Part shown: positions 1 through 64,000 of the stretch, piece after piece
How the letters are laid out: each line of letters starts with the position of its first letter
How positions within the stretch are numbered: the first letter of the stretch is position 1
DNA from: Myxococcales bacterium
Lineage (GTDB): Bacteria > Myxococcota_A > UBA9042 > JABWCM01
NCBI GenBank assembly: GCA_013360285.1
Contig: JABWCM010000001.1
Span: forward strand, 11,328 to 75,327
DNA: 64,000 bases
Direction of reading: 5' to 3'
Notes under the pieces: model-generated
Database searches by the model: none
Told to the model about the DNA's origin: nothing
Seen by the model: the letters and a program-made list of their open reading frames with translations, nothing else
Made by a program: the position numbers and the translations under genes

Positions 1-9374: not shown

Positions 9375-9950
9375 TGATGAAATAATTTATTTCGACCGTG
9401 AAATAATTTATTTCGACCGTGAAATAATTTATTTAGCATCAGAAATAATTTATTTAGCATCAGAAATAATTTATTTAGCATCAGAAATAATTTATAATTC
9501 TAAAAAATTATTTATTTATTGTATGAAACAAATTATTTCAATACATAAATAATTTATATTGAGTGTTAAAATATTTATTTTAATGTAAAATAATTATTCT
9601 GGCAATTGAAAAATATTATTTCATGTGCCAGATAAATTATTTTGAGTGTAACGAAAATTATATTTTGAAAAAATAAATTACTTTATGCACGAAATAATTT
9701 ATTTCACATTGAAGATAATTTATTTTATACACGAAATAAATTATTTAGATGAAAAATAAATAATATGATGATCGAAAATAATAATTTGAGATTAAGAATA
9801 AATGATTTTGAATATAAAATAATTTATTTTGATTTGTCAAAAATAATAATTTGTATGGAATAAATTATTTCGACCGTGAAATAAATTATTTCACATGCAA
9901 AAAAAATTATTTCGGTCGTGAAAAAAATTATTTTGAATCACGAATACAGT
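9375..9950. repeat. AT-rich array of ~27 degenerate direct repeats with ~21-bp period; core AAATAATTTATTT (near-palindromic) plus a variable 6-8-bp GC-containing tail
   Basis: Read directly: gaaataatttatttcgaccgt x2, gaaataatttatttagcatca x3, then more than 20 degenerate copies; terminal units again carry cgaccgt/cggtcgt tails. About 20% GC versus about 60% in the flanks. Confidence 0.9.
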
Positions 9951-10942
9951 CTCAATTTTCGCCACAGCGTATTGCGGGCTATACCCAGTTTGTCTGCCGC
10001 CATCGCTTGATTTCCTTGGCACAGATCCATGACACGTAAAATGTGTCGCCGTTCCATTTCCGCCAATGTCCACGTTTCCTGCTGATCGGTTGCCGATAAT
10101 TCTTCGGCACGGAATCGATTTTGATTTTGGCGTAATTCTTCGGGTAAATCCCGTGCTTCGATCCACAATCCGGTGGCCAACGCGGCACCATGACGTACGG
10201 CGTTTTGTAATTCCCGCACATTGCCGGGCCAGGCATAGTTTTGTAATTGTTGTTGTGCTTCGTTGGAAAAATCCTGGGCGACCACGGCTTCTTCCGCAAG
10301 AAAGGTTCGTGCCAACGGCAACACATCTTCTTTCCGGTCCCGAAGCGGCGGCATCGTCAACGTCAACACTTTCAGCCGAAAATACAGATCTTGCCGAAAT
10401 TTTCCTTCCCGGACCAGTTCGGCCAGATCCCGGTGGGTCGCACACACAATCCGCAAATCCACAGCAAATGTTTGGTTTTCGCCAACACGACGGATCTCCC
10501 CGTCCTGTAACGCACGTAATAGTTTGGCTTGTATGGGCAACGCCATTTCCCCAATTTCGTCAAGAAACAACGTGCCGGATGCCGCTTCTTCCATGAGCCC
10601 GCGCCGGCTGGAAGCGGCTCCCGTAAACGCGCCTTTTCCGTGGCCGAACAACTCCGACTCCAGCAGTTCCGTAGGCAATGCGGCAACATTGATCGCGACA
10701 AACGGTTGATTGGCCCGTCGGCTGTTTTGATGGATCAGCCGCGCGATGACTTCTTTTCCGGTTCCGGTTTCTCCATAAATCACCACCGGGGCTAGGCTTA
10801 CAGCAAATCGAGCCGCCCGTTTGCATACTTCCTGCATGACCGGTGACATAGACACTACAAAAGCCGACTTCGTCCATCGCGATACCACCGGTGCCATTCC
10901 ACATACATCACAAGTTGGTTTGTTCTGTTCCATGTGTTCCAT
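9938..10942 (-). CDS. Sigma-54-dependent transcriptional activator (bacterial enhancer-binding protein) consisting only of the AAA+ sigma-54 interaction domain and a C-terminal Fis-type HTH; no N-terminal sensory domain
   Basis: Motifs VVIYGETGTGKEV (Walker A), ESELFGHGKGAFTGA (GAFTGA sigma-54 contact loop), LFLDEIGEM (Walker B), C-terminal HTH ..AADKLGIARNTLWRKLRLYS. Only ~30 aa precede the AAA domain and include CDVCG; an alternative start would be Met31. Confidence 0.85.
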   Translation of the reverse strand: MEHMEQNKPTCDVCGMAPVVSRWTKSAFVVSMSPVMQEVCKRAARFAVSLAPVVIYGETGTGKEVIARLIHQNSRRANQPFVAINVAALPTELLESELFGHGKGAFTGAASSRRGLMEEAASGTLFLDEIGEMALPIQAKLLRALQDGEIRRVGENQTFAVDLRIVCATHRDLAELVREGKFRQDLYFRLKVLTLTMPPLRDRKEDVLPLARTFLAEEAVVAQDFSNEAQQQLQNYAWPGNVRELQNAVRHGAALATGLWIEARDLPEELRQNQNRFRAEELSATDQQETWTLAEMERRHILRVMDLCQGNQAMAADKLGIARNTLWRKLRLYS

Positions 10943-11067
10943 TGTGGAACACCATCATGGAACAGTCAATCGAAATGGTGTTACCAAACCCAAGGGTGGT
11001 GTCGTTTCAACATGGCATTCAAATTGCTTTACCTTTGGAAAACCCGGGGGAAATAAAGGATATGTCT

Positions 11068-11760
11068 ATGATTTCGACCCAAAAAACCATCGCCGAATGG
11101 GTGTTGGACCATTCGGAATGTGCTTCGGTTTTTCAAAGGCACCACATCGATTTTTGCTGCCGTGGGCATCTGACCGTCGATGAAGCCTGTGACCAAAAAG
11201 GATTGAATCCAAAAACCATATTGGAGGACTTAAACCGGGCCATCGCCGAACGGCAGGGCGGCCCATCGGTCGATTACCGCACCCTGAGCACAGTTGCCCT
11301 GATCGCCCATATCATTCAGACACATCATGAATATTTACGAAAAACACTGCCGTTTCTGCGGCCTTTGGCTTCCAAAGTGGCCCGGGTTCATGGCGATACG
11401 AATGCCAACCTGCATGAATTGGAACTCATCGTCTTTGAACTTGTGGAAACCTTACTTCCCCATCTGGATGCTGAAGAACAAGAATTGTTCCCTCTGCTGA
11501 TGACCAAAAACCCGGACAAAAGCCTGGTCGACAGCCAATTTACGCTGATGGCCGAGGATCATTTGTTGGTGGGGGAATTGTTGGCCCGGATGCGTAAAAC
11601 AACCAACCAATTTCGGCTTCCGCAGGCAGCATGTAATAGTTACCGAACCTTGTTTTCCGAACTCGAACAACTGGAAGGCGATATTCTTCGCCATGTGCAC
11701 CTCGAAAATCATGTGCTGATGCCGCGGTTTGTGTCGACAAGTACGCCATTGTCACATTAG
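11068..11760 (+). CDS. ric: Iron-sulfur cluster repair di-iron protein (RIC/YtfE/ScdA family: ScdA_N plus hemerythrin-like domain)
   Basis: AAAGGA RBS 7 nt before ATG 11068 (six-frame ORF 10891..11760 has a spurious N-terminal extension). HHIDFCCRGHLTVDEAC matches the YtfE N-terminal Cys motif. The C-terminal His/Glu-rich hemerythrin-like region is present. Confidence 0.8.
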   Translation: MISTQKTIAEWVLDHSECASVFQRHHIDFCCRGHLTVDEACDQKGLNPKTILEDLNRAIAERQGGPSVDYRTLSTVALIAHIIQTHHEYLRKTLPFLRPLASKVARVHGDTNANLHELELIVFELVETLLPHLDAEEQELFPLLMTKNPDKSLVDSQFTLMAEDHLLVGELLARMRKTTNQFRLPQAACNSYRTLFSELEQLEGDILRHVHLENHVLMPRFVSTSTPLSH

Positions 11761-11771
11761 GAGCTTAAACA

Positions 11772-12347
11772 ATGGAACTCATTGAAGTATTGATGAAGGA
11801 ACACCGGAAAATTGAAAATGTGCTGGATGAATTTCATGTGTGGGTCGACCGCATGATCGAAGAAAATGGGGACGCGCGGGAACAGCTTGGGCGTTTTGTG
11901 AAGTTTATTGTTGAGTTTGCCGACGGTTGGCACCACGGAAAAGAAGAAGACATCCTGTTCAAAACCATGGTGGAACATGGATTTCCTTCGCAGTTTGGTC
12001 CGATCGGTGTCATGATGCAGGAGCACGCTCAAGGCAGGGAATACGTGGCGCAATTACAACGGTTTGTCCAGCAAAACAGCCCGTGGGATGTCTCGGCGAG
12101 ACAACAGGTTGCCAAATTTGCCCTCTCGTATATCGATCTGCTGCGTAATCACATCCAAAAAGAAGATCAGATCTTGTACCCGATGGCTCAGGCACGCCTT
12201 CCTCAGGCCGCGATGGCCTTTATGCAGACACGATTGGAGGTTTTTGAAGGGGGACCCGGCAGAAACGAAGAACGGAATCGGGTTTGGCAACTGGGCCGGG
12301 ACCTAACGGAAAACTCGTGTTGTGGCTGCGGAGCCGAACACGACTAA
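11772..12347 (+). CDS. Hemerythrin HHE cation-binding domain protein
   Basis: 191-aa ORF with dispersed His/Glu ligand pattern (HRKIENVLDE..WHHGKEEDILF..MMQEHAQGREY..HIQKEDQILYP) typical of hemerythrin-like four-helix bundles. Directly follows ric. Confidence 0.7.
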   Translation: MELIEVLMKEHRKIENVLDEFHVWVDRMIEENGDAREQLGRFVKFIVEFADGWHHGKEEDILFKTMVEHGFPSQFGPIGVMMQEHAQGREYVAQLQRFVQQNSPWDVSARQQVAKFALSYIDLLRNHIQKEDQILYPMAQARLPQAAMAFMQTRLEVFEGGPGRNEERNRVWQLGRDLTENSCCGCGAEHD

Positions 12348-12350
12348 CCA

Positions 12351-14594
12351 TCACCACCGGAAAACTTCCAATAAGTCCGAATAATCATCGGTCCAGGGGC
12401 GGAATCTTTCGCGGCTAATCAACGGTGTCCACAAGGCGTTGCCCGCGAGTGCGCCGAAATCTTCGGGAGTGCGGGTCAAGATGGCCCAGCCGGATTTGTA
12501 TTTGGCGAGCCGTAAATCTTCGCTGGTTAACTCCCCAAAATCACGCCGGGCCAATGACACAAGACCCAACTGATAAGATACCGCTGCCAGTACCGGTTCC
12601 AGGTCCAGATACCAATTGGTGGTGTGAAAAGCAATCAACCCATGGGGTTTGAGTTTTCGCAAATACAATTCGATGGCTTCCCGGGTGATCAGATGTACCG
12701 GAATGGCGTCGGATCCGAACGCATCCAGCATGATCAGGTCAAATTGAGCGTCAGGAACGTTTTGCATGGTGATGCGGGCATCACCTGTGACCACGTCGAC
12801 TTTGCCGCGGCTGTCGGTGATGTAGGTAAATAACTTTGGATCCTGGGCGATACGGACCACTGCCGGGTCGAGTTCAAAAAATGTAAAGTGGGTGTTTTCT
12901 GCGGCATAAGTCGCCACCGTGCCGGCGCCTAAACCAACCAATGCCGCGTGTTGAAACTGGGGGCGAGACAACATTTCGGAAAAGATATCGCCGGCGGGGC
13001 CACTCCGAAAATAATAGGTAGTCGGCGCCAAACTCCACGGGGGTTGATCGTATTGCATTCCGTGTAATGTACGACCATGCCACAATTCGTGCCAATGGCC
13101 GCTGCCCGATTTTTTTTGCTGAACTTTGTAAATCCCAAAAAATGTCCGTTCAGCATAAAGTAAAGTACGGTCATCGGCATGATGCACGGAAGGCAACAGC
13201 GGCATAAGCAACTGATCGACGCCGGCAGCAATAGGCGCCAATACAAACAACACCAAACCGGCCAAATATTGAATTCGGCGAGACTGGACCAATCGTCGAT
13301 TGGTCTGGTTGGGGGATTTTTTGGGAAGGCGTAACGCACCTAGGCGCAAACCGCCAAAAAAACAACACAGCGCAATGGCGATGGTATATTCCGTGAGGTT
13401 GACAAAAATCTGCGGCGCAACAACGGTGTTAAAAACACCACCCAATGCTCCGCCGATAGATAAAAACAAATAAAATTCGGTTAGTCGGTCTGCTTTGGGG
13501 CGGCGTGCCCACAATCGACCGTGGCAGGCCATACATCCGGACCACAACAACACCAGGTGCGCGGCGCTGATCCATCCCATGGGACTGGGTGTTTCGGACC
13601 AGATCAACCATCCGACAATCGCCGACAACGGCGCAACCAACATTGCGCTAAATAAACTGACCACTCGGGACACGGCGCTGAAAGCAACAATAAAGGTCAA
13701 AAGATAAATGGCCAGCGGCACGGTCCAAAACATGGGAACAGGTGCGATGTTGGAGGTCAGGTGATGGGTTGTGCCCAGCATGAGTGTCGACGGTACAAAA
13801 GAAAATACCAACCAGGAGAACCGTTGAACCCATCGGTTGGATAGCGTGGGCTCTTCGACAACCGTCGGGGTTTCACCATTGGTTGGCATCACTGTCGCGG
13901 GGTATCGCAGGGCCAATACGCCACAAGTTAACGCCAATATCGCAAACACGAGACCCATCCAGGTCCAGCCGATGGTTTGAGAAGACATGGGCCACAGCGG
14001 TTCGATGACCACCGGGTATCCCACCAGGGCTAAGAGGCTTCCGATATTGCTGGCGATGTAAATACCATATGGATTGCCGGATCCGGGTAGGCGGGAACGG
14101 GCGAACCAGAATTGAAGCAACGGTGACGCCATCGACAGCACAAAAAACGGCAGGCCAATCCCCATCGCCGCAAACTGAATAGTTCGAATCGCCGGTGAAT
14201 CAACTGCATCGGGCAGTGTTTCGGGAAGGCCGATTGGCAGCGTAAGGGCGGCCGCACCCAACAGCAAGATGTACAATCCTAGCTGAATGACCGGCTTGTT
14301 AATCAACGACACCAGATGTGCACACAAATAACCGGCCAGCAACACGGTCTGAAAAAACAGCATACACGAGGTCCACACGGCGGGACCGCCTCCCAGATGC
14401 GGCAAAATCAATTTACCCACCATGGGTTGCGCAACAAATAACAACGATGCGGAGCACAACGTCGCTGCAGCAAAAATCAACCAACCATGTACCGGTGCTT
14501 CAGAGCGTATCGACAATTTCGGATTCGTCCTTAGAGGGTGTTTAGATACCGCTTCGATAAAACAAATCGAAATACCAGCGGTCGCGGATCTCAT
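12351..14594 (-). CDS. Polytopic membrane protein fused to a C-terminal spermidine-synthase-like (aminopropyltransferase/class I MTase fold) domain
   Basis: N-terminal ~480 aa are multi-TM hydrophobic. C-terminal LIMLDAFGSDAIPVHLITREAIELYLRKLKPHGLIAFHT resembles SpeE family. The six-frame ORF extends to 14627 and would overlap the upstream RNB gene by 86 nt; true start is probably internal (Met at 14594 or GTG at 14492). Confidence 0.65.
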   Translation of the reverse strand: MRSATAGISICFIEAVSKHPLRTNPKLSIRSEAPVHGWLIFAAATLCSASLLFVAQPMVGKLILPHLGGGPAVWTSCMLFFQTVLLAGYLCAHLVSLINKPVIQLGLYILLLGAAALTLPIGLPETLPDAVDSPAIRTIQFAAMGIGLPFFVLSMASPLLQFWFARSRLPGSGNPYGIYIASNIGSLLALVGYPVVIEPLWPMSSQTIGWTWMGLVFAILALTCGVLALRYPATVMPTNGETPTVVEEPTLSNRWVQRFSWLVFSFVPSTLMLGTTHHLTSNIAPVPMFWTVPLAIYLLTFIVAFSAVSRVVSLFSAMLVAPLSAIVGWLIWSETPSPMGWISAAHLVLLWSGCMACHGRLWARRPKADRLTEFYLFLSIGGALGGVFNTVVAPQIFVNLTEYTIAIALCCFFGGLRLGALRLPKKSPNQTNRRLVQSRRIQYLAGLVLFVLAPIAAGVDQLLMPLLPSVHHADDRTLLYAERTFFGIYKVQQKKSGSGHWHELWHGRTLHGMQYDQPPWSLAPTTYYFRSGPAGDIFSEMLSRPQFQHAALVGLGAGTVATYAAENTHFTFFELDPAVVRIAQDPKLFTYITDSRGKVDVVTGDARITMQNVPDAQFDLIMLDAFGSDAIPVHLITREAIELYLRKLKPHGLIAFHTTNWYLDLEPVLAAVSYQLGLVSLARRDFGELTSEDLRLAKYKSGWAILTRTPEDFGALAGNALWTPLISRERFRPWTDDYSDLLEVFRW

Positions 14595-16164
14595 TGTGTC
14601 CACGTACCCGTACATCCAACGCGGCACCCACGCGGATTCGTTTTCCTTCGACGAGGCGCATGACAGCCCCTCCTTTGAAAAGTTGTGGGTTGGGTCCCAG
14701 GTCGTCGTGATATATTTTTAGTTCAATCGGCGGGGAATCAAGTTGTAAATATACGCGGTTTGGCCGCAACTCCATGATCGTGCCTTGGCGAATCGGACGA
14801 TGGCTCAGCGGCGTGTTCAAATCGTCGGCAAACAGTCGATCGATGACCAACTTGTTTGCGGCTTTTGTCAACCGGCGTTGGGTTTCTTTGGCGCGGTTGG
14901 CGACATCGATCATTTCTTCAAGCAATTCCTGGGCCACGGATTCGGGCCAGTAGCGGTAACCTACGGATGCCAGCGCCACGGCATGGGTGTGAATTCCAAC
15001 CATCTCCCGCATGGGTGCGGTAAGTCGGGCGTAAAGCGGGGCACCGATTCCACTGTGTCCGCCAGGCGCAGAAGAAAATCCCGATCGGACGTTCGAGACC
15101 ATAGCAGCACGTTCAATAACCCTGCGGATCCGTGAGTCGATTTGTTCGTTTGAAATCTTCTCCAAATAATCCGCCAATGGTTCGCCGCGACTGTCACCGG
15201 GGGTTTTGCGGCGATGCCAACGCCATCGCGAGGGGTCGAGACGATGTTCGGACACGATACCGGCAATCAATCGTTCCAGTTGAGCAAGACGAGCTTCGGG
15301 CGGGTTTGGATGAACACGCCATGCAGCTTGAGCGCCAAGTGCCGCGATATACCGCGCGCCTTCGACGTTACACAACAGGGAGATGTGCTCATTGTACACC
15401 TCCACTTCAAATCGTTGGTCCTTTACCAGGTTAAAACCATAACCGGTTTCCCCAACAGCAACCCGGACGTTGGACCGTTGATAGATCACTACATCGCGTT
15501 GCCGTGCTTCGGCTAATCGAAGGCGTCCTAATTCGCGCAGCAGAACAAGGCTTTCGGTAAATGGTTTGTTGGAGAGATCGCTGATTTGGGGTGTGTCGTA
15601 AAAAATCTGTACCTGTTCAAAGGTCAACGCGGCGTGGCTGAAGATTACTGCGGGGGTAATCGATGTCTTAATGCAGTGTCCCAGGGCGTTGACAACCAAC
15701 GTGAATACAACGGCGCGGCGTTCCACTTGTGGATTGAGCGAGATGATGCCTTCGGACAACTCGCGTGGCAGCATCGGTACCGATAGACCCGGAAGATAAT
15801 AACTGGCACCTCTGTTTTTGGCCTCGCGAAACAACGCCATACCGGGGCGAATGTAATATGACGCGTCGGCGATGGCGTACAACACACGATACCCCCCCTG
15901 AAATCGGTCGATAAACAACGCTTGGTCCAAATCGCGTGAACCTTCCCCGTCGATGGTGGTAAACGGAATCGAACGTAAATCGACCAGTCCGCTTTCGGTT
16001 CGCCCCGCGTCACGGACGATTTGTTCGATTTCCGGCACTACGTCTGGAGGCCAGGCAAGTTCCAGCGCAAACTCGGTTACAATACGCTCCATTTCCTGCG
16101 CAGCGGTCTCCAGTTTATTGGTATTTGTGATCAACGGGTTCATCTCTGACTCCGACTTCGGCAC
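14542..16164 (-). CDS. RNB-domain 3'-5' exoribonuclease (RNase II/R family)
   Basis: Catalytic motif TIDGEGSRDLDQALF (RNase II DxxxxDDA-type Asp cluster) and overall 540-aa length. Confidence 0.8.
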   Translation of the reverse strand: MPKSESEMNPLITNTNKLETAAQEMERIVTEFALELAWPPDVVPEIEQIVRDAGRTESGLVDLRSIPFTTIDGEGSRDLDQALFIDRFQGGYRVLYAIADASYYIRPGMALFREAKNRGASYYLPGLSVPMLPRELSEGIISLNPQVERRAVVFTLVVNALGHCIKTSITPAVIFSHAALTFEQVQIFYDTPQISDLSNKPFTESLVLLRELGRLRLAEARQRDVVIYQRSNVRVAVGETGYGFNLVKDQRFEVEVYNEHISLLCNVEGARYIAALGAQAAWRVHPNPPEARLAQLERLIAGIVSEHRLDPSRWRWHRRKTPGDSRGEPLADYLEKISNEQIDSRIRRVIERAAMVSNVRSGFSSAPGGHSGIGAPLYARLTAPMREMVGIHTHAVALASVGYRYWPESVAQELLEEMIDVANRAKETQRRLTKAANKLVIDRLFADDLNTPLSHRPIRQGTIMELRPNRVYLQLDSPPIELKIYHDDLGPNPQLFKGGAVMRLVEGKRIRVGAALDVRVRGHNEIRDRWYFDLFYRSGI

Positions 16165-16324
16165 GTCCTATTTGGCACGGCGTCGGTTGTAGCAGAGAAC
16201 TGAGTTTCCGTCGATAGGTTTGGGTTCGTTATCTGAGTGAAATGCCCCCTTGATTTCGGTTTGAGTTGCCTGATAGGTTCGTCGCTGAACAGGTTGATCG
16301 GTGCTAAACCAGATAACTTAATAA

Positions 16325-17448
<1,124 letters not shown>

Positions 17449-17449
<1 letters not shown>

Positions 17450-18294
17450 TGGCGAATGTCACTGTGTTGTCTCAGCATGTCTGTTTTGGGGGGCGGCAGT
17501 TGTTTGTGGGTCACGAGTCGTTTTCGTGTAATGCTCCGATGCGGTTTTCGATATATTTGCCGCCGGCATCCGACCTGGGACGGGTGCCGGCGGTGATGTG
17601 TTTGGCGGGGTTGACCTGTACCGAAGAGACGTTTGCGACCAAAGCCGGTGCCCAACGATGGGCGGCAGAATGTGGATTGGCGTTGATTATGCCGGATACC
17701 TCTCCACGAGGCCTCAATTTGCCGGGAGACAGTGACCATTGGGATTTTGGAGTGGGTGCCGGTTTTTACGTAGATGCTACCGAGCCGCCGTGGTCGCAAC
17801 ATTATCGCATGTATCGATATGTGACCCAGGAACTGGTCGATTTGGTCGCCGCGGAATTTCCAATTCGTAAAGAAAAGTTAGGAATTTTGGGGCATTCAAT
17901 GGGAGGCCACGGCGCGTTGGTTTGTGGGCTTCGGAATCCCGACGTGTTTCAGTCGATTTCGGCGTTTGCACCGGTTGTGGCTCCGATGGTTTGTCCGTGG
18001 GGGCAAAAAGCATTTTCCCATTATCTGGGAAAGGAACGAGAAAGTTGGCGGCATTGGGATGCTTGCGAACTGGTGCGATCGGGAATTTCCACAAATGCGG
18101 AAATCTTGGTGGATGTCGGACTTGCGGACAAGTTTTTGACGACTCAGTTGATGCCGGAAAAATTGGAAGAGGTATGCGCCCGGTCTGGACAATCACTGAA
18201 GCTGAGACGGCATGCGGGTTATGACCACAGCTATTATTTTATTACGACCTTTGTTGAGGATCACCTTCGACATCACGCCAGATATTTAACTTAA
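17449..18294 (+). CDS. fghA: S-formylglutathione hydrolase (esterase D family)
   Basis: Serine-hydrolase nucleophile motif GHSMGGHGAL and full-length similarity to FrmB/YeiG. Operon partner of frmA. Confidence 0.9.
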
Positions 18295-18668
18295 GCAGAT
18301 TGTGTAGGGGAATGAAGCGCGATCCGGTTTCCTTCGCTGTCTGCAACAATGGCGCGAAATCCGTGGGGTCCGATTTGGTGAACCGGTGTCAGAACACGAC
18401 CGCCGTGGGCGATGGCGGCTTCGACGGCTTCGTTCAACCGTCCGTCCGCATTGAGATAGATAAGCGGACCTGTCATGGATGGTGCATTGCCATCGGTCGA
18501 TATGTAAATACATCCAGCCACATCTTGAGAAGAGTGCGGAAATACTCCCATAGAGAATTCGCCTTCACCGAATTTTTCTACTGTTTGCCCCAGTACCGCC
18601 GAATAAAACCGCAAAGCACGGTCCAGGTCGAGGACGGGAATGTCGATCCAAACAATCTGATGACTCAT
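18291..18668 (-). CDS. VOC (glyoxalase/bleomycin-resistance/dioxygenase) family protein
   Basis: 125 aa, MSHQIVWIDIPVLDLDRALRFY.. beta-alpha-beta-beta-beta module typical of VOC proteins. Confidence 0.65.
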   Translation of the reverse strand: MSHQIVWIDIPVLDLDRALRFYSAVLGQTVEKFGEGEFSMGVFPHSSQDVAGCIYISTDGNAPSMTGPLIYLNADGRLNEAVEAAIAHGGRVLTPVHQIGPHGFRAIVADSEGNRIALHSPTQSA

Positions 18669-19046
18669 TGTTGTTGCTCCAAGTTTGTCTGGTCCATTGG
18701 GTCACTTCAGCCATTGAAGTCCCACCGGTGAAGTGATCAACTTGAGACGTATTTCTGCCAAGACTGCCCACACCGGTCGAAAATACGATTCCTGACACGA
18801 ACTTACCGAGCGCTCGTCGACGTGTCAATCCAAGAAGAACAATCCGGTTGAACGGAAACGGTTGACTGGACTCATGCCTGCGATCATAATCGGCACATCG
18901 AAATGAGAACTCTGCTGCCGGTAATCCGGAAGTAGGTTCATGCGACCAGTCGAATGGCGGTTTACTGATGTCGTGATGGCAAGAACACGTGTTTCGGACA
19001 CGGCGTTGTGGCATTCACGTTATGTCGCTTCAATGGGAAGGACCTA

Positions 19047-22000
19047 TGGCCAACGTTCATAAGCGATTCGCGGCCTTTGTTTCACTCTGGGTCGGTGTTT
19101 TTGTCTTTGGGGTGTCGTCTCTGGCTTACGCCGTATGTTTGACACCTCCGGGCAATATTGGAGGTGAGCCGGTCACCAACATTGTCGACGTTCAATGTTC
19201 GATCTTGATGAATCTGTGGTCGTTGGGTGGCCAGGTATCGCCGGTACCGACCTGTATTACGACCCCGGGATCGCCGTCGATTATTGCCGATCACAATTGC
19301 GACGGCGTGATCAACGTCGGCGATACGCTGTTGGCGATTAATTTTGCGTTAAGCATTATTTTGGAACCGATTATCGACGCCAACGGCAATCAATGTGTCG
19401 ATGCGTGCGAAGCCGATTCCGATGGCGACGGAACGACCGATTTATTGGATTGTGCGCCCAATAATCCCGACATTTCGGCGGCAAGTGAAGAGTTGTGTAA
19501 CGGTTGGGACGACAACTGTAATGGAATCGTCGACGATGCCGTTTTGCCTTCTGTTGCGGCGTCCTGCAGTGACAACACGGTCTGTACCGGCATCGAGACC
19601 TGCGGGGCACTTTTGCCGAATCTCGGTATCGTGATTACCGAAATCATGGTTCAACCGACAAAGGTGCCCGAAGCGGTCGGTGAATGGTTTGAGATCTACA
19701 ATGGCGGCACGACGGCGATCAACATTACCGGATGGACTATTTCCAATGCGTTGGGACAAACCCACACGATTGTTCCCGGTGGATCGTTGTTTGTACCGCC
19801 GGCGGGTTATTTGGTTTTAGGCGCCAACGCCAACTTCGCTCAAAACGGCGGCGCGCGGGTTGCTTATGCATATTTGGGGTTGACCCTAGATAATGGTGGC
19901 GGCTCGTTGGTGCTCAAAAACAAAGATGGTGTGGAAATGGATCGGGTGGATTACGGAGCCGCCAAAGGAATCGGTGTGGTTCCGGGAGCGTCGTTGTCGT
20001 TACTCCGCCCGGATTTGAACAATAATGTAGCTTCGTCCTGGACGAAATCGACTTTGCCGTTTGGTGCCGGGGACTTGGGAACACCGTGGTCACCCAATAT
20101 AGATGTCATGCCGTCGTTTTGCCAAGCGGGTAGTCCATTGAATTGTGTCGATGGCAACGGCTGTACCGACGATAGCTGTGATCCCGTGGGTGGTTGTGTT
20201 TATGTGGCCAATACCGCGGTGTGCGACGATGGCAATGCCTGCACAACTACGGATGGGTGTATCAATGGTGTTTGTGTGGGTGGCCCGGCACTTAATTGTG
20301 ATGATGCCAACGGTTGTACCGATGACTCCTGTGATTCGGCAACCGGTTGCGTAAACGTCGACAACACTGCGGCATGCGACGACGGCACGGCATGTACCGA
20401 CGGCGATGTGTGTCAAGACGGCGCTTGTGTATCCGGGCCGTTGCTCGACTGCGATGACGCCAATCCGTGTACTGACGATAGCTGTGATGCCGCCCAGGGA
20501 TGTGTGAACGCACCCAATACGGTTATTTGCGATGACGGCAATGCCTGTACAACTGCGGATGGGTGTATCAATGGTGTTTGTGTGGGTGGCCCGGCACTGG
20601 ATTGTGATGACGCCAACGGTTGTACCGATGATTCCTGTGATTTGGCAACAGGATGTGTAAACGTCAACAACACGGCTGTATGTGACGATGGCACAGGATG
20701 TACTGCCGGCGATGTATGCCAGGATGGTGACTGTGTTTCCGGACCGTTGCTCGATTGCGATGACGCCAACCCGTGCACCAACGATGGCTGCGATGCCGCC
20801 TTGGGATGTGTTCATACGCCCAACACGAATGCCTGCGACGACGGCAACACCTGCACAACCACCGATGGTTGTAGCAACAACGTTTGTGTGGGGGGGCCTC
20901 CACTCGATTGTGATGACGCCAACAGTTGTACCGATGATTCCTGTGATTCGACAACTGGATGTATCCAAACACCCAACCTTGCCGCCTGCGATGACGGGAA
21001 TCAGTGTACCGTGGGAGATGTCTGTGGAGGCGGTATCTGTCATTCGGGCTCCCCCCTCAATTGTAATGACGGCGATGAATGTACTGTCGACAGTTGTTTG
21101 CCCGAGTCCGGGTGTTTGTTTGTTCCGGCGCCCGGTTGTGAACTGGAGGGCAACGCCATTTGTTTGATTTCCGGACCTGCGGGAACCAAAGTGCTTTGTC
21201 CACTGAAGTTATCGCGAGCGACGATGGCCATGCCGCCGGCCACCAGTGTTCAGTTTCGGCTTGTATGGGATACAACGGCGGTCAATCCGCTTGGATTAAC
21301 CGACACGATCTGCACCGGTCCTGGGGGCACACCGCCCTGTTCGTCGGTGGGTATCCCCCCGGCTACTTTGGATCCAACCGGGCATTCGGTATTTCCCATT
21401 CCTGAAGATTTTGCCGCAGCCAATGGTGGATCGATCGTGTTTGTATTGCCGTTAAGTGAACCGACCACGCCTATCACCACGGCATATCAGTTTGTTGGGT
21501 CACCGGTGGGTAATCCGGAATTTCTGACTTTTGAAATCGAAAGCCTGGTCGATATTCCCGCATCGGCGCCCCTTGCAGTCGAAGTGTTTGATATTATAGG
21601 GGCGACCGCCACCGTAGCCCCGATGGTCGGCGGAATGCAAAACGGTGTCATGGTGATGGAACTGGTCAATTGTTCGCTGGATCCGTCTGTGTGTACCGAT
21701 GGCAGTATTTGTACTACCGACGGCTGTGATCCGGCGACGCACCAGTGTGTGTGGGTAGATGCTTTGGCCTGTAACGACGGGGATATGTGTAACGGCATCG
21801 AAAGTTGTGATCCAACCAATGGTTGCGAGCCCGGGAACACCCCCGATTGTGATGATGGGGTCGAATGCACTCAGGACACGTGTGATCCGGCTGTTGGATG
21901 CAAAAACGTAAACAACGACGCCGGTTGCGACGACGGCAAAAACTGCACCTTGGATGTATGTGACCCGGTTGAGGGATGTCAAAACCCCGTTGACGTGTCG

Positions 22001-25000
22001 TTATGTAATGACAACATCCCGTGTACCGAAGAAAGTTGTGATGCCGGTGGTCATTGTGTCCACACACCGATAGACGGCAATTGTGACGACGGCGCAGCAT
22101 GTACGACAGATGTTTGTGATCCCCAACTGGGTTGTCAATATACTTCCGACGTGTCTATTTGTACGGCCGACGACAATGCATGTACGGAAACCGTTTGTGT
22201 GCCGGTTCTGGGGTGCACAAACACACCTTCTCCCGGATGTCTGCCGGATGGTGCGGTATGTGCACTGAGTGGCACGGCAGGTCAAGAAGTGTCGTGTGTT
22301 ATTCGAGTAGCTCGTGCGACAATCGGCACACCGCTGCCGGCGGCGTTGCAGTGGGTTCTCACCTACGATGTGTCGTTGTTTTCACCTACCGCGTTTGAAG
22401 ACACCGTTTGTACAGGTCCAGGGGGAAGTGCACCTTGTGCGCCGGCGTTTGTGCCGCCTGCCGCGTTGTTTCCGTCCGGCCATACACTGGCGACGTTGCC
22501 GTCGGTGTCCCAATGGAACGGTTCGGGTCATGTTGTTGCCTATCATCCGACGGAGCCCACCTCGGTGCTGACGGAAGCAGTTCTGCAAGCGTCATCCATC
22601 GTGGGTGATCCGGCGATCGTGGTGCTCAAAGGTGTCCTGACGGTAGATATACCCGCCGAAACACCGATGTGGATCAACGCCGTCAATATTATCGGCGCAA
22701 GCGTCCAGGTCACTCCATTGTATGGGCAGGTCCAGGATGGGTTGATCGTATTGTCGGTTCCGGATTGCACGTCCTCGCCCGCGGTTTGTGAAGACGGCGA
22801 CCCCTGCACCGTGGACACCTGTTTTGAAGGAACTTGCACATATCAACCACAGCCGTGCAGTGACTCCGACGCATGTAACGGCACCGAAACTTGTTTGCCG
22901 TTGGTCGGTTGTCAGCTCGCCACCCCTCCTCAATGTGACGACGGTCAGAATTGTACTACCGATGGGTGCGATCCTGCCTTGGGGTGTGTTTATGCAGCCG
23001 ACGTGACCCAATGCGACGACTCCATTGCCTGCACAACAGATCAATGTCTACCGGTTTCCGGGTGTGTTCATATACCCGACGCCGGCGGTTGTAACGACGG
23101 GAACTTCTGCACTCTGGATCAATGTGATCCCGGTTTGGGTTGTACTCACACACCCGATGACAACGCCTGTGACGACGGGCAACTTTGTTCCACCGCGGTG
23201 TGCGATGTGCAGGCGGGGTGTGTTTTTGACACCGACGATGCAGCGTGTACGGATGACGGCGACCCTTGTACGACGTCCATGTGTGTTATCGGGGCTGGAT
23301 GCACCCATGTGCCGACCGAGACGTGTCCCACGTTGACATCATTATGCCTTTTGAGTGGAAACAGCGGCGATACAGTGGTCTGTACGTTACGACTTGCGAA
23401 AGGGACCGAGTTGACACCCAATCCGGCTTCGTTACAAGTTACGCTCACTTATGATGAGACCAAAGCCCAACCGACCGGCGTTTCGGACCAGGTATGTCCA
23501 GACCCGATGGGCCCATGTATGAGCCAATCGATCCCTCCCGGAGCGTTGTGGCCATCCGGACACACCGTTACACCCGCCCCGTTTCTATTTTCCAATTGGG
23601 GCGGGCAAGGGTCGTTGTTTTTCTATCATGCCGGGGATCCAGCCGCTCACTTAACGAGTGCATGGGAAAACGGTGACGGATTTGTAGGGGACACCCAACT
23701 TGTTGAACTGTCCTTTTTGCTGCTCGACGACGTAGCGCCGGAGTCGCCGATTGTTGTCGATGCGGGATCGATTATCGGCAGTACGGCGACCGTGGAAACG
23801 ATGATCGGCGCGGTGAAATCGGGTGTCATGGTGGTGTCGCTGGTGGATTGTACCACCGCACCAGGCGTTTGCGACGATGGGGATGCCTGTACGGTGGATT
23901 CATGTGATCCCGTCAGCAAGTCATGTGTGTATTCGACGCTCAATTGCAGCGATGGAGACGCCTGTAACGGCACGGAATCGTGTGTTTTCTGGAAAGGTTG
24001 TGTCCAAACACCGCCGCTCCAATGCGATGACGGCGTTGGCTGTACCCTGGATGTTTGTGACCCGGCAATCGGATGTTTGTTTACCCCCGTTGATGTCGAT
24101 TGCGATGATTCGATTGCCTGTACAAACGATGTCTGTGATCCCACCGTGGGGTGTATTTATACCGCCATGTCGGCGGATTGCGACGACAACGTGTCGTGTA
24201 CCATCGACACGTGTGTATTGGGTCTGGGTTGTCAATCTTTACCCGATGATTCATTTTGCGAAGATGGTGCGTCCTGTACGGCAGACACCTGTCATACCGT
24301 GTTGGGGTGTCAAACGAGTATCGATGACCTAGGTTGTGACGACTTCAACCCGTGCACGATCGACGCCTGTGTCCCAACACTCGGTTGTACCCATACTTTG
24401 ATTCAATCCATGGAATGTTTGCCGCCGGGCGCGTTGTGTGCGTTAAGCGGCGGCGCCGGGCAGGTCGTGACCTGTCCATTGCGGTTGGCGCGGGCCAATC
24501 CGGTCGCTCCGGGGGCGGCCGCGTTGCAGTTGAAGATCAGTTATGACCCTGTTGCATTGTCAATAGACGGTCTGGTTGATTCCCAATGTTTTGGACCGGG
24601 TGGGCCGTGTATGGATGTGGCTGTTCCGCCGGCGATGTTGTCTCCAACGGGGCATCAGGTAGCTCTGGCACCGAACACACCCGCGGCGTGGAACGGGTTG
24701 GGGACTGTATTTGTGTTCAACCCGGCCGATCCGACCGTTACGATTACCGAAGCGGCGGTAGACGCGGGAGCCGTGGCAGGCGATGCGTTGTTCGCCGAAT
24801 TGGTGTTCACGTTGCAGCAAACCATTGGTGCGGATAATCCGGCGATTGTCTGGCCGGAACAAATTCTTGGCAGCACGGCAATGGTGTCGCCGCTTGGTGG
24901 CAGCGTTGTTTCCGGTGTGATGATTACAAGTGTGGTGGGATGTCTCGACAACACCGAATGCGATGACGGAAACGCGTGCACGATAGATACTTGTACTACC

Positions 25001-25720
25001 GGAGTCTGTGAGTTTGAGTCTGGACCTGTGTGCAGTGATGGTGACCCTTGTAATGGGACCGAAAGTTGTGATCCGTGGACCGGTGGTTGTGTTTCCGGTG
25101 ACGTACCCGATTGTGACGATACGAACGATTGTACTACCGACGGTTGCGATGCCGGCGGATGTTTCCACGCGCCTCTGCTGACATCAGAATGTTTGCCGGA
25201 CGGGGCGTTGTGTGGCGCAGCCGGCCTTTCTGGTGAAGTGTTCACCTGCGAATTCCATGTGGTACGCGAATCGGCTTTGGTGCCGCCGGCCGCGGCTTTG
25301 GAAAGTACATTCAGCATGGATAACTCGGCTTTCAAGGTCACCAACTTTGTGGACACGGTTTGTTTTGGTGCGGGTGGGCAACCGCCCTGTTCCGACGTCT
25401 CGGTACCGCCCAATCTGTTGTTTCCGACGGGGCATTCGGTTGTTATTGTGCCGGAAAATCTCGCAATGTGGGCCGATGGTGGTTCGATTTTCTTGTTCAA
25501 TCTGAATGATCCAACGGTAGTGCTGACCCAAGCGGAAGCCGCCGCTGGGGCATCCAACGAATCTTTGGTTCTGAAAGTGGAAATAACGTTACAAAAAGAC
25601 ATCAGTGAGACCGAGCCTGCCTATCTGTGGGTAGGAGACATCAGCGGAGCAACGGTCGACGTACAGGAATTGGAAGGCCAATTGTTACAAGGAATTGTGG
25701 TGTTATCCGAAAAACCATAG
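19047..25720 (+). CDS. Giant (2224 aa) secreted multidomain protein: signal peptide, dockerin-like Ca-binding module, lamin-tail domain (LTD), more than 30 Cys-rich CxxDxNxCTxDxC repeats in five blocks, each block followed by a repeated ~250-aa Ig-like module
   Basis: GGAAGGA RBS before ATG 19047 (six-frame ORF starts 18989). Signal peptide MANVHKRFAAFVSLWVGVFVFGVSSLAYA. LTD ITEIMVQP..EWFEIYNGG..ITGWTISN..GGSLFVPPAGYLVLG. Repeats of CDDGNACTTxDGCxNGVCVGGPxLxCDDANxCTDDSCD. Five paralogous modules each start C(A/L)(L/I)SG.xG..V.C.L.(L/V)(A/S)R(A/E). Confidence 0.85.
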
Positions 25721-25727
25721 GAGGTAA

Positions 25728-27188
25728 GTGATGAAGAGAGCGCTTTGGGGTGTATTGTGGGTGCTGTTGTTGCCGGCGTCGGTCGCCTGGGCGGTACCGA
25801 ATGAAATAACCTATTCGGGAAGACTGGAGGCATCCAACGGCTTGCCCTATGATGGGGAAGTCGCGGCGATGGCTCATGTTTACGATACATTGTCCGGCGG
25901 TACGCCGTTGTTTAGCCAAGATATGGGCGACGTGATCGTGGAGTCGGGGTTGTTTCGAATCACGTTGTCGGGGGCGACGCTTCAAAGTGTCATTCAAACC
26001 CACGATAATTTGTGGATCGAGTTTGAATTGGATGGCGAAACGATGGCGCCGCGGCAACGGCTTACCAGCGTTCCGTATGCCTCCATTTCCGGGGACACAA
26101 AACGTGTGGGCGGTGTTTTGGCGGGTGAGTTTGTCAAAAAGAGTGATCCCATTACGGAAACGGCTCTTCCGACCAATTCTTTGGATCGGGTCTCAAACGG
26201 CGCGATGTCGAACGAGTTCAAAAACGTGACCGCGGCGTATGTGGGCACGTTCAAAAACATCATGGATGCTCCGGATCCGGCTGCGACGTTGACGTTTAAC
26301 ACCGCGGAAACCGGCGATAGTTATATTACTTCGTTGACGGTTTACACCCAGTATTCATTGACGTTTGGCAGCTTTATTCAGATGGTGCTGACCCCGCCTG
26401 CTTCGTCGGGATTGGGTGCCATTACTTTGGTCAACGATTCGGCCAAAATCAACCCCGGCAGTTATGCTCAATCGTGGACCCCGGGCAATACGCCGGCATT
26501 GACTGCGCTATTGGGGAAAAAGTTGTCGGGAGTCTGGACGTTGTCGATTATCGATACCACCGATGATGCCGCTCCGGGCACGTCGGTTGGTAAATTAGAG
26601 GGATTTTCGCTTAATTACGACGTGGTCCGCTCCGACCATATCGGTCTTTCCGGCAAACTGGACGTATCCGGTGATCTGACGGTTGGCGGCCACGGAACGT
26701 TTGGCGGCAACCTGGTCGTGGGTGGAAATCTGACAACCATGGGCACTGCCATGGCCAAACCCATCATGTTTGATGGCTGGTGTGTTTCCCATGGCGGCAG
26801 CGACGGTGTTTTGATTCCTTATTGCCTTGATGGAAAAGCGGGGGATCCGCCTGCGGGTTGGTTCAGCGTGGATGCCGCTTTGGGTGAAGTGACGGTATTA
26901 CAAAAGGGGTGGTACACCATTACTTGGTATACCTGGAATCGAAACAATTGTGGAACACGGCATGATGCGTATCTTCAGGTCAACGGAAACACGTTGAGAG
27001 GAAGCGAAACCCGGGTGCCGGCAAACCTGGAAAACATGGCCCGGCTTGAAGGTACATTGTTGCTCAACGCCAACGACAAAGTCCGGGTAATGGCCCGTTC
27101 CAATTGCAGTTCTACGGAGCCCCATCGCAGTTTTTACGCGGGGCCGACCTGGAGCCATTTCAACATCAAACACGCGGGAACCCCATAA
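25728..27188 (+). CDS. Secreted fibrous-protein family member A: signal peptide, conserved ~125-aa N-terminal domain, variable C-terminal region
   Basis: Signal peptide MMKRALWGVLWVLLLPASVAWA. N-domain VPNEITYSGRLEASNGLPYDGEV..PRQRLTSVPYA shared with 27771, 30899(-) and 59502. Begins 8 nt after the giant gene's stop. Confidence 0.8.
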   Translation: MMKRALWGVLWVLLLPASVAWAVPNEITYSGRLEASNGLPYDGEVAAMAHVYDTLSGGTPLFSQDMGDVIVESGLFRITLSGATLQSVIQTHDNLWIEFELDGETMAPRQRLTSVPYASISGDTKRVGGVLAGEFVKKSDPITETALPTNSLDRVSNGAMSNEFKNVTAAYVGTFKNIMDAPDPAATLTFNTAETGDSYITSLTVYTQYSLTFGSFIQMVLTPPASSGLGAITLVNDSAKINPGSYAQSWTPGNTPALTALLGKKLSGVWTLSIIDTTDDAAPGTSVGKLEGFSLNYDVVRSDHIGLSGKLDVSGDLTVGGHGTFGGNLVVGGNLTTMGTAMAKPIMFDGWCVSHGGSDGVLIPYCLDGKAGDPPAGWFSVDAALGEVTVLQKGWYTITWYTWNRNNCGTRHDAYLQVNGNTLRGSETRVPANLENMARLEGTLLLNANDKVRVMARSNCSSTEPHRSFYAGPTWSHFNIKHAGTP

Positions 27189-27204
27189 GCGGAGGAGGAA
27201 TCAT

Positions 27205-27744
27205 ATGAAGATCAGTTCAAAATCGGGGCGCCGTTTTGCTCGATCCCTGCTTTTTTGTTTGTCGGTGGCGTTGCTTACGGCTGCGTCTTCGTCGTCGGTT
27301 TCCGCGCAGTGTTTGACACCACGGGGTGATCTCAACGGTGACGGCACCACCAATGTCGTGGACCTGCAATGCGGGATTTACGCCGTACTGAATGGGCTCA
27401 ACAACATTGTTTCACCGCCCGCGTGTTTGGCGTATCCGCTGGTCGCAGTCGACATCGATTGCAGCAACAACCTGGATGTGTCGGATTTGTTGGTGTTGAT
27501 TTATCACGCCGTACAATTGCCGTTGGACCCGTCGTTGGATGCGGATGGGGATTCGTGTCCGGATGCGTGTGAAATCCCGGATACACTGGATTCGGGTATT
27601 GGTTCTTTTGCGGGGCAATCCCAGAATTCAAAGTTTAAGTTAACAGCAATTGCGTCGGGATCGGAAAGCAGCGGAAGTTCCGCGAATTCCAATTTTACGT
27701 TGCGACCACAGGCGATTGGCATTGAGCCGGCCACAGGCGAATAG
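27205..27744 (+). CDS. Small secreted protein consisting essentially of the dockerin-like CLTPxGDxNGDGxxNVVDxQC module plus a Ser-rich tail
   Basis: GGAGGAGG RBS. Signal peptide. QCLTPRGDLNGDGTTNVVDLQCGIYAVLNGL..CSNNLDVSDLLVLIYHAVQLPLDPSLDADGDSCPDACE parallels the N-terminus of the 19047 giant and the C-terminus of the 32107 giant. Confidence 0.7.
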   Translation: MKISSKSGRRFARSLLFCLSVALLTAASSSSVSAQCLTPRGDLNGDGTTNVVDLQCGIYAVLNGLNNIVSPPACLAYPLVAVDIDCSNNLDVSDLLVLIYHAVQLPLDPSLDADGDSCPDACEIPDTLDSGIGSFAGQSQNSKFKLTAIASGSESSGSSANSNFTLRPQAIGIEPATGE

Positions 27745-27770
27745 CACATGTTGTCCGAGGAGAAACTGCG

Positions 27771-29228
27771 ATGAAACGATTCATGATGATTTGGGCGGCC
27801 ACGACGTGCGGGCTGCTGGCCATTTCTTCCGCTTTTGCGGTACCCATGACGGTAACTTATTCCGGGCGGCTTGAGGCACAAAACGGGATGCCGTATGACG
27901 GCGAAGTGGATGTGATAACAAGTTTATGGAACGCGGCTACGGGTGGAACGAATCTGCTGGAACAGGATTTTGGGACCATTGTAGTGGAAAGTGGTTTGCT
28001 GCGGATTGCACTCAATGATGCCGCTTTGTCCAACGTGATCAAAACGAATGATGACGTGTGGATTCAGTTTACGTTGGACGGAGAACCGATGATGCCGCGG
28101 CAGATGTTGACTTCGGTACCGTATGCCATCAAAGCCGATGACGCATTGTCTTTAGGTGGCGTGTTGGCGGGTAATTTTGTAAAAAAGACCGACAAAGTTG
28201 CCAACGCGGCGTTACCGACCAACGGTTTGGCCTGGGTTTCCAACGGCGGTATGTCGAACGAGTTTGCCGATGTGAAATCGAGCTGGACTGGGCCGGTACA
28301 AAACGTCACGGATTATCCTGGGTTGGGCGCGCAGGCGACGGTGACGGCTGCTGAAGGGTCCAACAGTTATATGACGGATCTCACGATTTACACCCAATTT
28401 ACGTTGACGTTGAACAGTTTTGTCGAAGTGATTTTGGTGCCGCCGGCGGGGACCGGTGTGGGTGCAATTACGGTATATAACAACGCAAGTGGTAAGTTAA
28501 ATGCGGGCATTTATGCCGACACCTGGACCCCGGGGAACCTCCCGGCGTTGGGCGCGTTGCTCACCAAAAACGTTGCCGGTACGTGGACGTTAACCATTAC
28601 CGATACCACCCAAGATGCGGCTCCCGGCACGGTGGTTGGAGTCTTGCAGAAATTTGACGTCGAATACGACGCGGTTCGGTCCAACCATATCAAGATCAAC
28701 GGTAAATTGGACGTGGCCGGAGATATTCAGGCGACCGGCATGGTCAAAGCGACTGGATTTCAGGGCGATGGTTCGTTGCTCAAAGGGATTACCCCGATTA
28801 TCGGGGTCACGGTATTTGAATCGGCGACTCGAAAGTCGCTTGGCGGTGCGGCGAGCATCGTCATGGAATCATTTACCGTCAACAAAAAATCTCCAACCAG
28901 CATTTTGTTGATCGAAGGCTCTATTTCCGGTCATACCAATGCCAGCGGATCGATGCAGCAAGGATGGAAATTGGGTTCCGGGACCGAAGTATTGGGTCAA
29001 GGACTCCAGTATACGGCGGACCCACATGCGAAAACCTTTCCCACGAGAGCGGTGATCACGGGTCATACCACCACCGGACCCCAAACGATGGTATTCCGAT
29101 ACTTCTGCCCCAACAACGATACCGGAAACCGCCCGTTTGCGATCTACAATCCGAACAGTTCCGACGATGGTCGTTTGGGCCAAACCCGGTCGATTTATAC
29201 CGTGTGGGAAATCGAACCCAATTTCTAA
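27771..29228 (+). CDS. Secreted fibrous-protein family member B (close paralogue of A over the full length)
   Basis: GAGGAG RBS. Signal peptide MKRFMMIWAATTCGLLAISSAFA. N-domain VPMTVTYSGRLEAQNGMPYDGEV..PRQMLTSVPYA. Confidence 0.8.
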   Translation: MKRFMMIWAATTCGLLAISSAFAVPMTVTYSGRLEAQNGMPYDGEVDVITSLWNAATGGTNLLEQDFGTIVVESGLLRIALNDAALSNVIKTNDDVWIQFTLDGEPMMPRQMLTSVPYAIKADDALSLGGVLAGNFVKKTDKVANAALPTNGLAWVSNGGMSNEFADVKSSWTGPVQNVTDYPGLGAQATVTAAEGSNSYMTDLTIYTQFTLTLNSFVEVILVPPAGTGVGAITVYNNASGKLNAGIYADTWTPGNLPALGALLTKNVAGTWTLTITDTTQDAAPGTVVGVLQKFDVEYDAVRSNHIKINGKLDVAGDIQATGMVKATGFQGDGSLLKGITPIIGVTVFESATRKSLGGAASIVMESFTVNKKSPTSILLIEGSISGHTNASGSMQQGWKLGSGTEVLGQGLQYTADPHAKTFPTRAVITGHTTTGPQTMVFRYFCPNNDTGNRPFAIYNPNSSDDGRLGQTRSIYTVWEIEPNF

Positions 29229-29530
29229 ATCGATTTTAGTTCGTAAAACACCGCTGTTTGCCCGACCCACTTTTTTTGACTCCTATATCCTCCAACGAAT
29301 ATCTATTCCACGTCTGTGATCTCCCATCCCCCGAATAGGATCACACTGTGATCACATGGTTTGATTCCGGTGATCACTCCGTCAAGTTTCCTGCGGTCGT
29401 CCCCTATCATCAATAGAACCACAACCATTTCCCCCGTTGTGGTCAAAACAAATTCCATCCGCTTGCCGAAAAAACTTGGCACTCACTTTGCTTTGTACCT
29501 TCTCGCGGCAACGTTGTGGAGGTCCCGGGT

Positions 29531-30058
29531 ATGTTGGCAGAACCCATTCATTACGATTTGCGCCCCGTCGAACCCGGGGACGACTTGTTTTTATTTACGT
29601 TATTCGCGTTAACTTATCAGCCGAATTACAAACTCCAATTGTGGAACATCGATGCACAACGGGCGTTTCTCTATCAACAATTTCTTGACCAAGAAGCCTC
29701 GTTTCGGGCGACTTATCCAACCGCCGTTGAGTATGTGATCGAACATAAGCGGAAGTGGGTGGGGCGATTGATCATTCGGCGCACTGACTTTGAAATACGG
29801 GTAGTGGATCTTGTTTTGTTACCCGAATTTCAACATACCGACCTTCGAGAAACCGTGCTCCAAGACATTTTACACAACAGTGAACGGATGCGTTTGCCGG
29901 TACGGCTCCATGCCGAAGCCGACAACCCCCTGAAACAGCTTGCCGACCATCTCGGATTTACGGAACTGGAAAAACATGGTCCGTATTGGTTTATGGAATG
30001 GCGTTTCCCCCAAAACAAGGGTTCAGAATATGCAACGACTTCCGTATCTGGCGTTTGA
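29531..30058 (+). CDS. Hypothetical protein, weak GNAT-acetyltransferase-like features
   Basis: GGAGG RBS 8 nt before ATG 29531 (six-frame ORF from GTG 29516). Beta/alpha composition; ..VDLVLLPEFQHTDL.. loosely resembles a GNAT motif A. Weak call. Confidence 0.35.
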   Translation: MLAEPIHYDLRPVEPGDDLFLFTLFALTYQPNYKLQLWNIDAQRAFLYQQFLDQEASFRATYPTAVEYVIEHKRKWVGRLIIRRTDFEIRVVDLVLLPEFQHTDLRETVLQDILHNSERMRLPVRLHAEADNPLKQLADHLGFTELEKHGPYWFMEWRFPQNKGSEYATTSVSGV

Positions 30059-30349
30059 GACTCAGACGGGCACTGTATTTGCGGGTCGAACGGTCAACGA
30101 CACCCAGATTTCACTCCGCCTTGTTCGAACCCACGACTTGGGGTGTCGCCCGTCGTTAAATGGCAACATACCCTGTTATTGGCTGTTATTTGAATCGGAA
30201 GACCACACCGACCATCGTGCTGGCCCCCATGTCTTACGGCACCACGCCTTGGGGGAACTGCTGCTCGAACTTGTTCCGGTCGGGCATTCCAGTGGGCGAA
30301 TGCTGTTGCAGGCGTTGTTTGACTGAATGTGGTCGTACCGCTCGACAAC

Positions 30350-30877
30350 TCATTTGGGTATGAATACGACCCGCCGAAATATGGCGATGATGGCTCCGCA
30401 TAAACCCAACACCGCCAACGCGGAGCCGGGTAGGGCAATCCATGCCAACGAATCTTTTGCCAAGTCGGTACTCCCCAGCCCCGGTGCCCGAAACGCTGCC
30501 GCCAGCCAAAATACGGAATACAGCAACGCGCCGGCGCCGAACGCGGTAGCCGACCACCGTTCCAGGCGCCGTGGCGTTCCCAACAAAAACAACACCACCG
30601 TCGTTGCCAATGCCGAAGTCCCAATTGCACCGGCGTGTAAGTGAGCACGTTTGACATAACTCCACGATTTGCCCACAACGCCCTCCATTTTTGCGACATC
30701 TCCTTGATACACGGTGTCCAATACTGCTTTTCCGGAGTCGGTGAGTGCTGCTTTCATGGAATCTTCGGCCGCACCAAAAACGACTCCGATTCCAAACCCA
30801 AACAAAATGGTAAACAACGCGAGCAAAATGCCGGGAGCAAAGGGTTTTAATGCCGTACCATTGGGGTTTATCATCAT
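30350..30877 (-). CDS. Hypothetical integral membrane protein (about 4 TM helices, Gly/Ala-rich)
   Basis: Hydrophobic segments ILLALFTILFGFGIGVVFGAA, IGTSALATTVVLFLLG, LLYSVFWLAAAF, LAVLGLCGAIIAIF. Sits downstream, same strand, of family member C. Overlapping six-frame ORFs (30234..30941, 30094..30699) have junk composition. Confidence 0.5.
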   Translation of the reverse strand: MMINPNGTALKPFAPGILLALFTILFGFGIGVVFGAAEDSMKAALTDSGKAVLDTVYQGDVAKMEGVVGKSWSYVKRAHLHAGAIGTSALATTVVLFLLGTPRRLERWSATAFGAGALLYSVFWLAAAFRAPGLGSTDLAKDSLAWIALPGSALAVLGLCGAIIAIFRRVVFIPK

Positions 30878-30898
30878 CCGGTTCCTTCTTTTGGTAAG

Positions 30899-31979
30899 TT
30901 AGTCGATGTCGGTACAAACCAACTTGATGGCTTGAATACAATTTCCGGAAACAAACGAGAAGGTTCCCGTCGACCCGTCAAAACTCGTCAATCCACCCGA
31001 GCAACCTGCCGGTCCCGCTTGAATGTCGACAACATCGTGGAATTTGTGGGGATAGGAATCCGATCCGGTATAAAGATTGACGGCTGCCACAAACCTTCGC
31101 CCGGTCCAATGGGCTTCGTTGTTGGTGCGCAGCACGCAGTCATATACCCCGTGTGGAAGACCACCGATTCGAGCGTTATCAAAAATCGTCCGTAAACTAT
31201 AACTTCCGTCGGTTGACGTGTTCCAAATCGTGGTTTTCGGGTTGCCGCCCATGGGCCCCTGAGGTCCTTGCGGTCCCGTCGCTCCGGTGGCCCCAGTGAG
31301 TCCGGTTGGTCCGGTTGGTCCGGTTGGTCCGGTTGGCCCTGCCGGTCCCTGCGGCCCGGTCGCCCCAATCGGTCCTTGTGGTCCCGTCGCTCCGACTGCT
31401 CCCGTTGCTCCCGTTGCTCCCGCGGGTCCTGTAGGTCCGGCTGGTCCCTGCGGCCCGACCAGGCCGGAAGGAGATCCGACCCAGTTTCCGGACGCATCAA
31501 TCACCGCGATCTCGCCTACCTGGATCGCTCCAACGCTGATATTTCCGTTTGCGTCTTGTTGGACAAAACCATCGGGTCCAATCCCTCCAAGTTGATCACT
31601 ATTGCGCGCCAACACCGCAAAGGGTACCGACAACACTTGTTGTCGTGGCCCCAACACTTCGCCGGCAATGGTAAATTGCAGATACAGTTGGTCGGATGAC
31701 CACAGCGTGGTTTCCAGACCATCGGGGTCCACCGCACCCAGAACGACATCAAATCGTCCCTGGTTTACTTCCACCGTGCCGAGATTTTCACTCCAGGCGG
31801 CATTTCCGCCGGTTGGAACAACATATAGCTCCACTACAGCGCTGACGTTTCCGTCAAACGCCATGTTGTTGACGGTGCGTAATTCTCCAACATAAGACAA
31901 CGTGACCGGCGCTGCCGTTGCCGAGACCACCACCAAACAACTTCCCAACAAAATCAATGTTCGGATTAACCCGTTCATG
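30899..31979 (-). CDS. Secreted fibrous-protein family member C: conserved N-domain, about 30 collagen-like GXY triplets, unique C-terminal domain
   Basis: GGAAGGAG RBS before ATG 31979 (MNGLIRTL..; six-frame ORF extends to 32008). N-domain [65 protein letters not shown].. triplets. Lies directly downstream of the 3.3k-aa giant gene. Confidence 0.8.
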
Positions 31980-32106
31980 TTCCGGCTCCTTCCAAAGGGC
32001 ATCGCCACGGGCCAAGGTTGATCCTTTTCCCAAAAACGTTACGCCGTCTGTTCTGAACCTTACGGTACTTCCGTTGGGACCGGTGTGTCAATCGGCAACG
32101 ACGGGG

Positions 32107-35100
32107 TTACAATTCGCAACTATCGGGGCATTTGTTGGCGTTGGCGTCGATGAGTGGATTGAGCGGTGCTCCCAGCGCCAAAGAAATGATTAAGTTAACA
32201 TCTACAATCGTGACCGAACTATCACAGTCCACGTTGGCGTATTTGGGGTTTCCGGCTTTGAGACAACCCGGCGGCGGACCGCTTTGGTTATCCAACACCC
32301 ACAACGACGTCAAAATACCGCACTGGGTATCCGATACGTTGATGAAGTTGTCGCCGTTGACGTCGCCGACAAGTTCAAGGCTGCATACTTGGCACGGGCC
32401 GCAGTCCGCCGAACAGGTTGCACAGGACTCATCAAGAGTGCATACGCCGTTGCCGCAGCACCCGCCGCCGCAGGCTTCCGAAGCGATATCGGCGCATTCG
32501 TCGTCCCACGCCAACAGGCAACAGGCGGGGTCAAAACCACAAACGCAGGTTTGAACTCCGGGATCGTTACATCCCGGAAGCAGCCCGCCTTCACAGCAGT
32601 TCGACTCACAGGGTACGGCCTGTCCCGGATCGTGGGGGTTGGTTTTTTCCAGCCACTCACAAATGTTGTTGGAACCATCGTGATCGGGATCAAACACCGC
32701 GTCATTTTGATGTGGGTCCAGGCCAAAAATCACTTCCCAAGCGTCGTTCATCCCGTCGCCGTCATGGTCGTACGGAATCGTTAAGATACCGCTTTGGACC
32801 GACGCGCCGTTTGAATCTTGAACCACAACCCGGGTGGTTACCGATTGGGTTTGGCTGCCTTTTGCCACAAAAACGCCGTTGGTATTGACCGTCGCCCAAT
32901 TCGGGTTGAGCACGGACCAACTGTAAGGGGGCTCCCCGCCAAATGCCTCAAAATCCACCGTATCGCCGGCGACAACGATTTGATTTGCAATCGGAGCTAC
33001 GACCAGAGGAATATTTTCCAGTCCCGCTTTTGGATACACAAATGCCAGTGTTGTGCCCACTTGGGCGTTTTGGTCGGTGACCGTCACTTCGACCCACCCC
33101 AAACTCACGCCCGTTAACTTACCCTGACCGTCTATCGTAGCGACGGCGTTATCGCTGGTGGCCCACACCAGGGGTGCAACCGAAGCCCCAACGGCGAATT
33201 GAATGGTTTCCCCCACCATGACGATGGGTAAAGTGGGGGTCAATACAATCGTATAAGGGTCGACTTTCAGCGGGTTGGTGCCGTCCAAAAACTCATTGAG
33301 ATTCACAAAAATGTCATTATCCGGGTTCCCCTGCGGATCATCGACTCCCCACGCCAACTCCCAAATATCCGCCATATCATCATTGTCGGTGTCGTTGGCT
33401 TGCTGCATCGGGCTTGTTCCGTCGAGCCATTCCACAATACTTTTGATGTTGTCAAAATCCGGGTTCCCCAAAGCGTCATCAACCTGCCAATTCAAATCGG
33501 GTGCAAACGCCCGTTCCCAGTAGTTGGGCATTCCATCGCCGTCCATGTCCCCATATTGGGTGTTGGCAACATCCGGGTTGGCCCCGCTGGTCATTTCCAA
33601 CAAATCCGGTTTGTCGTCCTGGTCCGGGTCATTGCCGGCGTTGGCCACCAGTGGGTTTCTCCCCATCACCCGTTCGTACCGATCCGGCAACCCATCTTGG
33701 TCGGTATCGGTCAGTAGATCGGTGTGGGTCAAGGGCAACAACCCCGACAAAAATTCCAACGTGTTGGGAATCGCATCCAAATCCGGATCGGCTGTCGCAT
33801 CGGCGGTATTCCAGTCCGTTCCGTAAGCCGCCTCCCACCGTGTAGGCAGCCCGTCACCGTCCCCATCCAACAACGCCGAGTTGGGAACATAAGGGGACGT
33901 TCCATTTAAATACTCAATTCCCGTCGGCATCAAATCCAAATCGGGGTCGGTCCAGAAATCGGCGATCAAGGGGTGCAGCCCCACCGCCTGTTCGTACATA
34001 TCCGGCATTCCATCGTTATCCTGGTCGGTCAAAGTAAGGTTGTCGACCGTCGGGGGCGTGGTGTTTTCGTGCTCCACGAGGTTGGGTAATCCGTCCCCAT
34101 CGGGATCGTCTGATGCATCAAACACAAACGGATCCGTCCCTTGTAACGCTTCCCACGCAGTAAACATAAAGTCCCCGTCGTGGTCGGTTTTGCGGTCATC
34201 CACAAACGGCAACGTTCCAAGCTCCATTTCTTTTAAGTTCGACAACCCATCCCCATCCGGGTCGGCCAACGAATCATCCACCAATGGGTCCAACCCCACG
34301 TTGACCTCGTAACCATCTTCCAGTTGGTCCCCATCGGTGTCGGGATGTAACGGGTCGGTATTGAGTTGATATTCTTTGTCATTTTTTAATCCATCGCCAT
34401 CGGGATCGTCCGCACCATTGGCAATCGTGGGATCAAATCCATAATCGAGTTCCCAATGATCCCCTAAGCCGTCCTGATCGTAATCCCACGGCACCGTAAT
34501 CACCCCACTGAGGGCCGCATTGTTCAGCGCATCCAAAACAATGACGATCGACGTTTGATTCACCGTCGGGAAACCGGTGGCCGTAAACAACCCGTCGTCA
34601 TCGATCCATCCCGCGTTGTCGTTGGTCACAATCCAAAAGTAGGGTGTGATTCCTCCGGTGGCCGCCAACTGGAGTGTTCCTCCGGTGACCACCTTGTGGG
34701 GGCCCGGAGGTGTGATGGCCATTGCTACAATCGGTTCGGCTTTGGCCATCACCACCGTCGATGGTGCACTTTCCCCCAACGCCGAAAAAGCGGTCACTTT
34801 GTACCAATAAGGTGTATCCAGTTCCACCTGGAAATCCTTAAACAGCGTGGTTTCCAAGCCGACTACGCTCCACGGAATATACGGCCCTTCTTCGGCAGTT
34901 GCGCGGTAGATTTTATACCCTTCCAGTCCTCGTTCCTGATTGGGTAACCAGGCCACCACGGTGTAATCCGGTGTTCCCGAGGCCTGAACACCCGTCGGCG
35001 CATCGATGGTTGCCAACCCCGGCAAAATCCGAATCGTGCCGTCCTCTTGTCCTAAGACCAAATCGTAAGTCCCATCTCCGTCCCAATCGAGATGCATGGG

Positions 35101-38100
35101 AACCGTACGGCCGGTGCTGTCGGTTTCAATGACCTGGATTGGATTATACGAAAACAGCCCGGAAATCGCCGCGGTCCACAACAACACCTGCCCGGTACCA
35201 TTGCCCGAAATCAAATCGCGGCTTCCTTTGCCGTCCAAATCATAACTAAACCACGGTGTTGCTTCCTGCCCAGCATCCAACGGCGCCGTGTTGTTGGAGC
35301 CGGTCATCAACGTTGGGCCGGAAAGAACCGGGGCGTTGTCGGTGCCGACGTTGAGGAAGAGTTCAAAATGACCATCGGCACGCCCCACCATCCAGTCCCG
35401 ATTGCCGTCCCCATTCCAATCGACCACGACGGGACGTGCGGGTACCGGACGAACCAAATCGATCAAGGTGTTGCCGGGTCCAGGAACCTGAACGTAGGTG
35501 GGGGCTTGGTCAAATTGGGGTTGGGTTGGTGAGCCGGTGTTCATATAAAACCGGAATCTCCCACTGCTTTCTTGGGCAGCCAGATCCAACAGGCGATCCC
35601 CGTTCCAGTCCACCAGAATGGGGTCGGTGGGTGCGCCCAACAGAATGGGTTGGCCAGTTGTTTCAATGGCGACGGGTGTTTCCCAAACGGGGTTTGCCTG
35701 ATCCCCAACGTTGTGGGTTATCCACAATCCGCCTGTTCCATCGCCCAAAACGAGATCCATGTCGCCGTCGAGATTCCAATCCACGGCATCTACGGAAATC
35801 GGTCCCACGAGCCCCGTCAGGATCCCGATGTCGGCCAGGGTTGGTTCCCCATACGCCACCGGCGTGGAATGGGGATTCGGCGAAACCTCGATTTCCACAG
35901 GTGATTCCGCAAGCTCCATTCCCACGGCTCGCGCGGTTCCATAACCGGTTGCCCACACCGTCACAAAATGGGGCCGCGCAACCGTATCCACCGCGGCGAG
36001 TGCTTGCACCGGTCCCACAAACCGCCCTGGATACCCCCATGTCCCGTCGGCATACACGTTGGCTCCACCCACCAGGCTGTCCACCCGCAACGTCGGGTTA
36101 AACACAAAGGGGTCGGTATTGTTTTTGTACTCATCGCCGGTCGTCAACGTGTCCCCATCGGGATCCCCCAACGCATCCAAAGGATTTTTCGGGTTGAGTC
36201 CATTTGCCGTTTCCCACGAGTCTTTGAGTCCATCGTTATCAAAATCAAGCGGAACCGTGATCAACCCGCTTGTTAACTTACCTCCGCCGGCGTTTGTGGC
36301 CGTCACGGTGGTGGTCGTTGCCGTTGTTGACGAAACGGCAGTAAACAAACCGTTGTTGTCGACGATACCGACCGCCGGTTCGGATGACGACCACGATACC
36401 GGCACAAAATTCCCAATGATTCCAAATTGAAGGTTGTCTCCCGCCACCACGAGTTGTGGGCCCTCCGGAGTGATCGCCAGGGGAGGGACACTCACCGGTT
36501 TGACCACAAACTTAGCTGCGAGATTCCCTGATTTACCGTCGGCGTTGGTGACGACCACCGAATATTGTCCCGGCGGCACACCTTCCAGGTCGACCGTCGT
36601 GGTCAACGAGGTTCCGGTGGTGACCGTATTGGGGGCGGCGACGGTCATCGACGTTCCCACAAACGACAACGTTGCATCGGGAAAAAGGTGGGTTCCGCTC
36701 ACCGTCAAGGCGACCTCCGTTCCTGTTTCTGAACTCAGCGGTGTCATGGAGACCAACACCGGCGGGCCGTTGTCGGTATTGTTGCTTATGACCGACGGAT
36801 TTCCCCCAGCGTCGATGGTTTTCATTGCAAAATACAACACGTTTCCCCCCGGCAAACCGCCGGCCATCCAGGTTTGGGTATCTCCGGCCGCCACGGGTGT
36901 CGGGGGATCGCCAACGGGGATCGCCGTTCCAAACGTCGCCTGAGTAATGGGGCTCGTGGAATACCGGATGTCGTAAGCGTCTGCCGTGCCGGTAAATCCA
37001 TTGTCGCCGGGTGCCGTCCAGGTTAACAAAACCGTGCCGATCCCCACGCCGATGACCTGGAGGTCCCCAATCGGTCCTGGAGCGATCAAGTCGCTCGAAA
37101 TGGTTTTCCAGGGGTTAAACAACACCAAGTTGGTGACGGCGTCGCCGGTTCCTCCTGGATTGGTTGTATGGGTGGGGCCGGTAGACGATCCCCACCAGTT
37201 CTGCGTCGCATCCACCACCAGGGCACCCAGATTTTGTACCCCAAAGCTGGTGTTGCCCACCAATTGGGATTCGTGGATCTGCGGTGCCCCTCCTTGAACC
37301 AACATCCCCACCGTATTGTTTTGCAGGGTACAACCCGTTACAACGGCATTGCCCGCGGTCACCCGAATCCCGGCACCGCCGTTTGAAAAAACGCACCCGT
37401 TGATCGTGGGTGCGGCATTAACAAGCGTGACCGCCCCATACAAGCCGGTGCCCAACGGCCCATTGGTTCCAAAATATTGCCCTTGGGTTTGTCCTCCATA
37501 ACGGAAGGTGGACGCGGTAAAACTCGACGTGTCGGACGCCAGGTTCAACAACACAAATCCACCATAATTTCCGCCGGTTGGGATCGTCGTGGGGCCGTTG
37601 TTTTCGGTGTCGCCACCGACTGTGTCATCGGCCAATGACGTAAACAGGGCTCCGTTGGCGATCACTTTGCCCGTAAGCGCAGCGTTGGTATCGTGTCCGA
37701 CGACGATATAAGTTCCATTGGCCCCACTGGTGCTGGCTGCCGGTCCAAATTTCACGATGGTGCCGGGGCTAAACTCCAACGTCGGCATGGGGTTTCCTGC
37801 GACGGTTGTGATGGTTCCGGGTTCGAGCACGTAGGTAAATCCCGCCGGCAACCCCCCCCAGATGCCGCTTTGGTTCATGGTTCCTCCACGGACAAAAATC
37901 GCATTGTGGTGGGCCGGCGAACTGTTGGCGATCCAAGTGTTGTTGGCGCCCGGTGCGGTGAGTCCGGCGATGGAGTTGGGGGTCAGGCTAATGGGATAGT
38001 TGGCGTTCCCCAAAAAGAACGATCCGGTAATGGAGGCATTGTTGGCATAAACCCCATGCCCTTTGTTGCCATTGATGGTGCAGTTGGACACGGTGAGTGG

Positions 38101-41100
38101 GCCACTTCCCGCGTCGTAAACCCCGTGCCCTTGCCCATCAAGAAGGGAACAATTTTGGATCGTCGGCGCGCCGGTGTGGACATAAATTGCCGCGGTTCCG
38201 CATCCTTGGAAGGTGCTGTTGGTCACTTTGGCGTTGACGCCCGCCAGGGTAACGCACCCATAAACTGAACCGGCTCCGAGCGGTGCGTTGGTACCAAAGT
38301 ATTGCCCCTGGGTTTGCCCGCCATACTTCAGGGTGCAGCCTTCGATGGTGGATGAATCATCGGCGGTTTCCATCAACAAAATGCCGCCATAGGATCCGGC
38401 AGCGGGAGCGGTCGGGCCGTTGCCCGTGGTATCACCGGCAATTGAATCGTCGGTGGAGACGGTAAAGATAGCCCCCGTTGCGACCAATTTCCCCGACAAC
38501 GCGGCGTTGCTCGCATGTCCTAGTGCCAAATAGGTTCCGTTGGCCCCGCTGGTACTGGCGGCAAGACCAAATTTCACCACCGCGCCCGATCCAATGGCCA
38601 AAGTCGGCATTGGATTTCCTTGCACCCAAACAATCGTACCATCTTGAATATAATAGGAAAAACTTGGAATGTGGGGCCACAAGCCGGAAGCGGAAATCGT
38701 TCCCCCACGAATCTCAATGGCGTTGCGATCTGCGGGAATGGTTCGCGGTACAAACGTATTCCCCGATAGGGGAGAAACGATTCCGGACACCGAGTTGGCC
38801 ATGACCGACACGGGATAAGATGTGTTGCCGGAGAACAAAGTGCCCAATACCACGGCTTCGTTTGCATAAAGCCCATAAACGGCATTGTTTTGGAGTTGGC
38901 TGCCGATGACGGTGACCGGACCCGGCCCGGAGTCGTAAATCGCCGTCCCTTTTCCGCCGTAGACAGAAAGCCCGTCGAGAACCGGTTTTCCCGAATGAAT
39001 TCGTACACCAAACTGGTCGCAATTTTCAAAGGTGCTGTTGGTAATCGACATCGCTGGGCCGTCGATTGTGACACATCCATATAAGTTACCGGCTCCGAGG
39101 GGTCCGTTGGTACCAAAATATTGCCCTTGCGTTACCCCGCCGTGCCGAAACAAACAATTGCTGATCGACGAAGTGGCCGCCGCTTGGTTCGTTAGGATGA
39201 TTCCCCCATACAGCCCGGCGTTTAACGTCTTTTGACCATCCCCCAAGGTGTCGCCGGCATACGCATCGTCGTCGAGAGCCGTAAAGATGGCTCCATCGGC
39301 TACAAGCCGTCCTTTTTTGGATGTGTCACCCGTTGTGCCAATCATCAAGTAGGTTCCGTTGGCCCCCGACGTGCTTGCGTGGGGTCCGAACTTCACAACG
39401 GCGTTGTCTTCGATGGACAACGTGGGGACGATGGTACCCTGAACACTGACGATGTTTCCTGGTTCGATCACATAGGCCAATGGCGAGATGTCGGGCCAGA
39501 CATCGTTTTTGGAAATCACCCCTGCGCGGGCTACCAAGGCGTTGTGGTGAACCGGAGAGGTGTTGGGAACAAATACGTTGCCGGAAGCGGGTGCCGCGAC
39601 ACCTCCGATGGATGCCGCAGTCAACGAAACGGGATACAACGCATTTTTTGCAAAGGTGGTACCCGTAATAGTGGCGTTGTTGCCAAACACGCCGTATCCC
39701 GCAGTGTTGGTCACCGAACAATCGGACATCAGAAGTGGTCCCGTGCCTTCGTCGAGGATGCCGTATACGGTGTTGTTGTGGATGGTGGTGTTTTCGACCT
39801 TGACCGAGCCCGACGTAGCGATTCGAATCGCTGCATAGTGAGCGTTTTCGATTTCACAATTGGAAATCGTGGGGCTGGCGCCGGTAATCGTGATATTGCC
39901 GTACAACAGTCCGGCACCAAGAGGACCGTTTGTTCCAAAATACTGACCTTGACTGGCGCCGCCATATCGGATTGTACAGTCGGTCAACGAGGAATCGTCG
40001 GCTGCGGTATCGAAAAAAACGATTCCACCGTAACTTCCGTTCGCCACCGTCGTGGGTCCGTCACCCAAGAGGTCTCCTCCATGTTGATCGTCGGCCAAAG
40101 CCGTAAAAACAGCTCCGGTGGCGATCAACCTACCGGCCAGCGCCGCGTTGGACGCATGGCCTACTACAAGATAGGTTCCGTTGGCGCCCGAAGTGCCAAC
40201 CGACGGGCCAAACTTAACAATTGCCCCTTCGCCGATGGTCAACGTGGGTAAAGGATTTCCCTGAATGCTGACGATGTCGCCGCCGCGAATCGTATAAACA
40301 AACCCCGGGACCGCCGACCAGACACCCGTGTTTGTGATCACGCCGGCGCGTACTTCGATGCCGTTGTAATGGCCAACGGTTTTTTTGGCGACAAAAGTAT
40401 TGTTGTTGGCGGGGTTGACCAAGCCGGCTACGGAATTGGGGTCGATCGAGATCGGGTAATGATTGCCGGACTGAAAAGACGTTCCCGAAGCGAGGACCGG
40501 ATCGGCAAATACCCCGATGCCGCCGTTGTTTTGAATCACACAATCGGTCAAGGTGACCGTGCCGCTGCCGTCTTCGTAAACGCCGGCTCCGGTGCTGTTC
40601 TGAACGGTACAGTTTGTTAAGTGAGTATCGCCGCTGGTGTGGATACGCACGCCGAATTGGTCATTGGATTCAATCGTGGTGTCGCTGAGTGTGATATTGG
40701 CTGCCGAGATCGTAACCCCACCGTACAAACTACCGGACCCAAGTGGTCCGTTGCTGCCAAAATAATTTCCTTGTACGGCGCCGCCGTACCGGACCGTACA
40801 CCCGTCCAGAGTGCTCGAATCGAGTGCATAGTTGAGAAAAACAATGCTGTTCCATAAACCGGCGACAACGGTTGTGGCGCCGTCGCCGTTGGTATCGCCG
40901 CCAATGGTGTCGTCCAAAGAAGACGTAAAAACGGTGTTGTAAGCCAACAACCCGCCTTGTGCATCGGCGTTGGAAGCAGAACCCACCTGGATATACGAAC
41001 CCGAATTGTTGCCGGTTCCGGCTTGGTTGTCGATTTTGACGGTGGCTCCGGGACCGATGGTTAATACTGGAACAGCCGGGGCGGCAATGACAATACCCGG

Positions 41101-41916
41101 GTTGGCAAGGGAATAACTCATGCCGGCTCCCAACGACGGCCATGTGCCGGAATGCTGCAACGTGGTGCCTCCCAGAATACGGATCGCGTTCCATTTGGAC
41201 GGGAGCGTGTTAAGCAAAAACGCTGTGCCGCCCGCCAAAGCTGCGACCGCGTTGGGATGGGTTTGAATATGCCAACTGCCGTTGAGACCTACGGTATTGC
41301 CCGTCCAAAGCGGAATGGAAGCGGCATCCAGGATGTCTACACCGATGGCCTGACTTTGGCGAAACGTTGAATTGGAGACCACGGGTGAGGCGTTCTGAAT
41401 CCGCAGGTTACGGTTGGTGCACAACTCTACAGTGGTGTTGGAAATGCCGACTCCCGGTGCACCGACAATGTCGATTCCGATTATGGCTTTTTTGATTTGT
41501 GTATGCGTAATCGACACATTGGTCGCTTTGGCGGTGAGAATCAGCCCTGTCCAACTTCCGGCCGTGCCGCTTTCGGCATCCAACAAAACCGGCGACGGTC
41601 CTTGCCCGGAAACAACAAGGGTTCCCGTGGTACCGGCACCCACCGTGATGGAAGCGTTGGGAGCAAATAGGACTTTGACGCCCGGTTGAATCGTCAATGA
41701 GTATCCTTGGTCGATAATCAGTTTGGTTTGCAGCACATATTCGGTATCAGCCTGAAACGGCGCCGACGGCCCCCAAATCGTATTTTGGCCAAGTGTTGTA
41801 TAATTGATGAGCGTAAGCGCAAACGCAGGAGCCGGAATGGCCGCGGACAACACAAAAAACAAAAGCAATTGGCGAATACGCCGACGTAACAAGGACGGAT
41901 TGGCAACTTTTGGCAT
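32107..41916 (-). CDS. Giant (about 3270 aa) surface/secreted multidomain protein: signal peptide, four tandem ~340-aa right-handed beta-helix modules, Ig-like/FN3-like domains, FG-GAP/VCBS-like repeats, TSP3-like Asp-rich Ca-binding repeats, C-terminal Cys-rich region and dockerin-like module
   Basis: Preferred start ATG at 41916 (MPKVANPSLLRRRIRQLLLFFVLSAAIPAPAFA). Beta-helix repeats (..GAVFTALADDQHGGD..IRYGG..QGQYFGTNGPLGAG..) recur four times. FG-GAP-like VDWNGDGNRDWMVG, HLDWDGDGTYDLVLG. TSP3-like DPDGDGL.N..E. C-terminal CLKAGNPKYANVDCDSSVTIVDVNLIISLALGAPLNPLIDANANKCPDSCEL. Confidence 0.85.
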   Translation of the reverse strand: MPKVANPSLLRRRIRQLLLFFVLSAAIPAPAFALTLINYTTLGQNTIWGPSAPFQADTEYVLQTKLIIDQGYSLTIQPGVKVLFAPNASITVGAGTTGTLVVSGQGPSPVLLDAESGTAGSWTGLILTAKATNVSITHTQIKKAIIGIDIVGAPGVGISNTTVELCTNRNLRIQNASPVVSNSTFRQSQAIGVDILDAASIPLWTGNTVGLNGSWHIQTHPNAVAALAGGTAFLLNTLPSKWNAIRILGGTTLQHSGTWPSLGAGMSYSLANPGIVIAAPAVPVLTIGPGATVKIDNQAGTGNNSGSYIQVGSASNADAQGGLLAYNTVFTSSLDDTIGGDTNGDGATTVVAGLWNSIVFLNYALDSSTLDGCTVRYGGAVQGNYFGSNGPLGSGSLYGGVTISAANITLSDTTIESNDQFGVRIHTSGDTHLTNCTVQNSTGAGVYEDGSGTVTLTDCVIQNNGGIGVFADPVLASGTSFQSGNHYPISIDPNSVAGLVNPANNNTFVAKKTVGHYNGIEVRAGVITNTGVWSAVPGFVYTIRGGDIVSIQGNPLPTLTIGEGAIVKFGPSVGTSGANGTYLVVGHASNAALAGRLIATGAVFTALADDQHGGDLLGDGPTTVANGSYGGIVFFDTAADDSSLTDCTIRYGGASQGQYFGTNGPLGAGLLYGNITITGASPTISNCEIENAHYAAIRIATSGSVKVENTTIHNNTVYGILDEGTGPLLMSDCSVTNTAGYGVFGNNATITGTTFAKNALYPVSLTAASIGGVAAPASGNVFVPNTSPVHHNALVARAGVISKNDVWPDISPLAYVIEPGNIVSVQGTIVPTLSIEDNAVVKFGPHASTSGANGTYLMIGTTGDTSKKGRLVADGAIFTALDDDAYAGDTLGDGQKTLNAGLYGGIILTNQAAATSSISNCLFRHGGVTQGQYFGTNGPLGAGNLYGCVTIDGPAMSITNSTFENCDQFGVRIHSGKPVLDGLSVYGGKGTAIYDSGPGPVTVIGSQLQNNAVYGLYANEAVVLGTLFSGNTSYPVSVMANSVSGIVSPLSGNTFVPRTIPADRNAIEIRGGTISASGLWPHIPSFSYYIQDGTIVWVQGNPMPTLAIGSGAVVKFGLAASTSGANGTYLALGHASNAALSGKLVATGAIFTVSTDDSIAGDTTGNGPTAPAAGSYGGILLMETADDSSTIEGCTLKYGGQTQGQYFGTNAPLGAGSVYGCVTLAGVNAKVTNSTFQGCGTAAIYVHTGAPTIQNCSLLDGQGHGVYDAGSGPLTVSNCTINGNKGHGVYANNASITGSFFLGNANYPISLTPNSIAGLTAPGANNTWIANSSPAHHNAIFVRGGTMNQSGIWGGLPAGFTYVLEPGTITTVAGNPMPTLEFSPGTIVKFGPAASTSGANGTYIVVGHDTNAALTGKVIANGALFTSLADDTVGGDTENNGPTTIPTGGNYGGFVLLNLASDTSSFTASTFRYGGQTQGQYFGTNGPLGTGLYGAVTLVNAAPTINGCVFSNGGAGIRVTAGNAVVTGCTLQNNTVGMLVQGGAPQIHESQLVGNTSFGVQNLGALVVDATQNWWGSSTGPTHTTNPGGTGDAVTNLVLFNPWKTISSDLIAPGPIGDLQVIGVGIGTVLLTWTAPGDNGFTGTADAYDIRYSTSPITQATFGTAIPVGDPPTPVAAGDTQTWMAGGLPGGNVLYFAMKTIDAGGNPSVISNNTDNGPPVLVSMTPLSSETGTEVALTVSGTHLFPDATLSFVGTSMTVAAPNTVTTGTSLTTTVDLEGVPPGQYSVVVTNADGKSGNLAAKFVVKPVSVPPLAITPEGPQLVVAGDNLQFGIIGNFVPVSWSSSEPAVGIVDNNGLFTAVSSTTATTTTVTATNAGGGKLTSGLITVPLDFDNDGLKDSWETANGLNPKNPLDALGDPDGDTLTTGDEYKNNTDPFVFNPTLRVDSLVGGANVYADGTWGYPGRFVGPVQALAAVDTVARPHFVTVWATGYGTARAVGMELAESPVEIEVSPNPHSTPVAYGEPTLADIGILTGLVGPISVDAVDWNLDGDMDLVLGDGTGGLWITHNVGDQANPVWETPVAIETTGQPILLGAPTDPILVDWNGDRLLDLAAQESSGRFRFYMNTGSPTQPQFDQAPTYVQVPGPGNTLIDLVRPVPARPVVVDWNGDGNRDWMVGRADGHFELFLNVGTDNAPVLSGPTLMTGSNNTAPLDAGQEATPWFSYDLDGKGSRDLISGNGTGQVLLWTAAISGLFSYNPIQVIETDSTGRTVPMHLDWDGDGTYDLVLGQEDGTIRILPGLATIDAPTGVQASGTPDYTVVAWLPNQERGLEGYKIYRATAEEGPYIPWSVVGLETTLFKDFQVELDTPYWYKVTAFSALGESAPSTVVMAKAEPIVAMAITPPGPHKVVTGGTLQLAATGGITPYFWIVTNDNAGWIDDDGLFTATGFPTVNQTSIVIVLDALNNAALSGVITVPWDYDQDGLGDHWELDYGFDPTIANGADDPDGDGLKNDKEYQLNTDPLHPDTDGDQLEDGYEVNVGLDPLVDDSLADPDGDGLSNLKEMELGTLPFVDDRKTDHDGDFMFTAWEALQGTDPFVFDASDDPDGDGLPNLVEHENTTPPTVDNLTLTDQDNDGMPDMYEQAVGLHPLIADFWTDPDLDLMPTGIEYLNGTSPYVPNSALLDGDGDGLPTRWEAAYGTDWNTADATADPDLDAIPNTLEFLSGLLPLTHTDLLTDTDQDGLPDRYERVMGRNPLVANAGNDPDQDDKPDLLEMTSGANPDVANTQYGDMDGDGMPNYWERAFAPDLNWQVDDALGNPDFDNIKSIVEWLDGTSPMQQANDTDNDDMADIWELAWGVDDPQGNPDNDIFVNLNEFLDGTNPLKVDPYTIVLTPTLPIVMVGETIQFAVGASVAPLVWATSDNAVATIDGQGKLTGVSLGWVEVTVTDQNAQVGTTLAFVYPKAGLENIPLVVAPIANQIVVAGDTVDFEAFGGEPPYSWSVLNPNWATVNTNGVFVAKGSQTQSVTTRVVVQDSNGASVQSGILTIPYDHDGDGMNDAWEVIFGLDPHQNDAVFDPDHDGSNNICEWLEKTNPHDPGQAVPCESNCCEGGLLPGCNDPGVQTCVCGFDPACCLLAWDDECADIASEACGGGCCGNGVCTLDESCATCSADCGPCQVCSLELVGDVNGDNFINVSDTQCGILTSLWVLDNQSGPPPGCLKAGNPKYANVDCDSSVTIVDVNLIISLALGAPLNPLIDANANKCPDSCEL

Positions 41917-42582
41917 AACAATTCCCGCGTTTGTGGATTGGTTGAAGAGGATCAGCAACAACAATAAAATAATGAGGTACTGTTGGGGCCGAGATTCACT
42001 GATCCACACGATATCAAACTCCTGCGTGGCGCCATAGTGGCAAGTCACCACGACGGCGATGGTTTGGGTTACAACGATCAAGTCAGTCGACACGGATACG
42101 ATGAGGAGGTGACATCGTGTGATCGTGTCGACAGGCGGCGTCGACATGGGCGGCATATGTCATCAACATATCCCTGATGCCACTGAAACACTGTCGAACG
42201 TCACTTAACAGCCTCGTGACACGGCTTGATGGCCTCGTTGAGACCGTGATCGAACCAAACGGAGGTCAGTAGAACACGACCGTAGGTGGCAACGTGGCCT
42301 GCGGTATACCACTTCATGACCAACCGTGGCTTCTTCAACGTGTCGACAAGTCGTTTTTGGGATGGAACGGAGGTGTATGAATGACCACGGTTTGGGTTTA
42401 AGTGACCTATCCCTGGTGTTCAAATGGTGTGGGTAGTGCGTCGATGCCGTGTCGCGAAGCAATGCACCCAGGTGCGGAGGTGGTTATTTCGCCTGCCACC
42501 GTCTTGGGAACGAAGCCACTCATCATCGCTTGCCCTGCGGCGACACGTCATGGCATACACTGCTGCGGTTTCGAAACGAAGG

Positions 42583-45500
42583 ATAAGTATGAAATTGAAA
42601 TCTTCTCCCAAAAGCCCTGCAGCGTCACAATCCATTTCTCCGCGGTCTGTTGACCCACGGGTCCATTATGTAGTGGCGGCGACTGCGGCGTTGATGCAGC
42701 GGCCGCTGATGGATGACGCGGTGTGTGGATGCGCTGCGGCGATTTTAAAACAAATTCCGGACATACAAAGCTCCGAATCCGCCATCAAAAGCGCCTGGCA
42801 GTCCGTTTATGACAACGGCTGGCTGTTTTTGGAAAACAAACAACCGCGGAAATTTCGTTTTGTGGACACCTGGCGAACCACAGCGGTATGGAATGCGGCT
42901 CGTGCGGGGCTGCTCAAAGCTGTGGGGGAAGAAATCATGGTGGGTCCAAACGCCTACAATCAAAAAAACATGGCCGCCCACCGTTTGTATGATCCCACAG
43001 GCGATATGGAGCGAAGGGGGCTTTATTACCTTTTTGTTGGGGAATTGAAGTTGCTTACCCAGGTCGAGGAATTATGGCTGTCGGGTTCGATTCGTCATCA
43101 GGAGGCCTATAAACAAAGTTTTGCCCATAGGCTGCTCGCCGACCCGTTTTCCGAACAGATTATTCGTTGGTTGCCGCCCCATATCGAAAGTTGGTTTGCC
43201 GATTGGTGGATTGCCTGGGTTCGTTCCGGGCATATTTTGCCGGACCGCATGAACGACTACTTCCGCAGCCGGGCGCAAGAAGAAACGGCGCCGGAGTCGG
43301 TACGGCTGTGTGCGGCATGGATCTCATTTTGGTTGGGCAAGTGGGCGGATGCCAAACGGTTTGCTGCGGGTCTTCCGACTCAAGACGCAAAAATGATGCC
43401 GGCAATGTGTTCCGCTGCCCGCGGCGACCTTGTGGCTATTGCCGAGTTTGAAGAACAAATCGCGTCGCTAAAAGCCTCAAACAAAAAAGCCGTGGTGCTG
43501 TTGCCCGAAATTGTGGCTTTATACGGGTTTACGTTGATTCGTCGTCGTCAACCCAATGATTTGGTCGTTGCCGAAAAATTGATTGCAGACGCGGCAAAAA
43601 AATGGAAGTCGTCGGTATTGGTTCAGTCACTCAAGGTGCTGTTGTCGGTATTGACGGGGGCGGGTTGGGACGAGCTACGGGGCACGCCGGGTGTTGGATC
43701 GTCGGCTCTTTCGCGTTTGGTGGCGCACTTGGTTGATTTTATTGTGACGGATGGGCGCAGCCAATACCAGGCTGGGGAAATCGACTTCGCGACCAAACAA
43801 GTCGATCAGCGTTATTTTCGATGGATTTACGCCAATCTGTTGGCGATAAAACTGCGACTGGAACCCAAAGCGGGTTCGTTGGCTGGGCAGGTGGACCGGT
43901 ATTATGCAGATTTGGAAATCGAGCAATGGTTATGTGATAGGGTCGAAAGTCGACCGATCTGGGAACAGCAGTTGGATACCCTGGAGGCGTTATTGACCAC
44001 CGCGGTCGCTGAGGAAACGAACCGACAGGCACGGATTGCGTGGGTAGCCCAGTACACCGCAGACGGTTGGGTAGTGGGTGCGGTGGAGCAGAAACGTTTG
44101 CTCAAAGGGGACGGGTGGACCAAAGGAACCCAGGTCAGTTTATCGCGGTTAAAAGGGACCACGTCTGCGCCCCCGGAATCGTTGACCGACCAAGACAAAA
44201 TGGTGTGTGCGTTGATCCAGCAGCCATATTGGGGTGGCCCGTGTTTTCTGGATAGTGCCGAGGTATTCAAAGCGTTGATCGGCCACCCCGCGGTGTTCGT
44301 CGGGTCTACCTCCCACGATCCCGTTGAAGTCACCCGGGGGGAAGTGTCTTTGTCCATCACAAAAAAGAAGTCCGGATATCAGGTTCAACTGATTCCTTCG
44401 TTTCCGCCTCACGAAACAACGTTGGTCGTAGCCGAGGACCGGCGGCTTATCTTGTATGAATTGGACGAGCGGAAAGCGCGGGCGGCCGCTTTTTTAGGTA
44501 AGGGTTTGGCGGTTCCCGCCGAAGCCGAAACACGGATCAAAAGTTTGCTTCCGCGGCTTGCGGAATTGGGTACGGTTCATTCCGCCGTAGACGGCACAGG
44601 GACCGACTACGCCACCGTGATTGGCGATCCCCGACCCCGAGTGTTGTTGGTTCCCAGGGGAGCGGGATTGGTGGTCGATTTACGTGTCCGGCCATTGGGG
44701 GAAGGTACACCCGCGTTTATTCCCGGCCATGGCGGCAAAACCGTGATGTTGGATGTTTCCGGGGAGCGGAAAATGTGCACCCGCACGCTGAAGCAGGAAG
44801 TCGAGTTGGCAAAAGCGGTTGTCGAAGCCTGTTCCACTTTGGTTTCGCCTGATCCCAACGACGATGGGTGGACGTGGGAACTTACCGATCCCGTTGCTGC
44901 TTTGGAATTGTTGTCGGAATTGGGTCAACTGAAAGAATCCGTTGTGTTGGAGTGGGCGGAAGGCAAAAAGTTGACGCCACCGACGGAGGTATCCACGCGG
45001 TCGTTACATATCAACATCCGTACGAAATCCGATTATTTTGCTGCGTCGGCAAACGTTGTACTCGATGACGGCGCTCTGTTGGACTTTGGTGCACTCATTG
45101 AAGCGTATCGAAACCGCGGTCAGGGGCGGTTTGTGGTCATGGACAACGACCGGGTGATCGCGTTGTCCGAACAGTTACGCCGGACTTTGGAGGATTTGGA
45201 TACGCTGTGGGAAAAAACGAGCGGTGGGTATCGGTTTTCTCCGGTCCAGGCTTTGGCGTTACAACCGCTTCTGGAACAAATCGACCATGTCGATGCGGAT
45301 TCGTCGTGGAAAAAGTGGCTTGACCGGTTGACGGAATCCGAGCAGTTGTCTCCAGAGGTCCCCCCCCCCTTTCGGGACATTTTGCGGTCCTATCAAATAG
45401 ATGGATTTCAATGGTTGGCGCGGTTGGCTTATGCGCAGATGGGTGCCTGTTTGGCTGACGACATGGGGCTGGGCAAAACCATTCAGGTGTTGGCTTTGTT

Positions 45501-46752
45501 AACTTACCGAATGAAGCTGGGACCGGCGTTGGTCGCTGCGCCGACGTCGGTATGTATGAACTGGACCGACGAAACCCGTAAGTTTGCGCCGGACCTTCGC
45601 CCGTTGCTTTTTGGGGCGGGGGATCGGGCTCAAATGATCCGGGATGCAGGGCCGGGTGATTTGATCGTGGTCTCTTATGGGCTTCTGTTAAGTGAGTCCG
45701 AATTGTTGGCAAGTCGGCGGTTTTCAACGATTGTCTTGGACGAAGCGCAGTGGATCAAAAACGCGGTTGCAAAACGAACGCAAGCGGCGATGGCGTTACA
45801 AGGCGATTTTCGTGTCATTACCACCGGCACGCCGGTTGAAAATCACCTGGGTGAATTGTGGAATCTGTTTCGGTTTATCAATCCGGGGCTGTTGGGGTCG
45901 TGGAAAAAATTCAGCACGCGGTTTGCGGTTCCCATCGAACGGAATAACGACAAAACAGCACGGCGAAAACTCAAAACCTTACTCGGCCCGTTTATCCTTC
46001 GGCGGACAAAAGGCCAGGTGTTACAGGAATTGCCGTCGCGAACCGAGATCACGATTCAGGTTGTACCGACTGCGGAAGAAACCGCGTTTTATGAAGCTTT
46101 ACGCATACGGGCGGTTTCGGCGTTGCAGAAAAATGAGGGTGCACCGCCGGGCCAGAAACAAATCCAAGTGCTTGCGGAGTTGATGCGGTTACGCCGGGCA
46201 TGTTGTAATCCAAAACTGGTTGTGCCGGATGTTTCCATTTCCAGCAGCAAGTTGCAGATATTTTTGGATCTCGTCACCGAATTGTTGGAAGGTTCCCACC
46301 GGGCGCTGGTATTTAGCCAATTTGTGGATCATTTGGCGTTGGCAAAGGAGGCGCTGGATAGCCAGGGGGTGAAATATCAATATTTGGATGGTTCTACTCC
46401 GGCTCCGGACCGGCGGACAAGGGTCGAGGCGTTTCAACGCGGCGAAGGGGATTTGTTTTTGATAAGCCTCAAAGCGGGTGGGGTAGGACTCAATCTAACC
46501 GGTGCGGACTATGTGATCCATTTGGACCCCTGGTGGAATCCCGCAGTGGAAGACCAGGCCAGCGATCGGGCGCATCGGTTGGGACAGACCCGCCCGGTCA
46601 CGATTTATCGATTGGTGATGCAGGATACGGTCGAAAGCCGCATCGTGGATCTTCACCGCAGAAAACGGGATTTGGCGACCAGTTTATTGGAGGGAACGGA
46701 AAATGTCGGAAAACTGCAATACGAAGATCTCATCGCCTTGCTTCGGGACTAA
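42583..46752 (+). CDS. SNF2-family DNA-dependent ATPase/helicase (RapA/HepA-like) with a long N-terminal region
   Basis: AAGGA RBS before ATG 42583 (six-frame ORF 42424). Helicase motifs LADDMGLGKTIQVLAL (I), VLDEAQWIKN (II), helicase-C region LISLKAGGVGLNLTGADYVIHLDPWWNPAVEDQASDRAHRLGQTRPV (IV-VI). Confidence 0.85.
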   Translation: MSMKLKSSPKSPAASQSISPRSVDPRVHYVVAATAALMQRPLMDDAVCGCAAAILKQIPDIQSSESAIKSAWQSVYDNGWLFLENKQPRKFRFVDTWRTTAVWNAARAGLLKAVGEEIMVGPNAYNQKNMAAHRLYDPTGDMERRGLYYLFVGELKLLTQVEELWLSGSIRHQEAYKQSFAHRLLADPFSEQIIRWLPPHIESWFADWWIAWVRSGHILPDRMNDYFRSRAQEETAPESVRLCAAWISFWLGKWADAKRFAAGLPTQDAKMMPAMCSAARGDLVAIAEFEEQIASLKASNKKAVVLLPEIVALYGFTLIRRRQPNDLVVAEKLIADAAKKWKSSVLVQSLKVLLSVLTGAGWDELRGTPGVGSSALSRLVAHLVDFIVTDGRSQYQAGEIDFATKQVDQRYFRWIYANLLAIKLRLEPKAGSLAGQVDRYYADLEIEQWLCDRVESRPIWEQQLDTLEALLTTAVAEETNRQARIAWVAQYTADGWVVGAVEQKRLLKGDGWTKGTQVSLSRLKGTTSAPPESLTDQDKMVCALIQQPYWGGPCFLDSAEVFKALIGHPAVFVGSTSHDPVEVTRGEVSLSITKKKSGYQVQLIPSFPPHETTLVVAEDRRLILYELDERKARAAAFLGKGLAVPAEAETRIKSLLPRLAELGTVHSAVDGTGTDYATVIGDPRPRVLLVPRGAGLVVDLRVRPLGEGTPAFIPGHGGKTVMLDVSGERKMCTRTLKQEVELAKAVVEACSTLVSPDPNDDGWTWELTDPVAALELLSELGQLKESVVLEWAEGKKLTPPTEVSTRSLHINIRTKSDYFAASANVVLDDGALLDFGALIEAYRNRGQGRFVVMDNDRVIALSEQLRRTLEDLDTLWEKTSGGYRFSPVQALALQPLLEQIDHVDADSSWKKWLDRLTESEQLSPEVPPPFRDILRSYQIDGFQWLARLAYAQMGACLADDMGLGKTIQVLALLTYRMKLGPALVAAPTSVCMNWTDETRKFAPDLRPLLFGAGDRAQMIRDAGPGDLIVVSYGLLLSESELLASRRFSTIVLDEAQWIKNAVAKRTQAAMALQGDFRVITTGTPVENHLGELWNLFRFINPGLLGSWKKFSTRFAVPIERNNDKTARRKLKTLLGPFILRRTKGQVLQELPSRTEITIQVVPTAEETAFYEALRIRAVSALQKNEGAPPGQKQIQVLAELMRLRRACCNPKLVVPDVSISSSKLQIFLDLVTELLEGSHRALVFSQFVDHLALAKEALDSQGVKYQYLDGSTPAPDRRTRVEAFQRGEGDLFLISLKAGGVGLNLTGADYVIHLDPWWNPAVEDQASDRAHRLGQTRPVTIYRLVMQDTVESRIVDLHRRKRDLATSLLEGTENVGKLQYEDLIALLRD

Positions 46753-46761
46753 TTGACCTCT

Positions 46762-46913
46762 GAGTTTGTGAAAAAATAGCTGAACGAACTTGGATGGATG
46801 CTTTTGTCCCCGCTGCCCAGAAAAAAACCTGCGCCATATTGCCGATATGACTCGGTTTTTTTCCGTGCATCGGGACCAAAATCCTCGCGTCCAAGTCCGT
46901 CCCCATATTTTTT
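46762..46913. repeat. 152-bp element bounded by a perfect 17-bp terminal inverted repeat (GAGTTTGTGAAAAAATA ... TATTTTTTCACAAACTC); MITE-like
   Basis: Inverted repeats read directly at 46762-46778 and 46897-46913, in the 175-bp gap between convergent genes (SNF2 + and hypothetical -). Confidence 0.45.
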
Positions 46914-46927
46914 CACAAACTCTTGGT

Positions 46928-47437
46928 TCAAGGAAAATCGAGCGGTAGGGTGACTGCCACAGTGGTGTGTGGCGCAACAATTTTGAGTCCAATCGGCAAC
47001 AATCTCAAACAATTGGCTACGTCGGGACGGGAGTCGGTATCGCGAAGTTCGCTGATTCCGCGGGCGATTTCCAGTCCGGCCGCATTAAACGTCATGTTGA
47101 TCGAATAATGTGACTGGGCAGGCTCGGGTGTCTGCTCCACAATCGGCGTCCAACATTTGGGGATAAACAAACTGGTTTTGGCCTCTGCCAGTGCCGCGAT
47201 GATTTGTTTCTCGGCAACCACATAAACATCCTGCGGAGGATTGGTTGGTTCCTGTTGCCGAGTCGGGGCGTCTGTCTGCGGCACTTCCGGTTCGACCGCC
47301 GCCTCTGATTGGCGTTGTCCTGGCTGTGGGGGCGTTTCTATCGGAGCCGAACGTTCACTTAAGCCGAGAAACAATCCGATCGCGATAAAGATACTGCCAA
47401 GTAGAATGGAGCCGGGTATTAGCAGGGGGGACTTCAT
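46928..47437 (-). CDS. Hypothetical membrane-anchored protein, Pro/Gln/Glu-rich middle region
   Basis: N-terminal TM/signal MKSPLLIPGSILLGSIFIAIGLFLGL followed by low-complexity linker. Coding confidence moderate. Confidence 0.4.
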   Translation of the reverse strand: MKSPLLIPGSILLGSIFIAIGLFLGLSERSAPIETPPQPGQRQSEAAVEPEVPQTDAPTRQQEPTNPPQDVYVVAEKQIIAALAEAKTSLFIPKCWTPIVEQTPEPAQSHYSINMTFNAAGLEIARGISELRDTDSRPDVANCLRLLPIGLKIVAPHTTVAVTLPLDFP

Positions 47438-47449
47438 TAAAGACAGCGT

Positions 47450-48381
47450 TTAGTTGGTCACGAATGCACTGACGTAGCCGTATTCGTTGGAGTTCCAGTT
47501 TGGTGCGTTTGTGGCGCTGCTCTGGCCGCACATGCCGACCATGTACGTTCCGGCAGCAAGGTTGTTAATGATTCCGTTGATTCCAAACGTAATCCGGGTG
47601 TTTTGCGGAACTCGATTTCCCAAAATACCGCCGCCGATGCTTTGAATCGTGCTGCCCGGTGCGGTGGATTGATAACATATCCACAAATTGAGTTCCGCAG
47701 CACCTCCGGCCGCAGTTGAGCCCAGCGCTTTGTTTGCGATCACGATAATCTTTTGGCCGGCGGTGATGGAGACCGTCGGGGTTACCGAGATAAAGTCGAT
47801 CGACGGGGAGGCGTTACTCGGCACAGGATTTTTGCCGTAGCCGCTTGAAAATGCGGTTGCAACGATTCCGGACGGGCCTTGGGGTCCCTCGGGTCCGGTC
47901 GCGCCCGTGGCGCCGGTTGCCCCGGTTGCGCCGGTTGCCCCGGTATCGCCTTTGACACCTTGTGGTCCCATTGGTCCCATTGGTCCCATTGGTCCTTGTG
48001 GTCCGACAGGACCTGTGGGGCCTTGTAGTCCCTGCGGTCCCTGCGGTCCGGTGGGTCCCTGTATGCCCATCGTCACCGACATCGACGTGGTATAACGGGC
48101 TGATGGCGCGGTCTGGACAATCAACGAGTACGTGCCGGGGTCGGTCGTCGGCAGGTCGGCAATAATCATGGACGAATCAAAGGTGTCGAGCACCATCGTT
48201 GCACCGCCAAACAACACCGCCAAAGCACCACCGAAGTTGTTTCCGAAGATGATCAACTGACCGTTTGATAGGTCCACTTCCGCAGATGTAATCACCGGAG
48301 GGGGAGTGGCCGCAAAAGCCGCCGTAGTACTCAAAATAAGTGACGTAAAGATACCGCAAATCAATAATCTGACATTTTTCA
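47450..48381 (-). CDS. BclA-like collagen-like protein: signal peptide, IPT/TIG-like Ig domain, about 27 GXY triplets, C-terminal C1q/TNF-like jelly-roll domain
   Basis: RBS AGGAAAAAG before ATG 48381 ([24 protein letters not shown]; six-frame ORF starts 48451). [68 protein letters not shown]-terminal ~140-aa beta-rich domain ending ..[12 protein letters not shown]. Confidence 0.8.
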
Positions 48382-48647
48382 TGGCTTTTTCCTTTGGCAA
48401 AACGAACAACCGAGGGTGGATTGCGAATTGTCGGACCACGCGCGGGTTCAACTGGATTGGTCGTATCGCACTGGCGATCCAGATGCAACCGCGGAATTGT
48501 CATCGGTTCATTATTAACAAGAGGGTGTTTGGGAAAAAATTGCCGGTGAGCGAAACAGTGGTCGTAACGAGTCGGCCGGCCGACCGAGGCACGGCCGACG
48601 TAGTAGGCCAGTGTTTCGAGTAACGTAATTTTTTACCCAAACACCTT

Positions 48648-50216
48648 CTAAATTACCGCGTTTCGATAGAGGCTCGGAAATCGGGCAAGAAACGCAATGA
48701 CCAACGCCATTTCGCGGCTGTCGACACATTCACCGATTTTGTGGGTATTTTGTTCGACACCCGGTCCGATGCCGAACATCGCGGGATGTTTGAAGTCTCC
48801 TGCGACAACCCACCGTTTTTGTTCGGTATACGGAATCGACTCATCGTTTTTCGGAACCGGGAATCCCACGCCGTCGGTGGAAAAAATCCACCGTGCGACC
48901 CGCGGATTTTGTTTGAGGCGTCCTGGTCCACCGTCTACGTTCACCTGGGGAGAACACACTTCGCGATAACACCGTTCGGCAACGGTGATCGCAGGATGTT
49001 CCGCAGGGGTCAGCCAGCCCGGATAAATCTGGGCATTTCCCGGTTTGTAGTTTTTCCATGTCGGTTCTGTGTACAGGGGCACCGAAATGTTGACGGTAAG
49101 CCCGGCTTCGCGAGCTGTTTTGACGGCCGCCAACCGTTCCACGTCGGAGACCGCTTGCTCGGGGCTTTCGCCAACGGTCAATCGCCGGTCAAACCGAAAT
49201 ACAAACCGGTCGGGAACCGCACAATCGCTGGGTGAATCCAACCAACACATACTTGCTGTGCGGGTTCCATGGCCCAAAAACGGGTCATCCAGAAATCCGT
49301 CCCGCCGATTGTACGCATCGGCTGCCTCTTTGAGAATCGCACCGCCATATTCCAATGGATTCAACCCTTCCCATGGCATGGACCCGTGGCAACTGCGCCC
49401 GATGATTTCCACCTCGATTTGCATCCGCCCCCGTTGCCCACGATAAATTCCCACGGCGCCGCCCTGAGAATCGCCGGTTCCTTCGGTCAGAATCACCACA
49501 TCCGGTACGCGGTTTTTGCCGTTTTGTGGAATATCCTTCTGCATCAGGTACATCGGGCCGCCGCCGTCATTGTCCTCTTCAGCCACCGTGGCATAACATC
49601 GTAATATCACCCCTTTCAACGCGCCCAGAGGGCGTAAAGCAAGAGCAACCTTGGTTGCGAGTACTTCACAAACCACGCCGCTTAACTGATCCGCAGCCCC
49701 ACGACCGAATACCAGATGGTGCCGCTCGCCATCGGGCGGAATGACCCCCAACTCGTTTTCCAGAAACCCCCAGTTGACTTTTTCGGGATTGACCATTCCA
49801 TCATAAGCGTCGATTCCGCCGCCGATTTTCTCCAACCAGCGGGGGCGAAGCGCTTTGACCGTATCTGTGTGGCCGTCGAGATAAATCACCGTTTTTTGTT
49901 CGGCCGGCACCCCATCATCGGGATCCTCTACCTGCCACCATAGGTTGCCGAATTCATCAAAACCGACGTCGGATTCGGAATCGACAGCGCCTAGTTCCAG
50001 AATCCGCCGGCGCATCAGCTCGAGTCGTGGACCCTCATGATTGGACAACCCACACAACGGGTCACCACCCTGGTCTACTGATTTGTCGACATAATCGGCA
50101 GGAATGCGGATTACCGCTTTCAGCAGGTCCACCGCTAGAGGAAGGTATTCTTGGGCCAACTCGGCTGCTTTTTGTGAAAGGAGATCGGGCGAAACGCTCA
50201 TGGGAAACCACTCCAA
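48648..50216 (-). CDS. M20/M25/M40-family metallopeptidase/amidohydrolase-like protein (YgeY-like neighbour of ygeW)
   Basis: VIYLDGHTDTV (HxDxV metal motif) and GRGAADQLSG (degenerate GRG(A/S)xD.KG). 522 aa. Adjacent to a YgeW-family gene, as in E. coli ygeW-ygeY. Confidence 0.55.
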   Translation of the reverse strand: MEWFPMSVSPDLLSQKAAELAQEYLPLAVDLLKAVIRIPADYVDKSVDQGGDPLCGLSNHEGPRLELMRRRILELGAVDSESDVGFDEFGNLWWQVEDPDDGVPAEQKTVIYLDGHTDTVKALRPRWLEKIGGGIDAYDGMVNPEKVNWGFLENELGVIPPDGERHHLVFGRGAADQLSGVVCEVLATKVALALRPLGALKGVILRCYATVAEEDNDGGGPMYLMQKDIPQNGKNRVPDVVILTEGTGDSQGGAVGIYRGQRGRMQIEVEIIGRSCHGSMPWEGLNPLEYGGAILKEAADAYNRRDGFLDDPFLGHGTRTASMCWLDSPSDCAVPDRFVFRFDRRLTVGESPEQAVSDVERLAAVKTAREAGLTVNISVPLYTEPTWKNYKPGNAQIYPGWLTPAEHPAITVAERCYREVCSPQVNVDGGPGRLKQNPRVARWIFSTDGVGFPVPKNDESIPYTEQKRWVVAGDFKHPAMFGIGPGVEQNTHKIGECVDSREMALVIAFLARFPSLYRNAVI

Positions 50217-50225
50217 AATGGTAAA

Positions 50226-51380
50226 TTAACGCAAAAACGATGCAAGTTTGGCTTTGAGGTCCGGCTGTTTGGCTCCGGCAAGAAGTGCCATGATCACATA
50301 GACTTTTTTGTTGGCTTCGCGGGATACGTCGACACGGAATCGATCGTAAACCGTACGCGCCACTTCCGCGCCTAAATCCGCCGGCAGACAATGCATGTAT
50401 TGAGCGTTGCCTCCTTCGGTCAAGGCGTGGCGGCGTTCGTCATAGATCCAATCGGTAAACGACCGGTTTCGTTCCAAAGCCGCCTTTTCGATCCGTTTCA
50501 TTGCCGCATCATCACGTTGTTCGGCCGCCGTGACCCGTTCCAACATCAAATCATAGGGTCCCCAGCTCTTTGGATATACGATGTCGGCATCGACAACGGC
50601 TTCGTCCATGTCATGGGTAACGGTAAAGGAGCCGCCGGTGCGTTCGGAATTGGCTTTGGCAATCTCCATGGTACTGGGAATCAACCCGTAGCCTTCGGGA
50701 TAGGCCAATCGTAAATGAACACCATAGCGGCTCAACAGGGTGATCAAGCCCTGTGGCACACTCAGGGGCTTTGCATAACTTGGCGAATAAGCCCAACTGA
50801 CAGTCATCGTCAGTCCACGCAGGTCTCCAAACCGCTCACGAAGCCACAGTAGGTCAGACATGGACTGCGTTGGGTGATCGACATCACATTGCAGATTGAC
50901 CATGGGCACTTCGCGCTTCACCCCGATAGCTGCGAGGTAATCATCGATCCCTTTTTTGGCCTCCCGCATAAACGTGTTGCCTTTTCCAAGGATCAAATCG
51001 TGGCGGATCCCCATTGCATGGCTGTTCATACCCAGCATACACCCGGTTTCTTCCGGTGTTTCACCGTGCGCGACCTGGGTGGCCGACCCATCGACAATAA
51101 AGGGATGTGCTCCCAATCTTGCCGAAGCACCGGCCCAACTGGAGCGGGTTCGTGTCGAATTATCAAAAAACAAAGCGGTATTGAGCTGGTGTGGAAACAA
51201 CGGGACCGCCACTCCGGCGCGATCAAACGATTCAAAGGCTTCAGCGAGCCGGGCGAGCGCTTCGATTTGGGTGTCGGAAAAATCAGAGGTCAACAACATA
51301 CTTTGGCCGACGAGTTGGGAAAGACCATCGGCGTCCAATTTTTCCCACTTGGAATGGGCCACTTCCAGAAAGTTCATCAC
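50226..51380 (-). CDS. ygeW: YgeW-family (knotted) carbamoyltransferase, OTCase/ATCase fold
   Basis: STRTR carbamoyl-phosphate motif (FDNSTRTRSSW), HCLP motif (MHCLPADLG). Long stretches match E. coli YgeW (..VNLQCDVDHPTQSMSDLLWLRERFG..WAYSPSYAKPLSVPQGLI..DADIVYPKSWGPY..). Confidence 0.85.
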   Translation of the reverse strand: MMNFLEVAHSKWEKLDADGLSQLVGQSMLLTSDFSDTQIEALARLAEAFESFDRAGVAVPLFPHQLNTALFFDNSTRTRSSWAGASARLGAHPFIVDGSATQVAHGETPEETGCMLGMNSHAMGIRHDLILGKGNTFMREAKKGIDDYLAAIGVKREVPMVNLQCDVDHPTQSMSDLLWLRERFGDLRGLTMTVSWAYSPSYAKPLSVPQGLITLLSRYGVHLRLAYPEGYGLIPSTMEIAKANSERTGGSFTVTHDMDEAVVDADIVYPKSWGPYDLMLERVTAAEQRDDAAMKRIEKAALERNRSFTDWIYDERRHALTEGGNAQYMHCLPADLGAEVARTVYDRFRVDVSREANKKVYVIMALLAGAKQPDLKAKLASFLR

Positions 51381-51605
51381 ACATTACTCCGGCGTTGTCG
51401 GTTCCCGATTGAAGCGCAAATGGTTCGCAAACCAGGAACACAGATGATGGCCGGGCCTTATGGCACGGGTTTTAACGCCGCGCAAGATCATTTATGTGGA
51501 AGTGAGCATCCGTGTCGGATAGTTGGCGAATCTCCTTGCAACGACGGGTTGGGTGCGATACGAAACCGACCAATGGTTACGACATCAACAACGGAGCAAC
51601 AAAAC

Positions 51606-52391
51606 ATGAAACACGACAGTGCCGCGTTGTTTGAACGTACAGCGGTACATGATGTCGCAGTCGACATACCGTTGAAACAAAGTGAGATGGTTCGTATCGA
51701 CGCAACGCTGGCTATGATCCCCAAAGATGTCATTTCGGTACTGGATGTGGGGTGTGGACCAGGTAAATTAATGGCGCGAATCGATCGACCCGTGGTAATG
51801 GGCACCGATCTCGGGCGGGTAGGGCTCAAACGGGCGACAAAGCCAGTGGTTCGTTCGTCGATCACCCGACTTCCATTTGCCGACCACTCCGTCGATTTGG
51901 TGTTGTGCGCCGAAGTGTTGGAACACCTGCCCGTCGAGTTGGTTGCCCCCGCCTGTGCCGAATTGGTTCGGGTGGCCAAACGATATGTGTTGATTACGGT
52001 GCCGTATCGCGAAAACCTGTTGGAGTCATCCAGTCAGTGTCCGGTTTGCCGCCACGTGTTTCATCTCCACGGCCACCAACAATCGATGGACGTTGCTAAA
52101 CTGGCGCCACATTTTCCGGAGGTTGGTAAGATCACGGTGGAGTTGGTATGGAAGGTGCGCCCGTGGTCGCCGTTATTGCTTAAGTTACGAACGTTTAGTT
52201 TTGGGCTGTGGAAATATAGCCCTCATGCGCTGTGCCCGGCTTGCGGCAACAACCGGTTTGAAAATCAGGAGACCCACCTTATGTACCGCCTGTTTTCCGG
52301 AATCAACCAACTGTTGCGCCCTGTTCGTTCCCACCCCCATTGGTTGTTGTTTCGTTACGAAACGGCAGAGCCGACAGCACCAAAACCGTGA
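51606..52391 (+). CDS. Class I SAM-dependent methyltransferase
   Basis: Motif I VLDVGCGPGKL, post-I acidic (GTDLG), motif II/III LVLCAEVLEHLP. Start ATG 51606 (MKHDSAALF). The six-frame ORF 50874..52391 has a 240-aa N-terminal extension antisense to ygeW, judged spurious. The 3' end overlaps the convergent SSS gene by ~89 nt. Confidence 0.7.
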   Translation: MKHDSAALFERTAVHDVAVDIPLKQSEMVRIDATLAMIPKDVISVLDVGCGPGKLMARIDRPVVMGTDLGRVGLKRATKPVVRSSITRLPFADHSVDLVLCAEVLEHLPVELVAPACAELVRVAKRYVLITVPYRENLLESSSQCPVCRHVFHLHGHQQSMDVAKLAPHFPEVGKITVELVWKVRPWSPLLLKLRTFSFGLWKYSPHALCPACGNNRFENQETHLMYRLFSGINQLLRPVRSHPHWLLFRYETAEPTAPKP

Positions 52392-54021
52392 CACATCCGG
52401 TCACGTTGTACCACAGAAATCCGACGTCGGTGAAAAAAAACATCAACAAAACAACCAGTTCCGACACAATTGCCGCGAAAAACACCGGGGTTGCACGCGC
52501 TGTTCGCACAAAAAATCCGGCCAGAAACATGCCCAACACCGTGCCATAAAATAAGCTGCCTAAAATGTTGACCGCTTGAATCAGGTTGTCGAGCAGAGAA
52601 GCAAATGACGCAAAAGCAATGGCCAACACACCAAACAGAATCGTGAACCCCTTGGAAACCACAAGATAATGGTGATTGGTTGCCGTCGTGTTCCAGGAAC
52701 GGCGGTAAAAATCAACCGTCATACAAGCCCCGAGCGCGCTCAACTCACCGGCAACCGACGACATCGCGGCGCACAAAATCACCGCCACCAATAAACCGAC
52801 AAGTCCAATGGGAACCCAAGCCAACACGAAGGTCAAAAAGATATAATCCGAATCCTTTGTTTCCGCTCCAGGAATCGCTTCGGCAATCACCTTTTTGGCT
52901 GTTTCCCGTACGGATTTACTTTCGGCGAAAAGCCGTACCATTTCCTGTTGTGCCACAGATGTTTGTGCCGATCCGCTGTCTGCTTCATTTAGATAACGGA
53001 TGGTCCAGTCCCGTTTTTCGGAAAAGATCCGCTCATGGTCGGTAAGCAGTTGTTCGTATCGGGCAGCATGTTCGGTTTGCGCCACCCGTTTCTCGGTGGC
53101 TTGGTCGAAAAAAAGCGGCGGAGCAACAAACTGATAAAATACAAATACCAACACTCCGACCAAGAGGATCAAAAACTGCATCGGCACCTTCAAAATACCA
53201 TTAAACAACAGACCCAATCGGCTTTCCGCAATCGATTTTCCGGAAAGATACCGTTGGACCTGCGAATGATCGGTACCGAAATAAGCCATGGCCACAAACA
53301 ATCCGCCGGTAATACCCGACCAGAATGTATACCGGGACTCGAGATTCAATCCGAAGTCGATCGCATTTAACTTACCATGTACCGCAGCAACACGCAGCGC
53401 ATCGGTGATGGAGACATCATTGGGTAAATTGGAGAGCACGAGAATCAACGCAAGCACCATTCCCAACAACATCACCACCATCTGATGTTTCTGGGTTTGG
53501 CTCACCGCTTTGGTGCCGCCGGAAACGGTGTACACAATCACCAGGCTACCCATAGCCAATATGGTCCAGCGCAGTGGCCAGTCCAATATCGCCGACAAAA
53601 TGATGGCTGGGGCATACAACGTGATTCCCGCGGCCAAACCTCGTTGCACCAAAAACAACAAAGCTGCAAGTTGGCGGTTTTTTTTGTCAAACCGGCGTTC
53701 GAGGTATTCATAGGCGGTGAGCACTCTCAACTGAAAATACCGGGGTACAATCAACGCTGAAAGCAAGACCATCGCGATTGGGAGACCGAGATAAAACTGT
53801 ACGAATCGGAGTCCATCTTCATAACCCTGGCCGGGAGTGGACAAAAAGGTGATCGCGCTGGCTTGAGTCGCCATTACCGACAATCCCACCGTTGTCCACG
53901 ACAGGTCATTGTCTCCGCGCAAATACCCTTCCATGGTGCGCACACCGCGAGTGCGCCAGGCGCCATACGCCACAATCAACACGATGGTGCCAATGGTGAC
54001 CAGCCAATCAATGGCAGTCAT
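52303..54021 (-). CDS. Sodium:solute symporter family (SSF/SSS) transporter
   Basis: 572 aa, 13-14 TM segments, N-terminus MTAIDWLVTIGTIVLIVAYGAWRTRGV..GYLRGDNDLSWTTVGLSVMATQASAITFLSTPGQGY typical of SSS proteins. Start overlaps the stop of the small subunit gene (ATGA). Confidence 0.85.
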   Translation of the reverse strand: MTAIDWLVTIGTIVLIVAYGAWRTRGVRTMEGYLRGDNDLSWTTVGLSVMATQASAITFLSTPGQGYEDGLRFVQFYLGLPIAMVLLSALIVPRYFQLRVLTAYEYLERRFDKKNRQLAALLFLVQRGLAAGITLYAPAIILSAILDWPLRWTILAMGSLVIVYTVSGGTKAVSQTQKHQMVVMLLGMVLALILVLSNLPNDVSITDALRVAAVHGKLNAIDFGLNLESRYTFWSGITGGLFVAMAYFGTDHSQVQRYLSGKSIAESRLGLLFNGILKVPMQFLILLVGVLVFVFYQFVAPPLFFDQATEKRVAQTEHAARYEQLLTDHERIFSEKRDWTIRYLNEADSGSAQTSVAQQEMVRLFAESKSVRETAKKVIAEAIPGAETKDSDYIFLTFVLAWVPIGLVGLLVAVILCAAMSSVAGELSALGACMTVDFYRRSWNTTATNHHYLVVSKGFTILFGVLAIAFASFASLLDNLIQAVNILGSLFYGTVLGMFLAGFFVRTARATPVFFAAIVSELVVLLMFFFTDVGFLWYNVTGCVTVLVLSALPFRNETTTNGGGNEQGATVG

Positions 54022-54212
54022 ACAAACACCTTCCCGAGTACGACGAACAGGATTATTTCAACGACCAACACCCCGATAACGACTCCATAGATTTTTTTCC
54101 AACTGCCCAATATCGGCGGTTGTTCATTCAGGTCGGCACGGTGTTCGTGGTCACCTGTTGGTAAATTAGCGTTTGCCATAATGCACCACGTTGGAAAAGA
54201 GTCGGTAAGCAC
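54018..54212 (-). CDS. Small single-TM membrane protein; putative SSS-transporter small subunit (DUF4212-like)
   Basis: C-terminal TM helix KIYGVVIGVLVVEIILFVVLGKVFV, translationally coupled to the symporter gene. Start may be the internal Met at 54179 (MANANLPTG..). Confidence 0.5.
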   Translation of the reverse strand: MLTDSFPTWCIMANANLPTGDHEHRADLNEQPPILGSWKKIYGVVIGVLVVEIILFVVLGKVFV

Positions 54213-56658
54213 CGGGAACGCCCGCCGGCAACTGCCGGAAAAAAGCCAACCCGGTATAAATGATGTGGCCCTTTCCGTAGGGGGCCACCACTAGGCTTCC
54301 TTGCAGAGATTTTTCACCGGGATCGTTCATTTCCAAAACCGGAACAAATTCGGGCCCCCAACTTTCGGCAAAATAAAGACCCCGCTCCTGTACCCAGCCC
54401 TCGAAGTCCGCCGGGCCGATGGGATTGGGACCGCGCACAATCGGATGATTCGGATCTAAAAATGAGATCGGAGACCGTTCATCCGTAACCCGTTCTCGGC
54501 CGATATTCAGTGTAAACGGAGCGATGGGACAAATCAGGTCACTGCGAGGGGTCTTGGTATTGTATTGAACGACAAGCGTCCCACCTTTGTGAACAAACTC
54601 CAACAAATGGGGCTGCCAACTTTTGATTCGCGGCGTGGAGCTGTAAACCCGCACTCCCGTGATGATCGTATCGAAACGCGATAACGACGACCCCAAAATC
54701 TGTGCGTCACCTAGGGTTTCGACATCAAATCCCACCTGACGTAAACTATCTGCGACTTTGTCTCCGGGGCCTTCGATATAGCCGACACGCGCAGTTGGCT
54801 TTTTAAGATCGACGACACGGATCAATTGTTCTGCCGGCATGTGCAGGACCATCGGAGACAAATGTTTGTGGTCGATGGTCTGGCGTGAGCCCGAATAGGT
54901 CTTTCCCTGAAACTCAATGACTCCCGTAAGTTTGCCGGCGGTCAGGTCGGGAGCGGTTGCCGTAACCATCACTACCACACTTTGTTCTTCGCCGGCGGCG
55001 GTGATGTCAAAATCCATTGAAGGTGGTTTGATTTGCAACCCGTCCGGACCCGACAATCTGACCGTGCCTTTGGCGTTGGCGCTTGCGGCACGTAATCGCA
55101 GCCTTACGGGGGTGGGTATTTTATGCGGCACAGCGATTGCCGATTGTTCAAATGTGATGCTGACAGGCGGAGTGACCACAAACGGCCGCCGGCGTTCGCC
55201 ATCGACGGCATCGACCCACTTGTAAGATAACGGCAACTGCCATTCAAAGGGTTTCCCGCCGATATTCACCGAAAACGTGACCGGTAGCGGAATAGGACCG
55301 ATCGCATCGCCAATGGCGGACAGTTCGGTGACGGTGTGCTGATAAGGCGATGAGGGTTCTTTAAGCCAATAAGGTGTTGTCCAGGCCTCGGACTCTTTCA
55401 ATAGGAGCGACCCATTCAAAATCGCAGGTTTTTGTGGTGTAACCTCCATTTCGGAGGCCAATTCGGCTCCATCCGGAAGGGTCACCGAACGCAGTATCAC
55501 ATCGGCAAGAGCCCGCGCATACACTTCCACCCGGACCGGAACAGTTGAACCAGGGGAAGCTTCGTCTATGGTTGCATTGGCTTCCAGGTGTAATCCCGCC
55601 GCAGAAGCGACCAGGGTTTGGATGTCGCGGATTTTGCTGTCCCGCAGTGCACTTTTTGGCAAAGATTCCAAAACCGCAAGGATCTGGATCAACTTTGGAA
55701 TGACTCGATGAGGATGATGGATGTCCAATTCGGCGGCGGCTTCACCCACGAGTTGGGTCACCGATTCGCCACCCGCCTGCCTTTTCCAGGAAAAATCCAA
55801 ACCCGCAAATGGATCGCGGTGATTGGGATTGTCTTCTTTGGGATCCGAGCCGGCAAGATGGGTAAAATATTCGGCGACCGGTCCCCGTTCTTCCGCGGCG
55901 CCAAAACCTTGGCTTTTGTGCATCGACCGGCTTTTTCCGGCAACTTCGCCCATCAAAAGCCCCAACAGAGGATTATATTTTCCGACGTCTAATGTAAGAT
56001 AACCAGACGTGTCGCTTTCCGGAGTCAGATTCCAGTGAGACACATTGTGCAAAAGTCGTTTACTTTTCCATGGTGTGACCAACGCCAACTGCTCTGGATA
56101 GGCCTCCGGATCGGCCGCTTTGATAAATGCTTCCGCCGCCAAAACAGCCGAGGCCGTATGATGTCCATGGGTTGGGCGGCCCCCCGTTTCAAATCGGGTG
56201 ATGATCACATCCGGTTGAAATTTGCGGATCACCCACACCAAGTCGCCCAACACTTGCTCTTTACCCCACAATCGTAATGATTCTTCGGTGGTTTTGGAGT
56301 ATCCGAAGTCGATGGCGCGGGTAAAAAATTGCTCTGCACCGTCGAGTCTCCTGGCGGCCAACAACTCGTGGGTTCGAATGATACCCAGCAATTCCGCTTG
56401 TTCGGTGCCGATGAGATTTTGGCCGCCGTCTCCTCTGGTTAACGAAACATAAGCTGTTCTTAACTTCAGTTCATTGGCAAGATAAGATAACAGCCGAGTA
56501 TTTTCGTCGTCGGGATGCGCCGCCACGTATAGCACGCTTCCGGCAATAGCCAACTTATCGATTCCAAGGGCGATTTCCGACGCGGGTTTGGCCACGACCG
56601 CCGGAGCTATCCATATACCAGCCATAAATACCAACAACCATGTTCGAAAAACCATCAT
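54166..56658 (-). CDS. Secreted 830-aa multidomain protein with N-terminal PIG-L/LmbE-family (GlcNAc-type) deacetylase domain
   Basis: Signal peptide MMVFRTWLLVFMAGIWIAPAVVA. PIG-L motif VLYVAAHPDDENTRLLSYL..VSLTRGDGGQN and downstream HHTASAVLAAEAF. ~550 additional C-terminal residues of unknown function. Confidence 0.7.
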   Translation of the reverse strand: MMVFRTWLLVFMAGIWIAPAVVAKPASEIALGIDKLAIAGSVLYVAAHPDDENTRLLSYLANELKLRTAYVSLTRGDGGQNLIGTEQAELLGIIRTHELLAARRLDGAEQFFTRAIDFGYSKTTEESLRLWGKEQVLGDLVWVIRKFQPDVIITRFETGGRPTHGHHTASAVLAAEAFIKAADPEAYPEQLALVTPWKSKRLLHNVSHWNLTPESDTSGYLTLDVGKYNPLLGLLMGEVAGKSRSMHKSQGFGAAEERGPVAEYFTHLAGSDPKEDNPNHRDPFAGLDFSWKRQAGGESVTQLVGEAAAELDIHHPHRVIPKLIQILAVLESLPKSALRDSKIRDIQTLVASAAGLHLEANATIDEASPGSTVPVRVEVYARALADVILRSVTLPDGAELASEMEVTPQKPAILNGSLLLKESEAWTTPYWLKEPSSPYQHTVTELSAIGDAIGPIPLPVTFSVNIGGKPFEWQLPLSYKWVDAVDGERRRPFVVTPPVSITFEQSAIAVPHKIPTPVRLRLRAASANAKGTVRLSGPDGLQIKPPSMDFDITAAGEEQSVVVMVTATAPDLTAGKLTGVIEFQGKTYSGSRQTIDHKHLSPMVLHMPAEQLIRVVDLKKPTARVGYIEGPGDKVADSLRQVGFDVETLGDAQILGSSLSRFDTIITGVRVYSSTPRIKSWQPHLLEFVHKGGTLVVQYNTKTPRSDLICPIAPFTLNIGRERVTDERSPISFLDPNHPIVRGPNPIGPADFEGWVQERGLYFAESWGPEFVPVLEMNDPGEKSLQGSLVVAPYGKGHIIYTGLAFFRQLPAGVPGAYRLFSNVVHYGKR

Positions 56659-56868
56659 CGTAAACTGACTCCTTATCCGCCTAGCAGGTTAGTCCACAAA
56701 CTCAAAAGAGATGTGGGCGAGTTGTTTTCAACCAATCCTGGACCGATGTCCATCCCGGAATCGGTAGTGCGGCGAAATTTTTGTGCTAAAAACAGACATC
56801 TTGTGAAAAGGCGGGGGCAACGTGATAGGTATTGGGGGTAATCAAGCGGGGGCATAACGTTAAATGAG

Positions 56869-58512
56869 ATGGGTGTGTTCTTGATGAAAGACCGGAAAGT
56901 TCGACATTTTGCCGCGGATTATTGTAACAACGATACCCGTGTTGAAGGCATATTTCCTCACCATTTTCTCGATGAACGTTCGATCGCACATCGGTTGCAG
57001 ATTGCGGCGACGAAAACAAGTTGTGCCGCCGTAGTGGCAACTTTGCGTGACGCCACACCAAATCCTTCGGAAACCACGCGGCGCCATTTGGAGTGGCTTG
57101 AGCAAGGAAATACGGTCGCCGTAGTGGCTGGGCAACAGGTCGGATTGTTTTTGGGACCCGCGTTTGCGTTTTATAAAGCTGCCGGCGTGATTCGCACAGC
57201 ACAGCAGATTCACAAACAGTTTGGAGTGCGTGCGGTGCCGATCTTCTGGCTTCAAAACGAAGATCACGACATCGAAGAAATCCGGTCGGCTACCATTCCG
57301 ACTCGCGACGGTCTGGTCGTAACGTCGTTGTCGGCCTCCACTCACCGTCCAAAAACGTCGATTCGTGACGAACTTCTGGGGCCGGAGATCACCAGTGCAC
57401 TCGGCACGGTTGCCGAAGCGTTGGCGGGTCGGGCAAAAGCCGCCGAAGTGATGGATTGGTTGGGGCGTCACTATCGTCCTGATGCCACCTACAGCGAAGC
57501 TTTTGCCGGCGCGCTGGGTGAATGGTTTGCCGACGAAGGGTTGTTGTTTGTGGATGCACGGCATCCCCAGTTTGCTGCGGCATCGCGGGATTTGATGAAA
57601 CAAGCTTTGGTACAAACCGAAACCATTTCCGCCGCGTTGGCCGAACAAAATGAACGATTGATGTCATTAGGTTACTCACCAACGGTTTATGTACGACCCC
57701 GGTCTCCGTTGCTGTTTGTGCATCCCGACGGTGCGAATGGGCCGAGGTATCGCCTCGAAGCCAACGACAATGACGCCTACACCGTGGTCGGTTATCCCGA
57801 ACATCGAACCATGACAACAGGGCAATTGGAGGCCTTAATCGATGCTGATCCACGTGCGGTATCGACTTCGGCTTTGTTGCGGCCAGTGATTCAAGATTCC
57901 TTGCTGCCGACGGCCGTGATGTTGGGGGGGCCATCGGAGTTGGCGTATCTGGCACAATGTGTTCCGCTGTATTCGTTGTTCCGCCAAACGTTGCCGGTGA
58001 TATGTCCACGGCCCAGTTTTTGTATTTTGCTGCCACGTACATGGTCCTTGATGCGTCGAATTGGGTTGGACTCCATCGATTTATCACTGCCGTGGGATCA
58101 ACTGGTCGCCCGACATTTGGCACAAACGGAGGGGGGGATTCCGACGCCCGACGTGGTTTCCGAACTGTTGACGACGTCGCTTGGAGACGTCATTCAACAA
58201 TTGCATTTGGCCAGTGTGCCGATGGGGTCGATGATGGAATCAGCGCTCAGAAAAACCGAGAATACGTTGAATTTTGCTGTGCGCCGCTTCGGTGAGCATT
58301 ATCGGAAAACCTATTTCATTCGCGACAAAGAAAGTGCCGAACGTTGGGCCAAATTAAAAGCGGAAATCCGCCCCGGCAACATTCCCCAGGAACGGGTGGT
58401 CAGCGTTGTGGCCTATGCTGCGGCGGTGGGGATGAACACGTTTAAACACAAAGTACTGGAGCATACGGTGCCGTTTACCTATGGAACGAAGGAGATTTTG
58501 TGGCAAACCTGA
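56869..58512 (+). CDS. bshC: Bacillithiol biosynthesis cysteine-adding enzyme BshC
   Basis: AVVAGQQVGLFLGPAFAFYKAAGVIRTAQQIHKQFGVRAVPIFWLQNEDHDIEEI parallels B. subtilis BshC (AVVGGQQAGLLTGPLYTIHKI..VPVIPIFWVAGEDHDLDEI). Also LRPVIQDSLLPTAVMLGGPSELAYL versus [25 protein letters not shown]. 547 aa. Confidence 0.85.
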   Translation: MGVFLMKDRKVRHFAADYCNNDTRVEGIFPHHFLDERSIAHRLQIAATKTSCAAVVATLRDATPNPSETTRRHLEWLEQGNTVAVVAGQQVGLFLGPAFAFYKAAGVIRTAQQIHKQFGVRAVPIFWLQNEDHDIEEIRSATIPTRDGLVVTSLSASTHRPKTSIRDELLGPEITSALGTVAEALAGRAKAAEVMDWLGRHYRPDATYSEAFAGALGEWFADEGLLFVDARHPQFAAASRDLMKQALVQTETISAALAEQNERLMSLGYSPTVYVRPRSPLLFVHPDGANGPRYRLEANDNDAYTVVGYPEHRTMTTGQLEALIDADPRAVSTSALLRPVIQDSLLPTAVMLGGPSELAYLAQCVPLYSLFRQTLPVICPRPSFCILLPRTWSLMRRIGLDSIDLSLPWDQLVARHLAQTEGGIPTPDVVSELLTTSLGDVIQQLHLASVPMGSMMESALRKTENTLNFAVRRFGEHYRKTYFIRDKESAERWAKLKAEIRPGNIPQERVVSVVAYAAAVGMNTFKHKVLEHTVPFTYGTKEILWQT

Positions 58513-59384
58513 CCGAACTTTCGACAGAAACACTGGACCTAGTGGCTTTTGGTCCTCATCCCGATGATGTGGAGCTGTTTTGTGGGGGGGTGATGCTGGC
58601 GATGGCCGACCGCGGATATCGTACGGGGATTGTCGACCTAACATGGGGTGAAAGGGCGTCTCAAGGTACGAAAGAGACCCGTATTGGCGAATGTGAATTG
58701 GCGAGCGGGTTGATGAAACTCCACTGTCGCACCAATTTGGAACTGCCGGATACGTTATTGCCGCCATTGGCCTGGGCAGTGGGTGCGTATGGGGGAGAAA
58801 ACCTGTCGAAGCCTACCGATGCCGGTTGTTTTCCGACTGGGATACCTCAAGAGGTTGAAGCCGCACTGGCAAAACTCGTCACGGTCATTCGCGGACTGAG
58901 GCCCCGTGTTGTGGTGATTCCACCCAGCAAAGAGCGGCATCCCGATCATGTGGCGGCACATTATTTGATCACCCAGGCGTTATTTTATGCTCAGCTTCGG
59001 AATTTCCCTCATGCCGAGTCCCTACCGCCGTTTCAACCGGACCAGATGTTGGTATATCCCATGCGAGTCGAACTCACACCATCGTTTATAGTCGATACAT
59101 CCCACGTGGTGGAGCGTAAACGTGAGTTGGTTCACTGTTATCGCAGCCAGGTGACCAGGCAGGTGACCGATGGGTCAAATACGGAAATTTCCGGAACACT
59201 ATTGAGTTCTTCGTTGGCCATGTCGGTATTGGAAACCCGCGACAAAATGGCAGGCGCCAGAATCGGAACCGCCGCCGGAGAGCCTTATATCAGCGTCAAC
59301 ACCTTGGGCTTAATCGATCCCCTTGATCATTTTCGCAGAAATCCATTCCATCGCCCCCATCTTTTTGCCGCCGTCGAATTCTAA
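58500..59384 (+). CDS. bshB1: Bacillithiol biosynthesis deacetylase BshB1 (PIG-L/LmbE family)
   Basis: LVAFGPHPDDVELFCGGVMLAMADRGYRTGIVDLTWGE matches BshB1 N-terminal metal-binding HxDD motif region. 13-nt overlap with bshC. Confidence 0.8.
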   Translation: MANLTELSTETLDLVAFGPHPDDVELFCGGVMLAMADRGYRTGIVDLTWGERASQGTKETRIGECELASGLMKLHCRTNLELPDTLLPPLAWAVGAYGGENLSKPTDAGCFPTGIPQEVEAALAKLVTVIRGLRPRVVVIPPSKERHPDHVAAHYLITQALFYAQLRNFPHAESLPPFQPDQMLVYPMRVELTPSFIVDTSHVVERKRELVHCYRSQVTRQVTDGSNTEISGTLLSSSLAMSVLETRDKMAGARIGTAAGEPYISVNTLGLIDPLDHFRRNPFHRPHLFAAVEF

Positions 59385-59501
59385 ATACCATTACCGTTGT
59401 CGCCGACAATCCTATAGAATGGGGCACAGCGATAAACGAAGGTTCGGCACGGGCGAAGGGGTTCTTCTGCCCGGCTGTTTTGAACAACACGGAGGTGGTT
59501 T

Positions 59502-60941
59502 ATGGACACAAAACGACGAATGTTGGCTGTGGTTATCATTGGGTTGTTGCTGTTTTCATCGATGGCCGCGGCAGTACCTATGGAAGTGGGATATGTTGCG
59601 GAATTGCGGTCTCCAAATGGATTGCCGTTTAGCGGCACCATGGACGTGACGGTGGCATTGTATCCCGATGCGATGTCGGGGGTGCCCAATTGGGGACCTC
59701 ATACCTTTGATGACCTGGATATCGAAGGCGGAAGGCTGGAGTTTGTGTTGGGGCAGGGGGGATCGGCTCCAGTGGACTCAATGGACCTATCGACAACAGA
59801 GTTGTGGCTTGAAATTCAAGTCGGTGATGATGTGCTGACACCGCGGCAGAAAATCGTAGCCGTGCCATATACGGTGTTGGCCTCCGATGCCGAAAGATTA
59901 GGTGGGTTGGACGCAGCGGAATATTTGATTCCATCTGATCTGCCGGGTTTGGGGGTCTTGTTTTCGACATCGGTGGCGCAGGTGGCATTTAGCGGAGCCT
60001 ACGGGGATTTGACCGGAAAACCTGCGTTGGCAACGGTTGCAACCAGCGGGAATTATAATGATCTGTCCAACAAACCGGCGTTGGCAACGGTTGCAACCAG
60101 CGGGAATTATAATGATCTGTCCAACAAACCGGCGTTGGCAGCCGTTGCAACCAGTGGGAATTATAACGATCTGTCCAACAAGCCGGACTTGAGCCAATAT
60201 CTGACGACATCGGGTTCGCCGGCAGCAACTTCGATTGCCACGACCACGCTGAACCTACCGAAAAGCGGCAGTACGGTAAGTTTTGGTTATTGCGGCGGTT
60301 TGCCCACGGGCTGGTCGGGATCGACAGGCGGCTCCACCGATGGTTTCTGCATGAAAAACGGCACACCTGGCGGAGACGCCGAGACGTTGTTTTTGATGAG
60401 TTACGACAATGGCGATACCAACGAGAGTGTATACATCGGCGGCGGGGCGATGTGTTGTGGCCCCAGTTGGCAAGGATTTCGTATATTTGGCAACGGCACC
60501 GCGTTGTTGTCGGGGAGTTTGTCGACAAATCAGGGCGCGTTGTTCAGCGATATGGCGGAAAACGTGCCGGTGGTGGAAAAAGTCGAACCAGGTGATGTGG
60601 TCCGAATCGAACGGGTCGATCAAAAAAACTTCAACAATTCAAGATTTTCCAAAACAACCAGGGCTTACGACAAAACAGCGTTTGGGGTGGTTTCCGACAC
60701 GTTTGGATTGGCCATGGGACCCACACAAAATCGGTCGCCGGTGGCGTTGGCGGGTATCGTCAAAGTGAAAGTAGATCCACGCCAGGGCAAAATTGAACCC
60801 GGAGACCTGCTGACAAGCTCACCTACTCCAGGCCATGCGATGAAGGCAACACAAGACATACCGGGAACAGTGTTTGGAAAAGCAATGGAAGGTGCCGAAG
60901 GGAATCCGCAAGTGATTTTGATGCTCGTGATGCATCGATAA
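59502..60941 (+). CDS. Secreted fibrous-protein family member D: conserved N-domain followed by three tandem phage-tail-fibre-type repeats (SGNYNDLSNKPALATVAT) and a distinct C-terminal domain
   Basis: Signal peptide MLAVVIIGLLLFSSMAAA. N-domain VPMEVGYVAELRSPNGLPFSGTM..PRQKIVAVPYT. DNA-level 54-bp tandem repeat x3 at about 60040-60200 encoding YNDLSNKP-type repeats. Confidence 0.8.
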   Translation: MDTKRRMLAVVIIGLLLFSSMAAAVPMEVGYVAELRSPNGLPFSGTMDVTVALYPDAMSGVPNWGPHTFDDLDIEGGRLEFVLGQGGSAPVDSMDLSTTELWLEIQVGDDVLTPRQKIVAVPYTVLASDAERLGGLDAAEYLIPSDLPGLGVLFSTSVAQVAFSGAYGDLTGKPALATVATSGNYNDLSNKPALATVATSGNYNDLSNKPALAAVATSGNYNDLSNKPDLSQYLTTSGSPAATSIATTTLNLPKSGSTVSFGYCGGLPTGWSGSTGGSTDGFCMKNGTPGGDAETLFLMSYDNGDTNESVYIGGGAMCCGPSWQGFRIFGNGTALLSGSLSTNQGALFSDMAENVPVVEKVEPGDVVRIERVDQKNFNNSRFSKTTRAYDKTAFGVVSDTFGLAMGPTQNRSPVALAGIVKVKVDPRQGKIEPGDLLTSSPTPGHAMKATQDIPGTVFGKAMEGAEGNPQVILMLVMHR

Positions 60942-60944
60942 AGA

Positions 60945-61580
60945 CTAATCCGGGCTGAGGATGGCACGAATCAGTTTGTCATCACCGGGGCGGATTGTAA
61001 GCAATGCCGCCTCGGTTTTGTCGATCAACTCCTGGACTTTGGGAATCATCTGGCGGCCCTTCAAGATATGTAACTCCACCGCACTGGCGGCAGCACTTCG
61101 TGCTTTGCCGGCATCTCTTAATTCATTGTTGGTGGCTTCAAAAGCGGCAATGGAAACGACGAGTCCGGGATGGTTCAATACCTTGGCTCGTTCGATCAAC
61201 GAATCGCCGAACTTGGTTGCTTCGTCGGGGCCCAACTTTCGTGCATCGGCTGCCTTCGTGGTTCCAAACAAAGACCGGTAAGGATCTTGGTCGGCCTTTT
61301 TGCCGGAAACGTGATAGGATTCGGACGAAACGACACCGACGTCTTCGTCCCAGTATACATCGGTGATTTTCACACCGGCTCGTTCCTGATTGAGGGTTCG
61401 GCGTAACTGACGTCGTTCATCCAGATAGGTCGTAAACTCTATTTCCATTTGTTCCCAGGGTGGAATCAGGGGAAGGATATCGGGAATCCGTTTGGAGGCT
61501 TTGATGAGATTTGCGGTGACATTGCCGCAATATTCGTCCAGTGCATCAACGCCTAAATTGGCTGGAAGTGTATAACCCAT
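60945..61580 (-). CDS. Hypothetical protein (211 aa), unknown function
   Basis: Uninterrupted ORF with balanced composition and charged helical segments. Convergent with the 59502 gene (3-nt spacing). Confidence 0.45.
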   Translation of the reverse strand: MGYTLPANLGVDALDEYCGNVTANLIKASKRIPDILPLIPPWEQMEIEFTTYLDERRQLRRTLNQERAGVKITDVYWDEDVGVVSSESYHVSGKKADQDPYRSLFGTTKAADARKLGPDEATKFGDSLIERAKVLNHPGLVVSIAAFEATNNELRDAGKARSAAASAVELHILKGRQMIPKVQELIDKTEAALLTIRPGDDKLIRAILSPD

Positions 61581-61734
61581 GTGATGTCTCCTTATTGTGT
61601 ATCATCGCTGTAACTGATGATGATGCCACGTTACCATAGTTAATCGGGCGACCAAACCTTTTTCATGTGCCCGTCAGAAAAAAAGAGAAAGCGGTTTCTT
61701 TACCATGCCTACAAAATGGCAACTTCGACCGAGA

Positions 61735-61952
61735 AATCGAACGGCAGCCTATGCCCTAAGCTTTCCGACAAGTCGGAACGGTTAGGGCAGCCTATGCCCT
61801 AAGCCTTAAGACAAGTCGGAACGGTTAGGGCAGCCTATGCCCTAAGCTTTCCGACAAGTCGGAACGGTTAGGGCAGCCTATGCCCTAAGCTTTACGGCAA
61901 GCCGGAACGGTTAGGGCAGCCTATGCCCTAAGCTTTCCGACAAGTCGAAACC
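61735..61952. repeat. Tandem array of five 43-bp direct repeats (plus one truncated copy); each contains an 8-bp-stem hairpin TTAGGGCA-gccta-TGCCCTAA
   Basis: Read directly: cggaacggttagggcagcctatgccctaagctttccgacaagt at 61774, 61817, 61860, 61903 with point variants, partial copies at both ends. No spacers between units. Confidence 0.85.
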
Positions 61953-62061
61953 CCAACAACACTTTTTTGAGTGGTATGGCGCAAAGATGGAAAGAGTTAT
62001 ATACTTGGAATTGTATTTGGGGAAATAAAACCAGACTAAAAAGATTCTCTGTGGGAAAATA

Positions 62062-62814
62062 ATGCAATATACAAGTCTGTACTGTCTAAAATCGGGAATT
62101 GTGGACATCATGTTGAAATATCCACAATGGGGAGTCCGAAAAGTGTGGGCACTGCTAAGGCAGCCGGCATACGGAATGCGGGTGAGCACCAGAAGGGTAT
62201 GGAAGTTGATGCGGGATCTGAGACAGGCTTTTCGTAATGATAACTCGGAGTCAAACCAAGCATCGAAAAGAGTAGTGGTCGACGATTCGAACCAACGGTG
62301 GGCGACCGACTTTACGAAAGTGTGGACCAAAGAAGATGGCCAGGTAACGATTGTCCCAACCATCGATTGTGGATGCAGAACATTGATGGCCGTGGAAGTA
62401 GTCAAAAGCCAAACGTCCGAATCGATTTTGGCGTCGGTAGATGCCGCATTGAAAAAAGAATTTGGCGATACAACCAACTTAAGACAGGCACTGGAACTGA
62501 GAACCGACCAAGGATCGCAGTATGTAAGCCAAACCTGTAAAGATTGGGCAGAAAAATGGAACCTGAACCATACGTTGGCAAAAAAAGGCACACCAACCGA
62601 AAATGCTGTAGTGGAACGTGTGATAAGAACCATGAAAGAAGAATGTATCTGGCCCAGAGACTGGAACAATGTCGAGGAGCTAAGGCAAGCACTCAACAAA
62701 TGGCATCAGGAATACAATGAAATACGTCCACATCAGGCACTTAATTGGAGCACCCCGAAACAACGCCGGGAAGAAAACCTGGCCAGAGCGCAAGGAGGGC
62801 ACAAAAAGATTTAA
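62062..62814 (+). mobile_element. IS3-family OrfB-type DDE transposase/integrase catalytic core (rve) without an orfA; probable IS remnant
   Basis: HTH_21-like N-terminus (..GVRKVWALLRQPAYGMRVSTRRVWKLMRDL), DDE residues in WATDFT, RTDQGSQY, TPTENAVVERV. Only ~110 bp upstream, too short for an OrfA. No terminal inverted repeats identified. Confidence 0.7.
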
Positions 62815-62860
62815 CTAACCGCCAAAGAGTGCTATCAGAGCAGAAAAGAGGAAACACTAC

Positions 62861-63810
62861 AGGCATGCGTTTCCTCATCGGCTAAAGTAGGCGTTAATCA
62901 ACTGCGACGTCCCCGGCAGTTGCGGTTGGCATGCGTTTCCTCATCGGCTAAAGTCCCAGCGCCACCGGAGTGCCTACCATGCAGTTGCGGTTGGCATGCG
63001 TTTCCTCATCGGCTAAAGTTCAAGGCCAACTGCACGGCAGCCTGGAAGAGTTGCGGTTGGCATGCGTTTCCTCATCGGCTAAAGTTAGACTAGGCGACAT
63101 TCGATCCGAACACTCGTTGCGGTTGGCATGCGTTTCCTCATCGGCTAAAGTTGCAACGACGCTGGATGCGACACCGGATTTGTTGCGGTTGGCATGCGTT
63201 TCCTCATCGGCTAAAGTGGATCAGCATTCGGGTTGCCGCGGCCATCAGTTGCGGTTGGCATGCGTTTCCTCATCGGCTAAAGTTGATGTGCGGCGTTCCC
63301 GCCACCCAAATCAGTTGCGGTTGGCATGCGTTTCCTCATCGGCTAAAGTACACCATTCAGGCGTGAACTCGATCCCCTTGTTGCGGTTGGCATGCGTTTC
63401 CTCATCGGCTAAAGTCGTGTTACGGTGGTGCGGCCTACGCCCTGCGTTGCGGTTGGCATGCGTTTCCTCATCGGCTAAAGTCTTGCCCCTGGCCGTCCGT
63501 CGGCTCTTCGGTTGCGGTTGGCATGCGTTTCCTCATCGGCTAAAGTTTTCGTGGCCGTCGAATGGTCACGGGCCGTGTTGCGGTTGGCATGCGTTTCCTC
63601 ATCGGCTAAAGTATGACCACGCTCCGTAGGTGGCAGACCGAGGTTGCGGTTGGCATGCGTTTCCTCATCGGCTAAAGTACACTATCGCTTTTCGGCTTCA
63701 ACCGCGCGGTTGCGGTTGGCATGCGTTTCCTCATCGGCTAAAGTATGGAAGCACGGAACCCCAGTGTTCCAGCAGTTGCGGTTGGCATGCGTTTCCTCAT
63801 CGGCTAAAGT
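62861..63810. CRISPR. CRISPR array: 14 full 36-bp repeats GTTGCGGTTGGCATGCGTTTCCTCATCGGCTAAAGT plus one 5'-truncated/degenerate repeat at the IS-proximal end; 14 unique 29-30-bp spacers; no cas genes in the window
   Basis: Exact repeat copies at about 66-bp period from 62919 to 63810. Spacers are unique and about 60% GC. The degenerate copy at 62861-62888 suggests the trailer end faces the transposase. AT-rich leader-like sequence lies at 63861-64000. Confidence 0.92.
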
Positions 63811-63814
63811 CCAT

Positions 63815-63860
63815 GTCCCAGAACTTGTGAGAATAACACGGGTTCTGGGACATTTTTTTT
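63815..63860 (+). terminator. Hairpin (GTCCCAGAAC .. GTTCTGGGAC, 10-bp stem) followed by a T8 run immediately after the last CRISPR repeat; candidate intrinsic terminator or leader-proximal structure
   Basis: Inverted repeat and T-tract read directly at 63815-63860. Confidence 0.4.
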
Positions 63861-64000
63861 ACAAAAACCGACCATTTTCATATCACAACAATACCAATTG
63901 CTCCGGTTTTTTCGGGCTTTCTTTCTTCTTTTTGCCGTTGAACATCAACGACATTTCATATTGTTTGTCGGTGAAAAAAAGAATATGGACCTTTCCTCGA

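What the first reader, a model, noticed from the sequence alone, without database searches (positions are those of the whole stretch)
9375..9950. About 580-bp AT-rich array of ~27 degenerate 21-bp direct repeats (iteron/centromere-like) embedded in about 60%-GC DNA
The unit is a 13-bp near-palindromic AT core (AAATAATTTATTT) plus a 6-8-bp variable GC-containing tail. It repeats with a two-helical-turn period: gaaataatttatttcgaccgt x2 and gaaataatttatttagcatca x3 are exact, the rest degenerate. The same cgaccgt/cggtcgt tails recur at both ends. Regular phasing of a dimer-type binding site is characteristic of plasmid iterons, partition centromeres (parC/sopC-like) or dense nucleoid-protein/regulator binding arrays. 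Its size and GC contrast (about 20% vs 60%) are extreme for an intergenic region. It sits between the sensor-less sigma-54 activator and a small Lys-tailed helical protein that could be the cognate binder. No Rep, ParA or ParM gene is adjacent, so its role is open: a regulatory sponge, an enhancer array, a silenced xenogeneic remnant or a novel cis element.
Basis: seen in the sequence. Interest (0 to 1): 0.75.

Follow-up and report, generated by a model that had tools for sequence, protein, structure and literature searches.

The report
Phased repeat array with partner protein
The 570-bp block of 27 AT-rich 21-bp repeats is real, and it is an extreme example of an apparently undescribed pairing: a small basic helical protein gene that is nearly always preceded by an array of lineage-specific palindromic sites spaced two DNA turns apart.

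Summary
Window 9379..9945 contains 27 units with a mean spacing of 20.8 bp. Each unit is an AT-only 13-15-bp dyad (GAAATAA-W-TTATTTC) plus a 6-bp linker of ordinary composition. The array is 15-19% GC in DNA of about 54% GC, not 60%. It is not an artefact, because a sister genome has a 16-unit array at the same place and at the same distance from a conserved promoter. It is not the enhancer of the neighbouring sigma-54 activator. That activator's conserved partner is the divergent ScdA/RIC operon, with its own sigma-54 promoter and TGTTCCA/TGGAACA sites, and orthologous loci lack the array. The array goes with the 104-aa gene downstream of it. That protein belongs to an unannotated family of at least 1,168 clusters at 50% identity. 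In 9 of 10 family loci examined, the DNA upstream of the gene has a 21-bp periodicity built from 10-16 lineage-specific dyad motifs. Among 27 other intergenic gaps in the same loci, none shows this. The most likely reading is a cognate pair in which the basic coiled-coil protein binds its own two-turn-phased site array. Binding itself is inferred, not shown. No Rep, Par, DnaA-box, plasmid or phage link was found.

The parts
9379..9945 (.). Array of 27 units of about 21 bp (mean spacing 20.81). Each unit is a 15-bp dyad G-AAATAA-W-TTATTT-C/T with an AT-only inner 13-mer, followed by a 6-bp variable linker of about 40% GC.
9379..9483 (.). The recently homogenised, promoter-proximal end of the array: 2 exact copies of GAAATAATTTATTTCGACCGT followed by 3 exact copies of GAAATAATTTATTTAGCATCA.
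9358..9378 (.). One further degenerate unit (TTTCTACGTTTATTTCTTGAT) in register, between the array and the promoter. The sister genome has a degenerate unit at the same place.
9291..9318 (-). Candidate sigma-70-type promoter of the 104-aa gene: TTGAAT (9318..9313), a 16-nt spacer, then CACAAT (9296..9291). Both hexamers are conserved in the sister genome. The nearest full array unit ends exactly 60 nt upstream of TTGAAT in both genomes, although the intervening sequence is not conserved.
   Evidence: alignment A3; read
9270..9283 (-). Conserved dyad GTGC-N6-GCAC just downstream of the -10 element. It may be an operator or a leader hairpin.
8879..9193 (-). Gene for a 104-aa basic protein (pI 9.8). 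The predicted structure has a short helix, one 54-residue helix, and a conserved C-terminal motif YGPDSTxYEQVGGTRASERKP followed by a Lys-rich tail. It belongs to an unannotated family.
8831..8854 (.). GC-rich hairpin between the convergent 104-aa gene and the 1296-aa gene. It looks like a terminator.

Best explanation
The array is the cis partner of the 104-aa gene that lies downstream of it on the minus strand. Together they form a stand-alone two-part chromosomal module found in several phyla. The module has 10-27 dyad-symmetric sites placed every 21 bp, which puts them all on one face of the helix, immediately upstream of the promoter of a gene for a basic protein of about 105-120 aa built around one long helix. 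The most likely mechanism has three steps. The protein dimerises through its long helix. Each dimer binds one dyad: the variable N-terminal half would read the lineage-specific outer bases, and the conserved Arg/Lys-rich C-terminal motif and tail would contact the backbone and the minor groove. Neighbouring dimers then touch along the array, giving a cooperative nucleoprotein filament that ends next to the gene's own promoter. That filament would at least feed back on the protein's own synthesis, and it may have a structural role on the chromosome. The window's array is the longest and most AT-rich version seen. Four things are shown: the anatomy of the array, its conservation in place and phase, its independence from the bEBP, and the family-wide association with 21-bp periodic dyad arrays. 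Three things are inferred: that this protein is the binder, that it dimerises and forms a filament, and what the complex is for.
For: (1) Selection acts on the core and not on the linker. Core columns are 81-99% conserved and 3% GC, while linker columns are near random and 40% GC.
(2) The sister genome L006 (protein 83% identical) has 16-17 units with a mean spacing of 20.94 bp at the same position. Its proximal unit AAATAAWTTATTTCA is conserved and lies 60 nt upstream of the conserved -35 with no indel.
(3) Two strains of that sister species differ by 0.6% in the flanks and by 0 of 521 positions in the promoter plus gene. In the array they differ by 18% (62 of 340) with no indel, the same 16 units and the same 510-bp length. 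The frame is conserved while unit sequences are exchanged.
(4) bEBP orthologues at 63-67% identity keep the ScdA partner but have neither the array nor the small gene.
(5) Upstream of family members at 31-45% identity from Anaerolineales, Acidobacteriota and others, lag 21 ranks first or second in base autocorrelation in 9 of 10 loci, with z21 of 3.8-12.4. When lag 21 is second, lag 42 or 41 is first. Among 27 other intergenic gaps of the same loci, none reaches z21 >= 3.
(6) The units there are lineage-specific dyads: TGCCA-N7-TGGCA, CGTTATAG-A-CTATAACG, TTGAGA-N5/6-TCTCAA and CGTCAT/ATGACG.
(7) No other gene is conserved next to the family.
(8) The protein is basic (pI 9.7-10.5 in 9 of 10 members), with invariant Arg residues and K/R/P/T-rich tails, and is predicted to have a 54-residue helix at pLDDT 89.
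Against: No recognised DNA-binding fold or domain was found. Pfam, NCBIfam, PHROGs and PADLOC give nothing. The PDB fold search has no hit at E <= 0.001, and the PDB sequence search gives only coiled-coil noise. Binding is purely inferred from co-occurrence. One family locus (L215, with only 195 bp upstream) shows no periodicity. Dyad symmetry in several distant arrays is modest, at 0.31-0.47 complementary over 7-bp arms. The part of the protein that is conserved is the C-terminus, so the assumption that the variable N-terminal half reads the DNA is untested. Ten to 27 sites is far more than autoregulation needs, so the purpose of the complex is unknown. The transcription start is predicted, not mapped, so the array could still be transcribed.
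Confidence: 0.5

Rival explanations
1. The array is a multi-site operator for some other host protein, such as a nucleoid-associated protein or a regulator encoded elsewhere. That protein controls the small gene, and the small protein does not bind the array.
For: The small protein has no recognisable DNA-binding domain. AT-only cores, as in the window, are typical targets of minor-groove-reading nucleoid proteins. The array lies upstream of a conserved promoter.
Against: The dyad motif differs completely between lineages while the only gene conserved next to it is the small gene. A global factor would be expected to keep its motif. AT-richness is not conserved across the family.
Confidence: 0.17
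2. The module works at the RNA level. The array is transcribed as a repetitive leader or a separate RNA that the small protein binds or processes. This would resemble the tandem-repeat antitoxin RNA upstream of type III toxin genes, or a protein-sponge RNA.
For: The architecture of repeat array followed by a small protein gene, with lineage-specific repeat units, resembles ToxIN-type loci (established knowledge). The arrays fold better than shuffles as RNA, with z from -4.3 to -5.3. G-T mismatches at dyad positions slightly outnumber A-C mismatches on the sense strand, 77 against 54 summed over six arrays.
Against: The period is 20.6-21.0 bp in every lineage whatever the motif. That equals two turns of B-DNA and has no meaning for RNA. 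The 7-1-7 and 8-1-8 palindromes cannot close as hairpins in full. The predicted folds pair different units with each other, not a conserved local hairpin. Only 31-47% of dyad positions are complementary in the distant arrays. In the window and its sister genome, conserved -35 and -10 elements lie between the array and the gene, and there is no terminator on the gene strand. There is no match to ToxN, AbiE or other defence models. The units are degenerate, unlike type III antitoxin repeats.
Confidence: 0.12
3. The array is a neutral minisatellite or an AT-rich remnant of foreign DNA that happens to lie in this intergenic region.
For: Tandem arrays keep their period through slippage and unequal exchange without selection. 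The five exact copies at one end show recent duplication. The array evolves about 30 times faster than its flanks between strains.
Against: The core stays AT-only and conserved while the linker is randomised. Position, phase relative to the promoter and total length are conserved between species and strains without any indel. Unrelated lineages carry arrays of the same period upstream of the same gene family. In 1.18 Mb of control loci no comparable block was found.
Confidence: 0.05
4. The array is an upstream enhancer, or a titration sponge, for the adjacent sensor-less sigma-54 activator.
For: The array starts at the stop codon of the bEBP gene. bEBPs bind dyad sites through a Fis-type HTH. 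Myxobacterial bEBPs use 3-5 tandem palindromes (PMC12754779).
Against: There is no sigma-54 promoter between the array and the small gene. The bEBP's conserved partner is the divergent ScdA/hemerythrin operon. That operon has a conserved TGGCAT-N5-TTGC promoter at 11013-11027 and TGTTCCA/TGGAACA half-sites, which are also present at orthologues. The recognition helix IARNTLWRKLR is essentially invariant (one Asn/Thr position varies) in orthologues with and without the array. Orthologous loci lack the array.
Confidence: 0.02
5. The array is an iteron origin or a partition centromere of a plasmid or an integrated element.
For: A period of 21-22 bp, direct tandem units, lineage-specific sequence and a position upstream of a small gene are all typical of iterons and of parC-, parH- and tubC-type centromeres (established knowledge).
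Against: No Rep, ParA, ParM, TubZ, relaxase or integrase gene lies within 10 kb. DnaA boxes are not enriched and none lies near the array. The window carries chromosomal housekeeping genes. The family has no hit in 72,556 plasmids, 50,697 phages or IMG/VR.
Confidence: 0.04
6. The array acts through DNA mechanics alone, as an intrinsically curved or easily melted upstream element that tunes the promoter through supercoiling.
For: It is the least stable duplex in the window, at 15-19% GC over 570 bp. Its phasing at 20.8 bp equals two helical turns.
Against: Arrays of the same family in other lineages are 44-52% GC, so easy melting cannot be the shared property.
Confidence: 0.05

Closest known systems
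Plasmid partition centromeres with small adaptor proteins (parC-ParR of R1, parH-ParG of TP228, tubC-TubR)
   Same: Phased tandem repeats lie directly upstream of, and next to the promoter of, the gene for the small protein expected to bind them. Binding is cooperative along one face of the helix. Site and protein specificity co-evolve rapidly.
   Different: No partner NTPase gene is present. The locus is chromosomal and the family is absent from plasmid collections. Units are 21-bp dyads, not 11-bp direct iterons or 4-bp boxes. The protein is predicted to be one long helix, not a ribbon-helix-helix or winged helix. Segregation function is untested.
Iterons of theta-replicating plasmids (R6K 7 x 22 bp, RK2, P1, pSC101)
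   Same: A period of 21-23 bp (two helical turns), direct tandem arrangement, a lineage-specific core with a variable spacer, and an array next to the gene of the presumed binder.
   Different: There is no Rep initiator, no DnaA boxes and no separate unwinding element. The arrays have 10-27 units. The units are palindromic. The context is chromosomal.
ARG boxes bound by ArgR/AhrC
   Same: AT-rich palindromes of 15-18 bp repeated at a 21-bp centre-to-centre distance, so that successive sites face the same side of the helix.
   Different: ARG operators have two boxes, not 27. The TGAAT/ATTCA half-sites are not present as the repeated motif. No ArgR-like protein is involved.
Polymerising repressor arrays (Fur on hexamer repeats, omega on heptad arrays, MetJ on metboxes)
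   Same: Many adjacent short sites allow a small dimeric protein to spread cooperatively over an extended operator.
   Different: Those sites are contiguous at 6-8-bp steps and number 2-10. Here the step is two full turns, with a non-conserved linker.
Type III toxin-antitoxin loci (ToxIN, CptIN)
   Same: A tandem repeat array lies immediately upstream of a small protein gene, with repeat sequence specific to each lineage.
   Different: Type III repeats are 34-45 nt, nearly identical and act as RNA, with a terminator before the toxin gene. Here the units are 21 bp, degenerate and dyad-symmetric. Promoter-like elements lie between array and gene, and the protein matches no toxin model.

Membership tests
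Iteron-type replication origin | A gene for a Rep initiator next to the iterons | tested here: not met
   Pfam, NCBIfam and PHROGs scans of all large ORFs from 193 to 18294 find an AAA ATPase, CIS13-like proteins, a bEBP, ScdA, hemerythrin, a methyltransferase-like protein, RNB, ADH and an esterase. No Rep was found.
Iteron-type replication origin | DnaA boxes and a separate AT-rich unwinding element beside the iterons | tested here: not met
   TTATCCACA with up to 1 mismatch gives 11 matches against 12.8 expected. The nearest is at 8474, inside a gene.
Iteron-type replication origin | Direct repeats of 17-22 bp at a spacing of about 22 bp | tested here: met
   27 units with a mean spacing of 20.81 bp.
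Plasmid or phage partition centromere | An adjacent ParA, ParM or TubZ NTPase gene in one operon with the centromere-binding protein | tested here: not met
   No such gene occurs in the window neighbourhood or in any of the 10 family loci.
Plasmid or phage partition centromere | Location on a plasmid or prophage | tested here: not met
   The window carries housekeeping genes. tblastn of a family member finds nothing in the plasmid or phage collections, and nothing in IMG/VR.
Plasmid or phage partition centromere | Repeats bound by the small protein encoded next to them | not testable with these tools
   Only co-occurrence across lineages is available. EMSA or ChIP is needed.
bEBP upstream activating sequence | A sigma-54 promoter (GG-N10-GC) downstream of the sites | tested here: not met
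   No TGGCAC-N5-TTGC match with up to 2 mismatches lies between 8280 and 10299. The real sigma-54 promoter is at 11013-11027, on the other side of the bEBP gene.
bEBP upstream activating sequence | Sites that co-occur with the bEBP in orthologous loci | tested here: not met
   Orthologues in L090, L091 and L010 keep the TGTTCCA/TGGAACA sites and ScdA but have no array.
Type III toxin-antitoxin | A ToxN-, AbiQ- or CptN-type endoribonuclease encoded after the repeats | tested here: not met
   No PADLOC, Pfam or NCBIfam match. The predicted fold is one long helix.
Type III toxin-antitoxin | Near-identical repeats of 34-45 nt, transcribed, with a terminator before the protein gene | tested here: not met
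   The units are 21 bp and degenerate. No terminator lies on the gene strand, and promoter-like elements lie between array and gene. Transcription itself was not measured.
CRISPR array | Conserved repeats of 23-50 bp separated by unique spacers of similar length | tested here: not met
   The conserved part is 13-15 bp and the variable part 6-8 bp. A genuine CRISPR array elsewhere in the window looks quite different.
Intrinsically curved upstream DNA | Predicted curvature above that of composition-matched DNA | tested here: not met
   Both wedge models give less bending than shuffles.
Known RNA families (Rfam 15) | A match at the gathering score | tested here: not met
   No match in the window. 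Nothing relevant was found on eight related loci at E <= 0.1.

The most novel reading that the evidence does not exclude
A widespread, so far unrecognised stand-alone chromosomal module. A family of basic coiled-coil proteins of about 115 aa (at least 1,168 clusters at 50% identity, in Acidobacteriota, Chloroflexota, Myxococcota and others) would assemble on its own upstream array of 10-27 lineage-specific dyad sites spaced exactly two helical turns apart. The result would be a dedicated nucleoprotein superstructure acting as a self-encoded chromosomal landmark, for example an anchoring or centromere-like site, a replication or transcription roadblock, or a topological barrier, and not merely an autoregulated promoter. 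The array sequence diversifies quickly by in-register unit exchange while its frame is held fixed.
Probability: 0.3. Interest if true: 0.9.

Novelty: new variant of a known kind. Interest (0 to 1): 0.78.

Why it matters
If the small protein binds its own array, this is a new family of sequence-specific DNA-binding proteins with no recognisable DNA-binding domain. Each member comes with a ready-made set of 10-27 natural binding sites beside its gene. That would allow protein-DNA recognition rules to be read directly from more than a thousand co-evolving pairs. It would also add a chromosomal, NTPase-less counterpart to plasmid iterons and centromeres in phyla whose chromosome biology is almost unknown, such as Acidobacteriota, Chloroflexota and uncultured Myxococcota. 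The strain comparison shows an unusual evolutionary regime: 18% substitutions and no indels, against 0.6% in the flanks. The geometry appears to be selected while the unit sequences are shuffled. On a practical level, these arrays break short-read assemblies, and gene callers place spurious small ORFs on them, as in L221.

Tried and rejected
1. bEBP enhancer. I searched for a sigma-54 promoter upstream of the small gene and found none. The bEBP's conserved regulon lies on its other side.
2. Intrinsic curvature. Two wedge models were run in Python, and the array is predicted straighter than shuffles.
3. Coding repeat. 21 bp equals 7 codons, but no frame stays open across 7 of 8 arrays. The exception is L214, with a 94-codon open frame on the minus strand.
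4. Structured RNA. There are no Rfam hits. The leader fold is not better than shuffles, z 0.83. Folds of the arrays are better than shuffles only through pairing between units.
5. DNA similarity to plasmids and phages gave only weak AT-rich chance hits.
6. The genome-contig scan with the bEBP saturated with generic bEBPs and did not return the source genome. It served only as a 1.1-Mb control set.
7. The metagenome pattern scan (two cores 21 bp apart) saturated at 120 loci, almost all from AT-rich contigs. Two of them (L140, L142) carry a 4-5-unit array with the L006-type core but lack prokaryotic coding density. No long array in a GC-rich prokaryotic contig was found.
8. The viral pattern scan found two giant-virus MAG contigs with 3-5-unit arrays of the same core, in AT-rich DNA. 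I treat these as convergence.
9. A fold search of the protein model against the PDB gave no hit. A PDB profile search gave only Rad50 coiled-coil and similar noise.
10. I looked for a conserved neighbour gene among family loci and found none.
11. Literature searches found nothing that describes the module.
Full report
**The observation**

Tandem Repeats Finder reports overlapping 20-21-bp arrays from 9379 to 9933. Written out in lines of 21 nt, the block stays in register from end to end. A Viterbi placement with an iteratively refined weight matrix gives 27 units. The spacing is 21 bp in 19 cases, 20 bp in 3, and 18, 19, 22 and 23 bp once each, for a mean of 20.81 bp.

The 13-mer AAATAATTTATTT with up to two mismatches occurs 44 times in the 64-kb window when both strands are counted. 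Of these, 43 lie in the array, against 1.75 expected. The exact copies (two CGACCGT units, three AGCATCA units) and the recurrence of the cgaccgt and cggtcgt tails at the far end are as stated.

Each unit is a 15-bp dyad, G-AAATAA-W-TTATTT-C/T. Its symmetry is sharply centred on the middle base, with 5.44 of 7 symmetric pairs against at most 3.9 at any other centre. The inner 13-mer is 3% GC and 81-99% conserved per column. The 6-nt linker is 40% GC and close to random.

One figure needs correcting. The surrounding DNA is about 52-56% GC (window mean 0.54), not 60%, and the array is 15-19% GC.

**Not an artefact**

The window comes from an NCBI MAG labelled Myxococcales bacterium (locus tag HUU55_00070 for the small protein). 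Five independent short-read contigs carry the same small gene and all stop at the edge of the array. The longest runs 47 nt into it with identical sequence. That is what a k-mer assembler does at exact tandem copies.

A sister species has the same gene order: RNB, a 730-aa protein, hemerythrin, ScdA, bEBP, AT-rich array, small gene. Its small protein is 83% identical and its bEBP 80% identical. It was assembled through the array in four samples. Its array has 16-17 units with a mean spacing of 20.94 bp, a 42-bp super-period and a shifted core, GAAAATA-A-TATTTTC.

**Context**

On the minus strand the order is as follows:

- bEBP gene at 9938..10942
- the array
- about 185 bp of ordinary-composition DNA
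- the 104-aa gene at 8879..9193
- a hairpin at 8831-8854
- the convergent 1296-aa gene

The bEBP has Sigma54_activat, AAA_lid_14 and HTH_8 domains and only about 30 residues ahead of the AAA+ domain.

The genes to the left are an AAA ATPase with a winged-helix domain and two proteins with weak CIS13-like N-termini. They look like the tail end of a contractile-injection-system cluster. The rest of the window carries ordinary chromosomal genes: carbamoyltransferase, BshC, a solute symporter and a SNF2 helicase.

No Rep, Par, relaxase or integrase gene lies near the array. DnaA boxes are at chance level, with none nearby.

**The array does not belong to the bEBP**

No sigma-54 promoter lies between the array and the small gene. 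A good one, TGGCATTCAAATTGC at 11013-11027, lies on the other side of the bEBP gene, in front of the divergent ScdA/RIC-hemerythrin operon. It is conserved in the sister genome as TGGCATGACAATTGC.

Around the bEBP start codon there are TGTTCCA/TGGAACA half-sites. The same half-sites, a sigma-54 promoter and a divergent ScdA gene recur at orthologues of 66-67% identity (L090, L091). The HTH recognition helix IARNTLWRKLR is essentially invariant (one Asn/Thr position varies) across these proteins.

Those orthologous loci have neither an AT-rich block, nor 21-bp periodicity downstream of the bEBP, nor the small gene. For comparison, the characterised myxobacterial bEBP PexR uses three to five GC-rich interrupted palindromes (PMC12754779).

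**The array is tied to the small gene's promoter**

I aligned the upstream regions of the window and the sister genome. The conserved blocks are CTTGAATA, TGCACAATA (a TTGAAT-16-CACAAT promoter candidate), a GTGC-N6-GCAC dyad and the ribosome-binding site.

The promoter-proximal full unit, AAATAAWTTATTTCA, is conserved. In both genomes it ends exactly 60 nt upstream of TTGAAT without a single indel, although the 60 nt between them are not conserved. The phase of the array relative to the promoter is therefore maintained.

**The key result: a family-wide association**

A single-sequence search with the 104-aa protein found only ten relatives, none with any Pfam domain. They share a striking C-terminal motif, R-x-R-S-x(2)-R-G-x-Y-G-P-D-S-T-Q-Y-E-Q-x-G-G-T-R-A-S-E-R-K-P, followed by a K/R/P/T-rich tail.

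A profile search found 969 clusters at 90% identity. An exhaustive HMMER search found 1,168 clusters at 50% identity with E <= 0.001, of which 431 have E <= 1e-10. Nearly all are stand-alone proteins of 110-125 aa. The named sources include Acidobacteriota (Pyrinomonadaceae, Blastocatellia) and Anaerolineales. None occurs in the plasmid, phage or IMG/VR collections.

The DNA upstream of distant members (31-45% identity) is not AT-rich, and at first sight it holds no array. Base autocorrelation tells a different story. Lag 21 is the top lag in L214 (z 5.9), L008 (3.9) and L216 (3.8), with harmonics at 42 and 63 and nothing at 18 or 24. That pattern excludes codon periodicity.

I then fetched four more loci chosen only for contig length. 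Their upstream gaps are long (640, 704, 451 and 321 bp). Lag 21 gave z 6.9 in L217, 6.3 in L218 and 4.3 in L220. In L221 it gave 2.6, rising to 5.1 once the region under two small and probably spurious called ORFs is included.

Overall, lag 21 ranks first, or second behind 42 or 41, in 9 of 10 loci. These represent about 7 of 8 independent lineages. In 27 other intergenic gaps of the same loci, lag 21 is top once, at z 1.9, and never reaches z 3. In 4,505 mostly coding control windows, lag 21 is top with z >= 3.8 in 1.4%.

Written in register, the distant arrays consist of 10-16 units with lineage-specific dyads:

| Locus | Dyad motif |
|---|---|
| L217 | TGCCA-N7-TGGCA |
| L218 | CGTTATAG-A-CTATAACG |
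| L216 / L220 | TTGAGA-N5/6-TCTCAA |
| L008 | CGTCAT / ATGACG |
| L214 | TTGATGCA |

No other gene is conserved beside the family. The only constant companion of the gene is a two-turn-phased array of its own kind of dyad. The window's array is the longest and most AT-rich instance.

**Evolutionary mode**

Two strains of the sister species (L006, L007) differ at 40 of 6,459 positions upstream and at 0 of 521 positions in the promoter plus small gene. Within the array they differ at 62 of 340 positions (18%). There is no indel, the unit count is the same 16, and the distance from stop codon to ribosome-binding site is the same 510 bp. The mismatches are concentrated in linker columns. Some units look exchanged in register; for example, unit 2 of L007 equals unit 6 of L006. 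The frame is held fixed while unit sequences turn over about 30 times faster than the flanks.

**The protein**

AlphaFold2 on the ten-sequence alignment gives pLDDT 89. The model has a short helix (residues 2-14), a loop, one 54-residue helix (27-80) and a short C-terminal element. By my own arithmetic, 54 helical residues at 1.5 A each give about 81 A, which is close to the 71 A of 21 bp of B-DNA.

Nine of ten members tested have a pI of 9.7-10.5. No known fold or family matches. The protein therefore has the charge and shape one could expect of a dimeric DNA binder, but no recognised DNA-binding domain.

**Interpretation**

The best-supported explanation is a cognate pair. Dimers of the small protein would bind the dyads, all on one face of the helix, and form a cooperative filament that abuts the gene's own promoter. 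I put this at about 0.5, because binding is inferred only from co-occurrence.

The rivals, with my estimates:

- Another host factor binds the array: 0.17.
- The module acts at the RNA level, as in type III toxin-antitoxin loci or sponge RNAs: 0.12. The universal two-turn period, palindromes that cannot fully close as hairpins, low complementarity in the distant arrays and the promoter-like elements between array and gene all weaken this reading.
- Neutral minisatellite: 0.05.
- DNA mechanics alone: 0.05. Wedge models predict less curvature than shuffles (parameters from memory), and the distant arrays are not AT-rich.
- Iteron origin or partition centromere: 0.04.
- bEBP enhancer: 0.02.

**Comparison with known systems**

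In what it works like, the module is closest to plasmid centromere-adaptor pairs (parC-ParR, parH-ParG, tubC-TubR) and to iterons. Shared features are phased tandem sites next to the gene of the presumed binder, with fast co-evolution of specificity. In geometry it recalls ARG boxes, which are AT-rich palindromes 21 bp apart.

It fails the membership tests for all of these. There is no Rep, no partition NTPase, no DnaA boxes and no plasmid or phage location, and the predicted protein fold is different.

I found no description of this family or module in the searchable literature or in Rfam. That library is incomplete, so prior description cannot be excluded.

**Verdict**

The feature is real and under selection. 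It is misattributed if linked to the bEBP. It is best described as a new variant of the class of tandem, helically phased binding-site arrays with a cognate small protein. Its interest lies less in this one array than in the family-wide rule it exposed.

Noticed in passing
window 62919-63810: A CRISPR array of 14 identical 36-bp repeats (GTTGCGGTTGGCATGCGTTTCCTCATCGGCTAAAGT) with unique spacers of 29-30 bp. A partial repeat lies at about 62866-62888. An ORF just upstream (62062..62814) reads like a transposase or integrase, but I did not scan it. No cas genes were examined in the window.
   Followed up: partly
window 61743-61951: A 43-bp tandem repeat of 4.9 copies at 92% identity (GGCAGCCTATGCCCTAAGCTTTCCGACAAGTCGGAACGGTTAG), lying just upstream of the transposase-like ORF and the CRISPR array. 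Its function is unknown.
   Followed up: no
window 9938-10942 and 10943-11062; also L006, L090, L091: A well-populated clade of sensor-less bEBPs of about 330-340 aa, mostly in Myxococcota. They have an invariant N-terminal CxxC (C-D/G-V-C-G). They are always divergent from a ScdA/RIC di-iron gene that has a sigma-54 promoter and TGTTCCA/TGGAACA half-sites overlapping the bEBP start. This suggests an NO, redox or iron-sulfur-damage regulator that may sense through the two cysteines.
   Followed up: partly
window 193-8810: Four co-directional genes: an AAA ATPase with a winged-helix domain, a 392-aa protein of unknown function, and two proteins whose N-termini weakly match the CIS13 contractile-injection-system family (below the cut-off). 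They are probably the distal end of a CIS-like cluster that begins before the window.
   Followed up: partly
window 30899-32008, 47450-48451; repeats at 31283-31422 and 47895-48061: Two collagen-triple-helix-repeat proteins with 9-bp (Gly-X-Y) tandem repeats. Nearby are very large ORFs of 2243, 3349 and 1442 aa. One of these has 306-bp internal repeats at 20222-20962.
   Followed up: no
L092 5070-5130 and L093 11036-11130 (IMG/VR giant-virus MAG contigs): Short arrays of 3-5 units of 21 bp, TAAATAATTTATTT plus 7 nt, carrying the same 13-bp core as the window. They lie just after ORFs in very AT-rich DNA. This is probably convergence, but the identical core and period are curious.
   Followed up: partly
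L006 vs L007, 6460-6799: Between two strains that differ by 0.6% in the flanks, the array differs by 18% with no indel and with units apparently swapped in register. This is a local hotspot of sequence exchange with a fixed frame.
   Followed up: yes
L221 2479-2679 and 2695-2862; L214 2489-2780 (minus strand): Gene callers place small ORFs of 55-66 aa on the periodic array in L221. In L214 the array is open for 94 codons on the minus strand. These are probably spurious, but a heptad-repeat micro-ORF cannot be excluded for L214.
   Followed up: partly
L108 1615-1900, L204 679-830, L211 187-290 (metagenome contigs of about 40% GC): Short 21-bp tandem arrays of AT-rich units. Examples are AAAATATTATTTTTTTTGAGA in 3-4 copies next to three 21-bp GC-containing repeats, and ATAAATAATATATTTCAATCA in about 6 copies. 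They look like plasmid or phage origin regions.
   Followed up: no
window 9270-9283 and L006 about 6880-6893: A conserved GTGC-N6-GCAC dyad immediately downstream of the candidate -10 element of the small gene. It may be a second, different operator.
   Followed up: partly

What the first reader, a model, noticed from the sequence alone, without database searches (positions are those of the whole stretch)
9938..12347. Sensor-less sigma-54 activator (CxxC N-terminus) divergent from ric/ytfE and hemerythrin: a nitrosative-stress module lacking the NorR GAF domain
The bEBP has only about 30 residues (including CDVCG) before its AAA+ domain, so unlike NorR it has no GAF/NO-sensing domain. Yet it is divergently arranged with an Fe-S repair di-iron protein (RIC) and a hemerythrin, classic NorR/NsrR regulon members. 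Regulation must occur in trans (a PspA/HrpV-type anti-activator) or through the short Cys-containing N-terminus. I could not find a canonical TGGCAC-N5-TTGCW -24/-12 element upstream of ric (10943-11067) by eye. The AT-rich array lies immediately 3' of the activator gene. The nearby frmA (16340..17449) encodes the class III ADH that is also GSNO reductase, so the whole 10-18 kb region reads as an NO/formaldehyde detoxification island.
Basis: partly seen in the sequence, partly recalled or inferred. Interest (0 to 1): 0.55.

Follow-up and report, generated by a model that had tools for sequence, protein, structure and literature searches.

The report
Cysteine-tagged sigma-54 activator controlling ric
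A short sigma-54 activator, whose only candidate sensor is an invariant Cys-x-x-Cys-Gly peptide, sits back-to-back with an iron-centre repair gene (ric) that has a clear sigma-54 promoter and enhancer; the pair recurs across Myxococcota and I found no published description of it.

Summary
The anatomy is real. A 334-aa bEBP (9938-10942, minus strand) has an AAA+ core, a lid and a Fis-type HTH, with only 29 residues ahead of the core. It is divergent from ric (11062/11068-11760) and a hemerythrin (11772-12347).

TGGCAT-N5-TTGCT lies at 11013-11028, 35 nt before the first ric ATG. About 70-90 bp upstream is a four-half-site enhancer (GTTCCA, GTTCCA, TGGAAC, TGGAAC; 10927-10963) that overlaps the activator's own start codon.

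In 25 of about 28 informative related loci the same activator is divergently paired with ric. Nearly all are Myxococcota, including Vulgatibacter incomptus; the activator itself also occurs in Sorangium cellulosum. The promoter and the enhancer spacing are conserved. C11, C14 and G15 are invariant in 98 homologues. No third gene, and so no PspA/HrpV-type partner, is conserved.

It is not NorR (no GAF domain) and not PspF. It is best read as a dedicated, probably auto-repressed, sigma-54 switch for ric whose input enters through the N-terminal Cys pair. That last step is inferred. The "NO/formaldehyde island" is not supported. This is a new variant of a known kind.

The parts
9938..10942 (-). 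Sigma-54 enhancer-binding protein, 334 aa. It has a 29-residue N-terminal peptide, an AAA+ core (Walker A, GAFTGA, Walker B), an AAA lid and a Fis-type HTH. It is identical to NUN12009.1 from a Myxococcales MAG.
   Evidence: AF2 model: mean pLDDT 89, with residues 1-24 as coil at pLDDT 54-68.
10889..10912 (-). Codons 11-18, CDVCGMAP: the family signature C-x2-C-G-[LM]-x-P and the only candidate sensory element.
   Evidence: C11, C14 and G15 are invariant, and L16 and P18 are at least 90% conserved, in 98 homologues of 59-80% identity. P18 is invariant in the 50-sequence N-terminal alignment. No PDB chain covers residues 1-28.
10927..10963 (.). Enhancer (UAS) with four half-sites: GTTCCA 10927-10932, GTTCCA 10936-10941, TGGAAC 10945-10950 and TGGAAC 10958-10963. 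It overlaps the bEBP start codon (ATG 10942-10940) and its first codons.
   Evidence: It is the only match in the window, even allowing 3 mismatches. The same arrangement (0, +9, +18, +30) recurs in related loci. The GAA codon bias shows a DNA-level constraint.
11013..11028 (+). Sigma-54 promoter TGGCAT-N5-TTGCT (GG at 11014-11015, GC at 11026-11027). The inferred transcription start is near 11039.
   Evidence: An equivalent element lies upstream of ric (or of the first gene of its operon), ending 14-80 nt before the ATG, in 27 of 27 upstream regions; 25 of the 27 score at least 17.5.
11062..11760 (+). ric, the di-iron 'repair of iron centres' protein (ScdA_N + hemerythrin domains). Homologue lengths and the AAGGA spacing favour the second ATG, at 11068, as the start.
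   Evidence: TIGR03652 above its cut-off; 47-57% identity to the paired ric genes elsewhere.
11772..12347 (+). Single-domain hemerythrin (191 aa, C-terminal SCCGCG tail), 11 nt after ric. It is probably the second gene of the operon.
   Evidence: The same gene order occurs in L031 and L028.

Best explanation
This is a self-contained sigma-54 switch for the ric-hemerythrin operon.

Shown:
- The activator carries all the parts needed to remodel sigma-54 holoenzyme.
- ric is preceded by a near-consensus -24/-12 promoter.
- About 70-90 bp upstream of the promoter lies a four-half-site enhancer.
- This regulator / enhancer / promoter / ric arrangement is conserved across Myxococcota.

Inferred:
- The activator binds the GTTCCA/TGGAAC array through its Fis-type HTH and loops to the promoter to open it.
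- Because the array covers its own start codon and a weak sigma-70-like promoter, it also represses its own gene.
- The stimulus enters through the invariant N-terminal C-x2-C-G peptide. This peptide is too short to fold alone, so it most likely forms a metal or Fe-S (or disulfide) link. The link would be either between two subunits or to Cys167/Cys308 of the same subunit.
- I propose that the intact site holds the AAA+ core off. NO, peroxide or loss of iron/Fe-S would destroy the site and release the active hexamer. ric expression would then report iron-centre damage directly.
For: Anatomy:
- Domains and motifs.
- Promoter at 11013-11028.
- Unique cluster of four TGTTCCA/TGGAACA sites.

Conservation:
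- ric is the divergent neighbour in 25 of about 28 informative loci.
- Every ric upstream region has a -24/-12 element. Of 27 regions, 25 score at least 17.5, against a background of about 1.2e-4 per nt.
- Half-site spacing 0, +9, +18, +30 is conserved, starting 66-110 nt before the GG.
- In L018, ric lies 2.4 kb from the regulator yet keeps its own enhancer and promoter.
- In L014, L017 and L021 the enhancer is intergenic rather than in the coding start.
- Glu codons inside the half-sites are GAA in 23 of 27 cases, against 109 of 520 elsewhere in the same genes (p = 9e-12).

Cys peptide:
- C11, C14 and G15 are invariant while the flanking residues vary. A third Cys (Cx3Cx2C) is present in 34 of 98 sequences.
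- A more distant sister group keeps CxxC.
- The peptide is coil with low-to-moderate confidence in the AF2 monomer.
- No conserved third gene could act as a sensor.

Precedents for metal or Fe-S sensing in bEBPs: PexR (PMC12754779), OrpR (PMC8359166) and NorR.
Against: - No experiment or transcript data exists, so the promoter, the enhancer and binding to it are sequence inferences.
- Two cysteines are too few for a mononuclear or cluster site in one chain. An inter-subunit site, or use of C167/C308, is speculation, and C167- and C308-type cysteines also occur in other bEBPs (PspF from memory; P0136).
- The motif could be a structural zinc site or a docking peptide rather than a sensor.
- The signal (NO, H2O2 or iron status) is not determined.
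- rpoN is not in the window. Its presence is assumed from what is known of Myxococcota.
- Three loci are labelled Planctomycetota or Acidobacteriota MAGs. This may reflect binning error or gene transfer.
Confidence: 0.6

Rival explanations
1. PspA-like feedback. The activator is held off in trans by its own target, RIC (or the hemerythrin). RIC's di-iron centre or ScdA_N Cys pair would sense NO or iron damage. The CxxCG peptide would be the docking or shared-metal contact rather than an autonomous sensor.
For: - ric is the only gene strictly co-conserved with the activator.
- The layout mirrors pspF-pspA, where the divergent first gene encodes the anti-activator (established knowledge).
- Hemerythrin-domain genes recur next to the pair in about 8 loci.
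- The RIC N-terminal domain carries a conserved CC pair (translation).
Against: - There is no evidence of interaction.
- PspF needs no N-terminal peptide to bind PspA.
- In L018 and L016 ric is unlinked or differently placed.
- Hemerythrin neighbours are neither orthologous nor universal.
Confidence: 0.2
2. The activator is constitutively active and controlled only through its own level (auto-repression at the overlapping enhancer plus some upstream regulator). The CxxCG motif is a structural zinc knuckle for dimerisation or stability.
For: - The enhancer overlaps the activator's start codon and a weak sigma-70-like -35/-10.
- CxxCG is a typical zinc-knuckle sequence (general knowledge).
- Some sensor-less bEBPs, such as HrpR/S, are largely controlled by expression (general knowledge).
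Against: - A constitutive activator of a stress-repair gene with strict one-to-one pairing gives no obvious route for a signal.
- Invariance of a floppy 8-residue peptide suggests more than stability.
- The sigma-70 match is only 9 of 12 and is within chance expectation.
Confidence: 0.15
3. The gene is a truncated or decayed NorR that has lost its GAF domain. The locus is a remnant of a NorR nitrosative-stress module inside an NO/formaldehyde detoxification island.
For: - NorR activates a ric homologue (norA) from a sigma-54 promoter in Ralstonia eutropha (PMC9268430, PMC1274295).
- frmA lies 4 kb away.
Against: - The short form is conserved at 59-80% identity in at least 98 proteins with an invariant N-terminal motif.
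- NorR model NF003451 scores 306 against a cut-off of 476 and aligns only from profile position 188.
- The enhancer is GTTCCA-based, not GT-N7-AC.
- frmA is not near the pair in any other locus.
Confidence: 0.03

Closest known systems
NorR (E. coli, Ralstonia eutropha): NO-sensing sigma-54 activator of norVW/hmp and of norA (a ric homologue)
   Same: - A bEBP divergently linked to its target.
- A sigma-54 promoter in front of a nitrosative-stress or di-iron gene.
- Multiple upstream half-sites.
- ric homologues are known NorR targets (PMC9268430, PMC1274295).
   Different: - There is no GAF domain and so no mononuclear non-haem iron pocket.
- The enhancer sequence differs: GTTCCA/TGGAAC rather than GT-N7-AC.
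- The N-terminus is a 29-residue peptide with CxxCG.
PspF (and HrpR/HrpS): sensor-less bEBPs regulated in trans
   Same: - About 330 aa, made of an AAA+ core plus HTH with no folded sensor domain.
- Divergent from its target operon.
- The enhancer lies over its own promoter region, which implies auto-repression.
   Different: - It has a conserved Cys-containing N-terminal extension.
- No pspA/hrpV-like gene is co-conserved.
- TIGR02974 scores 256 against a cut-off of 444.
PexR of Myxococcus xanthus (PMC12754779) and OrpR of Desulfovibrio vulgaris (PMC8359166)
   Same: - Redox- or metal-based stress sensing by bEBPs.
- PexR is also divergently paired with its target (ahpC) across Myxococcota, with conserved enhancers and a sigma-54 promoter.
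   Different: - PexR senses through a Zn/Fe GAF domain, and OrpR through an Fe-S cluster in a PAS domain.
- Here no domain exists, only a Cys pair.
- The target is ric rather than ahpC/katB or orp.
FNR: a CRP-family regulator with an N-terminal Cys extension that binds a [4Fe-4S] cluster
   Same: A short N-terminal cysteine peptide is grafted onto an otherwise complete regulator core. In FNR it senses O2/NO by cluster loss and changes the oligomeric state. This is the model for the proposed mechanism.
   Different: - It is a different protein superfamily.
- FNR has three N-terminal Cys plus one core Cys. Here only two N-terminal Cys are invariant, and cluster binding is untested.

Membership tests
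Bacterial enhancer-binding proteins (sigma-54 activators) | AAA+ sigma-54 interaction domain with Walker A, Walker B and the GAFTGA loop | tested here: met
   PF00158 matches at 4.6e-69 over residues 30-195. GETGTGKE, GAFTGA and DEIGE are present in the translation.
Bacterial enhancer-binding proteins (sigma-54 activators) | C-terminal Fis-type HTH and a cognate enhancer upstream of a -24/-12 promoter | tested here: met
   HTH_8 at residues 292-331. The enhancer lies at 10927-10963 and the promoter at 11013-11028, and both are conserved in related loci. Binding itself is not testable here.
NorR | N-terminal GAF domain with a non-haem iron NO-sensing centre | tested here: not met
   No domain lies before residue 30 and the ORF cannot be extended. 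NF003451 scores 306 against a cut-off of 476 and aligns only to profile positions 188-503.
NorR | Three GT-N7-AC enhancer sites | tested here: not met
   The enhancer half-sites are GTTCCA/TGGAAC at 0, +9, +18 and +30.
PspF-type | No N-terminal extension; negative control by PspA encoded in the divergent operon | tested here: not met
   A conserved 29-residue Cys peptide is present. The neighbours are ric and hemerythrin, with no PspA_IM30 among the Pfam-annotated neighbours. TIGR02974 and NF008622 score below their cut-offs.
RIC / YtfE / ScdA (TIGR03652) | ScdA_N domain plus a di-iron hemerythrin-like four-helix bundle; score above the curated cut-off | tested here: met
   PF04405 and PF01814 both match. 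TIGR03652 scores 211.1 against a cut-off of 204.7. Biochemical activity is not testable here, and YtfE/ScdA have also been described as NO-forming nitrite reductases (PMC9052748, PMC12412097).
Sigma-54 promoter | GG and GC dinucleotides exactly 10 nt apart within TGGCAC-N5-TTGCW, placed shortly upstream of a gene start | tested here: met
   TGGCATTCAAATTGCT has one mismatch and lies 35 nt before the first ric ATG. Dependence on RpoN is not testable here, and rpoN is not in the window.
Fe-S or metal-sensing regulators (FNR, NsrR, IscR type) | A set of three or four Cys/His ligands binding a cluster or metal | not testable with these tools
   Only C11 and C14 are invariant in the peptide. C7 is present in 40% of sequences, C167 in 93% and C308 in 99%. 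No multimer or ligand modelling was available.

The most novel reading that the evidence does not exclude
The N-terminal C-x2-C-G peptide is the smallest sensory module yet seen on a sigma-54 activator. Pairs of peptides (or the peptide plus core cysteines) would assemble a labile Fe-S or metal centre that keeps the AAA+ ring from forming. Damage to that centre by NO, oxidants or iron loss would switch on ric. The activator's own iron centre would then be both the sensor and a client of the repair system it induces. This would be an FNR/IscR-style feedback built on a bEBP, possibly governing a wider iron-centre regulon (radical SAM enzyme, hemerythrins, an unknown membrane protein).
Probability: 0.3. 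Interest if true: 0.7.

Novelty: new variant of a known kind. Interest (0 to 1): 0.55.

Why it matters
Regulation of ric is known through NsrR, NorR, DnrD and SrrAB (PMC9268430). I found no description of this regulator in five full-text searches, and no curated NCBIfam model reaches its cut-off.

If the Cys peptide is the sensor, an eight-residue motif would replace a whole GAF, PAS or receiver domain. That would be a compact, portable redox/NO input for AAA+ activators. It would also be a clean model for how bEBP assembly is gated.

The pair comes with a fully specified cis-architecture (enhancer, promoter, spacing). It has orthologues in cultured strains: Vulgatibacter incomptus AKU91159.1 and Sorangium cellulosum So ce56 CAN97032.1. 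The hypothesis is therefore directly testable.

The locus also illustrates a coding start whose first codons are fixed by a DNA-binding site.

Tried and rejected
- An exact-protein contig look-up for the window's bEBP found nothing.
- The first N-terminal alignment was too variable for the locus search. A narrower alignment worked.
- I looked for a conserved anti-activator or third gene by tblastn of 16 neighbour proteins against all loci. None was conserved. The 104-aa ORF beyond the AT-rich array is shared only with the closest relative.
- frmA linkage was not found in any other locus.
- NorR and PspF membership was rejected on domain content and curated cut-offs.
- A profile of the N-terminal 57 positions against 1.84 billion representatives gave only 19 hits. 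The motif is therefore confined to this compact family and is not a widespread module.
- Rfam found nothing meaningful in 8500-12600.
- The sigma-70 and terminator scans were at chance level and were not used, beyond noting one weak overlap.
- His3/His6 of 'MEHMEH' were considered as metal ligands. I rejected this as unnecessary, because their conservation is explained by the DNA half-sites.
- The metagenome scan with the enhancer pattern returned 91 of 116 hits without the bEBP or ric. Most are low-GC chance or unrelated matches, and only a few GC-rich ones carry a correctly spaced promoter.
Full report
**What is there**

The window comes from a Myxococcales MAG. The bEBP is 100% identical to NUN12009.1.

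ORF 9938-10942 on the minus strand is the longest possible reading frame at 334 aa. Pfam finds Sigma54_activat at residues 30-195, AAA_lid_14 at 201-277 and HTH_8 at 292-331, and nothing before residue 30. Walker A (GETGTGKE), GAFTGA and Walker B (DEIGE) are all present.

The divergent gene is a bona fide RIC. It has ScdA_N and Hemerythrin domains, and TIGR03652 scores 211.1 against a cut-off of 204.7. Its first ATG is at 11062. Homologue lengths and the AAGGA spacing favour the second ATG at 11068.

A 191-aa hemerythrin follows after 11 nt, at 11772-12347.

TGGCATTCAAATTGCT lies at 11013-11028 on the ric strand. The window has 2 exact matches to TGGCAY-N5-TTGCW against 0.14 expected. With a simple weighted score, only 3 of about 128,000 positions in the window reach this site's value.

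The GC dinucleotide is 35 nt from the first ric ATG. By convention this places the transcription start near 11039 (inference). Region 9194-9400 has no such element.

The other exact match, at 29477-29492, is also intergenic and just upstream of an ORF. This fits a genome that uses sigma-54. rpoN itself is not in the window.

**The enhancer**

Four TGTTCCA/TGGAACA sites are packed into 10926-10964: two forward, then two reverse. The composite GTTCCA-N3-GTTCCA-N3-TGGAAC occurs only here in the 64 kb, even allowing three mismatches.

The array starts 87 nt upstream of the -24 GG, and the bEBP's ATG (10942-10940) sits within it. The protein's first residues, MEHMEQ, are encoded by the half-sites themselves (ATGGAACACATGGAACAG).

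**Comparative evidence**

The 120 best homologues are 59-80% identical proteins, mostly about 330 aa, from Myxococcota: Sorangium, Vulgatibacter, and MAGs of Polyangiaceae and Kofleriaceae. A few MAGs carry other phylum labels.

Of these 120, 110 show C-x2-C-G-[LM] before the AAA+ core. The others look like N-terminally truncated gene calls. In a 98-sequence full-length alignment C11, C14 and G15 are invariant, and L16 and P18 are at least 90% conserved. A third Cys four residues upstream (Cx3Cx2C) occurs in 34 of the 98. More distant relatives keep CxxC.

In 30 loci fetched by protein or by N-terminal pattern, ric is the divergent neighbour in 25 of about 28 informative cases.

Every ric upstream region carries a -24/-12 element. 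The consensus is TGGCAC-N5-nTGCT, ending 14-80 nt before the ATG of ric or of the first gene of its operon. Of 27 regions, 25 score at least 17.5, against a background of about 1.2e-4 per nt.

The half-site arrangement 0, +9, +18, +30 recurs, beginning 66-110 nt upstream of the GG.

Three observations separate the DNA signal from coding constraints:
- In L014, L017 and L021 the array is intergenic, and the protein starts differently.
- In L018, ric is 2.4 kb from the regulator yet keeps its own array and promoter.
- Glu codons inside the half-sites are GAA in 23 of 27 cases, against 109 of 520 elsewhere in the same, mostly GC-rich, genes (Fisher p = 9e-12).

The conserved 'MEH' is therefore explained by the enhancer and not by a need for histidine ligands.

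**What is not conserved**

No third gene accompanies the pair. Hemerythrin-domain genes of different kinds recur in about eight loci. DUF4149/CopD occurs in four loci and DUF6448 in three. One locus has a NifU gene immediately adjacent and a SUF operon close by.

None of the Pfam-annotated neighbours is PspA- or HrpV-like. frmA and the esterase gene (16340-18294) look like an ordinary formaldehyde pair, and they are absent from every other locus. The proposed detoxification island is not supported.

**Mechanism**

Shown by sequence and conservation: a complete bEBP, its enhancer, a sigma-54 promoter and ric form one conserved module.

Inferred:
- The HTH binds the array, and ATP-driven remodelling opens the ric promoter.
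- Occupancy of an array that covers the activator's own start represses the activator gene. A weak sigma-70-like match overlaps it.

For signal input, the only family-specific conserved feature is the Cys peptide. AF2 models it as coil of low-to-moderate confidence on an otherwise confident core: mean pLDDT is 89, against 54-68 for residues 1-20. No solved structure covers it.

Two cysteines cannot build a site alone. I therefore propose an inter-subunit metal or Fe-S bridge, or a site completed by C167 (93% conserved) or C308 (99% conserved). Loss of this site on NO, oxidant or iron stress would release the active oligomer.

This is analogous to FNR's N-terminal Cys extension. It also parallels the metal or Fe-S sensors PexR (PMC12754779), OrpR (PMC8359166) and NorR.

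The main rival is PspA-like feedback by RIC itself, the only co-conserved protein. A structural zinc knuckle on a constitutively active protein is also possible.

**Comparison with known systems**

It is not NorR. It has no GAF domain, NF003451 scores below its cut-off and aligns only from profile position 188, and the enhancer differs.

It is not PspF. It carries a conserved N-terminal peptide, has no pspA neighbour, and scores below the model cut-off.

It works like these systems as a divergent, dedicated sigma-54 switch. NorR control of a ric homologue (norA) is documented (PMC9268430, PMC1274295).

The RIC review lists NsrR, DnrD, NorR and SrrAB among others as ric regulators, and does not include this family. 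Five full-text searches found no description of it. The curated annotation is generic.

A profile of the N-terminus finds only 19 representatives among 1.84 billion proteins. The motif is therefore confined to this compact family.

**Possible wider regulon**

I scanned metagenome contigs with the exact enhancer pattern. This recovered 25 further bEBP/ric loci. In GC-rich contigs, the same array with a -24/-12 element 75-78 nt downstream also precedes three other genes:
- a B12-binding radical SAM gene (L059; also L033, which carries the bEBP-ric pair 3.5 kb away);
- an unannotated 435-aa polytopic membrane protein (L043);
- a hemerythrin-like ORF (L070).

This is suggestive only.

**Verdict**

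The feature is a new variant of a known kind: a Myxococcota-wide, minimal-sensor sigma-54 activator dedicated to ric. The architecture is well supported. The sensing mechanism is a hypothesis that can be tested in cultured Sorangium or Vulgatibacter.

Noticed in passing
window 9379-9933: An AT-rich array of about 26 units of 20-21 bp. Each unit has a near-palindromic 13-nt core (AAATAATTTATTT) and a 7-8 nt variable part. It lies between the 3' end of the bEBP gene and a 104-aa ORF (8879-9193, minus strand) with no family match. A diverged array sits at the same place in the 80%-identical relative (L031, about 6460-6800). There is no Rfam hit. Its function is unknown; the phasing at two helical turns suggests a protein-binding or curved-DNA array.
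   Followed up: partly
window 29477-29492 (and about 29330-29380): A second, perfect sigma-54 element, TGGCACTCACTTTGCT. It lies in an intergenic region about 40-55 nt before ORF 29516/ATG 29532. GTGATCAC-type repeats about 100-150 bp upstream look like another enhancer.
   Followed up: partly
L059 587-2053; L033 1-348; L043 3574-4881; L070 1964-2485: The same GTTCCA-N3-GTTCCA-N3-TGGAAC enhancer, with a -24/-12 element 75-78 nt downstream, precedes three other genes in GC-rich metagenome contigs. These are a B12-binding radical SAM gene, an unannotated 435-aa membrane protein and a hemerythrin-like ORF. The regulon may extend beyond ric.
   Followed up: partly
window 10925-10942 and loci L001-L031: The first codons of the activator (MEH/MEHMEH) are enhancer half-sites. 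GAA is used for Glu in 23 of 27 cases even in genomes of 70-75% GC. In L006 the second codon of this register is a stop, so translation there must start at the second ATG.
   Followed up: yes
window 12320-12347: The operon's hemerythrin ends in a Cys-rich tail, SCCGCGAEHD. SCCG is kept in the closest relative (L031) but not in L028.
   Followed up: partly
window 16340-18668: frmA (a class III ADH-like gene) overlaps by one base a PF00756 esterase gene (S-formylglutathione hydrolase-like). A convergent glyoxalase-family gene follows. This looks like an ordinary formaldehyde detoxification pair, unlinked to the ric module in other genomes.
   Followed up: partly
window 4920-8810 and 18989-25720: Two very large ORFs of 1296 aa and 2243 aa. 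The second is built of many Cys-rich CxDxxxC-type repeats. Neither was examined.
   Followed up: no

What the first reader, a model, noticed from the sequence alone, without database searches (positions are those of the whole stretch)
19100..19400. Shared ~100-aa dockerin-like Ca-binding module (CLTPxGDxNGDGxxNVVDxQC ... DxNxDxxVxxxDxLxxI ... DADGDxCPDACE) in three different proteins, once as a stand-alone gene
The module occurs just after the signal peptide of the 19047 giant, as essentially the whole mature 27205..27744 protein, and at the extreme C-terminus of the 32107..41916 giant (32110-32400). Two EF-hand-like DxNxDG loops flanked by conserved Cys pairs resemble type-I dockerins. A free dockerin-only protein next to dockerin-bearing giants suggests a cohesin-dockerin-like assembly, an anchoring system or a competitive regulator of attachment. 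No cohesin-like partner is identifiable in the window.
Basis: seen in the sequence. Interest (0 to 1): 0.6.

Follow-up and report, generated by a model that had tools for sequence, protein, structure and literature searches.

The report
Myxobacterial-type cohesin–dockerin scaffold operon
The shared 90-residue module is a real but unusual (disulfide-clamped, three-calcium-loop) dockerin, and the first giant protein that carries it also carries five previously unnoticed cohesin modules, so the locus looks like a non-cellulosomal "scaffold and plug" system for assembling surface proteins in an uncultured Myxococcota-like bacterium.

Summary
Exactly three copies of an ~88-92-aa six-Cys module lie in the window: 19136-19411(+), 27310-27573(+) and 32113-32385(-). 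They are about 42% identical to one another.

The module is a divergent dockerin. Of 89 family members, 76 hit Pfam Dockerin_1. hhalign gives 96% probability against the C. thermocellum Xyn10B dockerin. Twenty of 21 PDB profile hits are dockerins. It differs from classical dockerins by three inferred disulfides and a conserved third EF-hand-like loop (D-x-[DN]-x-[DN]-x-C-x-D-x-C-[EQ]).

It belongs to a family of at least 748 protein clusters. The module usually sits just after the signal peptide or at the extreme C-terminus of varied secreted cargo.

Giant 1 contains five ~172-aa repeats that fold as cohesins (AlphaFold pLDDT 97; the top 50 PDB matches are all cohesins). Giant 1 is therefore a scaffoldin-like protein: dockerin, LTD, Cys-rich spacers and five cohesins.

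Giant 1 forms a tight four-gene cluster with two fibre-adhesin genes and the small dockerin protein. The order cohesin-ending gene, small dockerin gene, fibre gene recurs in an unrelated metagenome contig. The small protein is not dockerin-only; it has a conserved 56-aa tail.

Dockerin-cohesin binding is inferred, not shown. Verdict: new variant of a known kind.

The parts
19046..25720 (+). Giant 1 (2224 aa), scaffoldin-like: signal peptide, dockerin-like module, TSP3/MopE-like Ca motif, lamin-tail domain (aa 194-304), Dicty_CTDC-type Cys-rich repeats, five cohesin-fold modules
   Evidence: Translation. Pfam hits LTD 1.2e-15, Dicty_CTDC 5.5e-76, Cohesin 26.2 bits against a cutoff of 24.1. Closest homologues are named 'lamin tail domain-containing protein [Myxococcales bacterium]'.
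19136..19411 (+). Dockerin-like module 1 (aa 31-122 of giant 1). First Ca loop degenerate (NIGGEPVTNIVD); second (DHNCDGVINVGD) and third (DANGNQCVDACE) loops intact
   Evidence: Pfam Dockerin_1 E 0.0086, below the cutoff.
21152..21664 (+). Cohesin-fold module 1 of giant 1
   Evidence: HMM from non-window homologues, E 8.6e-41. Aligned with the other four in A3.
22250..22762 (+). Cohesin-fold module 2
   Evidence: E 1.7e-43.
23339..23842 (+). Cohesin-fold module 3
   Evidence: E 1e-41.
24428..24934 (+). Cohesin-fold module 4, the copy that was modelled
   Evidence: AF2 pLDDT 97.1, pTM 0.90. Foldseek against PDB: top 50 hits all cohesins, best 5nrk_A E 1e-4, probability 1.00. Pfam Cohesin E 1.4e-4.
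25202..25711 (+). Cohesin-fold module 5, at the C-terminus of giant 1
   Evidence: E 3.1e-39. 39% identical to the C-terminal cohesin of the gene upstream of P0001 in L026.
25728..27188 (+). Fibre-like protein 1: signal peptide, conserved N-terminal domain, variable C-terminal ~150 aa. Starts 7 nt after giant 1
   Evidence: Weak NCBIfam Bdello_MAT_N hit, E 6e-7. Paralogue comparison. Intergenic gaps.
27205..27744 (+). Small secreted protein (179 aa): signal peptide (aa 1-34), dockerin-like module, 56-aa tail
   Evidence: Exact copies in the same gene context in five metagenome contigs.
27310..27573 (+). Dockerin-like module 2. All three loops canonical: DLNGDGTTNVVD, DIDCSNNLDVSD, DADGDSCPDACE
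27574..27741 (+). Conserved tail of the small protein with a duplicated G-x-S-x4-[FYWL]-x-L-x-[PA] motif
   Evidence: Alignment of 20 tails from distinct clusters; tail HMM hits only this site in the window, E 1.1e-18.
27771..29228 (+). Fibre-like protein 2, paralogue of fibre 1. About 55% identical over the first 300 aa and under 20% over the last 150. Starts 26 nt after the small gene
   Evidence: Weak Pfam P_proprotein hit.
32107..41916 (-). Giant 2 (3269 aa) client protein: signal peptide, repeated right-handed beta-helix/NosD units, fn3, FG-GAP, bacterial TSP3 repeats, Big_2, Cys-rich CC...WD..C region, C-terminal dockerin-like module
   Evidence: Pfam. Start and signal peptide by comparison with the 80%-identical P0012.
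32113..32385 (-). Dockerin-like module 3, at the extreme C-terminus of giant 2. Loops DVNGDNFINVSD, NVDCDSSVTIVD, DANANKCPDSCE
   Evidence: 90% identical to the module of P0012.

Best explanation
The ~90-aa module is a divergent type-I-like dockerin. It has two Ca2+-binding loop-helix (F-hand) segments, and it is extended by a third EF-hand-like loop and clamped by three disulfides. It acts as a portable docking tag on secreted proteins.

Its most likely partners are the 172-aa cohesin-fold modules. Five of these sit in giant 1, separated by rigid Cys-rich repeats. Giant 1 is therefore an adaptor-type scaffoldin with an N-terminal dockerin and five cohesins.

Giant 2, a beta-helix/TSP3 adhesin-like protein with a C-terminal dockerin, and the small dockerin-plus-tail protein would be clients that plug into these cohesins in a Ca2+-dependent way. 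Giant 1's own dockerin would plug into a cohesin on another molecule, either an anchoring protein encoded elsewhere or another copy of giant 1.

The result would be a cellulosome-like but non-cellulolytic surface assembly in an uncultured Myxococcota-type bacterium, co-expressed with fibre adhesins.

Shown here: homology of the module to dockerins; the cohesin fold of the repeats; the modular distribution of the family; the tight gene cluster; and its conservation in one independent contig.

Inferred: that these dockerins bind these cohesins, which dockerin binds which cohesin, Ca2+ occupancy of the three loops, the disulfide pattern, and cell-surface location.
For: Dockerin homology:
- 76 of 89 family modules hit Pfam Dockerin_1 (best E 1.5e-11).
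- A profile search of PDB gives 20 dockerins among 21 hits (best E 2.9e-4).
- hhalign against the Xyn10B dockerin (2ccl_B) gives probability 96.2%, E 2e-9, aligning both loop-helix segments.
- Loop positions 1 and 12 are D in 160-167 of 167 sequences.

Cohesin fold:
- AF2 pLDDT 97.1.
- Foldseek top 50 PDB hits are all cohesins, probability 1.00.
- Pfam Cohesin scores above its cutoff on whole giant 1 and hits 7 of 26 family domains weakly.

Functional linkage:
- Dockerin and this Cys-containing cohesin type occur in the same polypeptide in 12 of 155 proteins.
- These include five Doc-Coh-Doc proteins, such as the 399-aa P0003.
- Seven secreted proteins consist only of 2-3 tandem dockerins, which makes sense for connectors.
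- The module sits at either terminus of unrelated cargo: LamG lectin, LPMO/BIM1-like, Ig/CarboxypepD_reg, beta-propeller/cytochrome c, LTD arrays.
- Dockerin subtype tracks protein architecture.

Gene arrangement:
- Giant 1, fibre 1, the small dockerin gene and fibre 2 are separated by 7, 16 and 26 nt, each gap with a Shine-Dalgarno-like motif.
- The order [gene ending in a cohesin], [small Doc+tail], [fibre] recurs in independent contig L026 at 39-59% protein identity.
Against: - No binding data and no complex prediction were possible.
- The AF2 model of the dockerin itself is poor (pLDDT 59.5). Its PDB matches, though all dockerins, are not significant (E > 1).
- None of the three window copies reaches the Pfam Dockerin_1 cutoff.
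- Sequence searches do not connect the repeats to solved cohesins.
- The five cohesins are only 30-42% identical to each other and show no positional orthology with those of P0018, so specificities cannot be assigned.
- Most family members (143 of 155 listed) have no cohesin in the same protein, and the short metagenome contigs examined showed none nearby.
- Only three dockerins are in the window for five cohesins.
- No membrane or cell-wall anchor was found.
- The first Ca loop of giant 1's dockerin is degenerate.
- An N-terminal position (142 of 168 modules) is atypical for classical dockerins.
Confidence: 0.6

Rival explanations
1. The modules are genuine dockerin homologues, but their partner is not the cohesin set of giant 1. 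They would bind something else: cohesins encoded elsewhere, a cell-surface glycan or protein, or each other. The cohesin-fold repeats of giant 1 would then serve another role, such as structural Ig-like spacers or ligand binding.
For: Most family members have no cohesin in the same protein or contig. Many non-cellulosomal dockerins lack known partners (own knowledge of Peer et al. 2009, not held in the library). The cohesins are divergent, without positional orthology. Sequence-level cohesin signal is borderline.
Against: The same dockerin type and the same Cys-containing cohesin type recur together in one polypeptide, in 12 proteins and two architectures. Tandem-dockerin-only proteins exist. 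The small dockerin gene is conserved directly after a cohesin-ending gene. The cohesin fold is specific: the top 50 PDB hits are all cohesins.
Confidence: 0.25
2. The module is mainly a Ca2+- and disulfide-stabilised N-terminal cap or sorting element, for example marking proteins for a particular export, surface-retention or vesicle route. It would not be a protein-protein docking plug.
For: 142 of 168 modules start within ~130 residues of the N-terminus, typically 1-2 residues after the signal-peptidase site. The module is attached to very diverse cargo.
Against: The same module is at the extreme C-terminus in 22 cases and internal in 4, which position-dependent sorting signals do not tolerate. 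It occurs in tandem and as Doc-Coh-Doc. It retains the duplicated recognition-helix layout of dockerins.
Confidence: 0.08
3. One reading: the small protein is a free dockerin that competes for cohesin sites and so regulates or caps the assembly.
For: It is small, secreted and co-transcribed with the scaffoldin. All three of its Ca loops are canonical.
Against: It is not dockerin-only. A 56-aa tail with a duplicated motif is conserved in 20 proteins from distinct clusters, which implies the tail has a function of its own. The gene lies between, or next to, fibre genes in two species, which fits an adaptor or cargo role equally well.
Confidence: 0.15

Closest known systems
Type I dockerin (Pfam PF00404) of clostridial/ruminococcal cellulosomes, e.g. 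C. thermocellum Xyn10B dockerin (PDB 1ohz/2ccl)
   Same: Two tandem segments, each a 12-residue D-x-[ND]-x-[DNS]-G-x-x-[ND]-x-x-D Ca2+ loop followed by a helix. The internal duplication is kept: 'V-x-D-V-Q' follows both loops. The module is portable at protein termini and is encoded beside a multi-cohesin protein.
   Different: Six conserved Cys. C1 and C5 are lost together in 15 sequences, so they probably pair. Cys replaces Gly at position 4 of loop 2. The inter-helix linker is longer. There is a ~20-aa C-terminal extension with a third EF-hand-like loop ending in E/Q. The module is mostly N-terminal. The cargo is not cellulolytic. The host is Gram-negative and Myxococcota-like. The window copies fall below the Pfam cutoff.
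Cohesin modules and scaffoldins (Pfam PF00963; CipA, ScaB and adaptor scaffoldins such as ScaA)
   Same: Beta-sandwich cohesin fold. Several cohesins lie on one polypeptide together with one dockerin of a distinct subtype, as in adaptor scaffoldins.
   Different: The domain is ~172 aa, with four conserved Cys and a conserved P-x-G-H loop. TM-scores are only 0.4-0.68. The cohesins are only 30-42% identical to each other. The spacers are rigid Dicty_CTDC Cys-rich repeats rather than Pro/Thr linkers. There is no CBM and no SLH anchor; an LTD and a MopE/TSP3 motif are present instead.
'Planctosome' hypothesis for Nemodlikiaceae (Planctomycetes), Andrei et al. 2019, PMC6461901
   Same: A proposed non-cellulosomal cohesin-dockerin complex in an aquatic Gram-negative bacterium with a shared domain vocabulary: signal peptide followed directly by a dockerin, a large LTD protein, TSP3 repeats, proprotein-convertase P-domains and a cohesin.
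   Different: That model has single cohesins on two proteins and peptidase clients. It is also untested. Here one protein carries five cohesins plus the dockerin, the clients are adhesin-like, the dockerin and cohesin are Cys-rich variants, and the lineage is Myxococcota-like.
Non-cellulosomal cohesin/dockerin-like modules across the three domains (Peer et al. 2009, FEMS Microbiol Lett; cited from own knowledge, paper not held)
   Same: Dockerin and cohesin modules on non-cellulolytic proteins, sometimes both in one protein.
   Different: To my knowledge those are mostly single modules. This Cys-rich, three-loop subfamily and a five-cohesin scaffoldin in Myxococcota were not found in the searched literature.
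Thrombospondin type 3 / EF-hand Ca2+ loops
   Same: The third loop, D-x-[DN]-x-[DN]-x-C-x-D-x-C-[EQ], has the EF-hand ligand spacing 1-3-5-9-12 and a TSP3-like Cys context. A weak Pfam TSP_3 hit spans it in giant 1.
   Different: It is a single loop fused to a dockerin core, not a TSP3 repeat array. Ca2+ binding is inferred only.

Membership tests
Dockerin type I (PF00404) | Two tandem ~22-residue segments, each a 12-residue Ca2+-binding loop (ligands at 1, 3, 5, 9, 12) followed by an alpha-helix | tested here: met
   Alignments to solved dockerins cover both segments. Loop statistics over 167 sequences. Exception: loop 1 of the giant 1 copy is degenerate.
Dockerin type I (PF00404) | Scores at or above the Pfam gathering cutoff (22.9 bits) | tested here: not met
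   Window copies score 16.7 bits, 11.3 bits and no hit. At family level, 76 of 89 members hit at E<1 (best 1.5e-11), and relative P0028 passes with 25.9 bits. The window copies are therefore divergent members of the superfamily, not clean PF00404 matches.
Dockerin type I (PF00404) | Compact three-helix dockerin fold | tested here: inconclusive
   AF2 with 5 sequences gave pLDDT 59.5, with helices at 16-30, 47-51 and 61-71. The top 7 Foldseek PDB hits are dockerins, but E is 1.5-7.8 and TM 0.31-0.57.
Dockerin type I (PF00404) | Ca2+-dependent high-affinity binding to a cohesin | not testable with these tools
   Needs binding assays or multimer prediction.
Cohesin (PF00963) | Nine-stranded beta-sandwich (jelly-roll) cohesin fold | tested here: met
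Cohesin (PF00963) | Scores at or above the Pfam gathering cutoff (24.1 bits) | tested here: inconclusive
   Whole giant 1 scores 26.2 bits, above the cutoff, but with no single stretch passing. Isolated repeat 4 scores 22.5 bits. 7 of 26 family domains hit at E<1. A PDB sequence-profile search found no cohesin.
Scaffoldin (cellulosome-type) | Several cohesins on one secreted polypeptide | tested here: met
   Five modules, E 1e-39 to 1e-48 with an independent HMM.
Scaffoldin (cellulosome-type) | Carbohydrate-binding module and glycoside-hydrolase clients (cellulolytic function) | tested here: not met
   No CBM or GH domains in giant 1, giant 2 or the neighbouring genes. The system is therefore not a cellulosome.
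Scaffoldin (cellulosome-type) | Cell anchoring via SLH, sortase or an anchoring scaffoldin | tested here: not met
   No SLH or sortase signal in the window. The only candidates are the LTD and the N-terminal dockerin of giant 1. The rest of the genome is not available.
Planctosome-like non-cellulosomal Coh-Doc system (hypothetical, PMC6461901) | LTD-bearing large secreted protein with cohesin, plus proteins with a dockerin directly after the signal peptide, and no cellulolytic enzymes | tested here: met
   The reference system itself is only a bioinformatic hypothesis.

The most novel reading that the evidence does not exclude
The four-gene cluster would encode a modular 'adhesin rack'. A five-cohesin scaffold on the cell surface would display exchangeable dockerin-tagged proteins. 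The small dockerin-plus-tail protein would be the missing adaptor that couples MAT-like adhesive fibres onto the scaffold through their conserved N-terminal domain. This would give a concrete answer to the open question of what anchors the invariant N-terminal domain of predatory-bacterium MAT fibres (stated as unknown in PMC10769870). It would also make this the first multi-cohesin scaffoldin system outside Firmicutes.
Probability: 0.2. Interest if true: 0.8.

Novelty: new variant of a known kind. Interest (0 to 1): 0.6.

Why it matters
Cohesin-dockerin pairing is the textbook high-affinity 'plug and socket' of cellulosomes, and it is widely used in synthetic biology. To my knowledge, multi-cohesin scaffoldins are essentially a Firmicutes feature.

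The case here differs in several ways. It is a five-cohesin scaffoldin with its own dockerin, in a Myxococcota-like Gram-negative bacterium. It is built from disulfide-rich variants of both modules. It sits beside adhesin-like clients and fibre genes.

If the inferred binding holds, three things follow:
- The principle extends to surface or adhesion architecture in aerobic, probably predatory bacteria.
- It supplies a family of at least 748 protein clusters carrying an unannotated docking tag.
- It offers oxidation-stable cohesin-dockerin pairs for engineering.

It also gives a testable lead on how MAT-like fibres are held on the cell.

Tried and rejected
- Word-indexed protein search with the cohesin alignment A5 scored 8000 candidates and none passed. 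No census of the cohesin family was obtained.
- The same tool with the module alignment A1 found only 2 relatives. The exhaustive HMM search was needed.
- With A2, the one genome-contig scan used a narrow pattern and returned only one MAG.
- A degenerate DNA pattern on metagenome contigs gave 15 short loci, 12 of them true, but none was long enough to show cohesins.
- PDB sequence-profile searches with the cohesin repeats gave no cohesin hits.
- I looked for positional orthology between the five cohesins of giant 1 and those of P0018 to argue for site-specific partners. None was found; all pairs are 30-42% identical.
- I looked for the small protein's tail motif elsewhere in the window, in other family proteins and in other loci. 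None was found.
- Exact-sequence contig look-ups for P0011, P0020 and giant 1 found nothing, so wider synteny and direct taxonomy of the window were not obtained.
- The lipoprotein reading of the N-terminal Cys is rejected by eye. The residues before the Cys (AYAV-C, VSAQ-C) do not form a lipobox.
- The Rfam scan and the promoter/terminator scan added nothing.
- Peer et al. 2009 is not held in the library.
Full report
**Observation**

- aa 31-122 of the protein 19046-25720, nt 19136-19411 (+)
- aa 36-123 of the 179-aa protein 27205-27744, nt 27310-27573 (+)
- the C-terminal 91 residues, followed only by Leu and the stop, of the protein 32107-41916, nt 32113-32385 (-)

The copies are about 42% identical pairwise, with 27 invariant columns that include six Cys. 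A six-frame HMM scan of the whole window finds exactly these three copies and no others. An HMM built only from relatives outside the window finds the same three at E 1e-30 to 1e-31.

Each copy follows or belongs to a protein with a predicted A-x-A signal peptide (read by eye). The true start of giant 2 is 41916, by comparison with an 80%-identical homologue.

**What the module is**

On their own, the window copies give only sub-threshold Pfam Dockerin_1 hits (E 0.0086, E 0.41 and none).

An exhaustive profile search of 1.84 billion representative proteins found 748 relatives at E <= 1e-3 and 504 at E <= 1e-10. An 89-sequence alignment of these relatives (A4) gives three results:
- 76 of 89 members hit Dockerin_1, best E 1.5e-11.
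- 20 of 21 PDB profile hits are dockerins, best 5lxv_B at E 2.9e-4.
- hhalign against the C. thermocellum Xyn10B dockerin gives 96.2% probability, E 2e-9, and aligns both loop-helix segments.

Over 167 sequences, both 12-residue loops keep the dockerin ligand pattern. Position 1 is D in 160-161 and position 12 is D in 167.

The module is therefore a dockerin homologue, with three differences from classical dockerins.

1. It has six conserved Cys. The first and fifth are lost together in 15 sequences and singly in only 10, which suggests a C1-C5 disulfide tying the two ends. Cys replaces the usual Gly at position 4 of loop 2 in 166 of 167 sequences.
2. It has a ~20-residue C-terminal extension with a third EF-hand-spaced loop, D-x-[DN]-x-[DN]-x-C-x-D-x-C-[EQ]. 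D1 is present in 167 of 167 and D9 in 163 of 167.
3. It is placed differently. Of 168 modules, 142 are N-terminal just after the signal peptide, 22 are at the extreme C-terminus and 4 are internal.

The only structure model of the module, built from 5 sequences, is poor (pLDDT 59.5). Its seven best PDB matches are all dockerins but are not significant.

In the copy at the flagged coordinates, the first loop is degenerate (NIGGEPVTNIVD).

**The missed partner**

Pfam on giant 1 reports LTD, Dicty_CTDC repeats and a borderline Cohesin hit (26.2 bits against a cutoff of 24.1). Reading the sequence shows five ~172-aa repeats, 36-42% identical to one another, each starting C-x-L-S-G-x-x-G-x-x-V-x-C. 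Their coordinates are 21152-21664, 22250-22762, 23339-23842, 24428-24934 and 25202-25711.

With a 26-sequence alignment, AlphaFold models repeat 4 at pLDDT 97.1 as an all-beta sandwich. Foldseek against the PDB returns cohesins for all of the top 50 hits, including types I and II. Probability is 0.97-1.00, best E is 1e-4, and TM reaches 0.68.

Giant 1 therefore has this order: signal peptide, dockerin, TSP3/MopE-like motif, LTD, Cys-rich repeats, then five cohesins separated by more Cys-rich repeats. That is the layout of an adaptor scaffoldin.

**Evidence that the two module types belong together**

Among 155 proteins (150 listed relatives, 2 from the earlier search and the 3 window proteins), 12 carry this Cys-containing cohesin type in the same chain as the dockerin:
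- seven scaffoldin-like proteins with 1-5 cohesins
- five Doc-...-Coh-Doc proteins, the smallest being P0003 at 399 aa

Seven secreted proteins consist only of two or three tandem dockerins. That architecture is hard to explain except as a connector.

Cargo attached to the module is diverse: a LamG lectin-like domain, an LPMO/BIM1-like copper domain, Ig-like and CarboxypepD_reg domains, beta-propeller/cytochrome c, LTD arrays and FG-GAP. A thioredoxin-fold putative selenoprotein is another example.

Each window dockerin is most similar to dockerins on proteins of the same architecture. Giant 1's is 58-68% identical to those of other LTD/cohesin proteins, and giant 2's is 90% identical to that of P0012. 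The cohesins, by contrast, are only 30-42% identical.

**Gene context**

Giant 1, fibre gene 1, the small dockerin gene and fibre gene 2 are co-directional. They are separated by 7, 16 and 26 nt, each gap with a Shine-Dalgarno-like GAGG motif. This looks like an operon.

The two fibre proteins are paralogues. They are about 55% identical over the first 300 aa and under 20% over the last 150. They have a weak match to the N-terminal domain model of Bdellovibrio MAT fibres (E 6e-7, below the cutoff).

An independent JGI contig, L026, carries P0001, whose module is 59% identical to the small protein's. It shows the same neighbourhood:
- the upstream gene ends in a cohesin module (E 3.9e-39, 39% identical to cohesin 5)
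- then comes the small dockerin-plus-tail gene
- then a fibre gene (N-terminal domain E 3.6e-28, 49% identical)

The small protein is not dockerin-only. Its 56-aa tail, with a duplicated G-x-S-x4-[FYWL]-x-L-x-[PA] motif, is shared by 20 proteins from distinct 50%-identity clusters. It occurs nowhere else in the window.

**Source organism**

The closest relatives of giant 1's N-terminus are named by NCBI 'lamin tail domain-containing protein [Myxococcales bacterium]' and '[Myxococcota bacterium]'. No dockerin is annotated in their precomputed Pfam lists. Other family members come from a Myxococcota JABWCM01 MAG and from Myxococcales bacterium AMX-MBFR-64. Exact copies of the window's small protein occur only in unassigned metagenome assemblies. 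The window is most likely from an uncultured Myxococcota-type bacterium. This is an inference.

**Mechanism proposed**

The dockerin modules plug into the cohesins of giant 1 in a Ca2+-dependent way. Giant 2 and the small protein are clients. Giant 1's own conserved dockerin subtype attaches it to another cohesin, either on an anchoring protein elsewhere in the genome or on another scaffold molecule.

Disulfides and a third Ca2+ loop would stabilise the plug in an oxidising extracellular setting. The Cys-rich repeats would act as stiff spacers.

Homology, fold, modularity and synteny are shown here. Binding, pairing specificity, Ca2+ stoichiometry, the disulfide map and surface location are inferred. 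I give this reading 0.6.

The rivals are:
- the dockerins bind something other than these cohesins (0.25)
- the module is an N-terminal stabilising or sorting cap (0.08), which is contradicted by the C-terminal, tandem and Doc-Coh-Doc arrangements
- for the small protein, a capping or competitor role (0.15) versus an adaptor or cargo role

**Comparison with known systems**

It works like a cellulosomal cohesin-dockerin scaffold, but it is not a cellulosome. There is no CBM, no glycoside hydrolase and no SLH anchor.

The closest published analogue I found is the untested 'planctosome' model in freshwater Planctomycetes. That model also combines an LTD protein, TSP3 repeats, P-domains, a cohesin and a dockerin placed right after the signal peptide (PMC6461901).

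Non-cellulosomal cohesin and dockerin modules in all three domains of life were catalogued by Peer et al. 2009 (own knowledge; the paper is not held). Dockerin-rich giant proteins are reported in Omnitrophota (bioRxiv 10.1101/2023.11.21.568195).

Searches for dockerin with myxobacteria or Myxococcota found no description of this subfamily or of a multi-cohesin scaffoldin there.

Verdict: new variant of a known kind.

**Speculative extension**

The Bdellovibrio MAT-fibre paper states that the partner of the invariant N-terminal fibre domain is unknown (PMC10769870). The conserved scaffoldin / small dockerin / fibre neighbourhood seen here suggests that the small protein could be the adaptor between fibres and scaffold. 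The MAT similarity is weak and nothing about tail-fibre binding was tested. I give this 0.2.

Noticed in passing
window 25728-27188(+), 27771-29228(+), 30899-32008(-), 59502-60941(+): Four proteins share a fibre-like N-terminal domain (~140 aa, motif ITYSGRLE..G.PYDGEV) with different C-terminal parts. One of them (30899-32008) carries collagen triple-helix repeats. There is a weak, sub-cutoff match to NCBIfam Bdello_MAT_N. This looks like a tip-swapped adhesive fibre family, as in predatory bacteria.
   Followed up: partly
L010 3387-4181(+) (Myxococcales bacterium AMX-MBFR-64); also L001-L003 (P0002 plus the following 97-aa ORF) and P0069: A dockerin-module protein reads in frame through a TGA...LLASW[TGA]GFCVSQ..., giving a W-U-G-F-C redox motif in a thioredoxin-fold (TlpA/AhpC-like) domain. 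A 6-bp hairpin (CTCCCA-GGC-TGGGAG) lies shortly downstream of the TGA. This is a likely selenoprotein that gene callers split into two ORFs.
   Followed up: partly
window 32386-32640(-), just upstream of the dockerin in giant 2; also P0015, P0050, P0057, P0060, P0109, P0130, P0140: A Cys-rich unit, CC-x(6-8)-GC-x-D-x(4-6)-C-V-C-x2-D-x2-CC-x3-WD-x2-C, recurs next to the dockerin module in many family proteins, sometimes in long arrays. No Pfam match was seen.
   Followed up: no
P0004-P0008, P0019, P0094 (family relatives, not in the window): Small secreted proteins made only of two or three tandem dockerin modules. These lack Cys 1 and Cys 5. They are possible cross-linkers between cohesin-bearing proteins.
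   Followed up: partly
window 193-8810(+): Four co-directional genes, three pairs overlapping. The first encodes an AAA ATPase with a winged-helix domain (193-2328). The other three encode proteins of 392, 502 and 1296 aa with no Pfam match. The cluster is followed by a low-GC stretch (8001-10000, GC 0.417 against ~0.54). It is unexplained and possibly a mobile or defence-type island.
   Followed up: no
window 54166-59384: Bacillithiol-type genes: BshC (56869-58512) and two PIG-L/BshB-like deacetylases (54166-56658, 58500-59384). This is unexpected for a Myxococcota-like genome, if that assignment is right.
   Followed up: no
window 47450-48451(-): A second collagen triple-helix repeat protein with an IPT/TIG domain.
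   Followed up: no
window 42424-46752(+): A 1442-aa SNF2-family helicase with a ~880-aa N-terminal region lacking any Pfam match, divergently placed next to giant 2.
   Followed up: no
L017 4799-6835 and 7108-7881 (marine metagenome contig Ga0114996_10015636): Two adjacent genes each begin with the dockerin-like module, showing that module-bearing genes cluster in other organisms too.
   Followed up: no

Follow-up and report, generated by a model that had tools for sequence, protein, structure and literature searches.

The four secreted proteins A to D encoded in the 64,000-nt stretch of Myxococcales DNA analysed here (the window) are probably surface fibres from the superfamily of mosaic adhesive trimers (MATs), with a conserved N-terminal domain (N-domain) as base and varied C-terminal modules as binding tips. 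MAT fibres were first described in Bdellovibrio bacteriovorus, and no prey-recognition protein had been identified in a predatory bacterium before them (Caulton et al. 2024, PMC10769870). As the base domain is common to A to D and the MAT fibres, the four proteins would be further members of a known family. The idea of a conserved base that displays variable tips like those of tail fibres outside a phage context, which had been advanced in the first-pass annotation of this DNA, is right but already known, since it matches the published MAT family by homology (family model NF053851, swapped tips, C1q/TNF-like tip of A). What the window adds is a conserved operon in which the genes of one clade of fibres (A and B) are joined with those for a giant repeat protein and for a dockerin-like protein, and this operon names concrete candidates for the missing MAT anchor.

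Judging from the MAT family and from collagen and C1q/TNF folds, which to our knowledge are known only as trimers, A to D would trimerise from the neck of the N-domain onward. The N-domain would be positioned at the cell surface and hold the fibre on some envelope component, and the distal tips may recognise ligands that differ from tip to tip, probably glycans or proteins of other cells or surfaces, so that the repertoire of tips would broaden what the cell can attach to. A and B, giant1 and the small dockerin-like protein most likely cooperate at the surface, because the fibre genes of the A/B clade share a conserved operon with the giant and the dockerin-like gene.

Table 1. Features of the window discussed in the text (positions refer to the whole stretch).
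Feature	Position	Strand	Description
giant1	18989-25720	+	2243-aa ORF; likely start near 19046, signal peptide ...SSLAYA; first gene of the operon
dockerin-like module of giant1	19061-19411	+	Cys-containing, N-terminal; Dockerin_1 E 0.11
fibre A	25731-27188	+	485 aa; signal peptide, MAT-type N-domain, P-domain-like middle module, Gly-rich stalk, C1q/TNF-like tip
N-domain of A	25794-26147	+	beta-sandwich, then PRQxLTSVPYA...GG neck
tip of A	26703-27185	+	Gly-rich stalk end and C1q/TNF-like jelly-roll, four conserved Cys
179-aa secreted protein	27205-27744	+	dockerin-like module and Ser/Gly-rich tail; between A and B
fibre B	27771-29228	+	485 aa; N-domain, middle module and stalk as in A; other ~155-aa beta tip
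N-domain of B	27840-28193	+	same domain as in A
fibre C	30899-31978	-	359 aa; signal peptide, N-domain, collagen triplets, ~113-aa Cys-containing C-terminal domain
collagen region of C	31241-31465	-	25 uninterrupted GXY triplets
N-domain of C	31553-31912	-	NF053851 match
giant2	32107-42156	-	3349-aa ORF, likely start near 41916; upstream of C, same strand
dockerin-like module of giant2	32110-32367	-	C-terminal
fibre D	59502-60941	+	479 aa; signal peptide, N-domain, 18-aa repeats, middle region, recurrent C-terminal module
N-domain of D	59574-59939	+	NF053851 match
repeats of D	60018-60186	+	three near-identical copies, YNDLSNKP-type, 18 aa
C-terminal module of D	60534-60938	+	recurs on other carriers

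The N-terminal base domain

A to D are present as four open reading frames where they had been placed (359-486 aa; the starts of A, ATG 25731, and of C, ATG 31978, are supported by ribosome-binding sites), and the description as secreted paralogues with a common domain right behind the signal peptide holds for all four. The signal peptides are of the Sec type and end in AxA; direct reading revealed no lipobox, and Pfam and NCBIfam searches of A to D detected no membrane-anchor or sorting family. A YadA-type C-terminal beta-barrel anchor was likewise absent from A to D in these searches, the conserved element being N-terminal, and the designation as trimeric autotransporter adhesins, which some sources use for relatives, was ruled out for this reason.

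A Sec signal as the only targeting element would also suit soluble, released factors, i.e. C1q/TNF-like or collagen-like lectins or effectors that work at a distance from the cell and in which the N-domain is a module for folding or oligomerisation and not an anchor, and some Bdellovibrio MATs do end up in a vesicle left in the prey, as stated in the MAT paper (PMC10769870). However, a strictly conserved end combined with a swapped other end fits a retained base, and the partners in the operon are giants of a surface type, which makes release improbable.

As the proposed base of surface fibres, the N-domain comprises ~118-122 aa in A to D and consists of a ~95-aa beta-sandwich followed by a neck, with P..Y..L..N..G...G...G...L...PRQ..VP...GG as the invariant pattern; the AF2 model is a seven-strand beta-sandwich with a pLDDT of ~90 over residues 1-93. 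The N-domains of A and B are 58% identical, the remaining pairs 30-34%. Leave-one-out HMMs recovered the omitted member at E-values of 1e-22 to 2e-26, and as the next-best ORF in the six-frame search came at E >= 0.11, there is no fifth carrier in the window.

Pfam gave no match for the N-domains of A to D, and the only NCBIfam family that covers the domain in all four is NF053851 (Bdello_MAT_N), with E-values of 6e-7, 6.5e-7, 2e-8 and 5e-4; in C (2e-8), two stretches jointly span HMM positions 4-161. All of the 32 sampled N-domain relatives matched NF053851 and nothing else (best E 8.8e-12). By comparison via this family model, the N-domains of A to D are homologous to the Bdellovibrio MAT N-domain. 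Their scores of 19.9-34.3 bits fall short of the curated cut-off of 60 bits, which places the proteins outside the Bdellovibrio subfamily in NCBI's definition, and this sequence-based membership is one at superfamily level only.

In the MAT paper, all 21 Bdellovibrio MATs are described to have a ~130-aa conserved domain rich in beta structure directly after the signal peptide, for which there was no PDB homologue, and Table S3 has entries for short MATs from Bradymonadaceae and Myxococcales, as well as for tips of the collagen-like and FGE kinds from other phyla (PMC10769870). A to D agree with the Bdellovibrio fibres in the signal peptide followed by a beta-rich domain of ~120-130 aa that lacks a PDB homologue, in the swapped variable tips, in the occurrence of several paralogues per genome, in the cellular context, and, in the case of A, in the TNF/C1q-like tip known from Bd2439 and Bd2734. 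They differ in that they are shorter than the ~600-1600 aa of the Bdellovibrio proteins and have neither the long beta-helix shaft of those ~1000-aa fibres nor an S74 end, in their scores below the cut-off of the Bdellovibrio model, and in the additional P-domain-like middle module of A and B. The operon of A and B with a giant and a dockerin-like protein is a further difference, as such an arrangement is not encountered in the accessible part of PMC10769870.

Stalks and exchangeable tips

A and B are 54% identical over residues 1-323 only, with no relationship between their last ~160 aa. The Gly-rich beta C-terminal domain that had been assigned to both is therefore not shared, as homology ends at residue 323, and the conserved Cys pair attributed to them could not be upheld either: the tip of A has four Cys, mature B only one. 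The tip of A is C1q/TNF-like and matches the solved tips of Bd2439 and Bd2734, and the tip family of B (alignment A6) has no PDB sequence match. In C, a collagen repeat was recognised by Pfam (E 1e-12) as anticipated, but the number of triplets is 25 instead of ~30. The YNDLSNKP repeats reported for D were found again as four 18-aa repeats, three YNDLSNKP and one YGDLTGKP, corresponding at the DNA level to a 54-bp repeat in 3.1 copies. Tips of the A, B and D types each recur on other N-domain carriers, and the C-termini among relatives include Peptidase_S74, FGE-sulfatase, CTHRC1_C, collagen or beta-helix modules, in agreement with the C-terminal ends given for MATs in Table S3 of the MAT paper; none of A to D has an S74 domain. 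On the basis of these alignments, C-terminal modules are exchanged between the paralogues while the base is kept.

A comparable design is known from the BclA-type collagen-like exosporium and Ena-tip fibres of Bacillus, which are likewise built from a region for attachment at the N-terminus, a trimeric stalk and a distal C1q-like knob, and to which C is similar in its collagen stalk. In contrast to A to D, BclA has an unrelated N-terminal domain and sits on the exosporium basal layer of the spore, and none of A to D combines collagen with a recognised C1q knob in one protein.

Modular trimeric fibres with exchangeable tips are also typical of phage tails (collagen-like minor tail proteins, the fibres of cyanophage A4/A-1(L), S74-capped tailspikes), and A to D might in principle be tail-fibre or receptor-binding genes of a prophage, a tailocin or another phage-derived particle. 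PHROG tail-fibre families indeed match C and D, albeit over the collagen and YNDLSNKP-type repeats only, the tip of A resembles cyanophage tail-fibre tips in its fold, and one IMG/VR contig encodes a protein with N-domain and S74. Nevertheless, we consider such an origin extremely improbable, as the window ORFs scanned contain no phage structural, packaging or lysis family, and the chromosomal neighbours are the giants, bshC, an OTCase and a transporter. The N-domain itself is nearly absent from viral contigs and from BFVD: two DNA patterns of the neck motif gave 0 and 1 matches in 2.9 M IMG/VR viral contigs, compared with 23 true genome carriers, and a comparison of the N-domain model with BFVD yielded nothing at E <= 1e-3. 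Moreover, A to D have signal peptides, which virion tail fibres are not known to carry.

The giants, the dockerin-like module and the A/B operon

The MAT-type fibres A and B follow giant1 in an operon whose intergenic gaps of 10-26 nt contain ribosome-binding sequences; 10 nt separate the stop codon of giant1 from the start of A, and this gap includes GGAGG. On the minus strand, C follows downstream of giant2 at a distance of 129 nt, and both arrangements had correctly been described before, i.e. A and B behind a 2.2k-aa giant with a small gene between them, and C behind a 3.3k-aa giant on the opposite strand. Giant1 comprises an N-terminal dockerin-like module, a lamin-tail domain (LTD, E 1e-15) and at least 15 Cys-rich Dicty_CTDC repeats (E 8e-76), and giant2 contains beta-helix/NosD repeats, FG-GAP, fn3, TSP3 and Big_2 domains and the C-terminal dockerin-like module. 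Giant1, giant2 and the 179-aa protein have this one module in common, the giant1 copy sharing 39% identity with the 179-aa ORF and 41% with the C-terminus of giant2. The small gene had been called "dockerin-only"; its place between A and B is confirmed, but the dockerin label is very weak, as no family other than Dockerin_1 (PF00404) was reported for any of the three copies, and this one with E-values of 0.07-4 and 8-14 bits at a cut-off of 22.9. A cohesin on giant1 is borderline, with E 1e-5 and 26.1 bits for the whole protein and no single stretch that passes; it finds no support among PDB sequences and is not listed in the precomputed Pfam matches of the giant1 orthologue at locus L035.

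The set-up resembles the cohesin-dockerin system of cellulosomes in that a short two-repeat, Ca-binding-like module occurs on several secreted proteins and a cohesin possibly on the largest, but here the signals are below family thresholds, there are no enzymes, and the module is absent from fibres A to D.

An anchoring of the fibres on the giants is a plausible hypothesis. In its general form, such a scaffold would consist of giants as a surface element bound by the N-domains, the giant carrying A and B and, in the case of giant2, perhaps C, which we regard as a tentative and rather unlikely model. It appears similarly doubtful that the dockerin-like protein and modules link the parts via a cohesin-like domain into a multi-fibre adhesion organelle, even though the same module occurs on both giants and the small protein. 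We assign no greater likelihood to the specific version in which the LTD/Dicty-repeat giant and the small dockerin-like protein form the surface element that holds MAT N-domains, and the operon thus encodes a modular adhesion organelle. If true, a candidate for the anchor would be available for the first time for the MAT superfamily as a whole; the MAT paper leaves the anchor unidentified, and with it the questions of what retains the fibres on the cell and of how common they are among bacteria (PMC10769870).

In favour of such a scaffold, the order of a giant with LTD and Dicty_CTDC, a fibre, a dockerin-like protein of 177-182 aa and one to four fibres recurs in three further metagenomic lineages (loci L001, L002 and L035-37), and a fragment, L034, contains a fibre, a 177-aa gene and two more fibres. 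The giant1 orthologues are 75% (L001), 42% (L035, over 2272 aligned columns) and 36% identical (L002, a C-terminal fragment), orthologues of the 179-aa protein in equivalent position 78% (L001), 54% (L034), 42% (L002) and 41% (L035), and identities across the operon are 75-89% for L001 and 36-47% for L002. In the three lineages examined (window, L002 and L035), the giant is followed first by a fibre whose tip is of the C1q/CTHRC1_C type. Because the gene order recurs in three other lineages, it supports a functional link between the giant and the A/B-clade fibres. However, a conserved gene order argues for co-function, not for contact, the fibres themselves have no dockerin-like module, and the sister species lacks the C/giant2 pair downstream of B.

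Distribution of the N-domain and the host lineage

Beyond the A/B clade, giants were found next to two further relatives: P0042 adjoins a divergently transcribed gene of >5901 aa, and in a Myxococcota MAG (L017) a giant of the PKD/cadherin type, at least 1822 aa long, lies directly upstream of an N-domain carrier. By contrast, an adhesin giant was directly upstream in only one of 22 GTDB contigs (23 loci), D and its orthologue have no giant nearby, and none is in view for P0051 and P0152. The suggestion that the N-domain might anchor onto the giants thus has circumstantial support from the conserved order of the A/B clade and is disfavoured by D, P0051 and P0152, and the census of carriers and neighbours likewise bears out a linkage to giants for that clade, but not for D and most of the superfamily.

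This superfamily comprises ~15,000 clusters at 50% identity (E <= 1e-10) in at least ten phylum-level groups, far beyond the observed range of the giant. Since Chloroflexota and further phyla whose envelopes differ also have carriers, one anchor partner common to all of them is unlikely, and as some relatives have three to four tandem copies, the N-domain is not always a single terminal base. Because of this number and spread of clusters, MAT-like fibres may well be a general bacterial surface device and not a speciality of Bdellovibrio, with the N-domain defining a very large family that has no Pfam match.

The short MAT-type fibres of the window occur in a barely sampled lineage. A protein-pattern scan and a DNA-motif scan of 185,579 GTDB species genomes detected no close relative. 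D follows bshC/bshB-like genes, and the synteny with bshC is kept in the D orthologue. Among named proteins, the BshC of the window is nearest to Myxococcota, and because of this relationship, which at 35-38% identity is only a distant one, a predatory or surface-associated life of the host is plausible.

The fibre genes and their N-terminal domain

The claim of the first-pass annotation that four secreted ORFs of the window (fibres A, B, C and D) have a common N-terminal domain is confirmed by ORF reading and by HMMs. Each ORF begins with a Sec-type signal peptide that ends with AxA and has no lipobox, directly followed by a shared domain of 118-122 aa (the N-domain), and leave-one-out HMMs regain the omitted N-domain at E values of 1e-22 to 2e-26, no further six-frame ORF of the window being found below E 0.11. 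There are exactly four carriers in the window, with pairwise N-domain identities of 58% for A/B and 30-34% for the remaining pairs.

Coordinates of the fibre genes and of further features in the window
Feature	Position	Strand	Remark
Fibre A	25728/25731-27188	+	RBS favours start ATG 25731
Fibre B	27771-29228	+	
Fibre C	30899-31978/32008	-	RBS favours start ATG 31978
Fibre D	59502-60941	+	
giant1	18989-25720	+	upstream of A
giant2	32107-42156	-	upstream of C
Cys-containing dockerin-like module, giant1	19061-19411	+	also in locus L035
Cys-containing dockerin-like module, 179-aa gene	27205-27744	+	also in locus L035
Cys-containing dockerin-like module, giant2	32110-32367	-	also in locus L035
180-aa ORF	29516-30058	+	downstream of B
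333-aa secreted protein	47450-48451	-	
AAA+ ATPase	193-2328	+	
AAA+ ATPase with three large ORFs	193-8810	+	
1442-aa SNF2 helicase	42424-46752	+	divergent from giant2
rve-family transposase	62062-62814	+	downstream of D
Region of low GC	8001-10000		

In Pfam, no family covers the N-domain of A-D. The NCBIfam model NF053851 (Bdello_MAT_N, mosaic adhesive trimer family chimeric fiber protein) matches A-D at E values of 6e-7, 6.5e-7, 2e-8 and 5e-4, with scores of 20-34 bits that lie under the curated cut-off of 60, and the N-domains of 32 of 32 sampled relatives match this family and no other (best E 8.8e-12). In the publication on the mosaic adhesive trimer (MAT) fibres of Bdellovibrio bacteriovorus, 21 of 21 fibres have a beta-rich domain that is conserved and ~130 aa long right behind the signal peptide; this domain is described there as being without PDB homologue and is presumed to bind a predator-surface element still to be named, and prey is bound via the variable trimeric tips (PMC10769870). 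PDB sequence searches with A, B and D gave no significant match.

Judged from their sequences, A-D add four new, short members to the MAT superfamily: each has a signal peptide, the base domain is homologous, the tips are swapped, and the context is cellular. By analogy to the Bdellovibrio fibres, A-D would be expected to trimerise, to be retained at the cell surface through the N-domain, and to bind ligands with their tips. The mechanism suggested in the first-pass annotation, in which the N-domain is a common anchor or trimeriser for variable tips, is essentially the published MAT model.

Exchange of the C-terminal ends

In case of A and B, the identity of 54% is confined to residues 1-323, and the final ~160 aa are unrelated. 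The formerly claimed common C-terminal domain of A and B thus had to be given up, and so did its conserved Cys pair, as there are four Cys in the A tip and one in mature B. The A tip is a C1q/TNF domain, and the B tip is a separate conserved family whose profile has no PDB sequence match. The middle module common to A and B gives consistent sub-threshold matches to the P-domain (P_proprotein) in Pfam, and that of A found no significant match in a PDB sequence search. C has a collagen stalk, with a Pfam Collagen match and 25 uninterrupted GXY triplets; the repeats had been recognized correctly, but their number had been put at about 30. Behind the collagen region follows a C-terminal domain of ~113 aa with unassigned fold, for which a PDB sequence search gave no significant match. 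The YNDLSNKP-type repeats of D hold up as four 18-aa copies, visible as a 54-bp repeat in the DNA. Other N-domain carriers (Planctomycetota, Krumholzibacteriia, others) also have the final ~135 aa of D at their C-terminus, with the motif G[AS]D[FLM]AE...EPGDV...GDLLttS.tPGhAMka, and this module matches no Pfam family. In relatives, the C-terminal ends are of S74, FGE-sulfatase, CTHRC1_C or beta-helix type. MATs are defined by such a mosaic exchange of ends, seen here among A-D and their relatives, and Table S3 of the MAT publication also contains a collagen-like tip in Saprospiraceae as well as an FGE tip (PMC10769870).

Could the tips be hypervariable? The window's species and its sister species share 77.5% identity in A, 89.5% in B and 79% in D, and the tips of these three fibres are 75-86% identical. 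As this is within the range of the flanking housekeeping genes (59-93%), hypervariability is rejected at sister-species distance. A phage origin of A-D was rejected as well, since among 2.9 M viral contigs the first of two neck-motif patterns (PRQxLTSVPYA...GG, at the end of the N-domain) had no match and the second had one. The sole match, on a putatively viral 9-kb IMG/VR contig (L046, 1417-3741, minus strand), is a 775-aa protein with N-domain and Peptidase_S74.

The window encodes also a second kind of collagen-stalk fibre without a MAT-type N-domain, a secreted protein of 333 aa with a weak TIG/IPT match, GXY repeats of the collagen type (PF01391, E 7e-14) and a C-terminal beta domain of ~130 aa.

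Giant proteins and gene order

Giant1 (2243 aa) combines a lamin-tail domain with at least 15 Dicty_CTDC repeats; it also has a borderline match to cohesin, in a region for which a PDB sequence search gave no significant match. Giant2 (3349 aa) is made up of beta-helix, FG-GAP, TSP3 and Big_2 elements. The gaps from the giant1 stop to A, from A to the 179-aa gene and from there to B are 10, 16 and 26 nt, with an RBS in all cases. The order of giant, fibre, 177-182-aa protein and one to four further fibres is kept in further loci: L001 (75-89% identity), L002 (36-47% identity, five fibres), L035-37 (four fibres, giant 42% identical over 2272 aligned columns) and the L034 fragment. For the window, L002 and L035, the first fibre behind the giant ends in a C1q/CTHRC1_C-type tip. 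A Cys-containing module of ~90-120 aa with 39-41% identity is common to the giant1 N-terminus, the 179-aa protein and the giant2 C-terminus; the only Pfam family reported for it is Dockerin_1, far under its cut-off. In L035, three more surface proteins (IgGFc_binding/TSP_3, MopE/Gly_rich, fn3) carry this module. Downstream of B lies a 180-aa ORF without signal peptide and family match, and the sister species has it at the equivalent place (66% identity).

The operon with the giant protein is conserved in the A/B clade, but the proposed linkage does not hold in general: D and its orthologue lie downstream of bshC/bshB, no giant is in view for the relatives P0051 and P0152, and among 22 GTDB contigs with carriers an adhesin giant is directly upstream in L017 only. 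Downstream of B, neither C nor giant2 is found in the sister species. The extension of the MAT model to an attachment of fibres to giants is a testable hypothesis, for which the conserved gene order of one clade is the only support.

Spread of the family and surroundings of the genes

With a threshold of E <= 1e-3, an exhaustive HMMER search over 1.84 billion cluster representatives yields 43,549 N-domain proteins, and with E <= 1e-10 it yields 14,997; the domain is nearly always at residues ~25-160 of proteins of 150-2000 aa. Three to four tandem copies occur in a few relatives (P0004, P0005, P0006, P0009), and the N-domain is therefore not always a single terminal base. For the four N-domains, a word-indexed protein search gave only 3 proteins, and for a 32-sequence profile it gave mainly short fragments from Acidobacteriota under the names "hypothetical", "trimeric autotransporter adhesin" or "peptidase S74"; relatives with names are mainly from Acidobacteriota and in part annotated as peptidase S74. 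In GTDB genomes, the degenerate neck-motif DNA pattern that had no match in the viral contigs found 23 loci, which lie on 22 contigs and are true carriers without exception; by their record titles they are from Myxococcota, Bradymonadia, Bdellovibrionales, Fibrobacteraceae, Chloroflexota, Verrucomicrobia, Planctomycetota, Krumholzibacteriia, Zixibacteria and Acidobacteriota. MATs outside Bdellovibrio are already listed in Table S3, with proteins of 434 aa in Bradymonadaceae and 559 aa in Myxococcales (PMC10769870). Neither this DNA pattern nor protein patterns from the A/B alignment revealed a close relative of the window in GTDB. A Logan contig carries a copy of its BshC with 99% identity, and the BshC of the sister species (sample SRR12897917) is 59% identical; beyond this, identities to named proteins, all from Myxococcota, are 35-38%. 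For the N-terminal region of C, taken as the N-domain and ~28 residues more, a metagenome scan gave only short contigs with 29-35% identity.

Rfam and tRNA scans had no match, and a promoter/terminator scan gave counts at shuffle level. The AAA+ ATPase, behind which lie three large ORFs without family, is a match to the PADLOC family IetA (E 1e-26), and the SNF2 helicase matches DpdE/ZorD (E 5e-188); both sets of genes possibly serve anti-phage defence. In the Myxococcales MAG L013, an SNF2/SNF2_assoc helicase is encoded just upstream of an N-domain carrier. At the site equivalent to that of the rve-family transposase gene, the sister species has an rve transposase and then a type II CRISPR-Cas locus with Cas9, Cas1 and Cas2 (L004, 11653-16960), which was not seen in the window. 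Between the gene for a 1296-aa ORF and that for a sigma-54 activator, the GC content drops to 0.417, compared to 0.50-0.58 elsewhere.

Follow-up and report, generated by a model that had tools for sequence, protein, structure and literature searches.

The DNA analysed here is a stretch of 64,000 nucleotides, referred to below as the window, and the feature under study is a tandem array at positions 61743-61951. On one side of the array lies a minus-strand gene (60945-61580), called as an ORF for a 211-aa orphan protein (P0001), whose start faces the array at a distance of 162 bp. The array-to-gene spacer (61581-61722, minus strand) carries a strong Shine-Dalgarno sequence, AAGGAG, and a small hairpin just upstream of it. 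On the other side, 110 bp separate the end of the array from the ATG (62062) of an ORF encoding a DDE transposase, beyond which a CRISPR array begins.

The initial annotation, made from the sequence alone, had described the array as five 43-bp hairpin-forming repeats, and this description was confirmed. Tandem Repeats Finder reported a period of 43 with 4.9 copies, 92% matches, 0 indels and a score of 369, and repeat search and unit alignment also delineated the array, with five copies all in exact 43-bp register. In the register that keeps the hairpin intact, the units start at 61737, 61780, 61823, 61866 and 61909, show a mean column identity of 94% and abut without spacers. The inverted repeat with an 8-bp stem and a 5-nt loop, also claimed earlier, corresponds to the 21-mer TTAGGGCAGCCTATGCCCTAA, which was present in four exact copies (at 61782, 61825, 61868 and 61911) where the chance expectation is zero matches, and in a fifth copy at 61739 that is left-truncated with 3 mismatches. 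In unit 2 this hairpin 1, TTAGGGCA-GCCTA-TGCCCTAA, spans 61782-61802, the helix 1 cells being 92.5% paired; identical copies span 61825-61845, 61868-61888 and 61911-61931, and the truncated copy 61739-61759.

The claimed hairpin was present, but one hairpin per unit proved an incomplete account, as each unit contains a second one, TTCCGAC-AA-GTCGGAA, which was overlooked in the first reading. Hairpin 2 has this form in unit 1 (61763-61778); the copy at 61806-61821 has two unpaired positions, another copy lies at 61849-61864, the copy at 61892-61907 has one A-T to G-C compensatory pair together with one mismatch, and the copy at 61935-61950 has a G-to-A change, the resulting G.U pair being available on the minus strand only. 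The two hairpins of a unit are linked, so that the unit is made of two inverted 18-nt half-sites: TGCCCTAAGCTTTCCGAC is followed after 2 nt by its inverted copy and then, after 5 nt, by the next direct copy. The window array holds nine such half-sites, on alternating strands and with gaps of 2 and 5 nt, and has two symmetry centres per unit and two nearly identical strands. Within units 2-5 all substitutions fall within or directly beside hairpin 2, and unit 1 differs additionally at its left margin, where it has lost the left arm of hairpin 1. The array edge nearest the gene (61723-61742) was found to be degenerate on reading the sequence, with CTTCGACCGAGAAATCGAAC resembling hairpin 2 and the first hairpin 1 lacking its left arm. 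Short-read contigs from several metagenomes that enter the array from the side of the 211-aa gene or of the transposase end inside it, and a shorter gene-side contig (L002) ends before reaching it. Since contigs from several metagenomes reach the array from both sides, the same junctions are present in several samples.

Folding of the array, suggested as a check in the initial annotation, showed that it folds far better than shuffled sequences on both strands (z = -8.9 on the plus strand and -4.9 on the minus strand), and that the strand antisense to the gene folds better than the sense strand. Only one compensatory pair was detected within the window array, and it was not significant, as 97 of 500 shuffles equalled it; variation among the five near-identical units is too low for covariation to be informative.

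The unit and its hairpin core were also searched for elsewhere, as had been proposed, and the array was found nowhere else, neither in the window nor in the representative genomes or the metagenome, viral, plasmid and phage collections covered. No second copy of the unit, the half-site or the hairpins was present in the 64-kb window with up to 3 mismatches, and a pattern with 20 specified bases gave 0 matches in 185,579 representative genomes (GTDB). JGI metagenomes yielded one chance match only, in eukaryote-like sequence with telomere-type repeats; IMG/VR yielded only ten unrelated single hairpins; and the array was unmatched among plasmids and phages by blastn. The whole window gave 0 matches at Rfam gathering thresholds, and at relaxed thresholds only sub-threshold matches, mostly to microRNA-precursor hairpin models. 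Local alignment of the unit with the adjacent 36-nt CRISPR repeat scored 11, equal to the shuffle mean, on both strands. The earlier view that this is not a CRISPR array was thus borne out: units abut at 43 bp without spacers, are 92% identical over their full length and bear no similarity to the 36-nt repeat, which rules out that identity. The view that it is not a typical REP/BIME stood in so far as a dispersed REP family is contradicted by zero further copies in the 64-kb window and the collections searched, but its argument from abutting units was weak because the alternating orientation of the half-sites matches the layout of BIMEs. Among the ORFs scanned near the array, the adjoining gene did not encode a Y1 transposase. 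We regard the array as genuine and not a product of chance, and no curated family matches it.

The neighbouring ORF (62062-62814) is the remnant of an IS3-family transposase (orfB). It matches only positions 135-368 of the 369 in NF033516, so orfA and the left IS end are missing and the junction is a deletion scar. No pair of terminal inverted repeats bridging the two sides of the remnant was found, its DNA had no match among plasmids, and its protein matches were at no more than 35% identity. The transposase ORF is flanked by one and the same pair of repeats in each of six metagenome contigs, suggesting that a single copy is fixed here. At its right end the IS runs directly into a 5'-truncated CRISPR repeat of 27 nt (62862-62888), after which 14 perfect 36-nt repeats continue to 63810. 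Every CRISPR repeat in 62862-63853 carries a promoter-like pair, TTGGCA-17-TAAAGT, resembling the repeat-embedded promoters of type II-C systems, and a terminator with a 17-bp stem and a subsequent T run closes the CRISPR array (63813-63853). The window is continued beyond 64000 by contig L005, from another sample, with cas2, cas1 and a 1028-aa cas9, all on the minus strand; these genes and a tracrRNA anti-repeat occupy 1110-5534 of that contig, the anti-repeat (5509-5534, 25/26 matching) lying upstream of cas9. The CRISPR array appears on this short-read contig in collapsed form, with two repeats. With the cas genes and the anti-repeat in place, the type II-C system has all its parts even when the 43-bp array is left out; the latter sits at the cas-distal end of the CRISPR array, beyond the IS and ~900 bp away.

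On the other side, the sequence of the 211-aa protein equals that of HUU55_00220, from a MAG that bears the label Myxococcales bacterium. The minus strand of the spacer contains a weak AU-rich 5-bp hairpin (61686-61699) followed by a U7 run (61678-61684); the two are absent from the minimum-energy fold, and a terminator scan found no site there. No promoter could be assigned by scan to the array or the gene, and no GG-N10-GC match, as expected of a sigma-54 promoter with enhancer sites, was seen by eye. Antisense pairing of the array with the gene mRNA, of type I or VIII-like kind, was considered and rejected, none being found above shuffles.

An exhaustive HMMER search placed the 211-aa protein in a family of about 120 clusters, in which its closest relative, and the sole close one, is P0002 (44% identity) from other metagenomes. 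Protein-pattern scans of representative genomes and IMG/VR found no relatives, and none of 56 members matched any family in Pfam, NCBIfam, PADLOC or PHROGs. AlphaFold2 run on the 56-sequence alignment predicted, with a pLDDT of 97.3, an all-alpha bundle of elongated shape, in which residues 33-91 and 138-176 are helical; a model of the 211-aa protein built from two sequences was poor. Foldseek against PDB and BFVD returned generic helical bundles only, all with E > 0.09, and a PDB profile search with the 211-aa protein returned nothing. The family is mildly acidic (median pI 6.0). Two groups of residues are conserved: P100, Y101, F105 and G117, in a loop located at one tip of the bundle, and P198 and G199, which make up a C-terminal PG motif extended as ...DDLVRAIL in most members; no catalytic-looking residue is invariant across the family. 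A HEPN-like R-x5-H motif was seen in the closest three proteins and discarded, as it is not conserved across the family. Judged from the predicted structure, the 211-aa protein belongs to an uncharacterised all-helical family without a known fold match.

The surroundings of the gene hold further features of their own. Fibre-like or collagen-like paralogues sharing an N-terminal domain were found in the window at 59502-60941, 25728-27188, 27771-29228 and 30899-32008, and at 1-1257 of the P0002 locus (L021), and a member of this fibre-like family adjoins the gene in both the window and L021. One paralogue contains a 54-bp x 3.1 coding repeat (60018-60186) and shows a weak match to the N domain of a Bdellovibrio mosaic adhesive trimer fibre. 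Bacillithiol biosynthesis genes occupy 54166-59384, namely bshC, a PIG-L deacetylase (probably bshB) and a second large PIG-L-like protein. The GC content of the contig is 53%, and both this low GC and the bacillithiol pathway are unusual for the label Myxococcales.

We examined 11 distinct loci of the protein family, and in 7 of them an array with a period of 43 or 44 lies directly beside the gene, either upstream (window, L021, L026, L030) or downstream (L025, L033, L035). Five of the arrays have ~4.4-6 units, and one consists of two units only, at a contig end. Besides the window array (P0001; 43 bp x 4.9, 162 bp upstream), the P0002 locus (L021) carries 43 bp x 5 units 84 bp upstream of the start, with a conserved 26-27-nt core, CGCCCCA-N4-TGGGCGACCGTGGATC, variable remainders and no indels, in a sequence wholly unlike the window unit. 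At the P0003 locus (L026) two units 43 bp apart, identical at 27/43 positions, stand at the contig end 352 bp upstream of the gene. A degenerate array upstream of P0008 (L030-32) repeats TCACGCC every 43 bp, lag 43 being the best of 85 lags. Directly after the stop codon of P0005 (L033) there is a lag-43 array, the cassette lying between trkH and trkA; 44 bp x 4.4 units begin 41 bp after the stop of P0123 (L025) and precede a BREX system; and 43 bp x 4.9 units (65% identity) fill the 256-bp gap between the stop of P0007 and the start of cas3 (L035/36), leaving flanks of only 21 bp and 19 bp in this intercistronic position. At the latter locus the family gene, the array and a solitary cas3 (HD + helicase, 884 aa) follow one another in that order (L035, 3001-6598), and no further cas genes occur within 3 kb on either side. 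No 43/44-bp array was found at the loci of P0122 (L024), P0121 (L027), P0004 (L028/29) and P0006 (L034), the last two being on contigs of at most 1.1 kb. The two P0004 contigs (~1.1 kb, whole contigs) come from two metagenomes that also hold window-locus contigs; in them P0004 (249 aa) lies between ~29-nt inverted repeats, TCCGTCCCC(G/A)TATTTTTTCACAAACTCAG, at both contig ends, and they could be an invertible or mobile segment. Four family loci have defence systems beside them: type II-C CRISPR-Cas, cas3, BREX and Qat. There is no IS near the six non-window arrays.

For control purposes, the window and eight loci (121 kb in total) were scanned in 606 segments of 400 bp each; at a cut-off of 0.58 identity, periods of 43, 44, 86 or 88 were found at these arrays only. 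The remaining periodicities came from coding repeats, whose periods are multiples of three, from the CRISPR array, from a 21-bp array rich in AT and from the 26-bp arrays of L024. The AT-rich array (9379-9933 of the window, in the 8811-9937 intergenic gap) has ~26 tandem 21-bp units at a GC of ~42%, each made of a 13-nt palindrome, AAATAATTTATTT, and 7-8 variable bases; it lies between convergent genes, by a small minus-strand ORF (~8900-9195), and looks like a centromere, an iteron or a nucleoid-protein loading region. The L024 arrays (1143-2561 and 5098-5540) are very long, with 26-bp and 21-bp units in up to ~41 copies, and adjoin an IS91 transposase, the family gene P0122 and the Qat defence system; gene calls over them are probably spurious. 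Unit consensuses of the 43/44-bp arrays from different loci showed no detectable similarity to one another. Conservation among these arrays extends to the period, the copy number (~five) and the position next to the gene, but not to the sequence.

Folding was compared across six of the arrays. On the gene-sense strand all six folded better than shuffles (z from -2.6 to -8.4), and the antisense strand gave inconsistent values, from +0.3 to -8.9. The variable parts of the units keep a propensity to form hairpins (z = -3.9 in L021 and -1.9 in L035). In L035 the G.U pairs closing the conserved stem are available on the sense strand only, and assignment of a strand from G.U pairs relies on single cases that contradict each other.

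The architecture is, by comparison with published loci, closest to type III toxin-antitoxin (TA) loci and to sopC-type centromeres. Published criteria for type III TA loci describe a tandem array upstream of a gene, with occasional long gaps and one downstream case, and in ToxI 5.5 units of 36 nt precede the protein gene (PMC3401426). Like ToxIN, CptIN and TenpIN, the loci described here pair a short direct-repeat array with a gene for a protein of ~170-210 aa; the repeat sequence co-varies with the protein family, and the modules are small and occur in varied contexts including defence islands (PMC3401426). The array likewise stands beside the gene, in type III systems usually upstream and in the window 162 bp upstream. 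On this comparison the layout would agree with the published type III TA locus criteria except for the terminator, as no clear one is present here between array and gene. The loci differ further in that the protein is an acidic, predicted all-alpha bundle and not a ToxN/CptN/TenpN endoribonuclease, that the units are mostly simple hairpins and not pseudoknot-forming sequence, and that several family members have no array. In sopC of the F plasmid, 12 direct repeats of 43 bp each contain a 16-bp inverted repeat (PMC3177203). The present arrays share with it head-to-tail repeats of exactly 43 bp, each with an inverted repeat, beside the gene of the presumed partner (PMC3177203), but have ~5 units instead of 12, a chromosomal setting, no sopA/sopB (ParA/ParB) and an adjacent protein without a DNA-binding fold; no par genes were found among the window neighbours (fibre-like protein, bshB, bshC, IS remnant, CRISPR array) or at the related loci. 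The cassette lacks one defining trait of each class, namely the toxin fold of type III TA and the par genes of sopC.

Two other kinds of repeats were compared as well. As in BIMEs and REPINs, the window array consists of intergenic palindromic units in alternating orientation with two alternating short linkers, but only one locus carries it in the 64-kb window and none in the collections searched, the association is with one gene family and not with a RAYT transposase, and the half-sites are not themselves palindromes. CRISPR arrays also have regularly spaced palindromic repeats, and in L035 and L021 a conserved hairpin alternates with 16-24 variable nt. In contrast to CRISPR arrays, spacers are missing from the window array, the variable segments in its relatives have arisen by divergence from one another and not by acquisition, the conserved hairpin of 17-21 nt is below any CRISPR repeat length, and cas genes are not consistently linked.

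Because relatives of the 211-aa gene found in other bacteria carry their own, unrelated 43-base arrays, we assign the window array to this gene and not to the IS or the CRISPR array. The array and the gene for the helical-bundle protein very probably constitute a conserved two-part cassette. Against this stand the 4 of 11 loci without a 43-bp array, two of which are on contigs of at most 1.1 kb. The explanation that we favour overall, tentatively and with somewhat less than even confidence, is a cassette in which array RNA is the cognate partner or regulator of the protein. The array would act as a single-stranded nucleic acid, most likely an RNA of ~215 nt read in the same direction as the gene. 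It would form ~five modules, in each of which a GC-rich hairpin of conserved sequence stands beside a more variable one, and this RNA may be the cognate partner or regulator of the 211-aa protein. The suggestion in the initial annotation of a small structured RNA with reiterated stem-loops survives here, although its partner would be the gene at the opposite end of the array, which that annotation had not considered.

That the array functions as RNA is itself a plausible proposition with the balance tilted slightly against it. Consistent with it are gene-sense folding in all six tested arrays, the hairpin propensity of the variable parts, the G.U pairs and the type III-like layout. The L035 array, being intercistronic, must be transcribed if both flanking genes share a transcript. 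The scattered contexts of the cassettes (CRISPR-Cas, cas3, BREX, Qat and once trkH/trkA) are typical of small addiction or defence modules. Several observations count against an RNA or type III reading: the protein has no ToxN-like, other nuclease or nucleic-acid-binding fold, and its family is acidic; no convincing terminator lies between array and gene and no promoter is assignable; the antisense strand folds better in the window, where the one compensatory pair is not significant; and an exact period with a short conserved motif, as in L030, suits phased DNA sites at least equally. A narrower identity as an antitoxin-like or protein-binding repeat RNA is unlikely. It is likewise doubtful, though conceivable, that the family and its 43-nt, ~five-unit arrays represent an unrecognised protein/repeat-RNA class. 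Such a system, unrelated to ToxIN, CRISPR and TIGR-type systems, would pair a protein of new fold specifically with a multivalent structured RNA and would be a new kind of toxin-antitoxin, abortive-infection or other defence-island module.

Proximity to the transposase had led to the initial proposal of an IS-associated structure, namely an insertion target or the degraded end of a composite IS; a CRISPR feature (leader, tracrRNA or decoy repeats) was considered alongside it. The array does lie 110 bp from the transposase ORF and ~900 bp from the CRISPR array, the IS has its right end in a repeat too, namely a CRISPR repeat, and some IS3-family elements (IS1397, ISKpn1) target palindromic BIME units, which counts for an insertion target. 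However, the remnant has lost its left end and orfA, leaving a deletion scar as the junction, and no inverted repeat connects the two sides; its right end cuts a CRISPR repeat, and 0 of the 6 equivalent arrays beside homologues of the 211-aa protein is near an IS. As for a CRISPR feature, the unit is unlike the CRISPR repeat on either strand, the tracrRNA anti-repeat is located upstream of cas9, and the array is cas-distal and beyond the IS. This idea is already largely refuted and hardly credible; a later rearrangement placed the IS remnant and the CRISPR array (type II-C) next to the 43-bp array, and their proximity is incidental. A neutral recent tandem duplication without function would agree with units that are 92% identical, suggestive of recent amplification or homogenisation, and with the non-significant covariation within the array, but is very unlikely given that homologues of the gene at six other loci have arrays of this period and of similar copy number beside them, in unrelated sequences with differing decay, and that this period is absent elsewhere in 121 kb.

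A serious rival, to which we nonetheless give a low probability, is that the array provides phased binding sites on double-stranded DNA (as a centromere, iteron or operator would), its dyad-symmetric units standing four helical turns apart so that a dimeric protein would load co-operatively over ~215 bp, as SopB does on sopC of the F plasmid. The architecture is that of sopC, with its 12 direct repeats of 43 bp each holding a 16-bp inverted repeat (PMC3177203), and the period stays exact despite diverging linkers, the conserved part being a core of 26-27 nt in L021 and only TCACGCC every 43 bp in L030. The near strand symmetry of the window array with its alternating 18-nt half-sites, the lack of a consistent strand bias in the fold z-scores of several loci, and the occurrence of arrays on either side of the gene, as for centromeres, point the same way. 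However, no ParA, ParB or helix-turn-helix gene is conserved beside the arrays, the sole conserved neighbour being an acidic helical bundle without a DNA-binding fold; the site sequences are wholly different between loci, so a co-evolving binder would need to be encoded nearby; the loci are chromosomal, in diverse contexts, and not plasmid-borne; and the L035 array fills an intercistronic gap. We also regard as improbable a protein-independent stack of hairpins acting in cis, which would insulate the gene from read-through or guard an mRNA end from exonucleases, its period going back to an ancestral array that unequal crossing-over had kept homogeneous. REP/BIME elements in E. coli protect mRNA ends from exonucleases, and hairpins are the only feature common to all the arrays, whose unit sequences differ. 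The transcript-flanking position of the arrays, 5' or 3' of the gene, and the BIME-type alternating orientation in the window would suit such a role, as would a protein whose predicted structure gives no sign of nucleic-acid binding. Elements of the REP/BIME type are, however, dispersed and not bound to one gene family, whereas nothing is dispersed here; the period and ~five copies are kept across proteins 25-45% identical, beyond the needs of simple stabilisers; and the arrays have no U-tracts and hence are not classical terminators. The structured-RNA reading is ranked above phased DNA sites and protein-independent hairpins, without strong conviction.

The new finding is an uncharacterised helical-bundle protein family associated with adjacent arrays of ~five hairpin units at a period of 43-44 nt. 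A practical lesson from this locus is that a repeat adjoining an IS and a CRISPR array may belong to neither. Several members of the family are placed beside CRISPR-Cas, cas3, BREX or Qat, which makes a role in defence or addiction directly testable. Modules of such a form (ToxIN, CRISPR, sopC) each revealed a distinct mode of nucleic-acid recognition by proteins. If the link between gene and array is functional, this would be a new family of ~120 protein clusters, absent from Pfam, Rfam, PADLOC and PHROGs, in which each cluster has a co-evolving repeat partner of strictly limited length (~five units of 43-44 nt).
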